Positions 1 to 64,000 of a stretch of DNA of 64,000 nt are shown here, piece by piece. The number at the start of each line of letters is the position of its first letter. The first letter of the stretch is position 1. The stretch comes from a bacterium. GTDB taxonomy: Bacteria > Vulcanimicrobiota > Xenobia > Xenobiales > Xenobiaceae. A program made the translations under genes and the position numbers. Location of the stretch: positions 2,282-66,281 of the forward strand of contig JAFTAM010000176.1 in NCBI GenBank assembly GCA_017458675.1, written 5' to 3'. The notes beneath the pieces are model-generated. The model had not been told where the DNA came from, searched no databases, and saw only the letters and a program-made list of their open reading frames with translations.

Positions 1-2667
1 TAAAGCTCGAACAGCCCTGGTCGCCTCCAGACCGTCCATCTCCGGCATGCGCATATCCATCAAAATTGCGTCGTAATAGCCCTCCGGATGAGAGCTGAAC
101 ATCTCGACGGCGATTCTGCCGTTCTCGGCATGCTCCATCTTTACTTCGCGCATTTCCAGAAGCATTTCCACAATCTCCGCATTTACGGAGACGTCCTCGG
201 CCAGGAGAACGCGCCGGCCCGTAAGATCAGCCTTCTTTTCTCCGTCCTTAGCCTTCGCATTAAAGTACTGTCTATAATTCTGCAGGAAGGAATTCGCCTG
301 CAGAGGTTTGGCCATAAAGCCGTCAATATCAGCTTTATCGGCCTTTTCAAAGACGTCTTCACTCTGGAAGGAGGTCAAAATAACTATAGCCGACTCGCTG
401 CCAATCAACTCTCTAAGCTGCTTGGAAAGCTCCAGTCCGTCGATATCGGGCATCTTCCAGTCTACCAGAATCAGACTGTAGGCCTCTCCGCGCGCCTGCC
501 TGAGCCGGACTTTTTCCAAAGCTTCTGTTCCTGAAAGCACGCTCTCCGAGCTTATGCCGACTTTTTCCAGCTCCAGGCGGGCGTATTCGCAGGCAACCGG
601 ATCGTCGTCAACTACCAAAACATTCTTTATCTCCGCGCCGGCGGCCCCGCTTTCCTCTTCAGCCTGCTCGGAATCGGCCAGGGTCAGGGTCAGCGTAAAT
701 TTGCTGCCCTCGCCTCTCTTGCTTTCGACCTTAATTTCGCCGTTCATCATGTCGATCATGGCCTTGGTTATCGACATGCCAAGTCCGGTGCTGCCGTACT
801 TGATCTTGCCGGATAACTTCTCCTGACTGAACGGCTCAAAGAGTTTAGGCAGATACTCCTCGCTCATGCCTATGCCCGTATCGGACATAACGAATCTGAA
901 TACCGATTTTCCCTCATACTGATTGACGCGCTCAACGCTGAAGCGGACCTCGCCGCCTTCGGGAGTAAACTTGACGGAGTTGCCCAGAATATTTATAAAA
1001 ATCTGCTTGAGCTTCATATCGTCGCCGACGTAGCGCTCGCCGGCCTCGCCAATCATCTCACAGCGCCAGACGAGTCCCTTCTCATGGCACTGTCCGCCGA
1101 TCATCACGCTGACCTGATCGATAAGGGCGGGCAGCGAAAAGACGCTGCTGCGCAGAACCATGCGCCCGGCTTCGATGCGGGACATATCCAGAATATCGTT
1201 GATGATCTTCAGCAGATGATCGGCGGAGGCGCCGATCTTCTCCAGATATTCCCTGGTTTTGGCAGAGATATCCGGATCGTTGAGAGCGATCTTGTCCAGG
1301 CCGATAATGGCGTTCATCGGAGTGCGTATTTCATGGCTCATATGAGACAGGAAAGCGGTTTTAGCCTTGCTGGCCCCTTCGGCCGCCGAAAGCGCGTTGC
1401 TGAGAGCCATACTGTGATGGAGCGTCCGGCGCGTATCCGCGTCGACGTCCGTGAAGCCCATGCCGACAGCGTGCACGACATGATCGTCTCTGTCTTCGGG
1501 ATGGCGGACGCCGGCCATACGCACCATTTCATAGGTCTCCTGGCCGCCGCGGTTGATCATGTAGCGATAAGTGATTATCCGCTCGTGTTCCAGGCCTTTT
1601 CTGACCGAACCGGGATCGACGAAGCGAAGAAAAGCCTCTCTGTATTTTTCTGCCACAAAATCCTGAGCATAGCGCTTCATCGTTTCCATATAGCGGAACT
1701 TCTCGCCGTGCTGCAGACCGTGACTTATCTGTGAATGGGGCTGGTAACAGACGCCTTCGTCCTTATCGAGGTCAATATAATAGACGCTGCGGTAATCGGA
1801 AGAGAGCGCCGTAATCATGCTGTTGGCCTGAGAGTGGAGCTTAACGGCATACTGATGCAGCCCCGCTCTGACCTGATGAATCCTCTTCCCCAGACCGTGC
1901 AGATTATCGGCGGCCTCATCGTCAAAAATAGTTTTCTTTGGGGAGTCGGGATTTATCTCCCGGGTAATTGCATCCACGTCTTTGGCGACGTCGGAGAGAT
2001 CGTCCATGATGTTCCTGAGCTTTTTCCGCATTTTGGCGGTAGCGGCAAAGAGCAGAAATACGCAGAGAAGGATCGTAATTACAGTATGCATTACGATAGC
2101 CTTGGTCTGCTTGGATATCTGGGCGTCGTACCAGTCGGCGTCAAAATCGACGGCGACTATGCTGGCCACCTTCCGGTTTGAGTCAAATACCGGACAGTAG
2201 GCGCTGTAAAACCTTCCCCAGCGATCAGTATAAGGCTCCTTGTTTACGGCGGCTTTACCCTGTCCGGCCTCATACAGTCCTTCGGTGGGAACGACCGTCT
2301 CTCCGAATAAAGCCGGGTCCTCAATATCTATCGTAAAAGTGAAATTGCCGCCGCCGTTGTCGCGGACACAGTAAATATATTTGAGTTCAATATTATCCTG
2401 GAATAACTTGAGCGAGTCGCTTAAAGCCTTAAATTGAGGAGTTTCCGTGTCTTTCACGGGCAGAGCGGCCAAATCGTCGCCGTTCAGCATTTTTGCCGCC
2501 GTTTTGGCTATATCCAGCATCCGCTCGCTGATGAGCGTCTTCATGGCGGTCCGCGAATTATTTATGAGAATAGCGCCCAGAAGCAGATTGGCGGCCAGGA
2601 GCAAAACAGAGATGACAACCGCCAGCTTTACCGTAAAACCTGTTTTATTTCCTTTTAGTGTACTCAT
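1..2667 (-). CDS. Hybrid sensor histidine kinase / response regulator (partial; C-terminus runs off the window start)
   Basis: Minus-strand translation from ATG at 2667 (GGAG RBS upstream). It gives an N-terminal TM segment, a periplasmic sensor region and a second TM. There is a HisKA H-box (SHMSHEIRTPMNAIIGL) and HATPase G-boxes (GTGLGMSITKAMIDMMNGEI). Two receiver domains follow (VLVVDDDPVACE...DWKMPDIDGLE; VLLAEDVSVNAEIV...DMRMPEMDGLEAT). The frame is still open at position 1. Plus-strand track ORFs 88-2181 are antisense artefacts. Confidence 0.85.
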   Translation of the reverse strand, partial: MSTLKGNKTGFTVKLAVVISVLLLAANLLLGAILINNSRTAMKTLISERMLDIAKTAAKMLNGDDLAALPVKDTETPQFKALSDSLKLFQDNIELKYIYCVRDNGGGNFTFTIDIEDPALFGETVVPTEGLYEAGQGKAAVNKEPYTDRWGRFYSAYCPVFDSNRKVASIVAVDFDADWYDAQISKQTKAIVMHTVITILLCVFLLFAATAKMRKKLRNIMDDLSDVAKDVDAITREINPDSPKKTIFDDEAADNLHGLGKRIHQVRAGLHQYAVKLHSQANSMITALSSDYRSVYYIDLDKDEGVCYQPHSQISHGLQHGEKFRYMETMKRYAQDFVAEKYREAFLRFVDPGSVRKGLEHERIITYRYMINRGGQETYEMVRMAGVRHPEDRDDHVVHAVGMGFTDVDADTRRTLHHSMALSNALSAAEGASKAKTAFLSHMSHEIRTPMNAIIGLDKIALNDPDISAKTREYLEKIGASADHLLKIINDILDMSRIEAGRMVLRSSVFSLPALIDQVSVMIGGQCHEKGLVWRCEMIGEAGERYVGDDMKLKQIFINILGNSVKFTPEGGEVRFSVERVNQYEGKSVFRFVMSDTGIGMSEEYLPKLFEPFSQEKLSGKIKYGSTGLGMSITKAMIDMMNGEIKVESKRGEGSKFTLTLTLADSEQAEEESGAAGAEIKNVLVVDDDPVACEYARLELEKVGISSESVLSGTEALEKVRLRQARGEAYSLILVDWKMPDIDGLELSKQLRELIGSESAIVILTSFQSEDVFEKADKADIDGFMAKPLQANSFLQNYRQYFNAKAKDGEKKADLTGRRVLLAEDVSVNAEIVEMLLEMREVKMEHAENGRIAVEMFSSHPEGYYDAILMDMRMPEMDGLEATRAVRAL

Positions 2668-3339
2668 CTGTCATCACTCCGCTTCTTATATCCGAATGCT
2701 TCCCGCCGGTTAGGCGCTCCTCCGATCCGCAGCGCGGTCCGTTTTGCATAACTTAATTTTTCCGCGCAGCGGCTGATATTCATTATGCAGAATTGTCAGC
2801 ATCATGGCCGATATAAAACTCTCTGCGCCGAAATCGGCGCCGCGCGTCAACTTTACGATAAATATTGAAAGATATACTCAGAGCCATTTTTTCGCAATCC
2901 TTTAAAAGTTCGGCAAATCTGCGCAAAACCTGTTAAAACCGATAATAAACTCCGCAGCCGGCCTCCCTGCCGCCCGCGTTCGGAAGCGATCCGTCCATGG
3001 GCGGAAGCGCAGGCCGGCCGAACCGTGCAAATCCGCCTTCCCGCCGCTCAGCGCCGCTTCGAACCGGGCCGAGCCTCAGACAATGGCGACTGCAGGCCGA
3101 CGACAGCCTTTATTTTTTGTATATTCAGCAAAACCTCAGAGCGGCTTGATATGTGAAATGCTCAGTTAAAGCGCATATATTTGCAGAATTATCAAACTCA
3201 TGTTCATAAAACGCTGCATTTCAAAAAAAAAAAAAATAAAATAGCAGAATAATGCCCATTATCAGCGGAAAATACTTGATTTTTCGGTATTTTAATGTAT
3301 ACTTATAAAGTCGTATTATTTTGTATCATAGATACTTCG

Positions 3340-3536
3340 CCGGCGGTGAAGCGACCGGCTCAGGATGACGCCAAACTTTGTCATTCTGAGCGGAAGGCGA
3401 AGAATCTATACCTTTTTACAATAAAGACCCTTCGACAAGCTCAGGGTGACATGAGAGACAGGCTCAGGGGCATAAAAAACCTTGGCCGGAGACATGTCTA
3501 AGCGCTCACACTTGTCATTGAGAGCGAAGAATCTAA
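3340..3536. repeat. Cluster of palindromic core units (GGCTCAGGATGACA / TGTCATTCTGAGCGNAGCGAAGAATCTAT) plus a 95-bp unit shared with 5190-5285
   Basis: Cores at 3379-3409 and 3513-3536. ACAATAAAGACCCTTCGACAAGCTCAGGGTGACATGAGAGACAGGCTC...GGCCGGAGACATGTCTAAGC recurs at 5196-5280. Confidence 0.8.
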
Positions 3537-3561
3537 ATTTTTAATATTCAGGAGGCAGGCA

Positions 3562-4950
3562 GTGCACACTAAAAAAAGCGCCAGAAAATTTGCTTTCATA
3601 TTTACTTTAGCCGTATCGCTCATTCTATTTTTAGGCGTCAACCTGACCGGCTGCGGAACCAGCGGTACGGTCGCTCCGGCCGTTTTGCCCACAGTTGAGC
3701 CTACGGTTGAGCCCACCGACGAACCTACGGTCGAACCCACCGAAGAACCTACTGACGAGCCCACGGTCGAACCCACCGAGGAACCGACCGACGAGCCCAC
3801 GGCCGAACCCACCGACGAGCCCACCGAGGAGCCCACGGCCGAACCCACCGACGAGCCCACCAGCGAACCCACCGACGAGCCCACGACCGAGCCTACGGCC
3901 GATCCCACCGACGAACCCACGGCCGATCCCACCGAAGAACCTTCCGCCGTTGAGGTATCCTTAAGCGCTTTCGAATACGATCAGCTCACCGGCGAAGTCA
4001 CTTTCAATTCCGATTCCACGCTGGCCAAGATGGGCTACACCGGCACGGCCGAGAAGGACGAAGACGAAAAGTGGGTGGCCCACATTTATCAGAGCGCGGC
4101 CGTGAGCGGCAAAACCGTCAGGGACGGCGAGGAAGCCGTAACCGATCTGGAAATCCCCGAAAACTTTGAGTACGACGGAACCGCCTACAGAATAACCTCA
4201 ATTGACGACGACGCTTTCTGCTTCTGCAAGGATTTAAAAACGGTCGCCATGCCCGCGAGCCTCACCGCCATCGGCGACAGATCTTTCTATCACTGCATGG
4301 CCTTAACCGCCATCGATATCCCCGAAGGCGTAACCTCTGTAGGCCAGGAGGCTTTTGAGGACTGCATCGCCGCCAAGTCGCTGACCCTTCCCTCTACTCT
4401 TACTTCCATAGGCCAGGCCGCTTTCAAGGCCTGCTACCTGATTCCCGCCGTAACCCTCCCCGAAGGCTTGACCGCCATCGAGCCCAGCACTTTCGAGACG
4501 TGCATAATGCTGGAAGAAGTTACGTTCCCCTCGACGGTCGCAATTATCGGCGAACGCGCCTTTTTCGGATGCAATCAGAAACTGGCCGCCGTTGATATTC
4601 CCAACGGCGTTGAAACTATCGGCGCCGAGGCTTTCCAAATGTGTTCGAAGCTGCAGATGGTCTCTATAGCCGGAACCGTAACTGAAATAGGCGAAAACGC
4701 CTTCATGTCAACCGGTTTAAAGATGCTCGTTCTTTCCGAAGGTATTGAGACTATAGGCGAGATGGCTTTCTACAACAACGACTTAACCGCCGTAGCCATT
4801 CCCTCTTCAGTCACCTCTATTGGCAAGAACGCATTGGCGATGAATTTTGATCTGGCGACAGTCACCTGGAAGGGGAACGAATATACCGACAACGCCGAAT
4901 TCAATCAAGCCCTCAAAGACGCCGGTATAGCCACCGACGACGTCTGGTAA
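3562..4950 (+). CDS. Surface lipoprotein with Pro/Thr-rich repeat linker and BspA-type leucine-rich repeats (LRR_5-like)
   Basis: GTG start 6 nt after GGAGG. Signal peptide with lipobox (NLTGCGTSG). The linker is (EPTD/EPTE/EPTA)n. There are repeated ~23-aa units of the form IPxGVTxIGxxAFxxCxxLxxVxxP, typical of BspA/TpLRR surface proteins. Confidence 0.7.
   Translation: MHTKKSARKFAFIFTLAVSLILFLGVNLTGCGTSGTVAPAVLPTVEPTVEPTDEPTVEPTEEPTDEPTVEPTEEPTDEPTAEPTDEPTEEPTAEPTDEPTSEPTDEPTTEPTADPTDEPTADPTEEPSAVEVSLSAFEYDQLTGEVTFNSDSTLAKMGYTGTAEKDEDEKWVAHIYQSAAVSGKTVRDGEEAVTDLEIPENFEYDGTAYRITSIDDDAFCFCKDLKTVAMPASLTAIGDRSFYHCMALTAIDIPEGVTSVGQEAFEDCIAAKSLTLPSTLTSIGQAAFKACYLIPAVTLPEGLTAIEPSTFETCIMLEEVTFPSTVAIIGERAFFGCNQKLAAVDIPNGVETIGAEAFQMCSKLQMVSIAGTVTEIGENAFMSTGLKMLVLSEGIETIGEMAFYNNDLTAVAIPSSVTSIGKNALAMNFDLATVTWKGNEYTDNAEFNQALKDAGIATDDVW
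3695..3930 (+). repeat. In-frame 12-nt period coding tandem repeat (EPT[DEA] units) inside the LRR lipoprotein gene
   Basis: About 20 consecutive gaNcccacNgaNgaNcc units read directly in the sequence. This explains the spurious antisense and alternate-frame ORFs 3498-3932(-) and 3695-3964(+). Confidence 0.8.
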
Positions 4951-5077
4951 TTATTGTCCGCCTTTTTTCATTACAGATCCTTCGCCGGAGGCTCAGGATG
5001 ACAGATATACCGGCTCAATATAACGCCAAACTTTGTCATTGAGAGCGAAGCGAAGAATCTATGCCTTTATAGACCAA

Positions 5078-5124
5078 CAGCCGCTTTTCTGCAGCTTCCA
5101 AGCTGCCGGGCGGCTGTTTTTTTT
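5078..5124 (+). terminator. Rho-independent terminator (first copy)
   Basis: CAGCCGC...GCAGCTTCCAAGCTGC...GCGGCTG followed by T8. About 130 nt after the 4950 stop. Confidence 0.7.
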
Positions 5125-5334
5125 GCCTCTTTCCGTGCAGCGAACAACGCCAAACCTTGTCATTCTGAGCGAAGCGAAGAATCTATACCTGTTTACAATA
5201 AAGACCCTTCGACAAGCTCAGGGTGACATGAGAGACAGGCTCCGGGTCATAAAATACTCTTGGCCGGAGACATGTCTAAGCACTAAGATTTGTCATTCTG
5301 AGCGAAGCGAAGAATCTATGCCTTTATAGACCAA

Positions 5335-5381
5335 CAGCCGCTTTTCTGCAGCTTCCAAGCTGCCGGACGGCTGTTTTTTTT
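5335..5381 (+). terminator. Rho-independent terminator (duplicated copy)
   Basis: Same hairpin with one substitution (GGGCGG to GGACGG), followed by T8. Confidence 0.65.
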
Positions 5382-5399
5382 GCCTCCCGCAGGCAAAAC

Positions 5400-5555
5400 A
5401 CGGACTTATCTTTGGCGCGAAAGCGGACGGACCGCCCCTAGGGTTGGGCTAGCCGCGCAGCCGAGCGCAAAAGAAAACCGGCGTAACGGAAACAAACCGA
5501 AATAATTGCCATTTAACTGACGATTGTCATACAGTTTTTGTGAGATATTCCCTTA
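5400..5555 (+). repeat. Partial/degenerate copy of the dispersed repeat (middle and 3' tail only)
   Basis: CGAGCGCAAAAGAAAACCGGCGTAACGGAAACAAACCG and AATAATTGCCATTTAACTGACGATTGTCATACAG parallel the ...GCGACAAAGAAAACCGGCATAACGAAAACA... and TTGCCTTAACTATATGACATTGG parts of copies A and C. It lies upstream of gene 5692. Confidence 0.5.
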
Positions 5556-5691
5556 ATTTTAGGGCGGCGGCCCCAATCCCAGGAAAGCTTTTGCCTATTT
5601 TTGCCGAAAACAGCACTTTCGGCCAAAAAATTTTACGATCTCACACTCCCCTGCGAAGAAAATTTTCAGCTATATGAAAGGAGAACGCTTA

Positions 5692-7152
5692 ATGAAGAAA
5701 ACAAAATCAGCCCGAAGGCTATGCAGCATTCTGTTTGCCTGGATGCTGACGCTGATTGCTGTATGCGCTTCAGCCTGCAGCCACAGCGGAGATATTTCCA
5801 CCCATCCTAGTTTGGATAAAGCTACCCTGAAGGTAACGATGGGGGAAGAAAAAGTTGAGGCCAGGAGCCTCGCTCCGGCAGACGCCGTCAAATACAGAAT
5901 TTATCTGTTTGACAAAGACGGCGCCCGCGTAGACGAGTTCAGTTTCGCAGCCGAAGGACAGACCAACAAGGAATTTAATTACGAATACACCGAAAACGGC
6001 GACAGCCGTGAAATGATTGTCAAGACCGGCGCTCTGACCGCCGAGTCCATGCGGGTCGCCTGCTATAACAGCGCCGGAAAATATATGGGCTCAGGCCTGG
6101 TCGGCGGCATGAAGCTGGAGGCTTACAAGTATTATTCCTTCGACAACACTTCCGAAAGAGACAACAGCTTTGATTATCTCTCCGCCGAAGACGAAGCTAT
6201 CGAGGGAGAGCTGTTCGTCACCGCCGAGCCTTCGGTAATAGCCGTGGGTGAAAAAGCCGAGCTCAAGGCCTTCTACACCAACCCCGACGGATTCACCGAA
6301 GACGTCACCGAGAATAACGCTCTCAAGCTGGAGACCGATTCGGAGAATATCGAATTGAACGGTCACCAAGTTACCGGCCTGGCCGACGGCGCGGCTATCG
6401 TCGCCGCCACTTTAACTTTAACCCCCAGCGTTCAGATGGCCTCCTCGGTAAACGTCACCGTCGGAGAGCGCGCGCCATCTTACAGCTTCCTGCGCAAGGT
6501 TGACGGCAAGTACACAGTAATCAATTCTCTGCTCTTGGACAGAAACGAGTCTCTGGAAGCTGAAATAGCTTACGGTTACATAGACGATAACGGCAATGCC
6601 GAGATCTTTGCCGGCAAATACGCCGCCAGAACCTATACGGGCGATGCTTCCAACGGTTTCCTGACAGTTTCCCCCGCCGACGTGAGTACTGAATCCTGCC
6701 TGGTAACGGCCGACCTCTCTAAAGAGCAGAACGGCGACTACGTCTACTTCGAGCCCGACGACTGTCCCGGCGTTATCTGCGCCAGCCTGCCGGTGGCCAT
6801 TGTCAACGGCGGAGGCAGCCGCGGCGCCGTAGAGCACTCATTCCTGGAGAAACTCGAAGACGGCAGCTATAAGCCCATCGACGCCCTTTTCTTCAGCCAG
6901 CAAGTCAAAACTAAAACCGTCGCTTACGGCGATATCGACGAAAACGGCGAGGTCAAGCTCTATAACGCCAAATTCGAGGCCAGAGATTGCTTCGAAGATC
7001 CCAACGGCTATATTACCGTAACTCCCTCGGGAAGCGAGACCAAGGAATGCACGGTGGTTATCGATACCGATAAACCCGCAAACTGCAATTACCTTTACTG
7101 CGAGCCCGATTATCCCCGCATAATCTGCGCCAGTCTGCCCGTTATCTACTAA
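5692..7152 (+). CDS. Lipoprotein with bacterial Ig-like (Big_2-type) domain and internal duplicated C-terminal modules
   Basis: AAAGGAGAA RBS before ATG 5692 (track start 5674 is 6 codons upstream). Signal/lipobox region LIAVCASAC. The central segment VTAEPSVIAVGEKAELKAFYT...VTGLADGAAIVAATLT resembles Big_2. There is a repeated motif YVYFEPDDCPGVICASLPV / YLYCEPDYPRIICASLPVIY. A terminator hairpin follows. Confidence 0.55.
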   Translation: MKKTKSARRLCSILFAWMLTLIAVCASACSHSGDISTHPSLDKATLKVTMGEEKVEARSLAPADAVKYRIYLFDKDGARVDEFSFAAEGQTNKEFNYEYTENGDSREMIVKTGALTAESMRVACYNSAGKYMGSGLVGGMKLEAYKYYSFDNTSERDNSFDYLSAEDEAIEGELFVTAEPSVIAVGEKAELKAFYTNPDGFTEDVTENNALKLETDSENIELNGHQVTGLADGAAIVAATLTLTPSVQMASSVNVTVGERAPSYSFLRKVDGKYTVINSLLLDRNESLEAEIAYGYIDDNGNAEIFAGKYAARTYTGDASNGFLTVSPADVSTESCLVTADLSKEQNGDYVYFEPDDCPGVICASLPVAIVNGGGSRGAVEHSFLEKLEDGSYKPIDALFFSQQVKTKTVAYGDIDENGEVKLYNAKFEARDCFEDPNGYITVTPSGSETKECTVVIDTDKPANCNYLYCEPDYPRIICASLPVIY

Positions 7153-7162
7153 TCAGCTCATC

Positions 7163-7195
7163 GACAGCCCGCCTCTTCCGCGGGCTGTCTTTTTC
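7163..7195 (+). terminator. Rho-independent terminator
   Basis: GACAGCCCGC-loop-GCGGGCTGTC followed by TTTTT, immediately after the 7152 stop. Confidence 0.7.
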
Positions 7196-7275
7196 AGCCG
7201 GGACGTTCAGTTTCAGCGAACGCCGGGCTTCAATCAATCATGCGGGCATTTCAGGCCCGGTTTTCAGGAGGAAAT

Positions 7276-8298
7276 ATGTCCAAAACCGCATCCGTTTATT
7301 ATGCAGCGGCTATGTCCTTAGCTTTGGCCGGAATGTGCTGCGCGCTGCCCGCGCAGGCCGACGGAGACGACGCGCCCCCGGCCGCGGCTCAGGAGACCCG
7401 GATCGAAGAGAACAACGAGAACGCAGAAGTTCAGGAAGAAAACGCCGAAAAGGAAGGCGAAGAAGCTGCGGCTCAGGCGCTGCCGGAAAATATTCAGATC
7501 GAATTCAAAAACGAAGGCGATTACGTAATTCAGCCCGACAGCATGGCCTACCACAATTTTACCACCTTCATTTACAACGATTTCGACTACTTCCTCAGGC
7601 GCGATCCCCGCATTGTCAAAGCCTGTCTGGGAACCGGCGACAATATCGATATGACCCAGAAGATGAACGAATACTTCGACAAAGAGGAAGAACTGACGGA
7701 AATCAGCGAAGTCATCTTCCAGCGCATCGTCGGCCTCGACAGAGGCTGGCCTGCCCGGATGCACTTCGAGGAGACCAGCGCTCAGCCCAATATCAGTCTT
7801 TTGGGCGTCAATCAGAACGTGCTCTATAAAATTGTCAATTTCTGGAGCGGCAGAGGCTTTGAAAATTACCGCGAAGAGTACATGCGCCCCTACCGCGAAG
7901 GCGAATTCCGCTTCACCGAAAAGTTCAGGGCCCAGGTCCGCGAGCGGAAAGGCAACGGCTTGAGAGGCTGGACCAAGAAAATGAGCCTGGCCGATCTGAG
8001 TATCTGCGCGGCTTCCACCCCTATCGCCATCTTTATGGATACTGACGAAAAGCGCATCCGCGAGCGCAACGCCTGGATGCCTACTCCGCTCGAAGACTTC
8101 ATGTACTACAGTTCCCGCCACAGCTTCCCCTACGTCGGCTTCCTCGATTACAGCCTGAAGTTCTTTGACGAAAACGGGAAAGAGCTCGATATCGCCGCCG
8201 GCGAGCGCATGCCGGCCAAAGGCGGAAAGATCATCTGCTCCTGGGACAAGCTTACCCTGTTTGAGCTCGACGATATCATTAAAGCCGACAGGAACTGA
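7276..8298 (+). CDS. Secreted hypothetical protein
   Basis: GGAGG RBS then ATG 7276 (MSKTASVYYAAAMSLALAGMCCALPAQA signal peptide). Acidic N-terminal region. No recognisable catalytic motifs. Terminator follows. Confidence 0.5.
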   Translation: MSKTASVYYAAAMSLALAGMCCALPAQADGDDAPPAAAQETRIEENNENAEVQEENAEKEGEEAAAQALPENIQIEFKNEGDYVIQPDSMAYHNFTTFIYNDFDYFLRRDPRIVKACLGTGDNIDMTQKMNEYFDKEEELTEISEVIFQRIVGLDRGWPARMHFEETSAQPNISLLGVNQNVLYKIVNFWSGRGFENYREEYMRPYREGEFRFTEKFRAQVRERKGNGLRGWTKKMSLADLSICAASTPIAIFMDTDEKRIRERNAWMPTPLEDFMYYSSRHSFPYVGFLDYSLKFFDENGKELDIAAGERMPAKGGKIICSWDKLTLFELDDIIKADRN

Positions 8299-8327
8299 CC
8301 TGCCGCATTCCGGCCTTTATAAGCTGA

Positions 8328-8366
8328 ACAGCCCCGCTGCCTGCCCGGCAGGGGGCTGTTTTATTT
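8328..8366 (+). terminator. Rho-independent terminator
   Basis: ACAGCCCCGCTGCC-loop-GGCAGGGGGCTGT then TTTTATTTG after the 8298 stop. Confidence 0.65.
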
Positions 8367-8411
8367 GTATCCCGATCCTCAGCAGTCTATGGACCGCCAA
8401 TATGAAAAGGA

Positions 8412-8530
8412 GAAAGATTCTTCGCTTCGCTCAGAATAACAGACGTTTACGTCCTTGGACAAGTTTATATCATACTAAACCGCATTTTATGTCATCCTTG
8501 AGCCGCGTTTTATGTCATCCTGAGCCGACA
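8412..8530. repeat. Core unit (8412-8443) plus two tandem GCATTTTATGTCATCCTGAGCCG units
   Basis: GAAAGATTCTTCGCTTCGCTCAGAATAACAG, then CGCATTTTATGTCATCCTTGAGCCG and CGTTTTATGTCATCCTGAGCCG. Confidence 0.75.
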
Positions 8531-8613
8531 GGCGAAGGATCTTTACCCCTCAGATTCTTTCCTCAGCAGGGTTCCTTAAAGCGTCAGCCGCCCGCGCGGC
8601 AAACGCCGTAAGC

Positions 8614-10248
8614 TCAGTCATTAGGAATAGGGGGAATGCTTCTTCTAACCGCAGACTGATTATCGGCGGCAGGCATCTCGGCGGTACGAAAAGCCGACCT
8701 GGGCTTCGGCGCCTCAGAAATCTCAGGCATATAATCAGCCTTGCCGTCAGCGCCCGACAATTTTGCGCTCCCTTCAGCCGCCGATCCGCCGTCGGTTTCC
8801 TTTAAGGGAAGCGAAAAATCGGGCTCAGGATGTACCGCCGCGCCTTCAGCTCCGCCCTCAGCCTCTGCGGCTTCCAAATCGGCCTTCGTGATTCTGCTTG
8901 TATCCGAAGCGGCGGCCTGAAGCTTATCATCCCGGCTTTCCGCCGCGGCCGAAATATCCGCCGAGGCGCCGCCTTTCTCCAAAACGGCACGCTCAGAAGC
9001 GCCTGCGCCGCCGTTTTCGTCAGAATCTCCGCACTCTTCGTCCTCGGCGGCCTCTTCACCGTCGGCGTATTCCCCGTCGTCGGCGTACTCTTCGTCGTCG
9101 GCGGCCTCTTCGTCCTCAGCGTGTTCTTCGTCCTCGGCGTACTCTTCGTCCTCGGCGTACTCCTCATCCTCGGCGTACTCTTCGTCCTCGGCGTACTCTT
9201 CGTCGTCGGCGGCCTCTTCGTCCTCAGCGTGTTCTTCGTCCTCGGCGTACTCTTCGTCCTCGGCGGCCTCTTCGTCCTCGGCGTACTCTTCGTCCTCGGC
9301 GTACTCTTCGTCCTCGGCGTATTCTTCGTCCTCGGCGGCCTCTTCGTCCTCGGAGGCCTCTTCGTCCTCGGCGTATTCTTCGTCCTCGGCGTACACTTCG
9401 TCCTCGGCGCACTCTTCGTCCTCGGCCTCTTCGTCGGCGGATGATTCTGGGGCGGCGTCCCTCTCATACCCTGGGAAAACAGGCTCGGGAGCGATACTGT
9501 GCGGCTCGCCATCCTCCGCTTCGCCTCTCTCGGCAGGCAAAACTGAAAGCGATTCCCGCAGCTCTCTTTCAACCGCAAGCGCCTCTTCGCTCAAAGTAAC
9601 CTGCTCCTGCAGATCGTTGACCTGATCGCGCAGAGACCAGATTTCCTCCTGATCGTCGGCATTTTTATCGGATAAAGCCTGACGCAGCGCCTCAAAATTG
9701 ACGCTGATTTCTTCCCAGCGTCCCCGCCAGTAGGCGGCCTCGTCCCTCTGACCGTCAAGCTCCTCGCGAAGCTCCTTAATTTCCGCCTGCAGCTCCTGAC
9801 AACGCTCCGTTAACTGACTGAGCCGCTCTTTATAAACGCCGTTTTCCGAAGAAAGAGCCGCAATTTTATCCGTCAGTCCGACAGAAATCTCCGCCGGAGG
9901 CAGCGCCGCATTTACAGGCTCGGGAGCGTTCAGCAGAGGTTCTGGACAGGGCTGCGCCTGGACCGCAGCTTCTGTCTCCGCAGAGCAGGACGCCTGAGCC
10001 TCACCGCCGGCAGGCAGAGGGCCGCTTAAAGCGGGCGTCTCCGCGCTGACTGAGCTTTCCCGGCGGCGGCGCTTGAGCATGAGCTTGGGAAGCTCGCTTT
10101 TATAAATTTCCCAATGCTTGCCGCGTCCGTCAATACAAATAATGCCCCGGATCTCTCCGGAATTTATGCGGCGGTAAATAGTAGGCAGGGAGACCCCCGT
10201 CAGTTCCACCGCCTCCTGAATAGATATGCGTTCACGCTCGCCGGCCAC
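8614..10248 (-). CDS. DNA-binding HTH (excisionase/MerR-like) protein with coiled-coil region and long polyacidic EDEEYA repeat tail
   Basis: GTG start with GAGGA RBS. The N-terminus ISIQEAVELTGVSLPTIYRRINSGEI is an HTH_17-like helix-turn-helix. A heptad-rich segment follows (LSQLTERCQELQAEIKELREELD...). Then about 20 copies of EDEE[YAH]A (Asp/Glu greater than 60 percent over ~130 aa). Confidence 0.65.
   Translation of the reverse strand: MAGERERISIQEAVELTGVSLPTIYRRINSGEIRGIICIDGRGKHWEIYKSELPKLMLKRRRRESSVSAETPALSGPLPAGGEAQASCSAETEAAVQAQPCPEPLLNAPEPVNAALPPAEISVGLTDKIAALSSENGVYKERLSQLTERCQELQAEIKELREELDGQRDEAAYWRGRWEEISVNFEALRQALSDKNADDQEEIWSLRDQVNDLQEQVTLSEEALAVERELRESLSVLPAERGEAEDGEPHSIAPEPVFPGYERDAAPESSADEEAEDEECAEDEVYAEDEEYAEDEEASEDEEAAEDEEYAEDEEYAEDEEYAEDEEAAEDEEYAEDEEHAEDEEAADDEEYAEDEEYAEDEEYAEDEEYAEDEEHAEDEEAADDEEYADDGEYADGEEAAEDEECGDSDENGGAGASERAVLEKGGASADISAAAESRDDKLQAAASDTSRITKADLEAAEAEGGAEGAAVHPEPDFSLPLKETDGGSAAEGSAKLSGADGKADYMPEISEAPKPRSAFRTAEMPAADNQSAVRRSIPPIPND
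9040..9420. repeat. 18-nt period tandem repeat (coding, minus-strand EDEEYA units)
   Basis: Direct reading shows ggcgtactcttcgtcctc-like units repeated about 20 times. This generates the Arg-rich and Val/Leu-rich artefact ORFs 8802-9578, 8830-9444, 8898-9599 and 9224-9412. Confidence 0.85.
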
Positions 10249-10376
10249 TGCAGTTAATCCTCACAACCGTAATTATTAAGTCGGAATTATATTTCAATTT
10301 GTTCCGCTTCCGTTATTCTATCAATTTAATTATCCTTTTACAACCTGGCTAAAGATAAATAAACAACTGACGAAAG

Positions 10377-11291
10377 CTACAGATTAACGGAAACGTCTCC
10401 CATAGTTATAATTCGTTCCGAAAAGGCGTGGCTGCCGTCCTCCCGCCATTCCGGAACCTGCAGCTGCAAAGCCCCGTTTTCGGCTATTCCCTTGGTAAAA
10501 CCGTACACGGTGTTCTGATCATTAAAGCAGAACTTTTTTCCGCTCTCCCAGAGCGCCATAATCTCCGCCAGTTCTTCGGAGCGGAACTCCATGCGTCCGG
10601 CCTCTCCGTCGCTTTCCGCCGCTTCAGGTCTGATATTTATCTTGATAAATTTGTCTCTGTGCAGGCAGCGCCCGTACCATTCCGAGGCCAGAGCGACAAA
10701 ACCGCGGGAGGAAAGCTCGGAGCAAATCCCATAAAGGCTCTCTCCTACCGCTGTAAATACCTCCTCCGGCTCCAGCAGCAGTCCTGCAGCTTCAGCAAAA
10801 GACGAAGCCAGAAGGCGCAGATTATCGTCCGCCTCTATCCTGCGAAGATTGAGACCGACGCCGACTATAACTCCCGACGGCCTGCCGCCCTCCGTCGCCA
10901 GTTCGCAGAGAATGCCGCCGACCTTACCGTCCTCAGCCCAAATGTCGTTGGGCCATTTCAGGCTCAAGGGAGAGACGTTCTCCGTTCCGCCGCGGAGCCT
11001 GTAAAGCCTGTCCATGGCCCTTATGACCGCCAGCCCCGCCGTCAGAGGCAGAACGCTGAGCTGCTCCGGCCTCAGCAGGCCGGCTTTAAGATCTATCCAA
11101 TAGCTGGCCGTCAGACCGCCTCGGCAGCTGTGCCAGGAGCGGCTTCCCCGCCCGCGTCCGGCCGTCTGAACTTCAGCCATCAGACTGTAGCCGGGAGAGA
11201 CGGACCCTGCGGCCGCCAGACGCTTTAAATAACTGTTGGTGGAATCCGTTTCCGCTACCGTATGGAAATGAGGTTTAACGTTATTATACAT
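10377..11291 (-). CDS. birA: Biotin--[acetyl-CoA-carboxylase] ligase, group I (no N-terminal HTH)
   Basis: AAGGA RBS. Has ETDSTN, QTAGRGRGSRSW (the BirA GRGRRGR biotin-binding loop) and KWPNDIW...GGILCE motifs. Begins directly at the catalytic domain. Divergent from the biotin-dependent decarboxylase operon. Confidence 0.8.
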   Translation of the reverse strand: MYNNVKPHFHTVAETDSTNSYLKRLAAAGSVSPGYSLMAEVQTAGRGRGSRSWHSCRGGLTASYWIDLKAGLLRPEQLSVLPLTAGLAVIRAMDRLYRLRGGTENVSPLSLKWPNDIWAEDGKVGGILCELATEGGRPSGVIVGVGLNLRRIEADDNLRLLASSFAEAAGLLLEPEEVFTAVGESLYGICSELSSRGFVALASEWYGRCLHRDKFIKINIRPEAAESDGEAGRMEFRSEELAEIMALWESGKKFCFNDQNTVYGFTKGIAENGALQLQVPEWREDGSHAFSERIITMGDVSVNL

Positions 11292-11472
11292 TTTAAAAAT
11301 CCTTATGCCTAAAAATAAACTGCAGTTATATACGTATGAAAAATCCTAAAATAATTCCCTTCCCTCCCCCGCGCTGCAGAGCAGGATTTCCTTATTACCC
11401 GGAAAATCCCTCACGGAATGTCTTTGAAAGGAAGCTGAACGGGAGAATTCTTCCGTTCACTTTTGTGTATTT

Positions 11473-11808
11473 ATGATTACTCAAGGTCTAATCATAACAG
11501 CCGTAGGCATGATCGGGGTGTTTTTATTCCTGATAGTTCTGGTATATGTCACTGACTATTCCAGCAAAATCATAGCAAAACACTTCCCGGACAAGCCCGC
11601 TCCGACGCCTGCCAAGAAGGCTGCGGCCCCGGCTAAGCCGGCTCCGGCGCCTGCCGTTCCAAAACCGGCTGCCAATATGGACAAAATTGCGGCCGTTATT
11701 GCCATCGCTCAGCGCGAGCTTCAGCTGCCGACCCCAACGGTAAGCGGAGATAAGGTGGCGGCGGTCATTGCCATCGCTCAGCGCGAGATGGGAATACCCG
11801 TCAAATAA
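11473..11808 (+). CDS. oadG: Oxaloacetate decarboxylase gamma subunit-like (single TM helix plus Ala/Pro-rich linker)
   Basis: N-terminal TM helix (LIITAVGMIGVFLFLIVLVYV). Ala/Pro-rich linker (PAPTPAKKAAAPAKPAPAPAVPKPA). C-terminal duplicated AAVIAIAQRE motif. Position upstream of oadA. Weak RBS. Confidence 0.55.
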   Translation: MITQGLIITAVGMIGVFLFLIVLVYVTDYSSKIIAKHFPDKPAPTPAKKAAAPAKPAPAPAVPKPAANMDKIAAVIAIAQRELQLPTPTVSGDKVAAVIAIAQREMGIPVK

Positions 11809-11868
11809 AAGGCTGTCCTCTGTTATTCTTCCGTATTTTTTTTGTAATGTAATCCCCAAGGAGCAGTT

Positions 11869-13779
11869 ATGGGTAAAAAAGTTATCGATTTCATGTGCAC
11901 CGCCTTCCGCGACGGTTTTCAGTCCTGTTACGGCGCGCGCGTTTTAAACCGAGATTTCCTTCCGGCTATGGAAGCCTGCAAGGACGCGGGTATTAAGTGG
12001 TTTGAGCACGGCGGCGGCGCCATCTTCCAGTCAAAAGTATTTTACTGCAACGAGAATCCTTTTGACGCCATGGACGAAATCCGCACGCGCATGGGTCCGG
12101 ACGTCAACCTGCAGACCTTGGCCCGAGGCGTAAACGTGGTCGGCTTAGTCAGCCAGAACAGCGAATTTATCAAAATGCACGCTCAGCTCTTCAAAAAGCA
12201 CGGCGTGACCACCATCCGCAACTTTGACGCTCTCAACGACGTCAACAACTTAATCTACAGCGGAAAATGCATCGTCGACGCCGGTCTGAAGCATCAGTGC
12301 ACCATAACTCTTATGGGTCTGCCTCCGGGGCTTTCCGGCGCTCACACTCCCGATTTCTACGAGGGCATACTCCGCAAAATTTTAGCGGCCGGAATTAAAT
12401 TCGACAGCCTCTGCTTCAAGGATGCCAGCGGCACCACCCCGCCCCGCATCGTCCACGAGACCGTCAAGCGCGCCCGCCAGATCTTAGGATCCGACGCTTA
12501 CATCGATTTCCACTCCCACTGCACGGCCGGCGGCGATATGACCTGCTACATGGCCGCCATTGAAGCCGGCGCCAACGCCGTAGACCTTTCTATCCAGCCC
12601 ATGTCCGGCGGCACCTCTCAGCCCGACGTTCTGACTATGTGGCACAACCTGCGCGACAGCGAATACACTCTGGATATCGACGTCAAGAAGATGCGCGAGG
12701 CCGAGGCCATCAGCCAGGAGTGCATGGAAAAATACATGCTGCCTCCCGAATCCCGCACCGTCATGCCCATCATCCCCTGGAGTCCCGTGCCCGGCGGCGC
12801 TCTGACCGCCAACACCCAGATGATGCGCGACAACAACGAGCTCCATCTCTTCCCCAAACTGGTCGACGCTATGAGCGAATGCGTGGCCAAGGGCGGCTTC
12901 GGAACCTCGGTTACGCCGGTCTCCCAGTTCTACATCCAGCAGGCCTACAGCAACGTCAAGAACGGTCCCTGGGCCAAAATTACCCAAGGCTACGGCAAGA
13001 TGGTGCTGGGCTACTTTGGACGCACTCCCCATAAGCCCGATCCGGAAATTCAGAAGCTGGCCTCCGAGCAGCTCAATCTTCCCATTACCGATAAGACCGT
13101 ACTGGAGATCAACGACGCCGACGAGAGCAAAAAGAGCGAAACCATTAAGAAGAAGCTCATCGAGAACTGCATTCCCGTCACCGACGAAAACCTCTTTATC
13201 GTCTCCGCCTGCGAAGAAAAGGGCATCTTCTTCCTCAAAGGCAAGGGCCACGTCAACGTGCGCTATAAGGAGACCGCCGCTCCCAAAGCCGCCGCTCCCG
13301 CTCCGGCTCCCGCGGCAGCTCCCGCCCCCGTCAGCATGGCGAAAGTTCCCAACAGCCTGCAGATCACCCTGGAAGGCGTACCCTACAACGTCACCGTCAA
13401 TAACGGCCGCGTCATAGTCAACGGCAAGGATTACGGATACACCGTAACCGCCTCCGGCGCTCCGGCTCCGGCCGCCGCTCCTGCGCCCGCCGCCGCGCCC
13501 GCTCCCGCCGCTGCTCCCGCGCCTGCTCCTGCAGCCGCGCCGGCAGCCGCTCCCGCCTCAGCCGGCGGTACGGCGGTCACCTCTCCCCTTCCCGGCACCG
13601 TGCTGCGCATCGTCGCTCCCGCCGGAACGGCCGTCAAGAACAATGAGACCATAATCATTGTGGAAGCCATGAAGATGGAAATGGAGATCAAATCCACCAA
13701 AGCCGGAACCGTCCGCTCCATCGAGGTCGAGCCCGGCGATCAGATCGCTGCCGAAGCCGTAGTAGCTTACATTGAGTGA
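11869..13779 (+). CDS. oadA: Oxaloacetate decarboxylase alpha subunit / pyruvate-carboxylase-subunit-B type carboxyltransferase with C-terminal biotinyl domain
   Basis: AAGGAG RBS. Has [15 protein letters not shown] (HxHxTxG), PGGALTAN and VTPVSQ motifs of the OadA/PycB carboxyltransferase TIM barrel. AAPAPAPAA linkers. Biotin attachment motif EAMKMEMEI near the C-terminus. Confidence 0.85.
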
Positions 13780-13786
13780 GGTAAAA

Positions 13787-15331
13787 ATGTCTGAACATAA
13801 ATCCGGCCGCTCTTATATGCGCAGCCTGTGGCTGAACCTGCTCTTCGGCTTGGTTTTGGCTTTTGCTTTTCAGACTCCGCTTTGGGCCGCTCCTTCGGAT
13901 AATCCCGAAGCTCCCCTAACTAATCAGGACGCCCGGCCGGCCGCTTCCGCTCAAGCAGATACGGACGGCTCCGTTTCGGCTCAATCCGAGCCGCGCAGGC
14001 CTTCGGCCCGGCCCTCCCGCCGCCACAGGCCCAGAAACATGAGCGGAGCGCCCTCTCAGGTGAGGCGCGGCGCCCGTCCCGAGCATCAGAGAAGAGACAG
14101 AAAGCAGCTGCACGACTCTCACCGCCGAGCCGAAAGAGATCACGCCGCTTCCACGGCCAAAGAGGTCGGCTCCTTCTCGGAAACGATGAGCGTACTGTGG
14201 AAATCGACCGGCCTTTCGGCCTTCTGCACGGGAGACGGCTACAAAAACCTGATTATGATCGGCGTCAGTCTGGTGCTTATCTATCTGGCCATAGCCAAGG
14301 GCTTTGAGCCTCTGCTGCTCCTGCCCATCGGCATAGGCGGCCTGCTCTCCAATATTCCCAACGCGGGAATCGCCGAAGAGGGCGGCTTCCTATACTACAT
14401 TTACGAGTTCGGCATCGACAAGGGCATCTTCCCTCTGCTGATCTTCATGGGCGTAGGCGCAATGACCGACTTCGGCCCCCTGATCGCCAACCCGCGGACC
14501 GCTCTGCTTGGCGGCGCCGCTCAGTTCGGCATCTTCTTCTCCCTGATAGGCGCTTTGGTGCTGTCTGAGTACATCCCCGGCATAAACTTCAACCTGCAGG
14601 ACGCCGCCAGCATCGGCATCATCGGCGGCGCCGACGGTCCCACGGCCATCTTCCTGACCAGCCGTCTATCCCCGCGCCTGCTGGGTTCCATAGCCGTGGC
14701 CGCCTACTCGTACATGGCTCTGGTTCCCATCATCCAGCCTCCCATCATGAAGGCCCTGACCACCGAAGAAGAGCGCAATATCGTCATGAAGCAGCTGCGC
14801 CCGGTCTCCAAGACCGAAAAGATCATCTTCCCCATTACGGTGATCTTGCTGTGCGCTCTGCTGCTGCCCTCGGCCGCTCCTCTGATCGGCTGCCTGATGT
14901 TCGGCAACCTGGCCCGCGAATGCGGCGCGGTCAACCGCCTCTCCGATACCATGCAGAACGCTCTGTGCAACATCGTCACCATTCTGCTGGGTACGACCGT
15001 AGGTTCCAAGCTGGCCGCCGACAAGTTCCTGACCCCCGAGACCCTAGGCATCCTGCTTCTGGGCCTGGTGGCCTTCTGCGTAGGCACCGCCGCGGGCGTG
15101 CTTCTGGCTAAGCTGATGAACAAGTTTACCAAAGACCCGATCAACCCGCTGATCGGTGCCGCCGGCGTTTCCGCCGTTCCCATGGCGGCCCGCGTGGTCA
15201 ACGGCGTGGGTCTGGAGACCAACCCCCGCAACTTCCTGCTCATGCACGCTATGGGCCCCAACGTCTCCGGCGTTATCGGCTCGGCCGTAGCGGCAGGTAT
15301 TCTGCTGGCCATGCTGGGCGGCGGCTTCTGA
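13787..15331 (+). CDS. oadB: Sodium-ion-translocating decarboxylase beta subunit (OadB/GcdB/MmdB family), with an unusual ~130-aa N-terminal extension
   Basis: The core from ~14186 (MSVLWKS...[28 protein letters not shown], ...[15 protein letters not shown]) matches beta-subunit signatures. The frame is open back to the ATG at 13787 (GAGG-type RBS, 8 nt after the oadA stop). That extension encodes a signal/TM-like helix plus a basic disordered stretch. The true start (13787 vs 14186) is uncertain. Confidence 0.75.
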
Positions 15332-15358
15332 CAGCCTGAGCTGCCCTAGAGTCAAAAA

Positions 15359-15393
15359 ATCCGCCCCGATAACTTTCGGGACGGATTTTTTTT
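15359..15393 (+). terminator. Rho-independent terminator (A-run before, T-run after; possibly bidirectional)
   Basis: ATCCGCCCCGA-loop-TCGGGACGGAT followed by TTTTTTTT, 28 nt after the oadB stop. Confidence 0.75.
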
Positions 15394-15494
15394 GCGGACG
15401 GTTCAAGCAGCCGTTACAGGCCTCTTGCCTGATGTTCCGGCTTTCTATTGCAATTACGCCGCCAGTTTGTCATGTTAAGTTAAGAATCTTAAAA

Positions 15495-15625
15495 ACAAAG
15501 ATCCTTCGCCTCACGGCTCAGGATGACAAAACGTCTGCCTTTGAAAACTCCGCTCGCCATTACGTCGCCGCTTTGTCATTCTGAACTTCCTGTCATTCTG
15601 AGCGCAGCGAAGAATCTATGTTCTT
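15495..15625. repeat. Core-unit cluster (GGCTCAGGATGACA; TGTCATTCTGAAC; TGTCATTCTGAGCGCAGCGAAGAATCTATG)
   Basis: Read directly at 15519-15535 and 15577-15620. Lies just after the oadB terminator. Confidence 0.8.
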
Positions 15626-15701
15626 CAGTGCTTGGGAGCGTTCTTCATCCAGACCTGAACCGAAAGCTCTGCTCAGCCGAACTATATATATTCAGCCAGC
15701 C

Positions 15702-16457
15702 TTACGGCCTATATTCAGGCTTCTGCAGCCCTTTCGCGCTCAAAACAACGCGCGCGGGTTTGTTCTTTATCCCCTCTGCGTTCAGGAATATCGACGAGAG
15801 CTTCGGCAGATACTCAGCGTAAGCTTTGGATTCGACGTACCTTTGATAGGCCGCCTCGTCTCGGAAAATTTCCATTGTGTAAATAATATTAGGCGCGCGG
15901 TGATCCGCCGTCACGAATATTCCCAGCACGCCTTCGTCGTCCCTAACTGCGCGGACGGCCTCTTCTTTGACAGCCTTCTGATACTCGGCCAACCGTTCGG
16001 GCCTTACCTCATAGCGATACATATAAACCGCGCTGCCCTCGCCTTCCGCCTTTTGTTCAAAAACGACAGCGTCGGCTTCAATAATCTCCAGATTTTTCAG
16101 CAGAGGCAGCCGCCTGGCGCGGTATTCCTGAAAAGCTTCGCTGGAACAGTGAATGCGATAAGCTTCAAAGCTTTCGTAGATTTCAAGCAAGCGCATAACG
16201 TCCGGGTTATCTTCTTCCACGCCGCTGTAGAGCGCGTAGGTTCCCGCTTCCTTCGCCGTCTGCGCGCCCACGGTCTGAGCGGCAATTTCCGCCATTTCCT
16301 GCATAGAACCCGGCGCCGACTCTATGACGGCCCAATGGACCATCGGCATATTTCCTTCCGGCGTGCGAATCGGCTGCGCCGTCGAGGCGCTCGCGCTGAT
16401 CATGATTGCGCCGCCCGCCAACAGCGCGGCCAGTTTTTTCGCAAGCTTTTTATTCAT
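15702..16457 (-). CDS. Secreted protein with two tandem ABM (antibiotic-biosynthesis-monooxygenase/Dabb-like) domains
   Basis: Signal peptide (KKLAALLAGGAIMISASASTAQ). Two ~95-aa repeats each carry the E.Y.S.EA...H..S...F pattern (LEIYESFEAYRIHCSSEAFQEY; MEIFRDEAAYQRYVESKAYAEY). Confidence 0.5.
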   Translation of the reverse strand: MNKKLAKKLAALLAGGAIMISASASTAQPIRTPEGNMPMVHWAVIESAPGSMQEMAEIAAQTVGAQTAKEAGTYALYSGVEEDNPDVMRLLEIYESFEAYRIHCSSEAFQEYRARRLPLLKNLEIIEADAVVFEQKAEGEGSAVYMYRYEVRPERLAEYQKAVKEEAVRAVRDDEGVLGIFVTADHRAPNIIYTMEIFRDEAAYQRYVESKAYAEYLPKLSSIFLNAEGIKNKPARVVLSAKGLQKPEYRP

Positions 16458-16487
16458 TGCAGCTCTCTCCCTTACGCCATAGCCTAG

Positions 16488-16678
16488 CCGATATCATAAA
16501 GTTAAGGCAAAATATTGCTAACAAAGGTACATTAGCTTGTTTTACCAATGTTTGTAAATGTTTCTCCTGTCATTCTGAGCGCAGCGAAGAATCTATCAAT
16601 TACGTTCTGCGTGTTTTCGTAATGCCGGTTTTTATTAAGCATGGATGCTTAACTTCGCTTTTGCTTAGCTTACCGACA
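16488..16678 (-). repeat. Dispersed intergenic repeat, copy E (shorter, internal deletion)
   Basis: Reverse complement of CTGTCGGTAAGCTAAGCAAAAGCGAAGTTAAGCATCC...GATAGATTCTTCGCTGCGCTCAGAATGACAGG...TTGCCTTAACTTTATGATATCGG. Ends 30 nt upstream of the minus-strand start of 15702-16457. Confidence 0.8.
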
Positions 16679-16698
16679 GAAACACTAAGCAATCGCAT

Positions 16699-17001
16699 TT
16701 ACTTTCCTTCATAATCAGAAAAGTTCCCAGCGATCTTTCCGGCCTTAAAAGCGCGGATCTCATAATCGGCCAGACCGCCCTCATAATAGACGTCCTCTTT
16801 GAGAATCTCCTCAACGGCTTCGCGGGTAGGCGCAGCGGTAATCATAATGCCGGCCGTCTCTTTATCGGTATAAGGCCCCACCAGCAGGAAATTCCCCTTC
16901 TCAAAATGGCGGGTAAACCATTCGATGTGCTTTTTAAAGAGCTCCTCGCCGCGGCCGGCGGGAATTTTCTCCGGTTTCAACGTCTGATTTATAATAAACA
17001 T
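16699..17001 (-). CDS. YciI-like family protein
   Basis: 100 aa. Has HIEWFTRHFEKGNFLLVGP...AAPTREAVEEILKEDVYYEGGLADYE, matching the YCII dimeric alpha/beta barrel signature. Confidence 0.6.
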   Translation of the reverse strand: MFIINQTLKPEKIPAGRGEELFKKHIEWFTRHFEKGNFLLVGPYTDKETAGIMITAAPTREAVEEILKEDVYYEGGLADYEIRAFKAGKIAGNFSDYEGK

Positions 17002-17097
17002 GCCGCTTTCTCTCCTTATTGCAGATGTTTGCAGCCGTCGGCATACAGAACTTACTTATTCCCGGTTCTGCGTCTTGCAGAATTCAAATATATCAGC

Positions 17098-17706
17098 TTA
17101 CCGCCCGCCGCTTTCAGCCCTGAAAGCTTTTTTCATTTCCAAGCCTGCCCGGAAGGCGTCTCCGGCCTTTTTGCCGATAGTCAGATACTGCCCCTGTTCT
17201 TCGTCATAGATGAGCGGATTGAGCTTATCCAGCAAAACGCGCGCTTTATCGTTCAAAATACTTTCATCGGCCAAAATCCGTTTCACCTGGCCGGTTAACT
17301 GCATATGCGAGCCGACGGTAACGTTATGAACCAGCTCGCATTCCAGCGACAGACGAAGCTCGTTGATAATCGGCGCATGAACAGTGCAGGCCTCGCTGAC
17401 CGTAAAACCGACGTTTTTCAGCTTGTCCGCGCTGTAGCCGGTCTCTGAGCCGAGGTAGTCGGCCTCGCTGACCTGATCTGCGCCGGGAAAGCCCAAAACG
17501 AACGCCTTGCTCTGCAAAATACTCTGCAGCGTTTTCCGCTTCTGTGTGGCGTTGATAGCAACGGTTACGCAAGGCGGAACATGGCTGCTGACCATGTAAA
17601 ACGCCAAAGTGCAGGCGTCGGCCTTTCCGCTGCCGTCATAGGCGGATACGATAACGGTCTCCGTAGGAGCGACCAAAGCCCTCAGCTTCAATTCTTCTTT
17701 TGCCAT
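17098..17706 (-). CDS. Flavin reductase-like (FMN-binding split-barrel) family protein
   Basis: Segment TETVIVSAYDGSGKADACTLAFYMVSSHVPPCVTVAIN is typical of the flavin reductase-like domain. Confidence 0.6.
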   Translation of the reverse strand: MAKEELKLRALVAPTETVIVSAYDGSGKADACTLAFYMVSSHVPPCVTVAINATQKRKTLQSILQSKAFVLGFPGADQVSEADYLGSETGYSADKLKNVGFTVSEACTVHAPIINELRLSLECELVHNVTVGSHMQLTGQVKRILADESILNDKARVLLDKLNPLIYDEEQGQYLTIGKKAGDAFRAGLEMKKAFRAESGGR

Positions 17707-17877
17707 AATAATCTCCCTGTACTCAGATTATAAACTTGCAGCAGCGTTCCGCTCCGCAGCTGCGCTTCGCTCACAAAGCTCGCTCCAGAGCAGAACAGGT
17801 ACGCCGTAAGCCTGTTTTTGCACAAAATATACTTGCGCTGATTCCTGCAGGCCTGACTAAACCGATACAGCAATTTT

Positions 17878-18636
17878 CTAACTGTTCGCCTCTATAATAT
17901 CCTTTAAGCTCACATGCTCGTTGCGGAAACGCAAAGAACCGGCTTCCTGCGGCAGATGAATGGCGTTGTGCGGACAGTTGTGCAGGCAGGCATAGCAGAC
18001 CTCGCACCGTTCGGAAAAGCGCACTTTGTCTGTCACAGTGATATTATCGGCCGGACAGACTTTGGCGCAGATTCCGCAGCGTATGCAGCTGCCGTTTACC
18101 AAATAATGCAAAGCCGTGTCTTTGCGCAGAAAGCGTTCAGCCAGCTGTTCTCTGTAGACGGCCATCTGCGCCCTGGTATTGTCCGTAATTTCAACTTCAA
18201 CGGTCTTTCGCGCCGCGATTTCACTGCAAAGGAGCGCCAGCTGGCCTTCAACGTCTTTTTCAGGCAGAGTATCTATCTGCTCCTGCATATCAAAATACGG
18301 AATAAAATTATCCACCATCTTGACAGCGCTGATATAGCTCAGCTTCAAGCCCGCACTCTCGGCGGCCAGCTTAACATGAGCAAAAGCCTCCCCGTATCCC
18401 ATTCCGTAGGTATAGACAAAAAAGAAATACTCGGCGCTGATGCGGGCTTTTCGCAAAAACTCCCGGACCATCATGGGCATTTCGCAATTATATACCGGAC
18501 AGACAATACCGACGGCCTCGTCTGCGATTTCAATTTTGTCCTGCCGCATCAGCTTAGGGACAGACAGCAGCGTACCGCCGATTCGCCTGGCCACATACAG
18601 ACAATTGCCGCTGCCGGTAAAATAACATACTGTCAT
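17878..18636 (-). CDS. EFR1-family ferredoxin (flavodoxin-like domain fused to 2x[4Fe-4S] ferredoxin)
   Basis: Start moved to the ATG at 18636 (GAGGA RBS). The track start 18702 abuts the upstream stop with no RBS. N-terminal flavodoxin-like MTVCYFTGSGNC. C-terminal CIRCGICAKVCP and CEVCYACLHNCP motifs. Confidence 0.7.
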   Translation of the reverse strand: MTVCYFTGSGNCLYVARRIGGTLLSVPKLMRQDKIEIADEAVGIVCPVYNCEMPMMVREFLRKARISAEYFFFVYTYGMGYGEAFAHVKLAAESAGLKLSYISAVKMVDNFIPYFDMQEQIDTLPEKDVEGQLALLCSEIAARKTVEVEITDNTRAQMAVYREQLAERFLRKDTALHYLVNGSCIRCGICAKVCPADNITVTDKVRFSERCEVCYACLHNCPHNAIHLPQEAGSLRFRNEHVSLKDIIEANS

Positions 18637-18702
18637 AAGATCCTCGCATAAGTAAAACTTTTTCTGAAATATCCCATCATTGGCAGGAAACGTCGACTGC
18701 AA

Positions 18703-19197
18703 TTATCCTTGCTGCAGCCTCTCTATAGCCTCCAGGGTGTCCCTGTGGCGCTCGCCTTTAAAATATTTGTCCAAAACCTGAGCGAAAATATTATCAGGCT
18801 CTCCGTCAATATACTCAAAGAGCGTCATGCATGAATGCAGCTTGGGTTCGTCATCATCGCCGAAAATGAAGTAGGCGGTCCTTTGAGGAGGTCCCTCCAA
18901 CTCCAAAAGCGCTTCGGTTATTTCCCGCAGACACTTGCCCAAATAAGGATCGGCCAAAAAGGCTTCGGCTTCGGCCAATCCCTTTAAACCGTAATACTTA
19001 TTGCGTTTGCTGTTCACCCACAGCCCCTTTAAAAGCGGAAAAATCCACCACATCCAACAGCTGTGTTTGAAGCCGCCTTTAATTTCCGCTAAAGAGCCTT
19101 TATAATAGACAAACTGACCTTCTCTATCCGGACAATCGCAATAACCCGTCTCAAAGACGCTTTTAAATCTGCTTAAATCAATTTTACCGTCAGTCAT
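18703..19197 (-). CDS. DUF1810-family protein
   Basis: Has FKHSCWMWWIFPLLKGL and GLAEAEAFLADPYLGKCL, which resemble the conserved HWMW[FI]FPQL core of DUF1810. Family membership is from memory of the motif. Confidence 0.5.
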   Translation of the reverse strand: MTDGKIDLSRFKSVFETGYCDCPDREGQFVYYKGSLAEIKGGFKHSCWMWWIFPLLKGLWVNSKRNKYYGLKGLAEAEAFLADPYLGKCLREITEALLELEGPPQRTAYFIFGDDDEPKLHSCMTLFEYIDGEPDNIFAQVLDKYFKGERHRDTLEAIERLQQG

Positions 19198-19224
19198 ACA
19201 AAACTGCCCCTTTCTGCCGAAACT

Positions 19225-20724
19225 TTAAATAAGCTTAGCGGTAAAGCCCCACATGTAGGAGTTTTCCAAACGTACTTTGACATACTGTCCGGTGATATCT
19301 TTATCGCTGTCCACGTGAATGAGCCAATGCTGGGCATTGCGGCCGGTATAGCGGCCCTCGTCCTTCTTGCTGGGGCCTTCGACCAGAATCTCCGTTTCCT
19401 GGCCCAGACGCTGCCGGTTCAGTTCCTCGGAAATTTCGTTCTGAACCTCTATAAGGCGATGGAGGCGATCCATGCGCACCGGCTCAGGAATGCGGTTGGG
19501 GAATTCGCTGCCGGGCGTGCCGGGCCGCTCGGAATAGGCGAACATAAAGGCCGAATCGAACTTAACCCTGCGCACCACGTCCAGGGTATGCTGAAATTCC
19601 TCTTCGGTTTCGTCGGCAAAACCGACAATAATATCGGTGGTGATGCAGAGGCCGGGAATGGCCTTGCGCATGCGCTCCGTCAAGGCGATAAACTCCTCGC
19701 CCGTATAGCGGCGGCGCATGATTTTCAGAATGCGATCGTCGCCGGACTGCAGGGGCAGATGGATATGGGGGCAGACGTTGGGATTGGCCGCCATGGCCGC
19801 TATGGTCTCTTCCGTAAAATAGGCCGGATGCGGAGAGGTAAAGCGCAGACGGAAAGAACCGACCTTCTCGGGAGTGAGTTCATTGAGAAGTTTGGCAAAG
19901 CCCTCCTGCAGATGCAGATCGCGGGCGTAATCGTTGACGTTCTGACCCAGCAGCATAATCTCCTTATAGCCTTTGCCGAGCAGGCGCTTAACCTCTCCCA
20001 CTACCGCCTTCATGGGACGGCTGTGCAGAGGTCCGCGCACGTGAGGCACGATGCAGTAGGTGCACCATTGGTTGCAGCCCACCGAAATCGGGATCATGGC
20101 CATGAAGTCGTTGTCCGGCTGAGCCAGCAGCTGCAGATGATTGCCCTTGCTGTCGGTCTTAATTAAGCTCTCGCTGAGCTCGCGCTTCTGACGGCGCATT
20201 TTCTGTTTGGCCTTAACCGATTTTTCCGCCTGAGCCTTGAGGTCCAGCCAAACCCGACGCTTAGCCATCACCTCGTCGACATATAAGGCCAGATTGCTCA
20301 CCTGATGAGTGCCCAGCACTATATCGATCTGGGGGAAGCGTTCGGCGATAGCCTCCTTGTCCTTCTGAGCCAGACAGCCGGCCACCACCAGGACAAAACG
20401 CTCGTTCTTCTCTTTGGCGTTCTTGAAATCGCCCATGCGCCCATAGACCTTCTGATCGGCGTTGTCGCGGATGCAGCAGGTATTGAAGACCACGATATCG
20501 GCCTTGTCTTCGCTTTCGGCCTGCACGCAGCCGCGCTCTTCCAGCAGGAAGCCGATAATTTCCGAATCGTAGACGTTCATCTGACAGCCGTAAGTCTGCA
20601 CATAGTAGCTGCGCGGCCAGAAATCCGTATTCGGTCCCGCTTTGACGCCCTCCGCAGTATTCGCAGGCGCGCCTAAATCTGAGTCCGCCAAAGCGTTATT
20701 GAGCATATTATCAGTCTTTTCCAT
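19225..20724 (-). CDS. miaB: tRNA-2-methylthio-N6-dimethylallyladenosine synthase (radical SAM methylthiotransferase with TRAM domain)
   Basis: MTTase N-domain YVQTYGCQMNVYDSE. Radical SAM CNQWCTYCIVP. C-terminal TRAM (GQYVKVRLENSYMWGFTAKLI). About 35-aa N-terminal extension, so the start is uncertain. Confidence 0.85.
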   Translation of the reverse strand: MEKTDNMLNNALADSDLGAPANTAEGVKAGPNTDFWPRSYYVQTYGCQMNVYDSEIIGFLLEERGCVQAESEDKADIVVFNTCCIRDNADQKVYGRMGDFKNAKEKNERFVLVVAGCLAQKDKEAIAERFPQIDIVLGTHQVSNLALYVDEVMAKRRVWLDLKAQAEKSVKAKQKMRRQKRELSESLIKTDSKGNHLQLLAQPDNDFMAMIPISVGCNQWCTYCIVPHVRGPLHSRPMKAVVGEVKRLLGKGYKEIMLLGQNVNDYARDLHLQEGFAKLLNELTPEKVGSFRLRFTSPHPAYFTEETIAAMAANPNVCPHIHLPLQSGDDRILKIMRRRYTGEEFIALTERMRKAIPGLCITTDIIVGFADETEEEFQHTLDVVRRVKFDSAFMFAYSERPGTPGSEFPNRIPEPVRMDRLHRLIEVQNEISEELNRQRLGQETEILVEGPSKKDEGRYTGRNAQHWLIHVDSDKDITGQYVKVRLENSYMWGFTAKLI

Positions 20725-20748
20725 CGTCTTTATTCCTATCTGAAGCCT

Positions 20749-22602
20749 TTATCTAGAACCGGAAAGGACCTCAAGGGCCTTTTTGAGCTGAATATCCTTG
20801 TCTTTTTTCCCCACATAGCGGGGTTCCATGGTCACCTTAACGTCGGGAGTGAGGCCCTCGTGATTGATGACCCGGCCGCTGGGAGAATAGAATCTGGCTA
20901 TGGTCATCTTCAGAGCCGAACCGTCGCTGAAGGGGAAAACCTGCTGAACCGAGCCCTTGCCGAAGCTGTGCTCGCCGACCAGAGCGGCCAGCTTATGATC
21001 GCGCAGGGCAGCCGCGGTAATTTCCGAAGCGCTGGCCGAATAGCGGTTGATCATAACCACCATGGGCAGTCCCAGCTGTCCTTCGCCTGCCGATTTAAGA
21101 TCGCTGCGCTGCTGATTGCGCCCCAGCGTATAGACAATCAAGCCGCCCTTAGGTATCATCTGACTGCCCACGTCTACCGCCGCCTGCACAAAACCGCCGC
21201 CGTTGTTGCGAAGGTCCAGAATAACGCCGACTGCGCCCTGCTGCTTGACCCGATCCAGCTCGGCCTTGAATTCCTGTCCGGTAGTCGCGCCGAACTGACG
21301 CATCTTGATATAGCCGATATTGCCGTACATCTTGGAGGTGCAGCTGACCACGTGAATAGTGGCTCTGGTAACGGTAACATTAAAGGGAGCGGCCACGCCG
21401 GAACGTCCTATCTTCAGAACGACCTTGCTGCCCACCTCGCCGCGGATCTTCTTGGTGGCGATATCCAGAGCCATATTTTTGGTGCTCTCGCCGTTGATGG
21501 CTAAAATTTTGTCTCCGGGCTCCAGACCGGCCTTGTAGGCTGGAGCGTCCTCCATGGGTTCAAAGACGGTTATCTGGTTGCCGTTGTCCTTATCGGCTTC
21601 AATTATAATGCCGATACCGCCGAAGCCTTTGGTCTGAACCTCCTCCTGCAGTGAAGCGTATTCTTTGGGAGTGAGCAGCACCGAGAAAGGATCGCCCAGA
21701 CCGGAGAGCATGCCGCAGATGCAGGAATAAGTTACCAGTTTTTCGTCAATTTTTGGAACGTAAATCTCTTTAATCTGCTTTAAAATGTTGGCCTTTTCAT
21801 CCAGCTTCTGCAGGGGCGCAGCCGAAAGTCCGGCCGCCTCCGCCAAACGGGAGACCTCTTTAATTACGCCTTTTTCCAATTCTTTATCGTTAACTTCGTC
21901 AACGTAAGAAGTCTTTATGGAGCGGTAAATATCGCGGAAGAGGTCGCTGTTGGGAGAAAAGCCCAGACTGGAAGGGTCTTTAAGCAAAGCCTTGTAATCG
22001 GCCGTCATGGCGAAGGCCGAAGAGCCCTTTTTATTCAGAGGCTCATTTTCGTTATAGGCCTCCTCTTTTTTGGGACTGCCCGAAGAAGCCGAAGCGGCGC
22101 CGCCATTGACTGCCGTTCCGCCGCCGGAGCCGCTCCCCGCCTTGGCGGAAGCGCCGCCGGCTTTGGCGGCGGGCTGCGCCTGCTTATGAGGCTGAGGATT
22201 AGCCTTGGGCTGCTGAGCGCCGCTTGCCTTCGCGTCCTCATCGTCGTCGGCGGCGACCCAGTTATCGGGGATATCGTCGTCATTATTTGAGGAAGAAGCC
22301 TTATGCAGAGGCTTGCCGTCCTTTTCAAAGACTATCTCTATGTCGCCGTTGTCATTGATCGAAGCGTCAATCTCATCGGGCGATTTGCCGGTCTCGGCCG
22401 CCACGATATCTCTGGCCGCCTCGGCCGCTTCCTCCAAGCCCAGAGAGCTGTCGACAACATTCTCGTTCTCGGATATATCGGCCCGGATCGCCGATTCTGC
22501 GGCGGTAGGCTCGGAGCCGTTGTCAGACCCGGTGCAGGCGCAGGCAAATAAGGCCAGGGAAATAACTGCAGCCTTAATTATATGTAAACTCTTTTTATTC
22601 AT
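20749..22602 (-). CDS. S41-family C-terminal processing peptidase (PDZ plus S41 domain) lipoprotein with long low-complexity N-terminal region
   Basis: Start set at MNKKSLHII (GGAG RBS); the track start is 8 codons upstream. Lipobox LFACACTGS. PDZ segment GIGIIIEADKDNGNQITVFEPMEDAPAYKAGLEPGDKILAING. S41 core LDLRNNGGGFVQAAVDVGS. Confidence 0.8.
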   Translation of the reverse strand: MNKKSLHIIKAAVISLALFACACTGSDNGSEPTAAESAIRADISENENVVDSSLGLEEAAEAARDIVAAETGKSPDEIDASINDNGDIEIVFEKDGKPLHKASSSNNDDDIPDNWVAADDDEDAKASGAQQPKANPQPHKQAQPAAKAGGASAKAGSGSGGGTAVNGGAASASSGSPKKEEAYNENEPLNKKGSSAFAMTADYKALLKDPSSLGFSPNSDLFRDIYRSIKTSYVDEVNDKELEKGVIKEVSRLAEAAGLSAAPLQKLDEKANILKQIKEIYVPKIDEKLVTYSCICGMLSGLGDPFSVLLTPKEYASLQEEVQTKGFGGIGIIIEADKDNGNQITVFEPMEDAPAYKAGLEPGDKILAINGESTKNMALDIATKKIRGEVGSKVVLKIGRSGVAAPFNVTVTRATIHVVSCTSKMYGNIGYIKMRQFGATTGQEFKAELDRVKQQGAVGVILDLRNNGGGFVQAAVDVGSQMIPKGGLIVYTLGRNQQRSDLKSAGEGQLGLPMVVMINRYSASASEITAAALRDHKLAALVGEHSFGKGSVQQVFPFSDGSALKMTIARFYSPSGRVINHEGLTPDVKVTMEPRYVGKKDKDIQLKKALEVLSGSR

Positions 22603-22654
22603 ACCGCTGAATTCTCCGCCCGGCAAGGGCCTCCTATAATTGCCGCCCCGCTTC

Positions 22655-22900
22655 TCAGCCGAAGGCGGGCATATCCACCAGACCTCCGCCCATACAGCCC
22701 AGGCAGAGCTTGCGTCCGCTGCCGCCGCAGACCTCGCAGGCAGGATCGCCTTTTTTTTCCCCGGGATTGTTCCCGCCCTGAGCGGGTTCAGCTTCCGCCT
22801 TCCGCTCCCCGGCGCTGCTGATATCCGGAGCGGCTTCCCGCGCGCATTCGCACTCGGTATAGCCGCGGCCCTGACAGAAAGAACATTTAACCGTAAGCAT
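22655..22900 (-). CDS. Small cysteine-rich protein with DnaJ-type CxxCxGxG zinc-finger-like motifs
   Basis: 81 aa, 10 Cys. Motifs CSFCQGRGYTECEC and CEVCGGSGRKLCLGC. Sits 12 nt downstream of the YVTN gene and co-oriented with the ctp-miaB run. Confidence 0.45.
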   Translation of the reverse strand: MLTVKCSFCQGRGYTECECAREAAPDISSAGERKAEAEPAQGGNNPGEKKGDPACEVCGGSGRKLCLGCMGGGLVDMPAFG

Positions 22901-22912
22901 AACTGCGCCGCC

Positions 22913-23896
22913 TCAGTATACCCAAGTAATGGCTCTGGGTCCCTTGCCTACCAGCAGACGGCCCAGCTGCGTTCCCTTGTCCATATCGATAACCGACATG
23001 TCTTCGGTATTGAAATTAGCCACATAGCACATCGAGCCGTCGGGAGAGAAGCAAATATCGCGGGGACCGACGCCCACGGCGGTTCGGAAGCGGAGGGTGG
23101 GACGGTCCAGGGGAAAGATAGTTACGTCGTTGGAGATCATGTTCAAAACGATAACCTGATTCTTGGCCGAAACGCCTACGGCTCCGGCGCCCGATCCCAC
23201 GGGGACCTTGCTCAGAAGACGCAGATCGTTGGTCTTATAAATGCCCACCTGATTTTCGTTGGGCAGAGATATCAAAATCCGTCCGTTGTCGGGAGTCAAA
23301 TCCATGCCGCCCAGCTTGGAGCCGACGCCGGTCTGCTTGACCACCTCCCAGGCAAAGAGATCGACAATAGTTATCAGGCCCGTCTCCTCATGGCCCACAA
23401 ACATTTTGGCGCCGTTTTTGGAGATGCGCATAAAGCTGGGTCCCAAGCCGTTCAGAGGCAGAGTGCGCACTACATTGAGAGAAGGCACATGCAGCTCCAC
23501 CAGAGAGCAGGTTTCTCCGTCCAGAACATAAAGGCGGCCGCCGTCGGGAGCAAAAGCCAGATCGAGGGGCTTAATGATCTGCGGGTCTTTGTGGGTGCTG
23601 CCGAAACGCATATTGTCGGTAGCGACTATGGCGATGCAGCCGTTTTTGGGCTGAGCGACGGCGATAAATTTATTGTCCGGCGAGGTCACCAGGCGCTCCG
23701 GATTCGAACCTACCGAAAAATTGCCGATGATGCGCACCGTACGGGCGTCGACAACCGTCATGGAGTCCCCCAAAAAGCAGGAAACCACTAAGCGCGGGGC
23801 GGTAAACTGCGCCTGAGCCGTTCTCTGCCAGCATAGACAAAGAGCCATAACCGCCGCTAAAGAGAATAAGCAGATTAAAAACTTTTTATATTTCAT
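22913..23896 (-). CDS. YVTN-family seven-bladed beta-propeller repeat protein, secreted
   Basis: Signal peptide. Repeated ~40-aa blades (RLYVLDGETCSLVELHVPS; MCYVANFNTEDMSVIDMDKGTQ). The antisense track ORF 22640-23791 is rejected. Confidence 0.65.
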   Translation of the reverse strand: MKYKKFLICLFSLAAVMALCLCWQRTAQAQFTAPRLVVSCFLGDSMTVVDARTVRIIGNFSVGSNPERLVTSPDNKFIAVAQPKNGCIAIVATDNMRFGSTHKDPQIIKPLDLAFAPDGGRLYVLDGETCSLVELHVPSLNVVRTLPLNGLGPSFMRISKNGAKMFVGHEETGLITIVDLFAWEVVKQTGVGSKLGGMDLTPDNGRILISLPNENQVGIYKTNDLRLLSKVPVGSGAGAVGVSAKNQVIVLNMISNDVTIFPLDRPTLRFRTAVGVGPRDICFSPDGSMCYVANFNTEDMSVIDMDKGTQLGRLLVGKGPRAITWVY

Positions 23897-24074
23897 AATT
23901 CATACCGTCTTTCCGTTCAAAAGGGAAATTTACAGATATTTGAAGCAAAATAATCTCCTCGGGTTTCCTGTAAATTTGCGGTTTATATGCGTTGATTCCT
24001 TTTATATGAGAGCCTCCCGGCGGAAAAACTTTCAGCTTTGCCGTCGCTGTCGGCAAGTTAAGCAAAAACATATC

Positions 24075-24225
24075 TTTTACATCAAAGATCCTTCTCACGA
24101 AGGCTCATTGACCGGCTCAAGATGACAAACACTCTGTCATTCTGAGCGGCAGCGAAGAATCTATATCTTTTACATCAAAGATCTTTCGCCGGACGCTCAT
24201 TGACCGGCTCAGGATGACATCGGCC
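24075..24225. repeat. Tandem pair of ~60-bp units each ending in GGCTCA[AG]GATGACA, with one full core (24135-24167)
   Basis: TACATCAAAGATCCTTCTCACGAAGGCTCATTGACCGGCTCAAGATGACA...TGTCATTCTGAGCGGCAGCGAAGAATCTAT...TACATCAAAGATCTTTCGCCGGACGCTCATTGACCGGCTCAGGATGACA. Confidence 0.8.
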
Positions 24226-24288
24226 CGGCAAAAAACACGCGGAGAGCAAGCTAAAGGTTACAGGCTGCAGGCAAAGAACTTAACGGCC

Positions 24289-25995
24289 ATGCAAATAAGA
24301 CCTCCGTTTCTTTTAACCGCCCTTCTGGCCGCCTTTGCCTCCGCGGCCTCGGCGCAGCCCAACGACGCCGAAACTTCTCAAGCGGCGCAGAGCGCAAAAT
24401 ACACCCCGCCTCAGGCGATCTGTCTGCCCCTGGACAGCCGCCCCTGCAACCGGCTCTTTCCCGCCCAAATGGCCAGAATCGGCGGAGGCGAGCTGCTCAT
24501 GCCGGATACGTTTTATCTGGGCAAAGCTTATACGCCGGGAAATACCGAAAAACTGGCCCAATGGCTCCTGGCGCAGCCGATAGCCTCCGACGCCATAATT
24601 TCCGCCGATATGCTGGCCTACGGAGGCCTGATCGCCTCCCGTACGGCAGAGACGAGCGAAGAACAGGCCCTGCAGAATTTGCAGGTTTTGCAGACGCTCT
24701 GCGACAAGGGACAGAAACTGGAGGTTTTAGTCACTCTGCCCAGACTTTCCCTGAGGACCTCCGATCGCCAGGCCCCTTATGAAGCGGCTTTGAAAAACTG
24801 GGCCACTTCGGGAAGCCTGGATAAGCTTCCCAACGTTCCCGAGGATATTTTTAACGAATACATGCAGGTCCGCCGCCGCAATTTTAACGTCGTCTGCCAT
24901 TTGATCGATCTTGCCGCTCAGGGAACGCTTCAAAAGCTGGTTATCGGCCTCGACGACTCGGCTCACAACAAGGGACTGCACATCGAAGAGCGCGCCCGTT
25001 TAAATAAATATATCGCCGAAAAAAAGGCCGCTTCCCGGGTTGTCTTCCTGAGCGGCGCCGACGAGCTGACCTGCTGCATGACCGCCGGCTGGCTGAGCCG
25101 AGTCAATAATTACAATCCCCGCCTGGAGCTGATCTATTCAGATCCGAAAGCCGCCGATACAATCCCTCTTCTGGAAAATTCCACCTTAAAAGAGACGGTC
25201 GAGATGCACATGGCCCTGAGCGGCGCCATTCCCGCCGAAGGCACGGGAACAGCCCTGTTTATCGAAACGCCCTCGGACAAACCCTACGCCGTGCCTGTTC
25301 AGGAAGGGACTGCGGAGACCAAGGCTCTGGCAGAAAATTTGCTCAAAAGGATAGAAACGCTCAAAAGCGTCCGCTCCGATCGCCCTTACGGAATCGCCGA
25401 CCTGCGCCTGGTCAACCGGGCCGAGCCGATCTTTGCCCAGACCGTCATAGATAAGCTGCCCATCTGGGAACTGAGCGCCTATTCGGCCTGGAATACCCCC
25501 TCGAACTCGCTGGGCACGGCTATCGCCCAGGCCTGCGTACAGCAGATAGGCATAGTCAGAGGAAGCGGCTGGGACGCTTATTCCCGACTGGAGAGCGAAA
25601 AGACCCAGCAAGCCTTCACCGTCGCCCGCCTCATCGACGATTACGCCTATCAGGCCGTGATCAGACAAGAGCTCAAACAGGACTACAACAATATTGACAT
25701 GCGCAGCGATCCTCTGCTCAACGCCGCCGGTCCCGCCGGTTTGAAGGCCCGCTCTCTGGCTATTCCCTGGGCTCAGAATCTGTGGCGGGACAAGCTGGAA
25801 AACAAGTCTTACTATTCGCGGATCGTCGCCGATTGCGTCTATTTTGACAGCATGCAGCTGGAAATCGTCCTGCCCTGGCCGCGCCTCTTTGAAATAGAGG
25901 AGCGCCTCAATCTGACCGTCCTGCCCTATAAGGACAAACCGTCAGCCGGACAGAAAGCCCCAAAAGCAGAGAACAAATTTGCAAAAGAATCTTGA
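24289..25995 (+). CDS. Secreted hypothetical protein (~569 aa)
   Basis: ATG 24289 gives signal peptide MQIRPPFLLTALLAAFASAASAQ. The track start 24214 lies inside the GGCTCAGGATGACA repeat unit and is rejected. No diagnostic motifs. Confidence 0.5.
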   Translation: MQIRPPFLLTALLAAFASAASAQPNDAETSQAAQSAKYTPPQAICLPLDSRPCNRLFPAQMARIGGGELLMPDTFYLGKAYTPGNTEKLAQWLLAQPIASDAIISADMLAYGGLIASRTAETSEEQALQNLQVLQTLCDKGQKLEVLVTLPRLSLRTSDRQAPYEAALKNWATSGSLDKLPNVPEDIFNEYMQVRRRNFNVVCHLIDLAAQGTLQKLVIGLDDSAHNKGLHIEERARLNKYIAEKKAASRVVFLSGADELTCCMTAGWLSRVNNYNPRLELIYSDPKAADTIPLLENSTLKETVEMHMALSGAIPAEGTGTALFIETPSDKPYAVPVQEGTAETKALAENLLKRIETLKSVRSDRPYGIADLRLVNRAEPIFAQTVIDKLPIWELSAYSAWNTPSNSLGTAIAQACVQQIGIVRGSGWDAYSRLESEKTQQAFTVARLIDDYAYQAVIRQELKQDYNNIDMRSDPLLNAAGPAGLKARSLAIPWAQNLWRDKLENKSYYSRIVADCVYFDSMQLEIVLPWPRLFEIEERLNLTVLPYKDKPSAGQKAPKAENKFAKES

Positions 25996-26061
25996 CACAG
26001 CCATAAACTATGGTACCTTAAAAGAACGCTGATTTCAGTTTATAAAACAGGAGTTGTTACA

Positions 26062-26724
26062 ATGAATAAAACATGGCGCGCGGCAGCCTTTGCATCTCTT
26101 TTAGCGTGTTTAATTGGAACAGCTGATATAGATATTGCGTTTGCCCAAAATAATTATCCTAAGGCTTCCCGCAAAAAACCTCGCCAGACGGTCACCGCTT
26201 CTCAAAGCGTTACCCAGGACGCTGCAGGTACTTCCGGCCAAAGTTCCGGATATGTTTCCGAAGAAGAGTTAGAGCGGATGCGCCAGCGACAGGCAGCCAA
26301 CGAAGCGTATAAAAAAAGCGCCATAAAATCAGCTCAGCAGGACACTGAATATGATCGCGAACGCGACAAGCTGCGCAATGATCTTGTAGATTTTGATCTG
26401 TCTTATTTGGACAGCAGGATAGAAGCTTCCAGGAATACTTTGCCCCGTCTGCGCAAGAACGTCTCCGATTTGGAGGATAGCTTGGGCGACGACTCTATAC
26501 GAAAACTGCAGAGAGAAGAATTGGCAGAACTCAGGGAGCTTTTGGAAGAGTATAACAACAATAAAATCGCTTACGCTTCCCAACCCAAAATTCAAGCCCA
26601 AATAATTTCCAAGTACAGAACCTTAGCCGATTTAAAGTGCAAATATGTGGAAGTCTACGAACAGGTTTTAGACAAACGCGGTATAAGCAATTACACTAAA
26701 GCGCGCTCTTTGCTTAAGTTCTGA
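26062..26724 (+). CDS. Secreted coiled-coil protein, paralog A (conserved AQNYPKASRKKP N-terminal motif)
   Basis: AGGAG RBS. Signal peptide. Charged, heptad-rich body. Paralogous to 27065-27748. Confidence 0.5.
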   Translation: MNKTWRAAAFASLLACLIGTADIDIAFAQNNYPKASRKKPRQTVTASQSVTQDAAGTSGQSSGYVSEEELERMRQRQAANEAYKKSAIKSAQQDTEYDRERDKLRNDLVDFDLSYLDSRIEASRNTLPRLRKNVSDLEDSLGDDSIRKLQREELAELRELLEEYNNNKIAYASQPKIQAQIISKYRTLADLKCKYVEVYEQVLDKRGISNYTKARSLLKF

Positions 26725-26778
26725 TTTTGTGTCATGCGGAGCCGATTTTTTACCGTTTTACAGGCGCCGATCCAATAT

Positions 26779-27032
26779 CGGTAAGTTAAGCAAAAACAGG
26801 CTTTAAGCAGACATTCCTAATAAAGGTTTTCTTTGACGCGTACGCGGAGATTCGAGCGTAAGCGAGCGCGGAGCGGTAGCGACAAAGAAAACCGGCATAA
26901 CGAAAACAAGTTAAACATGCTTGAAAGATTCTTCGCTGCGCTCAGAATGACAGAAGAAACATTTACAAGCCTAATGCAGAGATACTCTTGTACCATTTTT
27001 AGCAAGTTATTGCCTTAACTATATGACATTGG
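26779..27032 (+). repeat. Dispersed intergenic repeat, copy A (full length ~250 bp)
   Basis: CGGTAAGTTAAGCAAAAACAGGCTTTAAGCA...core TTGAAAGATTCTTCGCTGCGCTCAGAATGACAG (26923-26953)...3' tail TTGCCTTAACTATATGACATTGG, ending 33 nt before the ATG of 27065. Confidence 0.85.
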
Positions 27033-27064
27033 GTACCGATCAATGTTTTTTTCAGGAGGTTGTA

Positions 27065-27748
27065 ATGAATAAGCGGTTGCTGAGAGCGGCAATGTTTTTG
27101 GCCGCGGTTTGTTGTTGTTTGGCTTCGGACGGTTTTGATACCGCCCAGGCTCAGAATTATCCTAAGGCTTCCCGCAGAAAACCGAGCGCGGCTGCGAAAC
27201 CTGCTGTTCCTGCGGCAGCGACTTCTGTAAATACCTCTGATTCTTCCGACGCCGACCTCAGCGACGAAGAGCTGCAGAAGGCCAAAGAACGTCAGGCCGA
27301 GTATGAAAAGCTGCAAAAACAGGACGCCGAATTCAACAGCTGGAAGCAGCAAAATGAAATCAACAAAAAGAATCAGGCTAGGAAAGAATATAATAAGAGA
27401 GTATCCGATGATATTATAATGGAGAAGTATGCCGTCAACAGCTGGCAGGGATTGGCAGACAGCGGCTATGCCAAAATGATGACATCCGGGACAACCGAAA
27501 ATTTATTGCAAGAGCATAAGAGCCAATATAACGACATTAAGCGATTATTCGATAATTATCGAAAAGGTTTTGAGCCTCATTGGCTCTACCCGGATATACA
27601 GGCGTCCGACGCGGATCTAAAAACATACAGAGAACTTTTAAATAAGGAAATAAATATTAGAGTATCTATCGTACGGGCCTATGAACGCGAACTTAAAAAA
27701 CGCAATAATTATAATTTTAATCCCGTGGATAACCTCTTTAGCAAATAA
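27065..27748 (+). CDS. Secreted coiled-coil protein, paralog B
   Basis: GGAGG RBS before ATG 27065 (the track ORF starts 14 codons earlier). Same AQNYPKASRRKP motif after the signal peptide. Preceded by dispersed-repeat copy A. Confidence 0.5.
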   Translation: MNKRLLRAAMFLAAVCCCLASDGFDTAQAQNYPKASRRKPSAAAKPAVPAAATSVNTSDSSDADLSDEELQKAKERQAEYEKLQKQDAEFNSWKQQNEINKKNQARKEYNKRVSDDIIMEKYAVNSWQGLADSGYAKMMTSGTTENLLQEHKSQYNDIKRLFDNYRKGFEPHWLYPDIQASDADLKTYRELLNKEINIRVSIVRAYERELKKRNNYNFNPVDNLFSK

Positions 27749-27792
27749 TGAGCCTGATGTTTGTCAGCTCCTTCGCTGCGCTCATAAAGACA

Positions 27793-27855
27793 AAAAAAAG
27801 CGGCGCGCTGCTTTCCTCAAAAAAAACAGTACGCGCCGCCTCCCGTTTTCCCCGG
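27793..27855. terminator. Possible bidirectional terminator between convergent genes
   Basis: GCGGCGCGC (27800-27808) pairs perfectly with GCGCGCCGC (27832-27840), flanked by an A8 run and a T-rich stretch. The loop is long (23 nt), hence low confidence. Confidence 0.35.
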
Positions 27856-27884
27856 CTGACTCATCCCCAAATAAAGCCTGCTGT

Positions 27885-28217
27885 TCAGCAGCAATGATGC
27901 TGGAACATCAAATACGCTACAAAAACCTCGGCTGCAGAGCCCAGCACCGTGCTGATAAGCGCGCCCGCAGCCGCAGCTTTGGCGCGCTCCGGATTGCTCT
28001 TTCGATAGACAAACCATATTATAAAGCCGAAACATCCCAGCAAGAAGCCGAAAATTCTCCAAAACCAGAGGCTTTGCGGCAGGGCTGAGTTTTCCTCATC
28101 GCCTTCGAAACTGTAACTGTTTCCTGTCGGCTTCGCCATTTCCGCAGTACTGATGCCGCAGTCCGGGCAGCAGACCGCTCCGTCGTAAAGTTCTTTATGA
28201 CATTCGGGACAAATCAT
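27885..28217 (-). CDS. Zinc-ribbon domain membrane protein, paralog 1
   Basis: N-terminal MICPECHKELYDGAVCCPDCG (4-Cys ribbon). C-terminal two TM helices. Confidence 0.5.
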   Translation of the reverse strand: MICPECHKELYDGAVCCPDCGISTAEMAKPTGNSYSFEGDEENSALPQSLWFWRIFGFLLGCFGFIIWFVYRKSNPERAKAAAAGALISTVLGSAAEVFVAYLMFQHHCC

Positions 28218-28228
28218 AATAATAACCT

Positions 28229-28453
28229 TTATTCCGCCAGCTGAGATATTACATCCAAATGCATAATTACGAAAATCAGTACAAATACAAATACCATCGC
28301 CAACAAAATCCAGGGAACAATCGCCGTGATTTTCTTATGCTTCTCTCCTCCGGCAGAGCTGTCAATTCTATTCATATCGGCAGCGCTTATGCCGCATTCC
28401 GGGCAGCAGACCGCTCCGTCGTAAAGCTCCTTATGACACTGAGGGCAAATCAT
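28229..28453 (-). CDS. Zinc-ribbon domain membrane protein, paralog 2
   Basis: AAGGAG RBS. N-terminal MICPQCHKELYDGAVCCPECG is near-identical to paralog 1. Single C-terminal TM helix. Confidence 0.5.
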   Translation of the reverse strand: MICPQCHKELYDGAVCCPECGISAADMNRIDSSAGGEKHKKITAIVPWILLAMVFVFVLIFVIMHLDVISQLAE

Positions 28454-28529
28454 TTTTTTCTGCGCTCCTTAAAAAAAGCGGTCCAAGCCTTCTTTTCTGA
28501 AAGGCCTGAACCGCCGCAAGCTTAAGGCT

Positions 28530-29756
28530 CTATTTAACCTGGGTCCAGTCGGTTCCGTTAAGATTGGGATCGGAGTTAGGATTAAACAGGTTGGAATCGG
28601 TATTTATGACCTGTCCGTTGCTGTTTACCCAGGCATTATTGTAATTATTGTCTGTCTGAACAGTAGACGAAGGATCATAGGGATTAGCCACGTCGGTCTT
28701 CTCGGTAATGACTTCGTGCCAGCCCTGACGGACGCGATCCTGAGTAGCCGCCGTGCTTTGGTTTATCTGATTTTGAATATTATTTATATGATTATTCTTG
28801 TCCTGAATGATCTTATTCACGTTGCTCATATGATCAGCTGTCTGCTGATTAACCTGATTGTTGTACTGAACGCCATACTGGAAAAACTGATCGTGCTTTT
28901 TGCAGGAAGCCAGTATCTGCTGCAAAGATTTCGACTCCTGCTGCAGCAGCGAAGCCGGCGCCACAATTCCGTAGCTGGACTGATTGATAACGTCATGCAT
29001 CATCACCCGGCCGGCATTTCTCTCGGTGCACATCAGATAGCAAACCACCTCGGCCTTATAAGGCTGGCCGTTGCAGGTCATAGAAAACGTCACATGATAT
29101 TTCATAGGCATACAGTTAAGCTGAATGAGCGGACTGCTGCTCTGCTTCATCATCTGAATAACCTGACGATTTTCCGGAGTATCGTTGGGAGTCAGCTGCG
29201 AAGAAGTCACCTGAACGTTCTGCATGTTTAAGAACGGCTCCAGATCCTTGAGCAGCGAGAAGGCCAAAGCATTGTTCTGCAAAACCGGAGAATTTCTGAC
29301 CGGACCTATGCCTTGAGCGCTCATCGTGAAATTGTTGAAGGCGGCGCTTCCGGTCTGACGGTTGACAAACACGCTCTGCCAGGTTATGGGCTTCATTGAA
29401 AAGCGCAGAACCCGACCGGTACCCTGCCAGCCTGCCGGCAGAGAATAGGATTCAACCGGTAAATTGGTAACCTGATCTATCAGAGTGAACTGAGATGAAG
29501 CTGTCTGTGTACTCACCTGCTGCGCCTGACCTCCCATATTTCCGTTGTTTTCCGGCACATAAGCCTGCTGTCCGCCGGACATATTATTTGCGCTGCCCGC
29601 CTCTGCACCGCCGTCAGCCGGTTCGGTAACGGCGACATCCTCGCCGTCTTCGTCGCCGCCCAAATCGCTCAGCGCATCCAGAGTCTGCTGACTGCAGCCG
29701 AACAAACAGGAGCATAAAACTAAAGAAATAGCTAATTTTCCGTATTTTATCTGCAT
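28530..29756 (-). CDS. Lipoprotein with Gln/Asn-rich C-terminal region, function unknown
   Basis: Signal/lipobox LCSCLFGCSQ. The C-terminal third is N/Q-rich (NNHINNIQNQINQ...). Confidence 0.5.
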   Translation of the reverse strand: MQIKYGKLAISLVLCSCLFGCSQQTLDALSDLGGDEDGEDVAVTEPADGGAEAGSANNMSGGQQAYVPENNGNMGGQAQQVSTQTASSQFTLIDQVTNLPVESYSLPAGWQGTGRVLRFSMKPITWQSVFVNRQTGSAAFNNFTMSAQGIGPVRNSPVLQNNALAFSLLKDLEPFLNMQNVQVTSSQLTPNDTPENRQVIQMMKQSSSPLIQLNCMPMKYHVTFSMTCNGQPYKAEVVCYLMCTERNAGRVMMHDVINQSSYGIVAPASLLQQESKSLQQILASCKKHDQFFQYGVQYNNQVNQQTADHMSNVNKIIQDKNNHINNIQNQINQSTAATQDRVRQGWHEVITEKTDVANPYDPSSTVQTDNNYNNAWVNSNGQVINTDSNLFNPNSDPNLNGTDWTQVK

Positions 29757-29947
29757 ATTATCTCCCCGCGGACTTCCTCCGCCTCATGGCTGATTTTTTA
29801 TTAAGTTCAATATTGCTTGCCGAAAACTTCTTAAAATCAGAACCTTAGACGTCATTTTTTTCTTTTTTTCAGCCGGACGCACAAACTTTTCAAAACTGCG
29901 ATCAGAAAAGCCGACAGTGGAACAAAGCCCCGCTTACCGAGAGACGT

Positions 29948-30823
29948 CTAAACAAACCTCTCCCACTGCATATCCAGCTCTTCAAAAAAAGCCTTGCCGT
30001 CGCTTCCCAGCTTCTGAACAGCCAAAGCTTTAGCTTCATAAGAGACGGCAAGTTCCAGATCGTCGGCTAAACTGACCAGCTTTTTATTTAGTTCCAGCTG
30101 AGCCCGGCTGTCGGCAATGAGGTTGGCGAAGCGCTCGCCGGCCAGGCGGGGATTGGCCAAAAGCTTTTCCAGACTGCCGGCCGTCTTCAATATTTTAGCC
30201 GCCGTCTTAGGGCCGACGCCCTTTATGCCGATAATATTGTCGCAGGAATCGCCCTGCAGAGCCAGCCAGTCGCCGATAAGTTCCGGAGGAACCCCGTAAC
30301 GCTTTTCACAGGTCTCTTTATCGACATAATGCTCCATCTTATTAGCATGAGCGTCGGGAACAATAATGGCAATATCGCCCTCAAGAGCCGTCAGCTGCGC
30401 CAAATCCTTATCTTTGGAAATAACGCGAACCCGCCAGCCTTCTTCCTTCAGAATCCGGCGCGCAATGGAAGCGATCACGTCGTCGGCCTCATAACCGGGC
30501 TTATTGACGGTAACAAAGCCCATCTTTTCGCACATTTCAATAGCCTTGGGGATCTGCAGCTTCAGACTGGGATCGACCTCCGGCCGGTTGGCCTTATAAA
30601 TAGGCGACAGCTCCTTGCGAAAGGCAGGTTCCTCCGATTCAAAGGCGCAGACGCAGTACTGCATGGGCAGATTCTTGCGCATATGCGTCAGAGCCGAGGC
30701 CAGTCCGTATAAAGCGCCGGTGGGAAAACCGGAGCGGCTGTGCAGTTTGCTGTTTTCCAGGGCATAAAAGCTCTTAAATAACAGATACATTGTATCTACA
30801 ATATATAAAGTATCGGAAAGCAT
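29948..30823 (-). CDS. 5'-3' exonuclease (Pol I N-terminal-type, standalone; 53EXO plus H3TH)
   Basis: Has YIVDTMYLLFKSFYA, YEADDVIASIA, and the H3TH segment GIKGVGPKTAAKIL. Confidence 0.8.
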   Translation of the reverse strand: MLSDTLYIVDTMYLLFKSFYALENSKLHSRSGFPTGALYGLASALTHMRKNLPMQYCVCAFESEEPAFRKELSPIYKANRPEVDPSLKLQIPKAIEMCEKMGFVTVNKPGYEADDVIASIARRILKEEGWRVRVISKDKDLAQLTALEGDIAIIVPDAHANKMEHYVDKETCEKRYGVPPELIGDWLALQGDSCDNIIGIKGVGPKTAAKILKTAGSLEKLLANPRLAGERFANLIADSRAQLELNKKLVSLADDLELAVSYEAKALAVQKLGSDGKAFFEELDMQWERFV

Positions 30824-30895
30824 CTTTTTTCCTTATCTGCTGAAATTGTCTGCCGTCAAAGCGTCTGCCTCGGGCGGCGCGTTTTCCCATCCGGT

Positions 30896-31495
30896 TCAGG
30901 GCTGAGCTTTCTTTGCCCGGCCGAAAACCTGAGAAACGACGATCTCCTTTTCGCCGAAATCGAATAAATTATTGACCTCGCCTACAGACTGATAGCAGAC
31001 TACATTGCCTAAACCGACCGAAGCGCAGTAAAGAGCGGCGCTCTGATACATGGAACCGGCATGCATTCCGGCAAAGCGATCGCCTTTAGGAGCCGCATAA
31101 TAGAACATAAGCGGCGCTTCTTTAAAACGGCCCGCTCTGGCGTCGCCCTTCTTCTTCAGGATCAGGGTATTATTTTCGGGATCGTAAAGCCAAAGTCCGG
31201 AAGCGTCGGCAACATAAACGTCCATATTGCGCTTGTTCATCGCCGTCGGCACGGTGCGCTTCCCGTCTTTCCGGTTTACTCCGTAAGCGGCCCACAGCAG
31301 GTTGCTCAGTTCCTGCCGCGGCAGGGGATCGGGCAGAAAGTTCCGCTCGGTGTGTCTCTCGTTCAAAACCGTCATAATTCCCTGACCTCCGCTGCGCACA
31401 GGAGCGGGCAGGCTGACAACCGTATCGCCGGCGCTGCAGGCAGAAGCCATAAATGCAGTCATAGCCAGGGTCAGACACCAGTTTCTGAAATTCAT
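30896..31495 (-). CDS. Nitroreductase-family protein with signal peptide/lipobox
   Basis: Lipobox FMASACSAG. Core LNERHTERNFLPDPLPRQELSNLLWAAYG is typical of the nitroreductase fold. Confidence 0.55.
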   Translation of the reverse strand: MNFRNWCLTLAMTAFMASACSAGDTVVSLPAPVRSGGQGIMTVLNERHTERNFLPDPLPRQELSNLLWAAYGVNRKDGKRTVPTAMNKRNMDVYVADASGLWLYDPENNTLILKKKGDARAGRFKEAPLMFYYAAPKGDRFAGMHAGSMYQSAALYCASVGLGNVVCYQSVGEVNNLFDFGEKEIVVSQVFGRAKKAQP

Positions 31496-31543
31496 ATATC
31501 TTTAAACCTCCGCATTAAGGGAAGTTTTAAAGAAAACGGCATA

Positions 31544-32140
31544 CTAACCTTTTTTTGAGCTGAATTTTTTAAGTATGGGCTCAGTAATCTTCAGAACCTG
31601 CAGAGAGAGCAGACCGAACAAAACGCCTATGGCCGTTCTCGAGACAATTACAAAAAGCAGCACGGCCGCCAAAGACCAGCCGCCGGCCGGACCGAGCTGA
31701 GACAGCCGCCGGCAGACGGCGGAAAAATCGCCGCCCATAAATATAACTCCGTTGATCAGCCCGCATAAAAAAGCCAAAATCCCTGCCGCCGTTCCGGCGA
31801 GACACGTACTTTTACGGTTTATGCCGCCTGCGGAGAGAATCAAATCAATTGCCAGAGCTTCCAGAACAATACAGTAAAGAGCAAAGAGCTTAAAGCCGCC
31901 GGTTATGGCATAATTTACAAAGGCCGTGGCAAAACCGCACATTGTCACCGCTCCGAAGCGGCGCAGCCTGGAAAACAGCAGCACATAAACCAGAAGATTC
32001 AGTCCCACCATAACCGAGCCTTTTAAAGAAAAGCCGATCACATGCAGAAGATTTCCTACCGAAAGCTCCAAAACTGAATTGCAGGCGGTCAGCGCCGCAA
32101 TAAGAGTGATATCGCTCGCCGAATATCTCAGCTTTTTCAC
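31544..32140 (-). CDS. Polytopic small membrane protein (ECF-transporter S-component-like)
   Basis: 198 aa with 5-6 predicted hydrophobic helices. The assignment is by size and topology only. Confidence 0.35.
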   Translation of the reverse strand: MKKLRYSASDITLIAALTACNSVLELSVGNLLHVIGFSLKGSVMVGLNLLVYVLLFSRLRRFGAVTMCGFATAFVNYAITGGFKLFALYCIVLEALAIDLILSAGGINRKSTCLAGTAAGILAFLCGLINGVIFMGGDFSAVCRRLSQLGPAGGWSLAAVLLFVIVSRTAIGVLFGLLSLQVLKITEPILKKFSSKKG

Positions 32141-32158
32141 GCCATAAAAAGACCTAAC

Positions 32159-32524
32159 TTAAAGAATCTGCTCTTTGGGAACTGCCTCCAGCTCAATACA
32201 AAAATCCGCAAAGGCAGCCTGCGCCTCCCCGTTTACCCGGCGCAGGATCTTCTCGTAGGCCTCCAAAAACCGGCGGGCCTCCTTCGTGAGTTCCGAGCCG
32301 CCGTGCTGAGCGCCGCCGATAAATTTGTCCATCAGCTTAAAGCCCAGCATGCTTTCCAGCTTCTTTAAAATGTTATGAGCCTTGGCATAGGACATGCCCA
32401 TTTCCAAGGCTGCCTGGCGAATCGAGCCGAACTCCTCCACCTTTTTCAGCAAAGCATAGGGGCCGGGGCCCATAAACTTGTTGCCGTCCTTGTCGCGAAG
32501 CTGCACATTTACGCGTATATTCAT
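32159..32524 (-). CDS. ModE-N-terminal-like winged HTH regulator (short form)
   Basis: Start at ATG 32524 (GGAG RBS); the upstream part of the track ORF is rejected. Has GSIRQAALEMGMSYAKAHNILKKLESMLG, matching the ModE/LysR-type wHTH. Confidence 0.55.
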   Translation of the reverse strand: MNIRVNVQLRDKDGNKFMGPGPYALLKKVEEFGSIRQAALEMGMSYAKAHNILKKLESMLGFKLMDKFIGGAQHGGSELTKEARRFLEAYEKILRRVNGEAQAAFADFCIELEAVPKEQIL

Positions 32525-32781
32525 ATTTTTATATCTCCAAAAGAGCGTGATTCTTTTCTTTGTATAACGGGAAAAGCCTTCTGCCTGCCGCTCTGAGCGA
32601 AGCGGCAAGTCTTCACAGTATAAGCGTGAAAGGCGCTTAGCCGGAAGCTCAGGACGGCATAAAGCGATCATGCCGAGCGAAGCGAAAAACAGCGCCGCTC
32701 CTGCGCTCCGGCTCCTGCTCTGACGGCTCGGAACCGCAGACTTCGCCCGGAACAGAGGCTTCTTCTCCCGAGCTTTCTCAT

Positions 32782-34212
32782 TTACCAATCGGAGCTTCTG
32801 ATTTCTATATTGGGTTCGCTTACCGCTTTTTCAACTTCATCTCCGACGCTGTCGGGAACGTCTATCAAAACCGTAACCAGACGATCGAAGGTCTTTATCT
32901 GCGCCTTGTCCTTCAGAATATCCGCAGCCGCTTTTGAAAACTCCTGAGCGTCAAAATCGCTGTCCCAGACCGACGACCAAATCACAAAGCTTTCGCCCTC
33001 GGCAGGTTCGCTCTGCGCCTCGGCTTCGGCGTCCTTCTCCGAGCTCGGCGCCGCCGCTTCCCCGACGTTTCTGCGGTAAACCCGCCAAGTGTCGCCTCCC
33101 CAGCCTCGGCCTGCGGAAATCGCATTGTTCTCCGGCAGGAACTTTTCCGCCCAGGCCCTGATGACATACTCGCCGGCGCTGTCGTCGCCCAGGGAGACAT
33201 ACTCTCCGAAGGCCTCGGGCAGGCGGCTCATATCGACGACCTTGGGGGCGTCGACATTTTTGACGTACTTCAGGGGATGGAGAATATATTCGGTAGAGGC
33301 GGGAATCTGTCTGAATATCCTGTTGATTCCGGCCTGTCCCTGCTGGTCAGCCACGGTCTTGCGGAATTCCAGACCCTGCAGATAAGGCATGAGCGCCAGA
33401 GCGCGCACGATAAAAGGCGAATTTTTCAGCTGAGGATACTGATTTATGGCATTTTGAATCAAATTGGAGGAGCTGAAAATATAATCGGTCACCATGGAAG
33501 AATTTATTCCCATGGCAGAGCCGACATAATCGAACATAGCCGCCGTGGCGTCGCCCTCGGCCGCCGCCATGGCCGCCAGCTCCCGGTCAAGGTTGCCGTC
33601 GGCTTTCATAATGCTGTCGCCCAAATTAAAATTTTGATCCTGCAGAGCGTGACAGAGTTCATGAACTAAAAATATATCGCCTAAATTTATATTGAAATGA
33701 TCCAAAAGCTTGACGACGGTTTTATTTAGGCTGGGCTCCTCCAAAATATCGGTGACGACCAGAAGGACCTTTCCGACCGTATCGTAGAGTCCGCGCACCT
33801 GGTCGGAATAGAGCAGTTCGCTGCATTTGGCGAAGATCTGTTCCTTGTTCAAAAGCAGCAGATGATGGAAGAAATCGTCGCGTCTCTGTTCCGCGGCGGG
33901 ATTTCCGTATTTTTTATTGACGTCCTTAATATAGTCTCCAGCCTGTCGCAGAGTGCAGAAATTGCACTGAACGTCCTTGTTGAACTTCAGACCGCGCACT
34001 TTTTCCAAATCCTGCATTAAAACCGCAATGCGCCGGCGCTCTCCGGGATCGTTTCTGCCGGTACAGGTCACTCCGGCCTTGCGGACGCCCTGAGCGGATC
34101 CGTCGCCGGGGACAGGCTGAGCGCAGACCGAAGCTGAACCGACAAGGGAGAGGCCCAGAATCAGGCTGAGCCAAAAGTTTTTATCAAAAATTCCTGTTTT
34201 GCTTATATTCAT
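32782..34212 (-). CDS. Secreted protein with HExxH motif (putative zinc metallopeptidase)
   Basis: Signal peptide. Single HELCH zinc-binding-type motif. No further family assignment. Confidence 0.4.
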   Translation of the reverse strand: MNISKTGIFDKNFWLSLILGLSLVGSASVCAQPVPGDGSAQGVRKAGVTCTGRNDPGERRRIAVLMQDLEKVRGLKFNKDVQCNFCTLRQAGDYIKDVNKKYGNPAAEQRRDDFFHHLLLLNKEQIFAKCSELLYSDQVRGLYDTVGKVLLVVTDILEEPSLNKTVVKLLDHFNINLGDIFLVHELCHALQDQNFNLGDSIMKADGNLDRELAAMAAAEGDATAAMFDYVGSAMGINSSMVTDYIFSSSNLIQNAINQYPQLKNSPFIVRALALMPYLQGLEFRKTVADQQGQAGINRIFRQIPASTEYILHPLKYVKNVDAPKVVDMSRLPEAFGEYVSLGDDSAGEYVIRAWAEKFLPENNAISAGRGWGGDTWRVYRRNVGEAAAPSSEKDAEAEAQSEPAEGESFVIWSSVWDSDFDAQEFSKAAADILKDKAQIKTFDRLVTVLIDVPDSVGDEVEKAVSEPNIEIRSSDW

Positions 34213-34302
34213 ATATCCAACCTTAAACAGAAAGCAAATTTAAATTCCTCAAACATAAAGAGGCGGCTTCGCCGACGAAACCGCCTCTCAGACTGCAGCA
34301 GC

Positions 34303-35538
34303 CTACTTAATTTTGCTCAGGTCAAAATCGACCCGCACGGGGCGGTGATCGCTGGCCGCGCCTGCCTCCTGGGTATTGTAGACTCTGGCGCTTCCGGGCA
34401 CGACCGCCGGCTTAAGCCTGTTGTTTACAAAGATGTAATCCAAAGCCGATTTGTAGCGCTTGCTGAAGAACGACAGGCGGCGCTCCCTGGGCAAATGGCC
34501 CAGAACGTCGGTCAGGAAGGGACAGGTCGTAAGAGGCTTGAGGGCCTTGGAATCGGGCTCGTCGTTAAGATCGCCGCAGATAGCCACCGGCAGAGACTGC
34601 AGACCTTCGGCTATTTCCACCACTCTCTGAGCCTGCTGAAAACGCTTGGCGTCGCTTTCCTCGCCGCCCAGCTTACTCTTTAAATGATTGACCAAAAGCG
34701 TAAAGTTGCTGGTATGCTTGAAATGAACCTCCAGACAGTCGCGGGAAAAAGCGCCCCGGCTTCCGTTCGAGCCGAAGCGGTCCTTGGCATGGCTGACATA
34801 GTTCCTGATCGGAATCTTGGACATCACGCCCACGTTAATGCCGCGGATCTTGTCGTTGCCGGGATAAAAAACTATATAAGGATATCCGCTGCGTTCGGCC
34901 AGGTCTTCCAGACAGCCCTGCGTCTCAATTTCCTGAACGCCCACGATATCGGCGTTGATACCTTTAATTACGCCGCCGAGCCGGTTGAGCTTATCTCCGT
35001 ACTGGCGTTCGCTGAGCACCTCGTCCTTATAGTAATCGTCGTTGGTATCAAAGAAATTCTCCAGGTTCCAGGTCGCCATGCTGATTTTGGAGCGGTCAGA
35101 GACCTTCGTGCCTTCGGCGATATCGGTTCCCTTCCGATTGGACTTTCCGGAAGCCTTTTTATCGGCGGATTCAGCCTTCTTTTTGGAATGCTTTTTGCCT
35201 TTATCCGATTTACGTCCGGAATCGTTTTTCCGGTTGGCGGAATCTGAAGCGGCGCTCCCGTCTGCCTTATCGCCGGCGGCGGAAGTCTTTTCGGGGCTCT
35301 GCGCCTCCTCATACCCGTCGGCCTTTTCGCTGCCGGCGGAAGCCTCTTCGGATTCCTGCGCTTCCTCATGCTTTTCGGCCGGGTCGTTATTTTCAGCCCT
35401 GTCCTGGGCCGGGATTCTGTTTCCGGAATCTGCAGAGCCGTTCTCTCCGGGCTCGGTGCAGGCGCTCAGACACAGACCCGAAAACGCCATGGCCAGAAAA
35501 GTTCCCAAAACATATTTTTTTACAAAAGAGAACGACAT
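34303..35538 (-). CDS. Endonuclease/exonuclease/phosphatase (EEP) family lipoprotein with acidic then Lys-rich N-terminal linker
   Basis: Lipobox GLCLSACT. About 150-aa low-complexity linker. Catalytic domain ISMATWNLENFFD...IVGVQEIE...ICGDLND...SDHRPV. Confidence 0.7.
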   Translation of the reverse strand: MSFSFVKKYVLGTFLAMAFSGLCLSACTEPGENGSADSGNRIPAQDRAENNDPAEKHEEAQESEEASAGSEKADGYEEAQSPEKTSAAGDKADGSAASDSANRKNDSGRKSDKGKKHSKKKAESADKKASGKSNRKGTDIAEGTKVSDRSKISMATWNLENFFDTNDDYYKDEVLSERQYGDKLNRLGGVIKGINADIVGVQEIETQGCLEDLAERSGYPYIVFYPGNDKIRGINVGVMSKIPIRNYVSHAKDRFGSNGSRGAFSRDCLEVHFKHTSNFTLLVNHLKSKLGGEESDAKRFQQAQRVVEIAEGLQSLPVAICGDLNDEPDSKALKPLTTCPFLTDVLGHLPRERRLSFFSKRYKSALDYIFVNNRLKPAVVPGSARVYNTQEAGAASDHRPVRVDFDLSKIK

Positions 35539-35718
35539 AGTATAACCTCAGTAAATACAAGGTACAGCCTGGGCCTTTTTGCCGAAAAGCCGACAAAAAT
35601 CGGAACGGCGGCTGAAGACGGCGCGGGAGCTGCCGCGGCTTTGAAGCTGGCGCTCAGCGTCCCGTACGGCGGCTGAGCGGCTCGGTCTCCTCAGAAGCTG
35701 AAATCCGCGGAGAAAAGT

Positions 35719-36159
35719 CTATTTGGCAGGAGCGGGGGCCGCGGCTCCCTGAGCGGGCGCGCCGGCCTTCTGATTGGCGGCGCCGGCCGGAGCCTTGGTA
35801 TCGGCAGGCTTAGCGTCCTTTTGGGCCTGATTATTTGCCGCGGCTTTCTTGTCGGCAGAACCGACGTCTTTTTTATGGCGGTTCCTGCCCTTATTTGCTC
35901 TGCGGCTTCTATGCTTACGATTTAAAGACTTGGAGCCTCTCTTGCCGGCCCTTCTGCCCTTAACCCTCTTGCCTTTTTTAGACTTCTTGTGCTTGCCTGC
36001 CTTGCTCTTCTTCTGAGCCTTATCGCTTACTCCGGCCTTACTTCCGGAATCTGCGGAACCGCCCTCGCCGGACACGGTGCAGGCGCTCAGACAAAGACCG
36101 GAAACCGCCATGGCAAAGACGGCTCCCAAAAAATACTTTTTCAAAAACGATAACGACAT
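35719..36159 (-). CDS. Lys/Arg-rich lipoprotein; truncated paralog of the N-terminal part of the EEP lipoprotein
   Basis: Signal peptide MSLSFLKKYFLGAVFAMAVSGLCLSACT is near-identical to MSFSFVKKYVLGTFLAMAFSGLCLSACT of 34303-35538. The remainder is a K/R-rich tail. The upstream ~120 nt is also duplicated. Confidence 0.5.
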   Translation of the reverse strand: MSLSFLKKYFLGAVFAMAVSGLCLSACTVSGEGGSADSGSKAGVSDKAQKKSKAGKHKKSKKGKRVKGRRAGKRGSKSLNRKHRSRRANKGRNRHKKDVGSADKKAAANNQAQKDAKPADTKAPAGAANQKAGAPAQGAAAPAPAK

Positions 36160-36178
36160 GATATAACCTCAGATTAAA

Positions 36179-37030
36179 TTACAGTACGGAAGGGACCTTA
36201 TTTCCGAAAAGCTGATAAACATTGGAATGACGGCGGCTGAAGACGATATCGGCAAGCTCGATGGCTTCAAAGCTTCCGCTCACCATTCTGGCTTCCAGCT
36301 TGATTCCGCGCTGCTCCCCTATGCCGCACAGATTGTAGACGGCTAAAATTTCATTGGCTTCCTCAAGGCTGCCGGCGGCAAAAGTGCGTCTTTGCTCTAC
36401 AGGCTGCTGATATTCAGGCTTAACGACGCCGGCCAGAATCTCTTCGCTGCATTCCAGGCAGAGGCTTTTGCATACTTCCCTGAAGACGTCTTCCCAGCGG
36501 CTGATAATAATCGGACACTCTTCGGTAATTTCCCGGTTATGATCGGACTGATGGCAGGAATGGAAAACGGAATCATAGACGGCCTTTCCTTCCTCAGACA
36601 CCTTGCCGATAACGAAAAATTCGCAGAGCATAGTCGAAGAAATCAGCCACTGCCACTTCTGCTCGCGGGAAAATTCAGGATTGTATTCGCTGTCCTTGTG
36701 AGCGGTCAGCATCTGCAGTTCAAAGCCTGCTCCGGGCAGCTGAGCGGCGCAGCTCTCCAGCCTGCCGAACAGCAGTTCAAAGGTCGGCGACTCGCTGATT
36801 TCTCTGACGGGCGCTTTATAAATAAAGTCGCGCGTATCGGCGTTGATCCTGCAGTTTTCGCCGGCAAAAGCCTTTTTTAAGACAGCCAGCTGCGCGTCGT
36901 CCGCGTACTGCACAATCAGCTCATAGCTCCAAAAAGAGGAGTCGTTTTTTATTAAATCGATTTCATGCTCGATGCGATAGGCTTTCGCATAATAGCGTAT
37001 AAATTTAGAAAAAAGCTCAGGTAAAATCAT
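36179..37030 (-). CDS. Hypothetical cytoplasmic protein
   Basis: 283-aa ORF with coding-like composition and no recognised motifs. Confidence 0.4.
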   Translation of the reverse strand: MILPELFSKFIRYYAKAYRIEHEIDLIKNDSSFWSYELIVQYADDAQLAVLKKAFAGENCRINADTRDFIYKAPVREISESPTFELLFGRLESCAAQLPGAGFELQMLTAHKDSEYNPEFSREQKWQWLISSTMLCEFFVIGKVSEEGKAVYDSVFHSCHQSDHNREITEECPIIISRWEDVFREVCKSLCLECSEEILAGVVKPEYQQPVEQRRTFAAGSLEEANEILAVYNLCGIGEQRGIKLEARMVSGSFEAIELADIVFSRRHSNVYQLFGNKVPSVL

Positions 37031-37245
37031 AATCGGGCTTTATTCCACGCTTACGGTTTTATCCTGCTGAAAAAATGAGGCGATTGTCATTCCTCGCCCG
37101 TCTCGGACATATGCGCCCGGCAGTATGTTCCCGAACCGGATAAACGCCTGCCCCGCTCCGGCGGCACGACTGCAGCGTTCCCTCTCCGGCGGCGCTCCGA
37201 GCCGATAAAAATGAGTTTCCCAGCCTGCCGAAGAGCATATTTTAT

Positions 37246-37277
37246 TTGACATAAACGCTAAATTAAAGTAGTATAAA
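37246..37277 (+). promoter_or_regulatory. Candidate sigma-70-type promoter for the pfa locus
   Basis: TTGACA (37246-37251), 17-nt spacer, TAGTAT/TATAAA (37269-37277), about 70 nt upstream of pfaD ATG in an AT-rich leader. Confidence 0.4.
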
Positions 37278-37344
37278 TAGATTCATAATCGGCGGATTAT
37301 CTTCAGAATCCCATATTTATACAGAAGCAGAAAAGGAATAAAAT

Positions 37345-38994
37345 ATGCAGCCTTGCAGCCGCAATTATATAAACTGCCGTTTTTACGGCAATCAGGCTCC
37401 TTCAGCTCCTGAGCAGGCCCTGCGTCGGCTCAATAAGCCCGTATTCGCGGTCCTAAGCCGGGACGGAAGCTCCGCTGAGTTTTACAGCGGCGGCAGAATA
37501 GACTGCGAAGGCGCGGAAAGCGCTTCTGCGGAAGGACGCCCTCTTCTGGCGTTCGTTCCGCCTCTGAGAGCCGAGGATTGGGGAAACGCCGCTTTAAAAC
37601 GGGAATGCGGCATAAAATACGCCTGCCTGAGCGGTTCCATGGCCAACGGCATCGCCTCAGAGGCCTTAGTGGTCAATATGGCCAAAGCCGGCATGATGGG
37701 CTTTTTCGGCTCGGCCGGTTTAGGTCTCAGACAGGTGGAGGATCATATCGACTCCTTGAAAAAGCGTCTGCCCAGTCAGCCCTTCGGCTGCAATCTGATT
37801 TACAATCCCCACAATCAGCCGCTGGAGGCTCAGACCGCCGAACTTTTTATCAGAAAGGACGTCGCTTTTATCGAAGCCTCGGCTTATCTGACCCTCAATC
37901 CTTCGATTCTGCATTACCGCTACAGCGGCGTAAAGGAGCTGCCCGACGGCTCTCTGCATATTCCTCATAAAGTATTTGCAAAGGTTTCGCGCCCGGAAGT
38001 CGCCGCCAAGTTTCTGAGCCCGCCTCCTCCGGAAATGCTGCGCAAGCTGGTTGAGGAGGGAAAACTGACCTCTTCGGAAGCGGCTCTGGCTTCACGCATA
38101 CCTCCCGCCTATGCCTTGACCGCCGAGGCCGACTCGGGCGGCCATACCGACAACCGTCCGGCTCTGGCTCTGATCCCCGCGGTTATCAGTCTGCGCGACA
38201 GCCTGTGCCGAAAATACGGCTGGCATGTTTACGTTGGCGCCGCCGGAGGCGTATCTACTCCCGAATCGGCGGCGGCGATGTTCGCCATGGGCGCCGATTA
38301 CGTCATGACCGGCACGATAAACCAGGCCTGCCAGGAATCGGGCAGCAGCTCCGTAGTGCGGGAAATGCTCTCCAAGGCCACCGGCGCCGACGTCATGATG
38401 GCCCCGGCCGCCGATATGTTTGAAATGGGAGTAAACGTACAGGTGCTCAAATGGGGAACGATGTTCCCGATTCGGGCCCGCCGCCTCTATGAAATTTACC
38501 GCGCCTACGCCAGCTATGACGAGGTTCCCGACAGCATAAAGACCCAGATAGAGCGCGACATGCTGCGTCAGAGCTTCGATCGGGCCTGGGAAAGCACCAA
38601 GGCCTTCTTCCGGGAGCGCGATCCCCAGCAGATAGCCAAAGCCGACGGCAATCCAAAATATAAAATGGCCCTGGTCTTCCGTTCCTATCTCGGACAGGCC
38701 TCGCGCTGGGCCAACGCCGGAATACCCGACCGCAAGACCGACTATCAGATCTGGTGCGGCCCCTCCATCGGAAGTTTTAACCAATGGTGCAAAGGAACAT
38801 TCTTAGAAGACGTGAAGGAACGTCACGCCGATTTGGCCGCGCTCAATATTTTAGCCGGCGCCTGCGTAATTACCAGGGCCAATCTGCTGCGCAGCCAAGG
38901 CATAGAGCTTCCCGGCAGGCTCTGCAGCTTCAGTCCTCTGCCTTATAACGAGTTAGCGTCATTATTACAGGAGTCAGTCAGTGTCCGTCAATAA
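37345..38994 (+). CDS. pfaD: PfaD-family enoyl reductase (trans-acting ER of PUFA/secondary-lipid synthases)
   Basis: AAAGGAATAAAAT then ATG. Segment GSMANGIASEALVVNMAKAGMMGFFGSAGL is the nitronate-monooxygenase-like FMN TIM barrel characteristic of PfaD. 549 aa. Confidence 0.8.
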   Translation: MQPCSRNYINCRFYGNQAPSAPEQALRRLNKPVFAVLSRDGSSAEFYSGGRIDCEGAESASAEGRPLLAFVPPLRAEDWGNAALKRECGIKYACLSGSMANGIASEALVVNMAKAGMMGFFGSAGLGLRQVEDHIDSLKKRLPSQPFGCNLIYNPHNQPLEAQTAELFIRKDVAFIEASAYLTLNPSILHYRYSGVKELPDGSLHIPHKVFAKVSRPEVAAKFLSPPPPEMLRKLVEEGKLTSSEAALASRIPPAYALTAEADSGGHTDNRPALALIPAVISLRDSLCRKYGWHVYVGAAGGVSTPESAAAMFAMGADYVMTGTINQACQESGSSSVVREMLSKATGADVMMAPAADMFEMGVNVQVLKWGTMFPIRARRLYEIYRAYASYDEVPDSIKTQIERDMLRQSFDRAWESTKAFFRERDPQQIAKADGNPKYKMALVFRSYLGQASRWANAGIPDRKTDYQIWCGPSIGSFNQWCKGTFLEDVKERHADLAALNILAGACVITRANLLRSQGIELPGRLCSFSPLPYNELASLLQESVSVRQ

Positions 38995-41900
38995 GTCTGT
39001 CAAAACTAAAGATCAGCCCGAAAATATGCCCATAGCCATAATAGGTATGGGCTGTCTCTTCCCCAAAGCCGGAGACCGCCAAAGCTTCTGGCGGATTCTG
39101 CGCACAGGCGCCGACTGTATCGGTCCCGTGCCGGAGACCCACTGGTCGGTAAACGATCTTTACGACGGCGACCACTCCAGTCCCGACCGCTGCTACGCCA
39201 AAATGGGCGGCTTCCTCGAGCCTTATCCCTTCGATCCTACCGAATTCAATATTCCTCCCAACGTGTTGGAAGCCACCGACACCTCTCAGCTTCTGGGCCT
39301 GGTCGGCGCTAAAGCCGCCCTTGAAGACGCAGGCTACGGCCAGGAGGGCAAGGAGCTTCCCAAGGATCGCACCAGCGTTATTTTAGGCGTCACCGGCGCT
39401 TTGGAAATGGTCATTCCTCTGGGCGCACGCCTGGGCCATCCCCGCTGGCGCAAGGCCCTGGCTCAGGCCGGAATAGACAAAGAGACCTCCGAAAAGATCA
39501 TTGCCGATATCGCCGATTCATACGTATCCTGGCAGGAAAATTCTTTCCCCGGACTTTTGGGCAACGTGGTGGCCGGACGCATTGCCAACCGCCTCGATCT
39601 CCACGGCACCAACTGCGCCGTGGACGCCGCCTGCGCCAGCTCTTTAGCAGCCGTGCATCTGGCGGTTTCCGAACTGCAGGCGGGACAGGCCGACGTCTGC
39701 CTCACCGGCGGAACCGACACCTTCAACGATATTTTCATGTTTACTTGCTTCAGCAAGACTCCCGCCCTTTCCGACAGCGGACGCATCTCCCCCTTCTCGG
39801 AAAGCTGCGACGGCACTCTGCTGGGCGAGGGAATCGGCGTTCTGGTCTTAAAGCGTCTGGCCGACGCCGAGCGCGACAATGACAGAATCTATGCGGTTAT
39901 TAAAGGCATGGGAACCTCCTCCGACGGAAATTCCGGCGCCATTTACGCGCCCAGCGCGCCCGGCCAGGCTATGGCTCTGCGCCGCGCTTATGAGGAAAGC
40001 GCCGTCGATCCCAAAACCGTAGAGGTCGTCGAAGCTCACGGCACCGGCACTAAGGTCGGCGACGCCGTCGAATTCAAGGCGCTTAAGGAAGTTTATCTGG
40101 AAGCCGGAGCCGCTCCGCAGTCCTGCGCCCTGGGCACCGTCAAGTCGCAGATAGGCCATACCAAGGCCTCCGCCGGAGCCGCCAGCCTCTGCAAAGCGGC
40201 CTTCTCTCTCTTCCATAAGGTCATTCTGCCCACTCTGAATGTCAGCAGGCCCAACCCCAAGCTGGAAATAGAGGACAGTCCCTTCTACTTAAACACATCC
40301 GTCCGCCCCTGGATCTCCAATCCTCATCATCCCCGCCGCATCGGCGTATCCTCCTTCGGATTCGGCGGAGCGAATTACCATGCGGTTTTGGAGGAGCACA
40401 AGCCCGAGCGCCTCGCTCCCGCCTGGGACGGTTCCGTGCAGATCTGGCCCTTCTCCGCCGCCGACAAACAGAGTCTGATCGCTTCCGTGCGAAGCGCCGC
40501 CGCCTGCAAGCCCTATGAAAGCGCCTATCAGGCCTGCCTGCAGAGAGAGACTTTCGATCATAAAGCTCCCTGCCGCGCCGTCATTGTAACCGGTCCGGCC
40601 GATTACGCCGAAAAACTGGCCGCTCTGGCCGACGCTCTGGAAAACGGCAAGGAGCAGAGCAATGCGCTGCCCGAAGACGCCTATTACGGCGACGTCTCCT
40701 CCGAATTGGGCAAGGTGGCCTTCCTCTTCCCCGGTCAGGGCAGCCAATATGTGCGCATGGGCTCAGAGCTCTTCAGCGTCTTCCCCGAAGCTCTGCAGGT
40801 TCTGGAATGCGCCCAGCAGACCCTTAAGGGCAGCGGTCAGGCCCCGGCGGAATACATCTTCCCCAAGCCCCGCTTCACCGAAAATGAAGAGGAAGAAAAT
40901 ACCAAAGCCTTAACCGATACCAAGATTACTCAGCCCTCCCTGGGAGCCATGGAAAGCGCTATGGCCGCCGTACTGGAACGCTTTGAGGTCGTGCCTCAGG
41001 CTATGGCCGGCCACTCTTTCGGAGAACTGGTAGCTCTGCAGAGAGCTCAGGTTTATTCTCAGAAGGATCTCTTCTCGCTTTCCGCTCTGCGCGGCGCTTT
41101 AATGGCCGCAGGCGACGGAGGCAGAGGGGCCATGGCCGCAGTATCCGCTCCGTTGGCGGATATTGAAGCCATTGTCGCCGAAGTCGGCGGCGATCTGGTG
41201 CTGGCTAACCGCAATCACCCGACGCAGGGAGTTATTTCCGGCACAAAGGAAGCTCTGGCCAAAGCCGAAGAGCTCTGCAAGGCCAAAAAGATGACCGCCA
41301 AGCGCCTGCAGGTTTCGGCCGCCTTCCACAGCTCGCTCATGCGGAGCGCCCGCGATCCCTTCTTCAGCGCTCTGGAGCAGACGGAATTCAAAACGCCAGT
41401 TCTTCCGGTTTACGCCAATATGACCGGCAAGCTTTACGGAAGCGAAGCTGAAAAGAACCGGCAGACCCTGGCCGATCAGCTGGTAAGCTCCGTGCGCTTC
41501 ATCGACATTGTTGAGGATATGTATGCCGAAGGCTTCCGCACCTTCATCGAAGTCGGCCCCAAAACCGTTCTTACCGGCCTGGTCAAAAAGATTTTGGGGA
41601 AAAATCCCTGCAATCTGCTCTCAACCGACGGCCGCAAAGGCGGAGACGAACTGAAGAATATCGCTCTGACCCTGGCCCGGCTGGCCGCTTTAGGATACGC
41701 CGTCAAGCTGGCGGCCTGGGAAGAAAAGGTCGCCAAGCCCCGTCATAAGCGCATGGAAGTTCCCATCTGCGGCGCCAATTACCGCACGCCCGGCAAAAAA
41801 GCGCCCGCTCCCTGGAGCGATCCCCATGAACCTGCCGAAAACTATCAGCCCATAAAGTTCGTCAGCGACAATCCCCCGGTGATGCCGGCTCCCACTCCTA

Positions 41901-44900
41901 TAGAAAAGCTTGAAATAGTCGAACTTAACTCTCAAAATCAAGCGGCGGCTCCCGCCGAGCCTGCGGCAATCCGCAGTTCAGCGTCCAATTCCGCCGCTTA
42001 CAGTCCCGTCAAGGATAGTCCCGTGTCAAATACCGTTTTTAATTCCCAGCCTGCCGCCGCCGTCTCCCCTGCTGCGCCGATTCCCTCCGCCGGCAGTTCT
42101 TCCGTTCTGCTTGAGGCCTTCAAAACTATCCAGAGCGGCCTCAGCGCCATGCAGGTCCTGCAGGAGCAGACCGCGTCAGCCCACATGCGATTTCTGGAAA
42201 GCCAGGAGCAGATTCAGCGTTCGCTGCAGAGCATCATTTCCGCCCAGCAGGGCTTGGCCCAAGTCAGCCTGAAGCCTCAGGCTCTGCAGACGCTCCACGT
42301 CATGCCGGCCCTGCATATCCCGGCTCCCGCCGCCTTCAGCCAGCCGACCGCCGCCGTTCAGCCCGCCGCCCCGAAGATCGCCGCGCAGCCACAGCCGGAA
42401 ACGCTCTCTTTCTCTCCCATGGCAGGCTATTCAGCCAACGAACCGCTGCCTGTGCCGATATCTTCCCCTAAAAACGAAAGCAGAGATTCCGGGAACCAAA
42501 ACCTGCAGCTTCCCAAAGCCCCTCAGGAAAAGCCTCAGACCGACGCCGCCGTAGCCGTTCTTTCCGTAGTTTCGGAAATGACCGGCTATCCCGCCGATAT
42601 GCTGCGCCTGGATATGAATTTAGAAACAGACTTAGGCATTGATTCCATTAAGAGAGTGGAAATTCTCTCCGCCATTCAGCGCAGTCTGCCCCAGGCAAAA
42701 ACCATAGCTCCCGACGAAATCGGCTCGCTGCAGACCCTGCAGCAGATTATAGAGCGCTTAGGCGTCTCCTCAGCCGCCCCGCAGCCGAAAACGGCTCCCG
42801 CAGTTCCGGCAGTTCCTGCTTCTCCCGAGCCGAAAGCCGAACCCGCCGCCCGGCCTCAAGGCTCCGCCGAGAAGATCGTCATGAAGGTTGTGACCGAAAC
42901 TACGGGTTATCCTGAAGAAGCCGTCAATCTGGATATGGACCTGGAAAACGATTTAGGCGTCGATTCCATTAAGCGCGTGGAAATTTTAGCCGCCATCCAG
43001 AAGGCGCTGCCCGACGCAGCCCAGATCGCTCCCGACGAGCTCAGCTCTCTGCACACGCTGCGCCAGATATTGAATAAGCTGCAGCCCGAGAGCAAGGCTT
43101 CCCCGTTATCCGCGTCCGAAAGCAAAGAGACGGTTTCCCGTCCCTCCGCGCCCGAACAGAACCTGCAGTCAGGCTCCGTCGCCGAAACCATAATTTCAGT
43201 CATAGCCGAAATGACCGGCTATCCGGTTGAAACCTTAAATCCGGATCTGGATTTAGAAAACGATTTGGGCATTGACTCCATTAAGCGCGTGGAAATTTTA
43301 GCCGCCATTCAGAAAGCGCTGCCCAACGTCAAGGATATTGCTCCCAGCGAGCTCACCGATCTCCATACCATTAAGGATATCATCGCCCGCCTGAGCAGCG
43401 ATCCTCACGATCCTCAGGGTGGACCTTCTCCTTCCGATCCCGATAAGGATAAAAAAAAAGATCATAATTCAGGAATAGACAGAAAAAACAGCGGTCCGGA
43501 CCCGCATTCAGCCGCAGCCCTGGGGGGGGCTTTGTTCGGCTCCGAGCCGCCTTTGCTGCGCCGCCGCCTCCGTTATCTGCCTTCCCCCAGGCCCTCACAG
43601 TCCGCAGAAACTGCGAACCAGGGGCTTTATTTGATTTTAGGGGACAAAAATCTGGGACGCGCTCTCAAAAACGCCCTGACGCTTTCCGGAAAGCAGGCTG
43701 AATTCATTCCCGTCCAAAAAGTATCCGACCTCATGCTGCCGCAGAAATTTTCGGTTATAGCGGTAATGGAGCATACTGATATTAAACAGGAAGAAGACGT
43801 CTATAAAACTTTCAGGCAGTCCCAAAGGAGCTTAAAGGAGCTCTTCCGCAGCGTGCGAGCTGTTTGCCAGGCCTGCAATAAAAAGAAAATCCACCCCCAG
43901 AGCTTTACTACCGTAACTTGTCTCGACGGCGCCTTCGGAACAGAAAGGCCGGATTTCCAGCCGATTGAGGCCGGTCTGCACGGCCTGGCCAGAGTAATGG
44001 CCAACGAATATCCTCAGACCGTCTGCCGCGCCTTTGACGTCGATTCTCAGCTTCAAACTGCGGAAGCAGCCGCTCTCATTGCCGAAGAACTGAAGGTAAA
44101 GGGAAGCAATGAAGTAGGTTTAAGCGCCCAAACCAGACGCATAGCCGTTCTGCAGGAAGACAGGCTCAATTTAGAGCAGCCCAACCCCTCTCTGCCGGCC
44201 CGTCCCGTAATCATAGTCACCGGCGGAGCGCGCGGAGTTACCGCAGACTGCGCAAAGACGCTGGCAAAAGCCTGCCGGCCCCGCTTTATCCTGATCGGAC
44301 GCTCTCCCGTCCCCCGGAAAGAAGCGGCGGAAACCGCGCAGGCCTCGACCCCGCAGGCTTTGAAATCTCTGCTCTATACTCAAGCCAAAGCCAGGGGGCT
44401 CAGCCTCACTCCCAAAGACCTTGAAGCTACATGCCGGCAGATTCTGGCCAACCGCGAAGCGCTGCAGAATATCGCCGAACTGGAAGCGGCAGGCTCCGAG
44501 GCGCTGTATATATCTGCAGACGTTCAGGATTTTTCCCAGGTTAAAGAAGCTGTGAATCTGGCCAAAAAGCGCTTCGAACGCATCGACGGCGTAATCCACG
44601 GCGCAGGAGTGCTGGCCGACCGCTATATCGCCGACAAAACCGACGAGCAGTTCAACCGGGTTTTTGATACTAAAATCTGCGGACTTTACAACCTCTGCCA
44701 GGCTCTGAAGGACGAACCTCTTAAGTTCGTACTGACTTTCTCTTCGGTTTCGGCCCGCTTCGGACGTCCCGGCCAGTGCGATTACGCCATGGCCAACGAG
44801 GTCATGAACAAATTTACGCACTTCGCCTCCTTCCGCCATCCTCAGACCCGCTATACGGCCATGGGCTGGGGTCCCTGGGAAGGCGGCATGGTCGACGCCG

Positions 44901-45946
44901 CTCTGAAACGCGTCTTTGAAGAGCTCAAGGTCGAGGTTATCGCCCGCCCCAAAGGGACCCGCGCCTTAGCCGAAGAGGTCATTTTCGGCCGAGCCAGGGA
45001 CGCCGAGCTGATAATGGGCGAAGGTTTCGACGTACCCTCGGAGCCTCAGCCGAAAAGCTCCGACAACGCGCCGCGCGAAAGCTTTCGGCGCACTCTGAAC
45101 CTTCAGAATTACAGTTTTCTTCAGGATCACGTAATTAACGGCCGCCCGGTCATGCCTATCGCCCTCATGGTGGAACTGGCCGCCCAGGCCTGCCGCAGTT
45201 ATTTCCCCGAATACAAATTCTTAGGCTGCGACAAACTGCGGGTCCTCCACCCCATCGCTCTGCCCGCGGACAAGAACATCGCCGCTGAAAAGAGAGCTCA
45301 GGCAGAGAGCGACCTCTGCATAAGCGCGGACAAACTCATTAAAGAAGACAATCTTCTGCAGGCGGAACTGACCTTCTGGCACTCCGACGGAAGCGGCGAA
45401 AGGCGGAAATGCGTGGTCTGCACGGCCCTTTTAGGCAAAGAAAGACCTGATAATTCCAAGGTTGAATTCCCCCGGACTCAGACCGCCGCAGCCGCCGACA
45501 GCCGCCGCCACAATATAGAAGATATTTATAAAAACTATCTCTTCCACGGTCCCAGCTTAAAAGGCATAGACAATATTGAGCGCCACAGCCCGAACGATAT
45601 TGTTGTAAACGCAAGAAACTTGGGAGGTTTGCCGTTAAGCCAGCCTGACGGAGAAGCGCTCACCGATCCTCTGTTTTTAGACTGCGCTCTGCAGACGGGC
45701 CTTATATTCAGCGGTCTGGAGCAGGGAAGCTGCTCGCTGCCTATGTACTGCGGCCGATACCGCCAGTATGTCGATAAATTCCCCGCCAGCGCCAAAATAG
45801 CTCTGGTAGCCAGCGACAGCAACCCTCAGCAGCTCAGGGGCGATATTTACATCGAACATGACGGCGACATTTTAGCGCATCTGGGCGACGTTCACTGGAC
45901 CGTAAGTCCCGGCTTGGCCGAATCCTTCCGCCGAAACCGCTTATAA
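38981..45946 (+). CDS. pfaA: PfaA-like multidomain polyketide/fatty-acid synthase: KS-AT-ACPx3-KR-DH
   Basis: GTG start overlapping the pfaD end (AGGAG RBS). KS motifs DAACASSLAAVHL, EAHGTGTKVGD, KSQIGHTKAS. AT motif GHSFGE. Three ACP repeats (LGIDSIKRVEILSAIQ, LGVDSIKRVEILAAIQ, LGIDSIKRVEILAAIQ at ~nt 42640, 42955, 43270). KR motif IIVTGGARGVT. PKS-type DH motif LQDHVINGRPVMP. Confidence 0.9.
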   Translation: MSVNKSVKTKDQPENMPIAIIGMGCLFPKAGDRQSFWRILRTGADCIGPVPETHWSVNDLYDGDHSSPDRCYAKMGGFLEPYPFDPTEFNIPPNVLEATDTSQLLGLVGAKAALEDAGYGQEGKELPKDRTSVILGVTGALEMVIPLGARLGHPRWRKALAQAGIDKETSEKIIADIADSYVSWQENSFPGLLGNVVAGRIANRLDLHGTNCAVDAACASSLAAVHLAVSELQAGQADVCLTGGTDTFNDIFMFTCFSKTPALSDSGRISPFSESCDGTLLGEGIGVLVLKRLADAERDNDRIYAVIKGMGTSSDGNSGAIYAPSAPGQAMALRRAYEESAVDPKTVEVVEAHGTGTKVGDAVEFKALKEVYLEAGAAPQSCALGTVKSQIGHTKASAGAASLCKAAFSLFHKVILPTLNVSRPNPKLEIEDSPFYLNTSVRPWISNPHHPRRIGVSSFGFGGANYHAVLEEHKPERLAPAWDGSVQIWPFSAADKQSLIASVRSAAACKPYESAYQACLQRETFDHKAPCRAVIVTGPADYAEKLAALADALENGKEQSNALPEDAYYGDVSSELGKVAFLFPGQGSQYVRMGSELFSVFPEALQVLECAQQTLKGSGQAPAEYIFPKPRFTENEEEENTKALTDTKITQPSLGAMESAMAAVLERFEVVPQAMAGHSFGELVALQRAQVYSQKDLFSLSALRGALMAAGDGGRGAMAAVSAPLADIEAIVAEVGGDLVLANRNHPTQGVISGTKEALAKAEELCKAKKMTAKRLQVSAAFHSSLMRSARDPFFSALEQTEFKTPVLPVYANMTGKLYGSEAEKNRQTLADQLVSSVRFIDIVEDMYAEGFRTFIEVGPKTVLTGLVKKILGKNPCNLLSTDGRKGGDELKNIALTLARLAALGYAVKLAAWEEKVAKPRHKRMEVPICGANYRTPGKKAPAPWSDPHEPAENYQPIKFVSDNPPVMPAPTPIEKLEIVELNSQNQAAAPAEPAAIRSSASNSAAYSPVKDSPVSNTVFNSQPAAAVSPAAPIPSAGSSSVLLEAFKTIQSGLSAMQVLQEQTASAHMRFLESQEQIQRSLQSIISAQQGLAQVSLKPQALQTLHVMPALHIPAPAAFSQPTAAVQPAAPKIAAQPQPETLSFSPMAGYSANEPLPVPISSPKNESRDSGNQNLQLPKAPQEKPQTDAAVAVLSVVSEMTGYPADMLRLDMNLETDLGIDSIKRVEILSAIQRSLPQAKTIAPDEIGSLQTLQQIIERLGVSSAAPQPKTAPAVPAVPASPEPKAEPAARPQGSAEKIVMKVVTETTGYPEEAVNLDMDLENDLGVDSIKRVEILAAIQKALPDAAQIAPDELSSLHTLRQILNKLQPESKASPLSASESKETVSRPSAPEQNLQSGSVAETIISVIAEMTGYPVETLNPDLDLENDLGIDSIKRVEILAAIQKALPNVKDIAPSELTDLHTIKDIIARLSSDPHDPQGGPSPSDPDKDKKKDHNSGIDRKNSGPDPHSAAALGGALFGSEPPLLRRRLRYLPSPRPSQSAETANQGLYLILGDKNLGRALKNALTLSGKQAEFIPVQKVSDLMLPQKFSVIAVMEHTDIKQEEDVYKTFRQSQRSLKELFRSVRAVCQACNKKKIHPQSFTTVTCLDGAFGTERPDFQPIEAGLHGLARVMANEYPQTVCRAFDVDSQLQTAEAAALIAEELKVKGSNEVGLSAQTRRIAVLQEDRLNLEQPNPSLPARPVIIVTGGARGVTADCAKTLAKACRPRFILIGRSPVPRKEAAETAQASTPQALKSLLYTQAKARGLSLTPKDLEATCRQILANREALQNIAELEAAGSEALYISADVQDFSQVKEAVNLAKKRFERIDGVIHGAGVLADRYIADKTDEQFNRVFDTKICGLYNLCQALKDEPLKFVLTFSSVSARFGRPGQCDYAMANEVMNKFTHFASFRHPQTRYTAMGWGPWEGGMVDAALKRVFEELKVEVIARPKGTRALAEEVIFGRARDAELIMGEGFDVPSEPQPKSSDNAPRESFRRTLNLQNYSFLQDHVINGRPVMPIALMVELAAQACRSYFPEYKFLGCDKLRVLHPIALPADKNIAAEKRAQAESDLCISADKLIKEDNLLQAELTFWHSDGSGERRKCVVCTALLGKERPDNSKVEFPRTQTAAAADSRRHNIEDIYKNYLFHGPSLKGIDNIERHSPNDIVVNARNLGGLPLSQPDGEALTDPLFLDCALQTGLIFSGLEQGSCSLPMYCGRYRQYVDKFPASAKIALVASDSNPQQLRGDIYIEHDGDILAHLGDVHWTVSPGLAESFRRNRL

Positions 45947-46051
45947 CCGATACCACCCTGTTTTAAGGCTCGGAGCTTAAGCCGCAGCTGCTGTCCGAGC
46001 CGTTTTCTGTTTTACAGAATAATTCAAAATAATTAAACGGACCATCAGAAC

Positions 46052-49000
46052 ATGTCAGATAATCACTGCGATATAGCTATAGTCGGAATGGGACTGCACT
46101 TTCCCGGCGCGGACAGTCCCGAACAGTATTGGAAAGCTCTGCAGAGAGGCGAAGATCTCGCCCGCCCCATGGATGAAAAGAGACGCAAGGTTTCCCTAAA
46201 CGGCCTGATCAGTCCACAGACCAAAGCCGACGCTATGCGCTGCGACAGGGGATATTTTTTAAACGCTCTGCCCACGCCTCAGCAGCTTGATCTTCCCGAG
46301 GGAACAGACCCTCTTTTTGTTTTGGCATTAAGTACGGCGGAGCAGGCCTTAAAGGACGCCGGCAAGCTGCCGTCGGAACAGACCGGCGTCATTATGGCCT
46401 CCATCGCCCTGCCCACCGATACCACCTCGGCCCTGAGCGAAAGCACGCTGGGACGCAGCTTTGCCGAGAGCCTGCAGGCCAAGCTGCCGCCGGATAAAGC
46501 CTCGGCCGTCTCACCCGCCGAACTGCTGCCCTGCGAATATACTTTCCTCAGCAGCGTCTCCGACAGCAGCGAACAGGTTAAAGCTCTGAACAATTACCCG
46601 GTCGGACTTCCGGCTCAGCTGATCGCCTCCCGTTTCAGCCTGGGACTGGGAGCTTACACTTTAGACGCGGCCTGCGCCTCCTCGCTGGTAGCTATCGAGC
46701 TGGCCTGCCGGGAACTGCGCAGCGGGCGCGCCGAGGCCATGTTGGCCGGCGGCCTCTCCCGCCCCGACTGCCTCTACACTCAAATGGGCTTTTCCGCCCT
46801 CCACGCCCTCTCGCCCAGCGGCGCATGCTCTCCTTTTGACAAAAAAGCCGACGGACTTATGGTCGGCGAAGGCTGCGGTCTGGTCGTTCTGAAACGCCTG
46901 AAAGACGCCGAACGCAGCGGCGACAAAATTTACGGAGTCATTAAAGGAACAGGTCTTTCCAACGACATCGAAGGCAGTCTGGTGGCCCCGGCCAACGAGG
47001 GGCAGATCCGCTGCCTCCGGGACGCCTATCAAATCTGCGGCCTGAAGCCCTGGGATATAGACTTTATCGAATGCCACGGAACCGGCACACCGGTAGGCGA
47101 CAGCATTGAGTTCAAAAGCCTGCAGACTCTCTGGGAAGGAGCTCCCGAAAGCAGCCGCTGCCAGCTCCGCTCCGTCAAATCCATGCTGGGCCATTTATTG
47201 ACCGCCGCCGGTTCCGCCGGCTTAATCAGAGTGCTCTTAAACCTGCAGAAGGGGCAGATCACGCCGCAGGTCAACTTCAATGAAGCGGGCATACCTCTGA
47301 AAGAGAGCCATTTTGAAATATCCAATCAGTCCGTATCCTGGCCGAAAAAGGCCGAGGCTCCCCGCCGGGCCGCCGTCAGCGGCTTCGGCTTCGGCGGCAT
47401 CAACGCCCATTTAATTATCGAAGAATATCTGCCTCAGACAGCCTGCGAAGTCAACAGCGCGGCAGACGCACGGGCAACCGCTTCCTCCGCGCCCGCCTCT
47501 GCAGAAGAATCTGAAAACGGCGAAGAAGCGGCCGCCATTATCGGAATGGCCTGCCGCTTAGGCCAAATCGGCAGCATTCGCGAACTGGCCGGCGCTTTGT
47601 TGGACGGAAATTTTGAAAATGCAAAAATTTCGCCGGAGCCGTCCGCTCAGACATGCGAAAAATCCCGTCAGGGCGGCGCTTTCCTGAACAAGGTCGACAT
47701 ACCTATAGGGCGCTTCCGCATCCCTCCCGCCGATCTGCCCTCCATTCTGCCTCAGCAGTCCCTGCTTTTAAATACGGCCGCCGAGGCTATGCTCGACGCC
47801 GGTCAGCCCCTGCGCCTGCAGCGCGAGAGAGCCGCTGCGGTTATCGGCATAAATCTCGACTTAAATTCCACAAATTTCAATCTGCGCTGGCTGTTAAAAG
47901 ACAAAGCTGAAATCTGGGCGCAGAATTTAGGCTTAGACGAAAATGAAGCCAAGAGATGGCAGGAGGCCCTCAAGGATGAAATCTCCGAGCCCCTGGATGC
48001 GGTAAAAACTATCGGCGCTTTAGGCAGCATCGCAGCCAGCCGCGCCGCCCGCGAATTCCGTTTCGGCGGATGCTCTTTTACGGTGTCTTCCCAGGAGCTG
48101 TCCGGCTTTGACGCGCTGCAGATAGGCGCAGAGGCTCTGCTGAACCGCCGTCAGGATTTAATATTAGTCGGCTCAATAGACCTTCAGGGAGATCCGCGCC
48201 TGGCCTCCTGCCGCTTAAAAGACGAACCCATGCCCGAAAAATACGGAGAAGGGTCCTGCTGCCTGGTTTTAAAGAGGTACAGCGACGCCGTAAAGGACGG
48301 AGACCACATTTATGCGCTCATTAAAGGCTTGGCCAAAGCTGGCGCGGCCGCCCCGGAGAAAGACTCCTATACCGCTTTGGAAACGGCTTTGCGGCAGGCC
48401 TGTGAATACTCAGGAACACCGGCCGAAGACATTGCCTATCTGGAAACGGTCAACGGGCAATATCTCAGTCAGGGTCCCCAGAGCGCCTGTCAGACCCTGC
48501 GCCGCGTCTTGGACAGAGGGACCAAACCTCTGAGCGCGGGCAGCATTGAGGATTACGTCGGCCATAACGGCGCAAATTCCTTTACAGCCTCCCTGATCAA
48601 AACCGCCTTATGTCTCGACCAGGAGCTCTGGCCCGCCTCCAGACATTTTGACAGACTCTGCGGAGACGCAAACGATTGGCGCGGCAGTCGCTTTACCGTA
48701 CAGAAAACTTCATCTTTCTGGTTCAGAAACCGAGCTGAGGGGCCGCGGCGGGCCTTAGTCTGCGGGCGAGCCTACCCCGGTCAGTATGCCGCCGCCGTCT
48801 TAGAAGAACATTTTTCCGACGCTTACAGACCTCTGGCCGCTCCGCAGCTGCAGATCGGGATCTGGCCCTTCTTCGGCGAAAACGCCCAGGCGATAACCGC
48901 CAAACTGTCGGCGGTCCTGGAAAAAACTAAAGAGCTGCAGTCCCTGTCTGCGTCGGCTTCAGAGCAAAGCCGCCTGCTCCGGAACTTATGCCTGGATAAT

Positions 49001-52000
49001 TACCGCAGGGAAAAGGAAGAAGGAGCATCCCGCCTGTGTCTGGCCATAGCCAGCGACAGAAAAAACTCCGCTCCCCTCGCGGAATTCCAAAAACAGCTGG
49101 AAACAGCTCTGCAACATCTGCAGACCTCGCCCGAACAGGAACTGCGCCAGAATTCAATATTCTACAGCGCCGAGCCGCTGGCAAAATCCGGAAAAACAGC
49201 CTTTGTCTATCCCGGTTCAGGCGCAAATTTCTTAGGTTTGGGGCGCGAATTCGCTCTCAATTTCCTGCCTCTCATGCATCGCTTCGACCGCGAAAATCTG
49301 TATATGGCCGGCGAATTTGCCGCTAAATACAATCAGCCTCTGCGCCTGGACTGGTCTGAAGGCTGGCAGCAGAGAGCCGTACAGGAGCTGCAGGCCGACA
49401 CTCATCATATGATGTCCAGCCAGGTGAGCTTCGCCATGCTGACCACTGATATCGCGCGCTCTCTGGGTATAGAGCCGAACTGCGCCATAGGCTACAGCCT
49501 GGGCGAATCCTCGGCCCTCTTCTCTCTGCGGGCCTGGCCGGACCGCGATAAGATGTATCTGCGCATGGAGGGCTCCGATCTCTTCCGGGAGAAACTTTCC
49601 GGCAAATGCACGGCCGCCCGTCAGGCCTGGCACATTCCCGAAAACGCTCCCTTCAGTTGGAGCGCCGCCCTCTTGCCCGTACCGGCCGATAAGGTTAAAG
49701 AGGCGCTCAAGAATGTTAAAAACGCGCGTCTGCTGATTATCAATACCGACAAAGAGTGCGTAGTCGGCGGAACTCCCGAAGGCATTGACGAACTTTGCGC
49801 TCTGCTGCATACCAAAGCCATTAAAGTCAGCGGCGTAGATACCGTACACTGCGACTGTCTGGAGCCTGCGGCTGAAGAATATTGGCATATGCACCATCTG
49901 CCCTGCCAGCCTCTGCCCGGGGTTGAGTTCTACAGCGGCTGCAAAAACTGCGCATATCCTCTTACTTCAGAAAATATCGCCGACTCAATCGTCTCCCACG
50001 GACGGTACGGTTTTGATTATACAAAAACCATTCGCCGCGCCTGGGAGGACGGGGCCCGCATATTCCTTGAGATGGGACCGGGCTCTTCCTGCGCCCGCAT
50101 GATCCGCAGTATACTGCGCGGCAAACCACATTTTGCCATTAGCCTGAGCGGACGCGGCCAATCGGAGATGTTCTCCCTGGCCCAGTTCCTGGCAGGCGTT
50201 CTGAGCCAGGGGCTCCGTCCCGATCTCAGCCCGTTCTTCCCCTCGCTGCAGGCTGAAAAAGCAGAAAAGACGACGCCCACCCTGACCGTCCCGCTGAGCC
50301 GCCGTCCCTGCGATCCTCCGCTTCCCGCTTTTCCGAAAGCTTTATTCTCTGAAGGCACAAATACCGCTATGACCCAGAAAATTAAAACCGATTTGACGCT
50401 CGAATCCGAAACTGTCCCTGTCGAAACCGCAAAACCGGCCGAAGGCAGGACGCTCACAGAAATAACTGCGCTCAGCGCTGCCGAGGCAGCTTCAGTTCCG
50501 GACGCTCCGAAATGCGTCTGCGCCGATCCTCTGCAGAGTCTGCTTATGCAGCTGGCCCGAAATTCAAATTCAGCCCACCGGAAATGGCTTGAATTTGTCG
50601 GACAAAGCGCTAAAGTCTGGGAAAACCTTCTGGTCGGTCAAAGCAGCCTTATCTCCCAGGCCGCCGCCGGCAATCCGCAGCTGTTCAGGGAGCCGCTGAC
50701 AGTTGAAAAACCGTCGGAAGCCGCGCCTGTCTTATCCCCGGCGGCCCAATTTGCGCCTCATTCAGAAGATAAAGACCAAACTCACAAAGAGCACGGCTAC
50801 ACTCATAAGCTGCACGGCATCGAAACTACCGCCGACGGAGGCTATATCTGCGGCTTTAAGCCCAGCCTGGCCCCGCCCGATCAAAAGGTATTTTTAAACC
50901 GTCGGCAGTGTCTTGAATTTGCTACCGGCAAAATCGGCGACGTCTTGGGCGAACAGTTTGCTCCCATAGACAGCTATGCCGCCCGAGTGCGCCTTCCTGC
51001 CGAACCCTTGATGCTGGTAGACCGCATCGTTTCCATTGAAGGCGAACCTCTCAGCTTAGGCGCCGGACGCATAATTACCGAGCACGACGTCGTCCCCGAT
51101 ATGTGGTATCTCGACGGAAACCGCGCCCCGGTCTTTATTTCCGTGGAAGCCGGCCAGGCCGACCTGTTCCTGTGCAGCTGGCTGGGCATAGACTTCCAGG
51201 CCAAGGGCGACAGAGTATACCGGCTTTTGGACGCCAACGTCAAATTCCACCGCGGCCTGCCTCAGCCCAGCGAAACCGTACGCTACGATATCCGCATCAA
51301 GCGCTTTATCAACCAGGGAGAGACCTGGCTCTTCTTCTTTGAATACGAAGGAACTATCAACGGCGAGACCTTCCTGACCATGCGCGATGGCTGCGCCGGC
51401 TTCTTTACTCAGGAGGAGATCCGCAATAACGGCGGCCTGGTCATGACCGAAGCCAGCCTGCGCCCTCAAAAAGGCAAAAAAGGTCCGGAAGTCCAGGAAC
51501 TGACTCCTCTGAGCGCTTCCAGCTACACGCTGGAACAGGTCGAGGCTCTGCGCCGCGGCGATCTCGAGGGCTGCTTCGGCGCCGCCTTCGCCGGTCTGAA
51601 TCTGAAGAAGCCCGTAAGCCTGCCCGCCGGTCTGCTGCGCCTGATCCACCGCATCCCCGAATGCGACCCCTTCGGAGGACGCTGGGGCCTGGGCAAGGTG
51701 GTGGCCGAAGCCGACGTCCATCCCGAAGACTGGTATCTGACCTGCCACTTCATAGACGACATGGTCATGCCGGGAACCCTGATGTACGAATGCTGCGCTC
51801 ACGCTCTGCGCTTCCTATTAACCCGCTTTGGCTGGGTAGGCGAACAGGATAAAATTGCCTATGAACCGGTTCTGGGCGTCACCGCCGTACTCAAATGCCG
51901 CGGCCCGGTTCTGCAGACCACCAAGACCGTGCGCTACCAGGTTGAGATTAAGGAAATGGGCTACAACCCGGCGCCTTACGTCATTGCCGACGCTATCATG

Positions 52001-53380
52001 TACGCCGACAACAAGCGCATAGTGGGCTTTGAAAACGTTTCCATGCAGCTGACCGGCACAACCGGCGAAGAGCTGGAAAAGCTCTGGGCTGAGCGCAGCG
52101 CTTCTTCCCAAAACGCAGCTATTGAGCCGGGAAGCGCCTGCACTGACGACTGCGGCGACCCCAGAGCCGCCAATCCCGGCGATCTCAGCCATGCCGACGG
52201 CCGTTTAGGTCTGCTGCCCGCTTATAAAAATGTTACCATGAACGGCGATCCTCTCAAGGAAGCCATATTTACCGAGGAAAACTTCCGCCAATTTTCCGTA
52301 GGTCAGCCCAGTCTGGCCTTCGGCAAGGCTTTCAGGCCCTTCGACTCCCGATTTATAGCCCGCCTGCCGGGAGTGCCCTATCAGTTCGTAAACCGCATCG
52401 TGAGCGCCGATCATCCCTTCTTGGAGACCAAAGCCGGCGGCTGGGTAGAAGCGCAGTACGACGTACCGGCCAACGCCTGGTATTTTAAGGCCAACAAGAC
52501 CGGAGCCATGCCCTTCTGCGTAATAAATGAAATCGCGCTGCAGGTCTGCGGCTGGGTCTCCAGCTATGCCGGTTCTTCCCGCCACAGCTCGGATCCCTTA
52601 TATTACCGAAATTTGGGCGGAACCTCCGTGCTGCGCAGGGAAATTACTCCTCAAACCGGACGCATAACCATTAAGGTGCGCATGACTAAATCCTCGGAAG
52701 CAGGCGGACTGATCATTCAATCCTTTGATATGAAAATCGAGCAGAAGGGTGAAGTTATATATGAAGGCACGACCACCTTCGGCTTCTTCACTAAGCAGGC
52801 CCTTGCCGATCAGGTAGGCATCCGCGGCTGGAAGAGCAGAATTTGGCTGCCCGAGCAGGAAAATACGCCCGAAAGTCTGCCGATACAGCATCCCTTAAGC
52901 CCCTATGACGAAAATCTCGAGCAAAGCGGCAGCCTGGAACTTCCCGCCAAGGCTCTGCTGATGCTGGACAGCTTCGCCTGGTATCCTCAGGGCGGAAGCA
53001 AGGGACTGGGTGCGGCGGTAGGACGCAAAAAGATCGATCCCAAGGAATGGTTCTTCACCGCCCACTTCTTCCAGGATCCGGTCATGCCCGGCTCCTTAGG
53101 CTTAGAAGCCTTCCTGCAGGTACTTAAGGCAGCCGCCTTAAAACTGTGGCCCCACTTGCAGAAGACCCATCGCTTCAGCGCTATAACCGCCGGTTCTCCT
53201 CATACCTGGCTCTACCGGGGACAGGTTACCCGCGCCAATTCCTTTACAACCGCAAGAGCTGAGATAACCGAAATCCATGACGGTCCCGAGCCGTATCTGA
53301 AGGCCCGAGGCTTCCTGCAGGCCGATGATTTAACTATTTACGAGCTTCAGGATTTCGGCATAGCTCTGCTGAAAAGCTGA
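46052..53380 (+). CDS. pfaC: PfaC-like protein with integrated acyltransferase: KS-CLF-AT-DH(FabA-like)x2
   Basis: KS motifs LDAACASSLVAIEL, ECHGTGTPVGD, KSMLGHLLTA. A second KS-like domain lacks the active Cys (chain-length factor). AT motif AIGYSLGESSALFSL (~nt 49490). Two FabA-type hotdog pairs with CHFIDDMVMPG (~nt 51740) and AHFFQDPVMPG (~nt 53060). Ends ~110 aa after the last DH. Confidence 0.9.
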   Translation: MSDNHCDIAIVGMGLHFPGADSPEQYWKALQRGEDLARPMDEKRRKVSLNGLISPQTKADAMRCDRGYFLNALPTPQQLDLPEGTDPLFVLALSTAEQALKDAGKLPSEQTGVIMASIALPTDTTSALSESTLGRSFAESLQAKLPPDKASAVSPAELLPCEYTFLSSVSDSSEQVKALNNYPVGLPAQLIASRFSLGLGAYTLDAACASSLVAIELACRELRSGRAEAMLAGGLSRPDCLYTQMGFSALHALSPSGACSPFDKKADGLMVGEGCGLVVLKRLKDAERSGDKIYGVIKGTGLSNDIEGSLVAPANEGQIRCLRDAYQICGLKPWDIDFIECHGTGTPVGDSIEFKSLQTLWEGAPESSRCQLRSVKSMLGHLLTAAGSAGLIRVLLNLQKGQITPQVNFNEAGIPLKESHFEISNQSVSWPKKAEAPRRAAVSGFGFGGINAHLIIEEYLPQTACEVNSAADARATASSAPASAEESENGEEAAAIIGMACRLGQIGSIRELAGALLDGNFENAKISPEPSAQTCEKSRQGGAFLNKVDIPIGRFRIPPADLPSILPQQSLLLNTAAEAMLDAGQPLRLQRERAAAVIGINLDLNSTNFNLRWLLKDKAEIWAQNLGLDENEAKRWQEALKDEISEPLDAVKTIGALGSIAASRAAREFRFGGCSFTVSSQELSGFDALQIGAEALLNRRQDLILVGSIDLQGDPRLASCRLKDEPMPEKYGEGSCCLVLKRYSDAVKDGDHIYALIKGLAKAGAAAPEKDSYTALETALRQACEYSGTPAEDIAYLETVNGQYLSQGPQSACQTLRRVLDRGTKPLSAGSIEDYVGHNGANSFTASLIKTALCLDQELWPASRHFDRLCGDANDWRGSRFTVQKTSSFWFRNRAEGPRRALVCGRAYPGQYAAAVLEEHFSDAYRPLAAPQLQIGIWPFFGENAQAITAKLSAVLEKTKELQSLSASASEQSRLLRNLCLDNYRREKEEGASRLCLAIASDRKNSAPLAEFQKQLETALQHLQTSPEQELRQNSIFYSAEPLAKSGKTAFVYPGSGANFLGLGREFALNFLPLMHRFDRENLYMAGEFAAKYNQPLRLDWSEGWQQRAVQELQADTHHMMSSQVSFAMLTTDIARSLGIEPNCAIGYSLGESSALFSLRAWPDRDKMYLRMEGSDLFREKLSGKCTAARQAWHIPENAPFSWSAALLPVPADKVKEALKNVKNARLLIINTDKECVVGGTPEGIDELCALLHTKAIKVSGVDTVHCDCLEPAAEEYWHMHHLPCQPLPGVEFYSGCKNCAYPLTSENIADSIVSHGRYGFDYTKTIRRAWEDGARIFLEMGPGSSCARMIRSILRGKPHFAISLSGRGQSEMFSLAQFLAGVLSQGLRPDLSPFFPSLQAEKAEKTTPTLTVPLSRRPCDPPLPAFPKALFSEGTNTAMTQKIKTDLTLESETVPVETAKPAEGRTLTEITALSAAEAASVPDAPKCVCADPLQSLLMQLARNSNSAHRKWLEFVGQSAKVWENLLVGQSSLISQAAAGNPQLFREPLTVEKPSEAAPVLSPAAQFAPHSEDKDQTHKEHGYTHKLHGIETTADGGYICGFKPSLAPPDQKVFLNRRQCLEFATGKIGDVLGEQFAPIDSYAARVRLPAEPLMLVDRIVSIEGEPLSLGAGRIITEHDVVPDMWYLDGNRAPVFISVEAGQADLFLCSWLGIDFQAKGDRVYRLLDANVKFHRGLPQPSETVRYDIRIKRFINQGETWLFFFEYEGTINGETFLTMRDGCAGFFTQEEIRNNGGLVMTEASLRPQKGKKGPEVQELTPLSASSYTLEQVEALRRGDLEGCFGAAFAGLNLKKPVSLPAGLLRLIHRIPECDPFGGRWGLGKVVAEADVHPEDWYLTCHFIDDMVMPGTLMYECCAHALRFLLTRFGWVGEQDKIAYEPVLGVTAVLKCRGPVLQTTKTVRYQVEIKEMGYNPAPYVIADAIMYADNKRIVGFENVSMQLTGTTGEELEKLWAERSASSQNAAIEPGSACTDDCGDPRAANPGDLSHADGRLGLLPAYKNVTMNGDPLKEAIFTEENFRQFSVGQPSLAFGKAFRPFDSRFIARLPGVPYQFVNRIVSADHPFLETKAGGWVEAQYDVPANAWYFKANKTGAMPFCVINEIALQVCGWVSSYAGSSRHSSDPLYYRNLGGTSVLRREITPQTGRITIKVRMTKSSEAGGLIIQSFDMKIEQKGEVIYEGTTTFGFFTKQALADQVGIRGWKSRIWLPEQENTPESLPIQHPLSPYDENLEQSGSLELPAKALLMLDSFAWYPQGGSKGLGAAVGRKKIDPKEWFFTAHFFQDPVMPGSLGLEAFLQVLKAAALKLWPHLQKTHRFSAITAGSPHTWLYRGQVTRANSFTTARAEITEIHDGPEPYLKARGFLQADDLTIYELQDFGIALLKS

Positions 53381-53489
53381 ATTTGTTAAAATTTATTAAA
53401 TAATTGATTCAGAGTTTACATTTTTACAACACATAGACAGCGACATAATGCTATTATTAAAATGAAATATTTTATCGGAGGATAACAAG

Positions 53490-54374
53490 ATGTTTACTCC
53501 CGGTGTACCTTTCGGTCCCAACCCCTTCGGGGGTCCGTTAGGCATGGGCATGGGCGTAATAGGTCCTGCCGCTGTGCTGGCCCAGAGTTCGGCCATGACC
53601 GGAGCGGCAACCTTAGCCTATACCGTCGGCGCATTCAACACCGATATGCTGGGCGCCGCAATCTGCGCAGAAGCGCTGGGCGGTCCTCAGTTTGAATACG
53701 CCATGGGCGGTTATGCCGGCTCTATAGCCGGACAGGGAATCGGCGGTCTTTTAGGCATAGGCCTCGGTTCATATTTCGGCGGTCCGATGGGTATAATCGG
53801 CGGCGGAATGCTCGGCTCGATCTTAGGCGGAGGTATCGGCGGCGATTTGGCCAGAGATCTCTTTACTCCGGTTCCTTTCCCGCAGGACTCTTTCCCGCAG
53901 GACTCCTTCCCGCCCGGATCCTTCCCTCCGGGGTCTGTCCCGCCCGGGTCTTATCCGCATTACGGCAGCGGCCCGGTTTACACTCCAACTCCAACCCCTT
54001 CTCCCAGCACGGATACGGATAACACAAAAAAGGATAACGATTATCCTTATACTCCGCCCCCGCCGCCAGACTTTTACGGTCCCGGCCGCTTTGGCCACCA
54101 TCGCCGCCATCCCGGCGGTCCCTTCGGTCCGCGTCCGTTCCCCGGCGGTCCCTGGGGTCCCCGTCCCGGCGGACCTTACGGTCCCAGATATCCCGGCGGC
54201 TACGGCCCTCGTCCCTATCCGGGGACTAATCCCAGCACAAATCCGGGTTCTTATATTCCGCGTCCTCCTGTTCCTCCCGTGCCTCCGCGCCATAGCCGCG
54301 GTCCCGGCGGACCGGGCGGCCCCGACGGTCCTGACGGCCACGGTCCCAGACGCAGACGCGAGCTGCATTTCTAA
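53490..54374 (+). CDS. Glycine-zipper / Pro-Gly-rich small protein, paralog 1
   Basis: GGAGGATAACAAG RBS-leader. N-terminus MFTPGVPFGPNPFGGPLGMGMG. Gly-zipper hydrophobic segment GIGGLLGIGLGSYFGGPMGIIGGGMLGSILGGGIGG. C-terminal PGGPxGPRP repeats. Confidence 0.55.
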   Translation: MFTPGVPFGPNPFGGPLGMGMGVIGPAAVLAQSSAMTGAATLAYTVGAFNTDMLGAAICAEALGGPQFEYAMGGYAGSIAGQGIGGLLGIGLGSYFGGPMGIIGGGMLGSILGGGIGGDLARDLFTPVPFPQDSFPQDSFPPGSFPPGSVPPGSYPHYGSGPVYTPTPTPSPSTDTDNTKKDNDYPYTPPPPPDFYGPGRFGHHRRHPGGPFGPRPFPGGPWGPRPGGPYGPRYPGGYGPRPYPGTNPSTNPGSYIPRPPVPPVPPRHSRGPGGPGGPDGPDGHGPRRRRELHF

Positions 54375-54592
54375 GCCTTCTGATTTTAAACAAAGCAGGC
54401 TGAATTTCAGCCGCAAGTGTTTTTCTAAAAAAGCATCTTTATTCGCATAGGCAGAACGCCCTTAAAAAGCCGTATGCCCTGGATATGTGATAAATAGAAA
54501 GAATATTCAGTCCGACGCGCATATCTTTACGGCTGCTGCAGTAAGGAGCCTATCTGCCTCGGATAGAAAGATTATCTACGGAGGATAACAAA

Positions 54593-55372
54593 ATGTTTAT
54601 TCCCGGTGCACCTTTTGGTCCCAATCCGTTCGGCGGTCCGTTCGGCATGGGCATGGGTATGATGGGTCCTGGCCCGCTCATGGGCGCAGGAACCGCTTTA
54701 GCCGGAGCCGCTACCCTGGCTTACGGCGTAGGCGCTCTTAACACCGCTATGCTGGGCGCCACTCTCGGCGGCGGAATGATGGGCTGCCCCCAGATGTCCA
54801 ATGGCATGGGCGGCTTTGCAGGTTCTGTCGTCGGTCAGGGAATCGGCGGACTCTTAGGCATGGGCTTAGGCTCTTCTATCGGCGGCCCTATGGGAATGGT
54901 CGGCGGCGGAATGCTCGGCTCGATCTTAGGCGGAGGTATCGGCGCCAAGATCGGTAATGACATGCAGCAGGCCAGACAGGCTTATCAGCAGCCTCCACAG
55001 CCCGGCCCCGAACCCGGCCCGGTCAGAAGCGATGAAGCTTCCAGTACCGTAGGCGACGCTCTTAAAGGCGCGGCTATCGGAGGCGCAATCGGTTTAGGCG
55101 CCGCTGCCATAGCCAACTCAGCCAGCGCCAGCTTCTTCCCGCCTCCTCCTCCGCCTCCCGGCGGTCCCTTCGGCGGTCCTTTCGGTCCCGGTCCCCGACC
55201 CGGCGGCCCCTTCGGCGGTCCCTTCGGTCCCGGTCCCCGACCCGGCGGCCCCTTCGGCGGTCCCGGTCCCCGTCCCGGCGGTCCCTTCGGCGGTCCCCAT
55301 CCTCACCACGGTCCTCATCCCGGCGGTCCCTTCGGCCCCGGTCCTCACCGCGGTCCCGGTTTTCCATTTTAA
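54593..55372 (+). CDS. Glycine-zipper / Pro-Gly-rich small protein, paralog 2
   Basis: Identical GGAGGATAACAAA leader. N-terminus MFIPGAPFGPNPFGGPFGMGMG. Same Gly-zipper block. C-terminal (GGPFGGPFGPGPRP)n. Terminator follows. Confidence 0.55.
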   Translation: MFIPGAPFGPNPFGGPFGMGMGMMGPGPLMGAGTALAGAATLAYGVGALNTAMLGATLGGGMMGCPQMSNGMGGFAGSVVGQGIGGLLGMGLGSSIGGPMGMVGGGMLGSILGGGIGAKIGNDMQQARQAYQQPPQPGPEPGPVRSDEASSTVGDALKGAAIGGAIGLGAAAIANSASASFFPPPPPPPGGPFGGPFGPGPRPGGPFGGPFGPGPRPGGPFGGPGPRPGGPFGGPHPHHGPHPGGPFGPGPHRGPGFPF

Positions 55373-55394
55373 TAAATAGCTTTTGAACGTACAA

Positions 55395-55430
55395 GCGGCT
55401 TCTGCAGATTCGCAGAAAGCCGTTTTTTTA
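55395..55430 (+). terminator. Rho-independent terminator
   Basis: CGGCTTCTGC-loop-GCAGAAAGCCG followed by TTTTTTTATT, 20 nt after the 55372 stop. Confidence 0.65.
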
Positions 55431-55545
55431 TTGTTATTTGGCTAAACGCAGCGCCTCTCGGAGCCGGCCGGCTTACTGGCCTTAAACTTTATTTAATGAA
55501 GCTCGGGGGCGCGCCGAAGCAAAGAAGCAACGCCTATCGTCAATG

Positions 55546-55770
55546 TCGGTAAGCTAAACAAAAACTAGCTTTAAGCAGGCATGCTTAACAGAGGATTTGC
55601 CCTGCACAAAAGCGAGCGTCCGAGCCGAAGGCGCCGCGAAGCGAAATACAAATCAAAGCCGGCTCAGCGAAAACATACAGAACATGTTTGAAAGATTCTT
55701 CGCAGCGCTCTCAATGACAGAGTAAACGATTAAGAGTATAATTGTTCGCCTTATAAATACCGACCTGAGT
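55546..55770 (+). repeat. Dispersed intergenic repeat, copy B (more diverged)
   Basis: TCGGTAAGCTAAACAAAAACTAGCTTTAAGCAGG...GAAAGATTCTTCGCAGCGCTCTCAATGACAG...TTCGCCTTATAAATAC. Forms the left flank of the AT-rich island. Confidence 0.75.
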
Positions 55771-56926
55771 ACTTATACATGTCAGTTGAGGACAATAATT
55801 CTGTTCTATAATACAATAAATACAGAAATACTGTACAATAATTCAGCCGGTTTGCATTGCTGTAAGTATTATTGCACACAAAAAAATGAGGCTGGCAGCA
55901 ATCGGCACAGCCTCATATTACTCAAAATACATATTCAAATGCCGAAAATATTCAGAGTCCCTCCCGCTGCAGCATTTTGAATACATATTCTTAAAATTCC
56001 GTCAGATATCGCAGTCAACAAAATGAAGCTTATTATACTGCAATTCCAAGGTAAGGTCGTCATCTCTGATAATGCATAAGCTCTGTTTTCCCCGTATTAT
56101 GAGCTATGCACAGCAGAGACTACAAAAACGGTATTTCTGAAATATCTTCAGCATAATAACATACTCTTCCCCTAAGAGAGACAATAAAAGTATTATTGCC
56201 ATTATTTGCTGAAGAATTAGAAAAGAAACTCAGCCCGCCGCCATTATTGTTCTGCAATAATGCCCAGAAATAACTGATTGGAACAGATAATGACATAAAA
56301 GATACAGCATTTATTGCTAAACTGACAATAAAAACGGTTAAGGTATGACCTTCTTTTCAACACTAATTGATATCATCTCCATTTCGGATATGACTCATTG
56401 TTTGTTTTCATTCCTTTTCACTAAACTGACCTGTGAAATACTGTCAGCAATATTTCACCTATGACAGCTGCGTTTAATTATCCCCCACGACAGCTGGTCA
56501 CGTTGTCACAAAATCGGCCTTAAGAATGAAAACCCGTCTCAGAATTCGATAAAGCATCCCTATAGACAATCACAAATGATACTGATAATACAATAAAGAT
56601 AAACTCGTCAGGTAAAACTAATCTGTCGCGAACAATAATACACTCAGAACATCAAATAAGCCTTGCAATAACCTGTCAATACGCCTGATAACGACATTAT
56701 GACAATATAATGCTTCCATCTTCCCCACCCTCTTACTGGTCTGGACATCAATTAATTGCTGTCCTTTTGTAGTATTATAATACCACAGCAGACAATAATA
56801 ATCAACACCTATTTATATTATTGTATAACATTTTTGGTACTTTCTTCAGACCATGATCGAAGCGTGATAACATAATACTGACGCAGCTCCGCTATTTTAA
56901 ACCTGCCAGATAAAAGATACTCACTG
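55771..56926. other. AT-rich (about one-third GC) gene-less island flanked by direct copies of the dispersed repeat
   Basis: Sampled lines give ~30-35 percent GC against a ~58 percent background. No ORF of 60 aa or more except the weak 55786-55980. Contains hairpins and dyads (55886-55916; GTGAAATA-n9-TATTTCAC at 56436-56460; duplicated GACAGCTG at 56464-56498). Confidence 0.6.
55879..55916 (-). terminator. Orphan rho-independent terminator (minus strand) inside the AT-rich island
   Basis: Minus-strand reading shows ATGAGGCTG-loop13-CAGCCTCAT followed by TTTTTTT. No ORF of 60 aa or more on the minus strand upstream of it (55920-56900). Confidence 0.5.
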
Positions 56927-57179
56927 CCGGTAAGTTAAGAAAAACAGGCTTTAAGCATACACGCTTAATAAAGGTTTTCTTTGACGCGTACGCGGAGATT
57001 CGAGCACAGCTTCGCGCGGAGCGGCAGCGACAAAGAAAACCGGCATAACGAAAACATGCAGAACATGATTGAAAGATTCTTCGCTGCGCTCTCAATGATA
57101 AGGGAAACACTCTTAAGCATATACAGACAAGCTTTTATGCCATTTTCGGCAAAATCTTGCCTTAACTATATAACATTGG
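56927..57179 (+). repeat. Dispersed intergenic repeat, copy C
   Basis: CCGGTAAGTTAAGAAAAACAGGCTTTAAGCATAC...GAAAGATTCTTCGCTGCGCTCTCAATGATAAG...CTTGCCTTAACTATATAACATTGG. Forms the right flank of the island, ~115 nt upstream of the HAD gene start. Confidence 0.85.
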
Positions 57180-57292
57180 TCTTATGCGGCAAGTTATTTT
57201 TAGCCAAGCTAACATTTTCATCAGTTAAGTTTTCCATAAATACCGGATATGTAGTAAAATACATATCCATTTAAACGGAGCGGAAAAAAACA

Positions 57293-57955
57293 ATGAAGTC
57301 TTTTACAACCTGCATATTTGATATGGACGGAGTTCTGTTAGATTCAGAGCCCTTCTGGCGTCAGGCCCAGATGCGGATTTTCGCTGAAGTCGGTCTGAAT
57401 TTAAACGAAGAAGACTGCCGGCAGACAACTGGGATCCGCATTGACGAACTGGTAAGATTCAGATACGGCCAACAGCCTTGGACCGGCCCTTCCTGCGCTG
57501 AGGTTTCGGCACAAATCCAAAATACGGTAGGCCTGCTAATTTCACAGCACGGAAGAACCCTGCCGGGCGTCAGAGAAGCTGTTAATTTTATGCGATCCCA
57601 AGGGCTGAGACTGGCGCTGGCCTCTTCTTCCTCGCTGCAGCTCATTGACATCACCCTTAAGACCTTAGGACTTCAAAATTGCTTTGAGCTCATCCATTCA
57701 GCCGAAAACGAACCCTTAGGCAAGCCGCATCCGGCCGTCTTTCTGCATACGGCTGAAAAGCTGGGCGAAAAGCCGGTAAGCTGTCTGGTAATCGAAGATT
57801 CCTTAAATGGAGTAATAGCCGCCAAAGCTGCTCAAATGACCTGCGTTGTCGTTCCCGACCGTGCCGATAACGATAACCCTAAATTCATAATCGCCGATCT
57901 GACTCTGAAGAATCTGACGGAGCTGCCAGCGCGCTGGCCCGACATAGTAAAGTAA
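57293..57955 (+). CDS. HAD-superfamily sugar-phosphate phosphatase (beta-PGM/YniC-like subfamily)
   Basis: Motif I FDMDGVLLDSEP. Motif III GKPHPAVF. Motif IV EDSLNGVIAAKAA. Confidence 0.8.
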   Translation: MKSFTTCIFDMDGVLLDSEPFWRQAQMRIFAEVGLNLNEEDCRQTTGIRIDELVRFRYGQQPWTGPSCAEVSAQIQNTVGLLISQHGRTLPGVREAVNFMRSQGLRLALASSSSLQLIDITLKTLGLQNCFELIHSAENEPLGKPHPAVFLHTAEKLGEKPVSCLVIEDSLNGVIAAKAAQMTCVVVPDRADNDNPKFIIADLTLKNLTELPARWPDIVK

Positions 57956-57957
57956 GA

Positions 57958-58167
57958 TTATGCTTAGCAAATAATTGGGCTTTGCCTCATCATCCTGAGC
58001 GCAGCGAAGAATCTTTCAGCATGTTTTACATGTTTTCGCTGTGTCGGTTTTCTTTTGCACTTCGCTCCGCGCTCGCCGTAACCGGAGCTCGGACGCTCGC
58101 TTCAGAGCAAAACAAAACCTGTGTATAACATGTCTGCTTAAAGCCTGCTTTTGCTTAACTTACCGAC
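57958..58167 (-). repeat. Dispersed intergenic repeat, copy D (inverted orientation, between convergent genes)
   Basis: Reverse complement of GGTACTGTCGGTAAGTTAAGCAAAAGCAGGCTTTAAGCAGACATG...GAAAGATTCTTCGCTGCGCTCAGGATGATGAGG. Confidence 0.8.
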
Positions 58168-58190
58168 AGTACCGCGCCCGCCGTCCGTAT

Positions 58191-59576
58191 TTACTCCCTC
58201 TCTGAAATACAGAAGGGCGCCCAGGAGCTAAGAATCAAAATACAGGCCGTCGGGATTATTCCCCAATAGAAACTGGAACTTTTGCCGCCCAGAAAGGCAA
58301 AGACCGCAAAGCCCAACAGGAAGCCGCCTAAAACCAAGCTCAAACCTTTGGGCAGATATTTTAAGGAAAGCAGAGACAGAACAAATAAAACCGGTCCCAC
58401 AATCGCCCAGCAGGCATAGAAGGGCTCGGCGTACTGCAGCATAGTCAGCAGAAACTGCCAGCCGCCGCTGCCGGAATCGGGATCGAACAAACCGCATGGC
58501 AGGAGCTCCGGCAGGCAGCTGAATACGGTGAAAAGGTGAACTGCCAGGAAAGTCAGGCCTATAGCCAAGGGCAAACACGTCCAGCCTTTTTTCTCCCATT
58601 TTTCCGCATAAGCCGCTGCAGGCAGCAGCAGAGCCGGCAAAAGCATGAATTCTCTGGTTATCGCAGCCATTATAAGGCAAAGAGAAGCTCCCAGGCTATG
58701 TCGGCGCACAATAAAGGGCAGGCTGAAGATCACGAAAAACATAGCCCAGTATTCGGTCATAAGCATCAGCCAGGAGGAAACCCCATAAAAGAAAAGCGGG
58801 CCTATAGCCGCGGCGGCCGCATAGGCCGGCAGAGAGCCGATAATGGCTTCTCCGGCCCGCCAGACGCTGTACATAGCCAGAGCTGAAAAGATCAGAAATA
58901 AGTAGGTAACTCCCATTCCCCAGCCCCAGGTGCAGTACTTCCAAAGCATAAAACAGGAGGGCAGACGGTAACCGAAAGCAAAGGGCGGCGCTATTCCGAC
59001 ATTGCCGCTCAGCAGACAGTTCTCAGCTATTGCCGAATAGACAGACTGCCCTTCGCAGACCCTGTAATACATCTGTCTGTATAAAGAGCCGTCATTGCCG
59101 ACCGGCCGCCTGCCTGAATCGATCTGCATAGCCGCGGAAAAACCGGGATTCAGGCAGAGGCTCTGCAGAGCCAGCAAAAGGGCCGTCGCTCCCAAAACTC
59201 CCAGCGCAAAGCGGCGCTCTTTAAACAGCGGTTTTTCTCCCCATAGGCTCCATAAAAGACCGGCCGCCAATGCAGCCAAAGTGAGGCTGAGCGTATGAGC
59301 ATCCAAAAAACCGTTTGTCAAACCGGCGGTAACCGCATCCCGGCCCAGCAGCAGAGAAGTAAAATCGCTCCTGACCAGCAGAAAGGCGCACAGAGCATTG
59401 ATCAGAGCGGCTTTCAAAGGTTTATGCCGGGTTTCAGGCATCAAGGAGTACAAAAACCAAGCGCATATGAAAGGTACCAGCCACACCGCAGGCTGCCACA
59501 CCGAAGCGCTCAAGGCGCACCAAAGCAGCAGCGTCCCTAGTGTTGAACCTAAAAATTTTAGACTTTCCGAGCTCAT
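58191..59576 (-). CDS. Polytopic integral membrane protein (possible GT-C-type glycosyltransferase)
   Basis: 461 aa with more than 10 hydrophobic helices. The family call is tentative. Confidence 0.4.
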   Translation of the reverse strand: MSSESLKFLGSTLGTLLLWCALSASVWQPAVWLVPFICAWFLYSLMPETRHKPLKAALINALCAFLLVRSDFTSLLLGRDAVTAGLTNGFLDAHTLSLTLAALAAGLLWSLWGEKPLFKERRFALGVLGATALLLALQSLCLNPGFSAAMQIDSGRRPVGNDGSLYRQMYYRVCEGQSVYSAIAENCLLSGNVGIAPPFAFGYRLPSCFMLWKYCTWGWGMGVTYLFLIFSALAMYSVWRAGEAIIGSLPAYAAAAAIGPLFFYGVSSWLMLMTEYWAMFFVIFSLPFIVRRHSLGASLCLIMAAITREFMLLPALLLPAAAYAEKWEKKGWTCLPLAIGLTFLAVHLFTVFSCLPELLPCGLFDPDSGSGGWQFLLTMLQYAEPFYACWAIVGPVLFVLSLLSLKYLPKGLSLVLGGFLLGFAVFAFLGGKSSSFYWGIIPTACILILSSWAPFCISERE

Positions 59577-59589
59577 TTCGCATCAGCCA

Positions 59590-60279
59590 TTAAACCGATC
59601 TGTGCACTTCTAAACCGTTGACGCACATAGCCGGCTGAGGACGGCAGGGACAGATATATTCGCAGGCCCCGCAGCCCATACAGCGCTCGGGATCGACTAC
59701 AATCTGCACCTTTTTGGGATCGCTCTCCAAAGGGACTGCGCTTATGGCGCCGTTGGGACAGATCTTCTGGCAGGCCTTGCAGGAGGCTCCGCGGCTGTTC
59801 AGGCAAATCTGACCGTTCCATTCCGCCAAGCCCACCTGCAGAGCCGTCTTGCGGGAAGCGCTCAGGGGCTGAATGGCCCCGGCGGGACACACCTGCGAGC
59901 ATTTTACGCATTCGGGACGACAGTAGCCGTTTTCAAAAGACATGGCCGGCTGTTCTAAATTTAAAAGTCCGTATTTAGCGTCTATTACCTTATGTGAAGC
60001 CTTTACGTTCAGAACTCGGTTGGGACAGCTGCTCACACAGAGCTGACAGCCGACGCAGCGCCGGTGAAAGTTAGCCAGACTCTGCGCGCCGAAGGGAACT
60101 ATATAGCATTTTCTTTCCGGATTGACTCTGGCCGGCCGGCCGCTCGCCTTCTTCTCCTCAGCCAAAGCCTCGCCGCTTATGCCCGCCGCCAGCAGAGAGC
60201 CTACAACCGTACCCAGGAAGCCGCGCCTGCTGCAGCCGCTTTCGTGTTCACTGTATGAGCTTTTTTCTTTATTGTCCAT
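59590..60279 (-). CDS. NapG/MauM-like periplasmic ferredoxin with Tat signal and four [4Fe-4S] motifs
   Basis: Tat motif SRRGFLGTVVGSLLAAG. Cluster motifs CVGCQLCVSSCP, CRPECVKCSQVCP, CKACQKICP, CMGCGACEYICP. Confidence 0.7.
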   Translation of the reverse strand: MDNKEKSSYSEHESGCSRRGFLGTVVGSLLAAGISGEALAEEKKASGRPARVNPERKCYIVPFGAQSLANFHRRCVGCQLCVSSCPNRVLNVKASHKVIDAKYGLLNLEQPAMSFENGYCRPECVKCSQVCPAGAIQPLSASRKTALQVGLAEWNGQICLNSRGASCKACQKICPNGAISAVPLESDPKKVQIVVDPERCMGCGACEYICPCRPQPAMCVNGLEVHRSV

Positions 60280-60304
60280 AGTTTCTTCTCCCCTCTGCAG
60301 CGAG

Positions 60305-61153
60305 CTATTGCTCCTCAGCTTCGGCAGCGGCTCTGCCGGACCTTGCCGCCAGGCCTATAGCCTTTTTAGGACATGCCTCCAGGCAGTTGAAGCATTTTAC
60401 GCACGAAGCGTTATTTACCGAAAAATTAGGAACGTCGATACAGCTTACCTTACATCCCCTGGCGCAGGAACCGCATTTAATACATTTTTCTTTGTCGATG
60501 GCTATAACCTTATAAGACTTAGCCGCGAAAAATCCCAGAAAAGTTCCTACCGGGCAGACTTTCCTGCACCAGAAGCGCTTTTGCCATAAGGCCGCCGCCA
60601 GCGCAAAGAGGCCGATAATTAAAGCCGCCGCCGTCGATAAAAGGCTCTGCGAAGCATATTTAACCGGAACCAGGCCAAGACTCTCGCCCAGCCAGGAGAC
60701 CAGCAGATTATTGATAAATGCGGCGGCAGGGTTAAATATATCATTCATCAGACGTCCAAATATAGCGTAGGGAGAAAGCAGCGAAAAGATGATATTTATT
60801 CCCAGCGCCAGAGAAGCTATGTAGAAAATCAATATGACTAAACGCAGCCGGCAGCCGGAATCGTCATATTTGCCGTCAAAGCTGCGCCGTTTTTTCGGAA
60901 CCAGACGAGCGGCCAAATCCTGCAGAATGCCCAAAGGACAGACAAAAGAGCAGTAAACGCGCCCCAGCAGAAAAGTTATGATTAGCCATATTAAGGCTGC
61001 AAAGCTCAAAGCCAGCACAGACTCGGTAAACTGGATCCCGGGCAGCCAGCTCAGCCATTTCACCGCCCAGCCGCTGTTGGCAAAATTGGCAAATAAACAT
61101 ACAAAGCCCAGCAGCACCACAACAGCCGATGCTATTCTCAATTTTTTCAGCAT
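60305..61153 (-). CDS. NapH/MauN-family membrane-bound ferredoxin-type (quinol dehydrogenase) subunit
   Basis: Four TM helices. Two CxxCP motifs (RVYCSFVCPLG, RFWCRKVCPVG). Two C-terminal ferredoxin motifs (CIKCGSCARGC, CVKCFNCLEACP). Confidence 0.7.
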   Translation of the reverse strand: MLKKLRIASAVVVLLGFVCLFANFANSGWAVKWLSWLPGIQFTESVLALSFAALIWLIITFLLGRVYCSFVCPLGILQDLAARLVPKKRRSFDGKYDDSGCRLRLVILIFYIASLALGINIIFSLLSPYAIFGRLMNDIFNPAAAFINNLLVSWLGESLGLVPVKYASQSLLSTAAALIIGLFALAAALWQKRFWCRKVCPVGTFLGFFAAKSYKVIAIDKEKCIKCGSCARGCKVSCIDVPNFSVNNASCVKCFNCLEACPKKAIGLAARSGRAAAEAEEQ

Positions 61154-61194
61154 ACTGCACTAACCTCCGCCTTCTGAGAACCGACATCCGCGCC

Positions 61195-62592
61195 TCAGCT
61201 GCGGCTGCGTCTGATATTCTCGGTAAAATGCTGAATATTTTCCAGCTCGGAAGGGATATTGATATTCTGCGGACACTTGCGCAGACAGGCGCCGCAGCCT
61301 ATGCAGCGATCCGCCTGGGCCGACGGATCGAAACTGCGCTCATAGCCGCCCAGATACTCATTCCTGGCTTTTACATAATTGGGATCGAACGAGCTCTGCG
61401 GCATTTCCGCTTCCACCACGCATTTGTTGTAATGCCTGAACAGTCCGGGGATGTCAACTCCGAAAGGACAGGGCATACAGTACTCGCAGCCGGTGCAGGG
61501 TATGCGCTTGGCCTTGTCGCTCACTCCCAGAGCCCGCTGCAGAGTCTTGTGCTCACCGTCTGACAAGGGTTCAAAAGGCGCAAAGGTTTGCAGATTATCC
61601 TCCAGATGCTCTATGTAAGTCATCCCGCTCAGAGTCGTCAGAACGTTGGGCAGAGAGCCGCAGAAGCGGAAGGCCCAGGAGGCCACGCTGCGCTGAGGCG
61701 CCGCTTCCTTGAGAATGGCGTTGCCGCCGCCCGGCAGACTGGCCAATGCGCCGCCCAAAAGCGGCTCCATGATCGTAACCTGAATATTGCGGGCGGCCAG
61801 CTTATCGTACATGCCCTTGGCCGTCACCGGATGCTTGGCGTCATTATTGGCCGGTCCCAGCTCCCAGTCGTGATAATTGAGCTGAATCTGCACAAAGTCC
61901 CAGTCAACGGGCAGCGAGAGCATATAGTCAAAGAGCTCGGAATTGCCGTGGAACGACCAGCCCAGGCACCTTATGCGTCCCTGCTTTTTCTGCTCCAGCA
62001 AATAATCCAGCACGCCGTATTCTTCATAGACCCGTCTATATTTTTCCATATTATTGACGTTGTGCAGCAGATAATAGTCAATATAATCGGTCTGCAGATT
62101 GGCCAGCTGTTCTTCAAAGATGCGCTTGGCATGATCCAGGCTTTCGACTATGCGTCCCGGCATTTTGGTAGCCAGATAAAAGCTTTTGCGAGGATATTTC
62201 TTCAAGGCCCGGCCCACAAAGGCTTCGGATTTGCCGCCGTGATAGACGTAGGCGGTATCGTAATAGTTTACGCCGCCGGCATAGGCCGTATCGATCAGGC
62301 GCTGTCCCATCTCCTCGTCAATCTCGCCCGCCTTGGCGCCGTTAGTAAGAGTAGGGAAACGCATACAGCCGTAACCCAGCAAAGAGACTTTATCCTGATT
62401 GCGCTTATTGAGGCGGTAGGCCATCTCACCCAGCTTTTTGCGTATCAAGGCCGCTTTTTCAGCCGTATTTAAAGCCTCTGCCGCCTTATCGGAACTGCAG
62501 CCGGCAAACAGGGAAGCGCCGGCCAAAGCCGCTCCTCCGCCCAGCCATTCCAGAAACTGGCGTTTGCTGATTTTATTTTCAGAGCCGTCCAT
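61195..62592 (-). CDS. Aldo/keto reductase fused to C-terminal 2x[4Fe-4S] ferredoxin domain, with Tat-type signal and lipobox
   Basis: KRQFLEWLGGGAALAGASLFAGCSS (twin-basic KR variant plus L-F-A-G-C lipobox). AKR core YYDTAYVYHGGKSE. C-terminus CTGCEYCMPCP and CIGCGACLRKCP. Confidence 0.75.
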   Translation of the reverse strand: MDGSENKISKRQFLEWLGGGAALAGASLFAGCSSDKAAEALNTAEKAALIRKKLGEMAYRLNKRNQDKVSLLGYGCMRFPTLTNGAKAGEIDEEMGQRLIDTAYAGGVNYYDTAYVYHGGKSEAFVGRALKKYPRKSFYLATKMPGRIVESLDHAKRIFEEQLANLQTDYIDYYLLHNVNNMEKYRRVYEEYGVLDYLLEQKKQGRIRCLGWSFHGNSELFDYMLSLPVDWDFVQIQLNYHDWELGPANNDAKHPVTAKGMYDKLAARNIQVTIMEPLLGGALASLPGGGNAILKEAAPQRSVASWAFRFCGSLPNVLTTLSGMTYIEHLEDNLQTFAPFEPLSDGEHKTLQRALGVSDKAKRIPCTGCEYCMPCPFGVDIPGLFRHYNKCVVEAEMPQSSFDPNYVKARNEYLGGYERSFDPSAQADRCIGCGACLRKCPQNINIPSELENIQHFTENIRRSRS

Positions 62593-62780
62593 TCTCGCCT
62601 CCCTTTAATCTGCAGTTTACAAAAACAGCCTCCTCAATCTGTGATTATAATAATGCCAGCAGAATAAGGAGACTGTCGCAACAAAATATAAAATATAGAT
62701 ACCTTGAATTTACGTCATTACCTGCCGATAAATACAGAATAATTCGCTATTGTTCACAATAACATTGATATTATGCTAGC

Positions 62781-63977
62781 TTAACTGTTTTCCGTAGGAG
62801 GCTCAACGGCCATATAGTCCTTAGCCATTCTCTGCAGATACTCTTTAGTCAAACTGTTGATGCGCTCAAAGTCTGGACCGGCCAGAACCATGCCGACATG
62901 GTGGTCCTTGTGCATGCGCCAATAGACCTCAGGATCGTTATACGCGGAAGTATCGGGTTCGGCCTGACGGGCCAGACTCACCAGCAGGGAGGCGCTGTCA
63001 TGCCGCCTCTTAGGAACCTTGTACTCCTCTCCCCTGACATAGGCGACTTCCAGCTTGGCCCATTCTTTCCACATATTCAGGCCGGTGGCCGCCTCGACCA
63101 TCATATCTATTCTGGCGCCGCCCACTCGCGCCGCAATTTCCAGGAAATAGATCTGTCCGTCTTTTACCGAGCGTATAAATTCAGCATGGGTTACGCCGCG
63201 CTGAATCTTCATGGCTTTAACTACTCTTTTGTTCATTTCCGCCACTTCAGGCTCTTCTTCATAGCCTTCGGGCAGAGTCTGCGTACAGAAGACGCCGCCG
63301 AAATTCCAGATATCAAAGGGCGGCTTTACATAGCGCGAAACGTTGGTAAAGACGATCTTGTGGTTCCAGACAATAGAATCGACATGATAGACGCTGCCGG
63401 GGATATACTCCTCCAAAAGGCGGTGGCTCTGCTCGTCTCCGAGCTTATCAACGGTATCCCAGAACTCCTGAGGATTGGAAATCTTCTTAATGCCTATCGA
63501 ACCGGCCTCAGAGCGAGGTTTCAGGAACCAGGGCGCCGGAACTTCAGCCATAAATTCTCTGATTCTGTCATAATTCAGAACATGGACAAAGCGAGGGCAC
63601 AGAATATTCTCTTCGCGAGCCTGAACCCTCATGGCCAGCTTATCGCGGAAGTAGCGGGCAGTCGTGTCGCCCATGCCGTGAATGCGCAGATGCTCGCGGA
63701 TGAAGGCGGCCATTTCCACGTCAAAATCGTCCATGGGAACGATCAGATCAAAGACCAAAGTCCTGGCCAAATAGGAAACGGCGTTCAGGACCTCGTTCCT
63801 ATCGGTAAATTCCGGGATATAGAAGGTGTCGTCAATACAATCGCGGGCCCAGGGTTCGTCCTTAAGGCTCAGCTTAGTCAATAAATAAATTTTGCAGCCC
63901 AGTCTATGGCATTCTTCCAAAAACAAATTGCCTTTAAAATAACTGGCGACGACTAAAACTGAAATCGGCTTATCCAA
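62781..63977 (-). CDS. ATP-grasp domain protein (carboxylate-amine ligase-like)
   Basis: Segments WFLKPRSEAGSIGIKKISNPQEF and EEYIPGSVYHVDSIVWNHKIVF resemble ATP-grasp B and C subdomain motifs. Low certainty. Confidence 0.45.
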   Translation of the reverse strand: MDKPISVLVVASYFKGNLFLEECHRLGCKIYLLTKLSLKDEPWARDCIDDTFYIPEFTDRNEVLNAVSYLARTLVFDLIVPMDDFDVEMAAFIREHLRIHGMGDTTARYFRDKLAMRVQAREENILCPRFVHVLNYDRIREFMAEVPAPWFLKPRSEAGSIGIKKISNPQEFWDTVDKLGDEQSHRLLEEYIPGSVYHVDSIVWNHKIVFTNVSRYVKPPFDIWNFGGVFCTQTLPEGYEEEPEVAEMNKRVVKAMKIQRGVTHAEFIRSVKDGQIYFLEIAARVGGARIDMMVEAATGLNMWKEWAKLEVAYVRGEEYKVPKRRHDSASLLVSLARQAEPDTSAYNDPEVYWRMHKDHHVGMVLAGPDFERINSLTKEYLQRMAKDYMAVEPPTENS

Positions 63978-64000
63978 AATCTTATTGCTCCTGTATAATT

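Follow-up and report, generated by a model that had tools for sequence, protein, structure and literature searches.

The stretch of DNA analysed here (64,000 nt, hereafter the window) carries on its minus strand a gene for an aldo/keto reductase (AKR) fused to an iron-sulphur domain, directly followed by genes for a NapH-like and a NapG-like protein, and we consider it fairly probable that this AKR is exported and is wired through the two Fe-S proteins to the membrane, with electrons passing from menaquinol to the AKR and on to an activated carbonyl-type substrate. The first-pass annotation had described the three open reading frames, all of which were found (Table 1), as a single functional module, and this view is borne out by a linkage that is conserved both from the AKR side and from the NapH-like side (20 of 21 and 62 of 63 loci, respectively).

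Table 1. Features of the AKR locus and their positions in the window
Feature	Position (nt)	Strand	Description
Fe-S aldo/keto reductase (AKR), 465 aa, putative catalytic subunit	61195..62592	minus	Pfam Aldo_ket_red and Fer4_9
AKR signal peptide (predicted), residues 1-32	62497..62592	minus	KR-type twin-arginine SKRQFL, hydrophobic region, lipobox-like LFAGC, Cys32
C-terminal 2x[4Fe-4S] ferredoxin-like domain of AKR, residues 366-443	61264..61497	minus	eight invariant Cys
AT-rich intergenic region 5′ of AKR gene, probable promoter region	62593..62780	minus	Shine-Dalgarno GGGAGG 7 nt before ATG
NapH-like membrane Fe-S protein, 282 aa	60305..61153	minus	4 TM, two Cx3CP, C-terminal 2x[4Fe-4S]; Pfam Fer4_5 x2 and Fer4
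NapG-like periplasmic 4x[4Fe-4S] protein (predicted), 229 aa	59590..60279	minus	Tat signal SRRGFL, signal ~nt 60160-60279
461-aa polytopic membrane protein, co-oriented, 13 nt 3′ of NapG-like gene	58191..59576	minus	module membership doubtful

The AKR and its predicted export

The fusion of an AKR to a 2x[4Fe-4S] domain, together with a KR-type twin-arginine motif and a lipobox, had been read from the gene at the outset, and these features are indeed seen in the sequence and with Pfam. Aldo_ket_red (PF00248) spans residues 72-353 (E 6e-35, 121.2 bits against a cutoff of 24) and Fer4_9 spans residues 366-443 (E 1e-10), the cysteine motifs being C366xxCxxCxxCP and C430xxCxxCxxxCP, with Cys 366, 369, 372, 375, 430, 433, 436 and 440 invariant among the homologues aligned. 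The tetrad D112, Y117, K143 and H177 is invariant in 40 long-form and 63 other homologues and aligns with D43, Y48, K77 and H110 of AKR1B1. Relative to AKR1B1, the pocket keeps the equivalents of Q183, N272, P211 and L212, while N160, Y209 and S210 are replaced by F214, M275 and E276, all family-invariant, two nicotinamide-contacting positions being occupied by an invariant Phe and Met instead. Short-form relatives share the catalytic pocket of the window AKR. The AF2 model of the AKR (pLDDT 83.4) has an (alpha/beta)8 barrel that matches solved AKRs in Foldseek (E ~1e-14, TM-score to target ≤0.82), with L-galactose dehydrogenases among its structural neighbours; sequence and fold searches of the PDB with the AKR returned plain AKR barrels only and no solved structure with the Fe-S architecture.

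The N-terminus of the AKR reads SKRQFLEWLGGGAALAGASLFAGC32, with the twin-arginine motif SKRQFL at nt 62551-62568, and a homologue 89% identical to it (P0001) has KRQFL followed by a canonical LAGC. The canonical RRxFLK occurs in nearly all of the 120 best AKR homologues, with RR where the window AKR has KR, and a TatC gene adjoins the module in 13 locus groups and in L008; both observations agree with the original prediction of an exported AKR, and, judged from these alignments, the predicted export signal is a family-wide feature. The protein is probably lipid-anchored at Cys32. The Pfam TAT_signal model scored the window AKR at 19.8 bits against a cutoff of 22.7, which rose to 24.8 upon in silico substitution of K10 by R; the same model gives no match to the SRRGFL of the NapG-like protein, likely a false negative, and it must be regarded as a weak predictor since so obvious a signal was missed. 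Translation from Met57, which lies where the cytoplasmic short forms begin in the alignment and would yield a cytoplasmic AKR, was rejected on the basis of family conservation and of the strong Shine-Dalgarno GGGAGG before the long-form ATG, none being present at a usable distance before Met57.

The NapH-like and NapG-like proteins

The four TM helices (7-25, 46-64, 105-123 and 171-189) and two ferredoxin motifs (at 224 and 251) attributed to the NapH-like protein were recovered, but the two membrane-proximal motifs, reported with them as CxxCP, are in fact of the Cx3CP type (CSFVCP at 68 and CRKVCP at 196). Hydropathy and positive-inside counts predict that both termini, the Fe-S domain and both Cx3CP motifs are cytoplasmic. 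The NapG-like protein has the Tat signal (SRRGFL) and the four [4Fe-4S] motifs previously noted, its Cys clusters lying at 75, 120, 159 and 200. The assignment of the pair to the NapG/NapH kind holds for domain anatomy and for the best NCBIfam matches, which are the napH and mauM_napG models, but does not extend to family membership: the NapH-like protein scored 83.8 bits with TIGR02163 (cutoff 213) and 71.2 with NF007013 (cutoff 234), and the NapG-like protein 62.7 with TIGR00397 (cutoff 178.9) and 52.7 with NF007012 (cutoff 269). As all of these scores are far under the cutoffs, the two proteins are relatives of, rather than true, NapGH, and a quinol dehydrogenase function of the pair is an extrapolation.

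Gene surroundings

The gaps between the genes for the AKR, the NapH-like, the NapG-like and the 461-aa protein are 41, 25 and 13 nt. Searches of the last of these proteins against Pfam and NCBIfam were empty even at E = 10; its gene occurs in a locus of the same species (L002), and neither a syntenic relative (L085) nor any other module locus has it. Lacking a family match and conservation with the module, the protein is not counted as part of it. The earlier remark that no NapA is nearby was upheld: the ten largest window ORFs include no molybdopterin enzyme, and no molybdoenzyme is on record in the 5.8 kb past the window end (L001), where the genes are one for an ATP-grasp protein, one for a peptidase M3 and a partial one with no recorded family. 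A true Nap system with napA beyond the window was rejected, since no molybdoenzyme is on record in those 5.8 kb and the conserved partner of the H/G-like genes is the AKR. Over 57.9-64 kb, promoter and terminator predictions were no more numerous than expected from shuffled sequence, and these scans are therefore uninformative on co-transcription, as was a sigma-70 scan of the region upstream of the AKR gene; with Rfam, no hit in the window exceeded the gathering score.

Conservation of the linkage

NapH/G-like genes adjoin the long-form AKR in 15 of 16 loci by tblastn and in 20 of 21 by neighbour clustering, which revealed no other conserved neighbour family in those 21 loci. Approached from the NapH-like side, an Fe-S AKR adjoins in 61 of 63 loci with enough flank among the best 80 of at least 583 relatives, a set that therefore samples the nearest clade only; of the two exceptions, one carries an AKR that has a Tat signal but no ferredoxin domain, bringing the loci with an exported AKR to 62 of 63. 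It had been proposed that operon conservation be examined for linkage of napGH-like pairs to some other terminal reductase, and it is to the AKR itself that these relatives are linked. Short-form AKR loci, defined by a tblastn match starting at query residue ~50-70 and mostly from Firmicutes and archaea, have adjacent H and G genes in 0 of ~60 cases, and a few of these AKRs do carry an RR signal. A smaller clade of Tat-signal Fe-S AKRs is without a polyferredoxin (L019, L059).

The genes run AKR-H-G in the window and in Thermoguttaceae, and H-G-AKR in Bacteroidales. Most Bacteroidales, and Nitratidesulfovibrio also, encode H and G as a single fusion protein that contains an internal RRxFL motif, this twin-arginine motif preceding the fifth TM helix (relatives at L005-L016, L083 and L084); the fused form is the commoner, and the split arrangement seen in the window is the minority form. 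The Fe-S domain and Cx3CP motifs in the H part of the fusions are likewise predicted to be cytoplasmic. The recurrence of the arrangement in different phyla puts it far beyond chance.

Relation to known systems

Classical AKRs are soluble cytoplasmic enzymes that act on free NAD(P)H. The window AKR has the (alpha/beta)8 barrel and the Asp-Tyr-Lys-His tetrad in common with such enzymes (AKR11C1, 1ynp/1ynq; Tm1743, 6kik/5dan; AKR1B1), but differs in being predicted to be exported and probably lipid-anchored, and in having two [4Fe-4S] sites. The NapGH of E. coli and Wolinella succinogenes, NosGH and MauMN resemble the window pair in combining a 4-TM H protein, which has two Cx3CP motifs and a cytoplasmic 2x[4Fe-4S] domain, with a Tat-exported 4x[4Fe-4S] G protein; however, the window pair falls under the family cutoffs, no napA, napB, napC, nosZ or mau gene lies nearby, and its conserved partner is an Fe-S aldo/keto reductase.

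A polytopic polyferredoxin with Sec/Tat dual targeting, a NapH-NapG fusion from MLMS-1, was demonstrated experimentally by Tooke et al. 2017 (eLife, PMC5449189). Relatives of the window H and G genes share this fusion, with its internal twin-arginine motif before TMD5 and the same topology logic, whereas in the window H and G are two separate ORFs with a 25-nt gap; the text of that paper mentions no catalytic partner, the string 'aldo' occurring 0 times. Iyer, Zhang, Rogozin and Aravind 2011 (NAR, PMC3239186) described TM1506/DUF1893-linked AKR operons, proposing that TM1506 binds NAD or ADP-ribose. These operons contain the same AKR family with its C-terminal Cys-rich domain, and the association with TM1506, a 5-TM protein and TonB was recovered independently here; however, that paper interprets this domain as a zinc ribbon of the rubredoxin type, where Pfam and the CxxCxxCxxxCP spacing point here to 2x[4Fe-4S], and it mentions neither Tat export nor a NapH/G-like partner. 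The searchable literature (AKR with NapG/NapH, twin-arginine, 4Fe-4S or polyferredoxin; COG1453) yielded no description of the AKR-polyferredoxin pairing, which thus appears to be undescribed, with partial prior art in the two papers above; the module brings together their two separate observations, namely orphan Sec/Tat polyferredoxins and TM1506-AKR operons. The furfural AKR Cbei_3974 of C. beijerinckii (PMC3681630) was considered as a short-form member and dropped, as the paper is silent on an Fe-S domain.

Proposed electron flow and alternatives

In the mechanism that we favour, the AKR would fold and receive its clusters in the cytoplasm before Tat export by way of the KR variant of the twin-arginine motif, and electrons would run from the NapH-like protein in the membrane through the 4x[4Fe-4S] NapG-like protein and the two clusters of the AKR to the barrel active site with its tetrad. 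By analogy with NapGH and NosGH, the likeliest direction would be from the membrane (menaquinol) to the AKR and then to substrate, and the AKR would be a nicotinamide-independent reductase of an activated, higher-potential carbonyl-type compound. We infer a physical complex, an electron path and its direction, a quinol donor and a substrate class; quinol as electron source and flow towards the AKR are suggested by the analogies to NapGH. Menaquinol (E0′ ~-74 mV) is too weak a reductant for ordinary aldehydes and ketones (~-200 mV), which may mean a different donor, a reversed direction or an activated substrate. AKR chemistry is hydride transfer from nicotinamide, whereas Fe-S clusters deliver single electrons; with no flavin domain present, and a pocket that is partly kept and partly changed, this counts against the proposed electron route to the substrate.

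Compatible with such wiring is a role not in respiration but in acquiring or salvaging a micronutrient or a small molecule resembling a cofactor, the AKR redox-modifying a compound that arrives through a TonB-dependent receptor and is then handed to a small inner-membrane transporter, which we regard as possible if on the unlikely side. Downstream of the module, Bacteroidales often have DUF1893/TM1506 (found at 51 loci in all, at least 15 of them short-form Firmicutes loci), a BtuB/siderophore-type TonB receptor gene follows in 15 loci (11 groups), and a 169-aa 5-TM protein with weak ECF S-component resemblance (E 0.0026) occurs in 20 loci, an association of TM1506, AKR, 5TM and TonB already noted by Iyer et al. 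2011 (PMC3239186). However, the ECF similarity is under threshold, the accessory genes occur at a minority of module loci, and the DUF1893/TM1506, TonB receptor and 5TM genes are absent from the closest relative (L085), from Thermoguttaceae loci and from the window, in the whole of which tblastn found no match to the TM1506/DUF1893 and 5-TM genes.

The opposite direction, in which the AKR would be a periplasmic dehydrogenase of an alcohol, lactol or sugar that delivers electrons through the NapG-like and NapH-like proteins to the menaquinone pool (with fumarate respiration as one possible use), seems unlikely to us, although the established potentials make oxidation of an alcohol or aldose by menaquinone exergonic and the reverse not. 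Many AKRs are dehydrogenases, the L-galactose dehydrogenases among the structural neighbours included, and in one related Tat-signal AKR clade the neighbouring genes are sugar genes (ROK, mannose-6-P isomerase, MFS). On the other hand, the cytoplasmic short forms with the same pocket are largely from Firmicutes, many of which are without quinones, and a ferredoxin-fed reductase is more plausible there; moreover, the modules of the NapH/NapG type that have been characterised (NapGH, NosGH) all oxidise quinol (literature cited in PMC5449189).

Were the H/G-like pair not a quinol dehydrogenase but a transmembrane conduit, which would take up electrons in the cytoplasm from a donor such as ferredoxin or flavodoxin by way of the NapH-like 2x[4Fe-4S] domain and export them at low potential to the periplasmic AKR, the thermodynamic obstacle for ordinary carbonyls would vanish. 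The predicted cytoplasmic location of that domain and of both Cx3CP motifs, in the fusions also, accords with this, as do the cytoplasmic short-form AKRs, which have the same pocket and must use a soluble low-potential partner. Nevertheless, no cofactor is evident across the hydrophobic core, the helices lack haem ligands and the distance exceeds tunnelling range, nor is a cytoplasmic donor gene conserved beside the module, and we judge such a conduit to be quite improbable. Chance adjacency, with the AKR an ordinary cytoplasmic NAD(P)H enzyme made from an internal start and the ferredoxin genes serving something else, could draw on the alignment of Met57 with the short-form start and on a non-canonical KR motif just under the Pfam cutoff, but is scarcely credible given the cross-phylum linkage in both directions with gene fusions, the Shine-Dalgarno at the long start with none usable before Met57, and the RR at the aligned position in homologues.

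Significance and distribution

If true, the favoured reading of an exported Fe-S AKR plugged into the membrane would extend the AKR superfamily and the partner list of NapGH-type modules. We propose, tentatively, that exported Fe-S AKRs with NapH/G-type polyferredoxins may form a class of extracytoplasmic redox enzymes that has so far gone unrecognised and is widespread among gut Bacteroidales, Thermoguttaceae and Desulfovibrionaceae, performing AKR chemistry without free NAD(P)H by exchanging electrons with the membrane. Such a class would represent either a new type of terminal reductase, and with it a new class of electron acceptor for respiration, or else a quinone-reducing dehydrogenase of a new type, and would imply a catalytic mechanism so far undescribed for the AKR superfamily. 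Among Bacteroidales of the human gut and the rumen the cassette is common, dozens of independent human gut metagenome contigs carrying it; if its function were defined, this could therefore bring to light an electron sink, an electron source or a step in nutrient processing that has been overlooked in the gut. Cultured carriers exist, namely Bacteroides sp. OF04-15BH, an isolate labelled B. ovatus, B. luti and Nitratidesulfovibrio, which makes the module directly testable.

Conserved linkage of the aldo/keto reductase to a NapH/NapG-like pair

The linkage of the aldo/keto reductase (AKR) gene to the adjoining NapH-like (H) and NapG-like (G) genes is real and constitutes the main result of this analysis. 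A scan from the AKR side with one genome per species returned 80 loci; in loci L003-L018, from Thermoguttaceae, Bacteroidales, Muribaculaceae and Alistipes, the AKR carries an N-terminal extension, and in 15 of these 16 its immediate neighbours are NapH-like and NapG-like sequences. An H and G pair adjoining the AKR is missing from every one of the ~60 loci, chiefly of Firmicutes, Methanosarcina and others, whose tblastn match begins at query residue ~50-70. Clustering of all neighbouring ORFs established the H/G polyferredoxin as the single conserved neighbour family of the long form, that is the AKR with the N-terminal Tat-type extension, present at 20 of 21 loci, the sole exception being L008, where the next gene encodes TatC. 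From the NapH side, 15 H parts were aligned (alignment A2) and metagenomes were scanned with the alignment; an Fe-S AKR adjoins the NapH-like gene in 61 of the 63 loci with sufficient flank among the best 80 of at least 583 relatives, and the test therefore covers the nearest clade and not all NapH-like proteins. At one of the two exceptions, L107, a Tat-signal AKR lacking the ferredoxin domain directly follows the polyferredoxin, so that L124 is the one remaining true exception among these 63 loci. The window and Thermoguttaceae have the order AKR-H-G, Bacteroidales the order H-G-AKR; in most loci H and G form one ORF of ~490 aa with an internal RRxFL at the junction, carriers of this fusion including one Thermoguttaceae locus, Bacteroides and Nitratidesulfovibrio. 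As rearrangement and fusion extend across at least three phyla, there is strong evidence from comparative sequence data that AKR, H and G form a functional, and probably physical, unit. The proposal of the first-pass annotation that the three genes constitute one module is thus borne out from both sides.

Features of the window
Feature	Position	Strand	Remark
AKR	62592-61195	-	ORF, 465 aa
NapH-like	61153-60305	-	ORF, 282 aa
NapG-like	60279-59590	-	ORF, 229 aa
Polytopic membrane protein	59576-58191	-	ORF, 461 aa
NMO/FabD-insert enoyl-reductase-like protein	37345-38994	+	Pfa-like cluster
KS-AT-ACPx3-KR-DH protein, 2321 aa	38981-45946	+	Pfa-like cluster
KS-KS-FabAx4 protein, 2442 aa	46052-53380	+	Pfa-like cluster
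Biotin/lipoate ligase-family gene	10377-11291	-	
Oxaloacetate decarboxylase alpha-like subunit	11869-13779		
Oxaloacetate decarboxylase Na+-pumping beta subunit	13772-15331		

Components of the module and absence of NapA

The features initially claimed for the three genes hold at the level of ORFs and domains with one small correction, as the NapH-like motifs had been given as CxxCP and are in fact CSFVCP and CRKVCP, that is Cx3CP. The NapH-like protein has four hydrophobic helices, these two Cx3CP motifs and two CxxCxxCxxxC motifs. Positive-inside counts predict a cytoplasmic location for its N-terminus, the two Cx3CP motifs and the C-terminal Fe-S domain, in agreement with the topology reported for NapH of E. 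coli (Brondijk 2004, cited by Tooke 2017, PMC5449189). In the NapG-like protein the twin-arginine motif and four [4Fe-4S] motifs were found as described, with SRRGFL followed by a hydrophobic stretch to ALA and by four Cys clusters. The best NCBIfam matches are to NapH/MauN and MauM/NapG models, at scores far below the curated cutoffs for both the NapH-like (83.8 versus 213 and 71.2 versus 234) and the NapG-like protein (62.7 versus 178.9 and 52.7 versus 269); the pair thus resembles NapGH in architecture but falls outside those families by the curated criterion. The reported lack of a nearby NapA likewise stands, since no molybdopterin enzyme is encoded by the ten largest ORFs of the window, which include Pfa-like polyketide/PUFA synthases, oxaloacetate decarboxylase subunits and an S41 peptidase, or in the 5.8 kb by which L001, a metagenome contig with an identical AKR, extends past the window end, a stretch that carries genes for an ATP-grasp protein and a peptidase M3 and a partial gene without a family on record.

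The four co-oriented ORFs are separated by gaps of 41, 25 and 13 nt, and an AT-rich spacer of 188 nt lies between the AKR gene and an ATP-grasp gene upstream. The 461-aa membrane protein, which matches nothing in Pfam or NCBIfam up to E = 10, is found in L002, a locus of the same species, and is absent from all other module loci, including L085 ('MAG: bacterium'), the closest named relative, which shares the synteny of peptidase M3, ATP-grasp, AKR, H, G and HAD genes; given its absence from L085 we do not count it in the module. In L002 (5090-5790), which comes from a second metagenome assembly of the organism, gene calling splits the NapG-like gene into ORFs of 63 and 117 aa, and the overlapping match in tblastn suggests a frameshift or an assembly error.

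Probable export of the aldo/keto reductase

The AKR N-terminus, MDGSENKISKRQFLEWLGGGAALAGASLFAGC, contains a twin-arginine-type motif in which the first Arg is replaced by Lys, then a hydrophobic segment and a Cys whose context resembles a lipobox. The ATG of the long form is preceded by a strong Shine-Dalgarno sequence, GGGAGG, and none is present at usable spacing ahead of the internal Met57, the position where the cytoplasmic relatives (the short form) begin. Nearly all of the 120 best AKR homologues have a canonical RRxFLK at the site of the KRQFL of the window, and in many of them the hydrophobic stretch is followed by a Cys (LAGC, FTGC, FYGC). The two closest relatives that likewise have KR are P0001, which is 89% identical and has a canonical LAGC lipobox, and P0003. 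KR-type Tat signals occur naturally, for example in Salmonella TtrB. Against the Pfam TAT_signal model the N-terminus scores 19.8 bits (E 7.5e-4; cutoff 22.7), rising to 24.8 bits upon an in silico K10R substitution, as compared to 23.5 for a Bacteroides homologue and no score for a cytoplasmic short form; the model misses the SRRGFL signal of the NapG-like protein and is therefore insensitive. Moreover, tatC lies directly upstream of or beside the polyferredoxin-AKR cassette in 17 loci representing 13 independent groups (among them L015, L101, L112, L121, L134, L145 and L151), and in L008 tatC (9682-10434) directly follows the AKR. The suggested Tat-dependent export of the AKR is supported by the homologue motifs, the model scores and the tatC linkage, and is accordingly well supported by sequence comparison, short of proof.

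Catalytic and ferredoxin domains

Pfam Aldo_ket_red covers AKR residues 72-353 (E 6e-35) and the Fer4_9 dicluster ferredoxin domain residues 366-443, with the Cys motifs C366xxCxxCxxCP and C430xxCxxCxxxCP. An AF2 model from 40 homologues (pLDDT 83.4) has a barrel that matches known structures of NAD(P)H-dependent AKRs such as 6kik and 1ynp, and PDB sequence and fold searches returned no solved structure combining barrel and ferredoxin. Residues D112, Y117, K143 and H177 are invariant in the long forms and in 63 other homologues. When set against the AKR1B1 sequence, they align with the tetrad D43, Y48, K77 and H110, the equivalents of the canonical cofactor contacts Q183 and N272 are retained, and in place of N160, Y209 and S210 this family invariably has Phe214, Met275 and Glu276. 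The signature S-F-H, M-E, S-G-M and eight Cys is common to exported and cytoplasmic forms, so the chemistry would be family-wide, with compartment and electron partner alone differing.

Proposed electron path

The best-supported reading of the module is a wire made entirely of Fe-S clusters, which would begin at the NapH-like protein in the membrane, pass through the four clusters of the NapG-like protein in the periplasm to the two of the AKR ferredoxin domain, and end at the barrel active site. If the analogy with NapGH and NosGH is followed, electrons would by default run from quinol to substrate. Module and wiring, taken on their own, are held with high confidence, whereas the complete explanation with its reductive, quinol-driven direction is at best somewhat favoured. 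Menaquinol (~-74 mV) is too weak to reduce ordinary aldehydes or ketones (~-200 mV), which leaves three options: an activated or high-potential substrate (such as a quinone, dicarbonyl or enone), operation of the module as a dehydrogenase, or a low-potential donor in the cytoplasm that feeds electrons in via the cytoplasmic clusters of the NapH-like protein. Fe-S clusters pass electrons one at a time and the module has no flavin, so that under the all-Fe-S wire the final transfer to substrate would differ from classical hydride transfer.

NapGH-type modules, NapH-NapG fusions, known as Sec/Tat dual-targeted polyferredoxins (Tooke 2017, PMC5449189), and the association of TM1506 with AKRs are already known. 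Neither Tat export of this AKR subfamily nor an AKR as conserved partner of orphan polyferredoxins was found described in the searchable literature, and database names of the homologues are all generic ('aldo/keto reductase'). The module is thus of the same type as NapGH-type redox modules but has a catalytic subunit of a new class; seen from the AKR side, this mode of electron supply would be without precedent.

Accessory genes and related clades

DUF1893/TM1506 neighbours the AKR in 51 of the loci fetched, among them L020, L022, L027-L029, L033, L039, L042, L044, L045, L047-L049, L054, L074 and numerous loci of Bacteroidales; no fewer than 15 of the 51 are cytoplasmic short-form loci of Firmicutes. 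Genes that often follow the module in Bacteroidales are this one, that for a TonB-dependent receptor of the BtuB/siderophore/hemin type (15 loci, 11 groups) and that for a 5-TM protein of 169 aa (20 loci), which has a weak, below-cutoff likeness to ECF S-components (E 0.0026). All three genes are absent from the window. This context, an association already remarked by Iyer et al. 2011 (PMC3239186), hints at the processing of an imported small molecule by at least some members of the family. The variant cassette of L107 (2270-7135) comprises FeoB, DUF362, a 567-aa polyferredoxin, the 390-aa Tat-signal AKR and DUF6599; in Nitratidesulfovibrio (L084), too, DUF362 comes after the polyferredoxin. 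A separate Muribaculaceae clade of 446-aa Tat-signal Fe-S AKRs with an RR signal (L019, L059) has no NapH/G-like neighbour and lies among genes of sugar metabolism, its flanks in L059 (5628-11621) encoding mannose-6-phosphate isomerase, an MFS transporter, a ROK protein and a 301-aa protein without an assigned function.

Other features of the window

A Pfa-like polyunsaturated-fatty-acid/polyketide synthase cluster occupies 37345-53380 (+), directly followed by two Gly/Pro-rich paralogues of 294 and 259 aa (53490-54374 and 54593-55372, +) with nearly identical N-termini (MF.PG.PFGPNPFGGP.GMGMG) and PGGPFGP-type repeats. The 1.9 kb at 55400-57290, with a GC content of 0.37-0.40 versus ~0.55 elsewhere, contains no ORF above 97 aa and no Rfam match, and could be a large non-coding or foreign segment. 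At 10377-15331 a biotin/lipoate ligase-family gene adjoins the oxaloacetate decarboxylase subunit genes.
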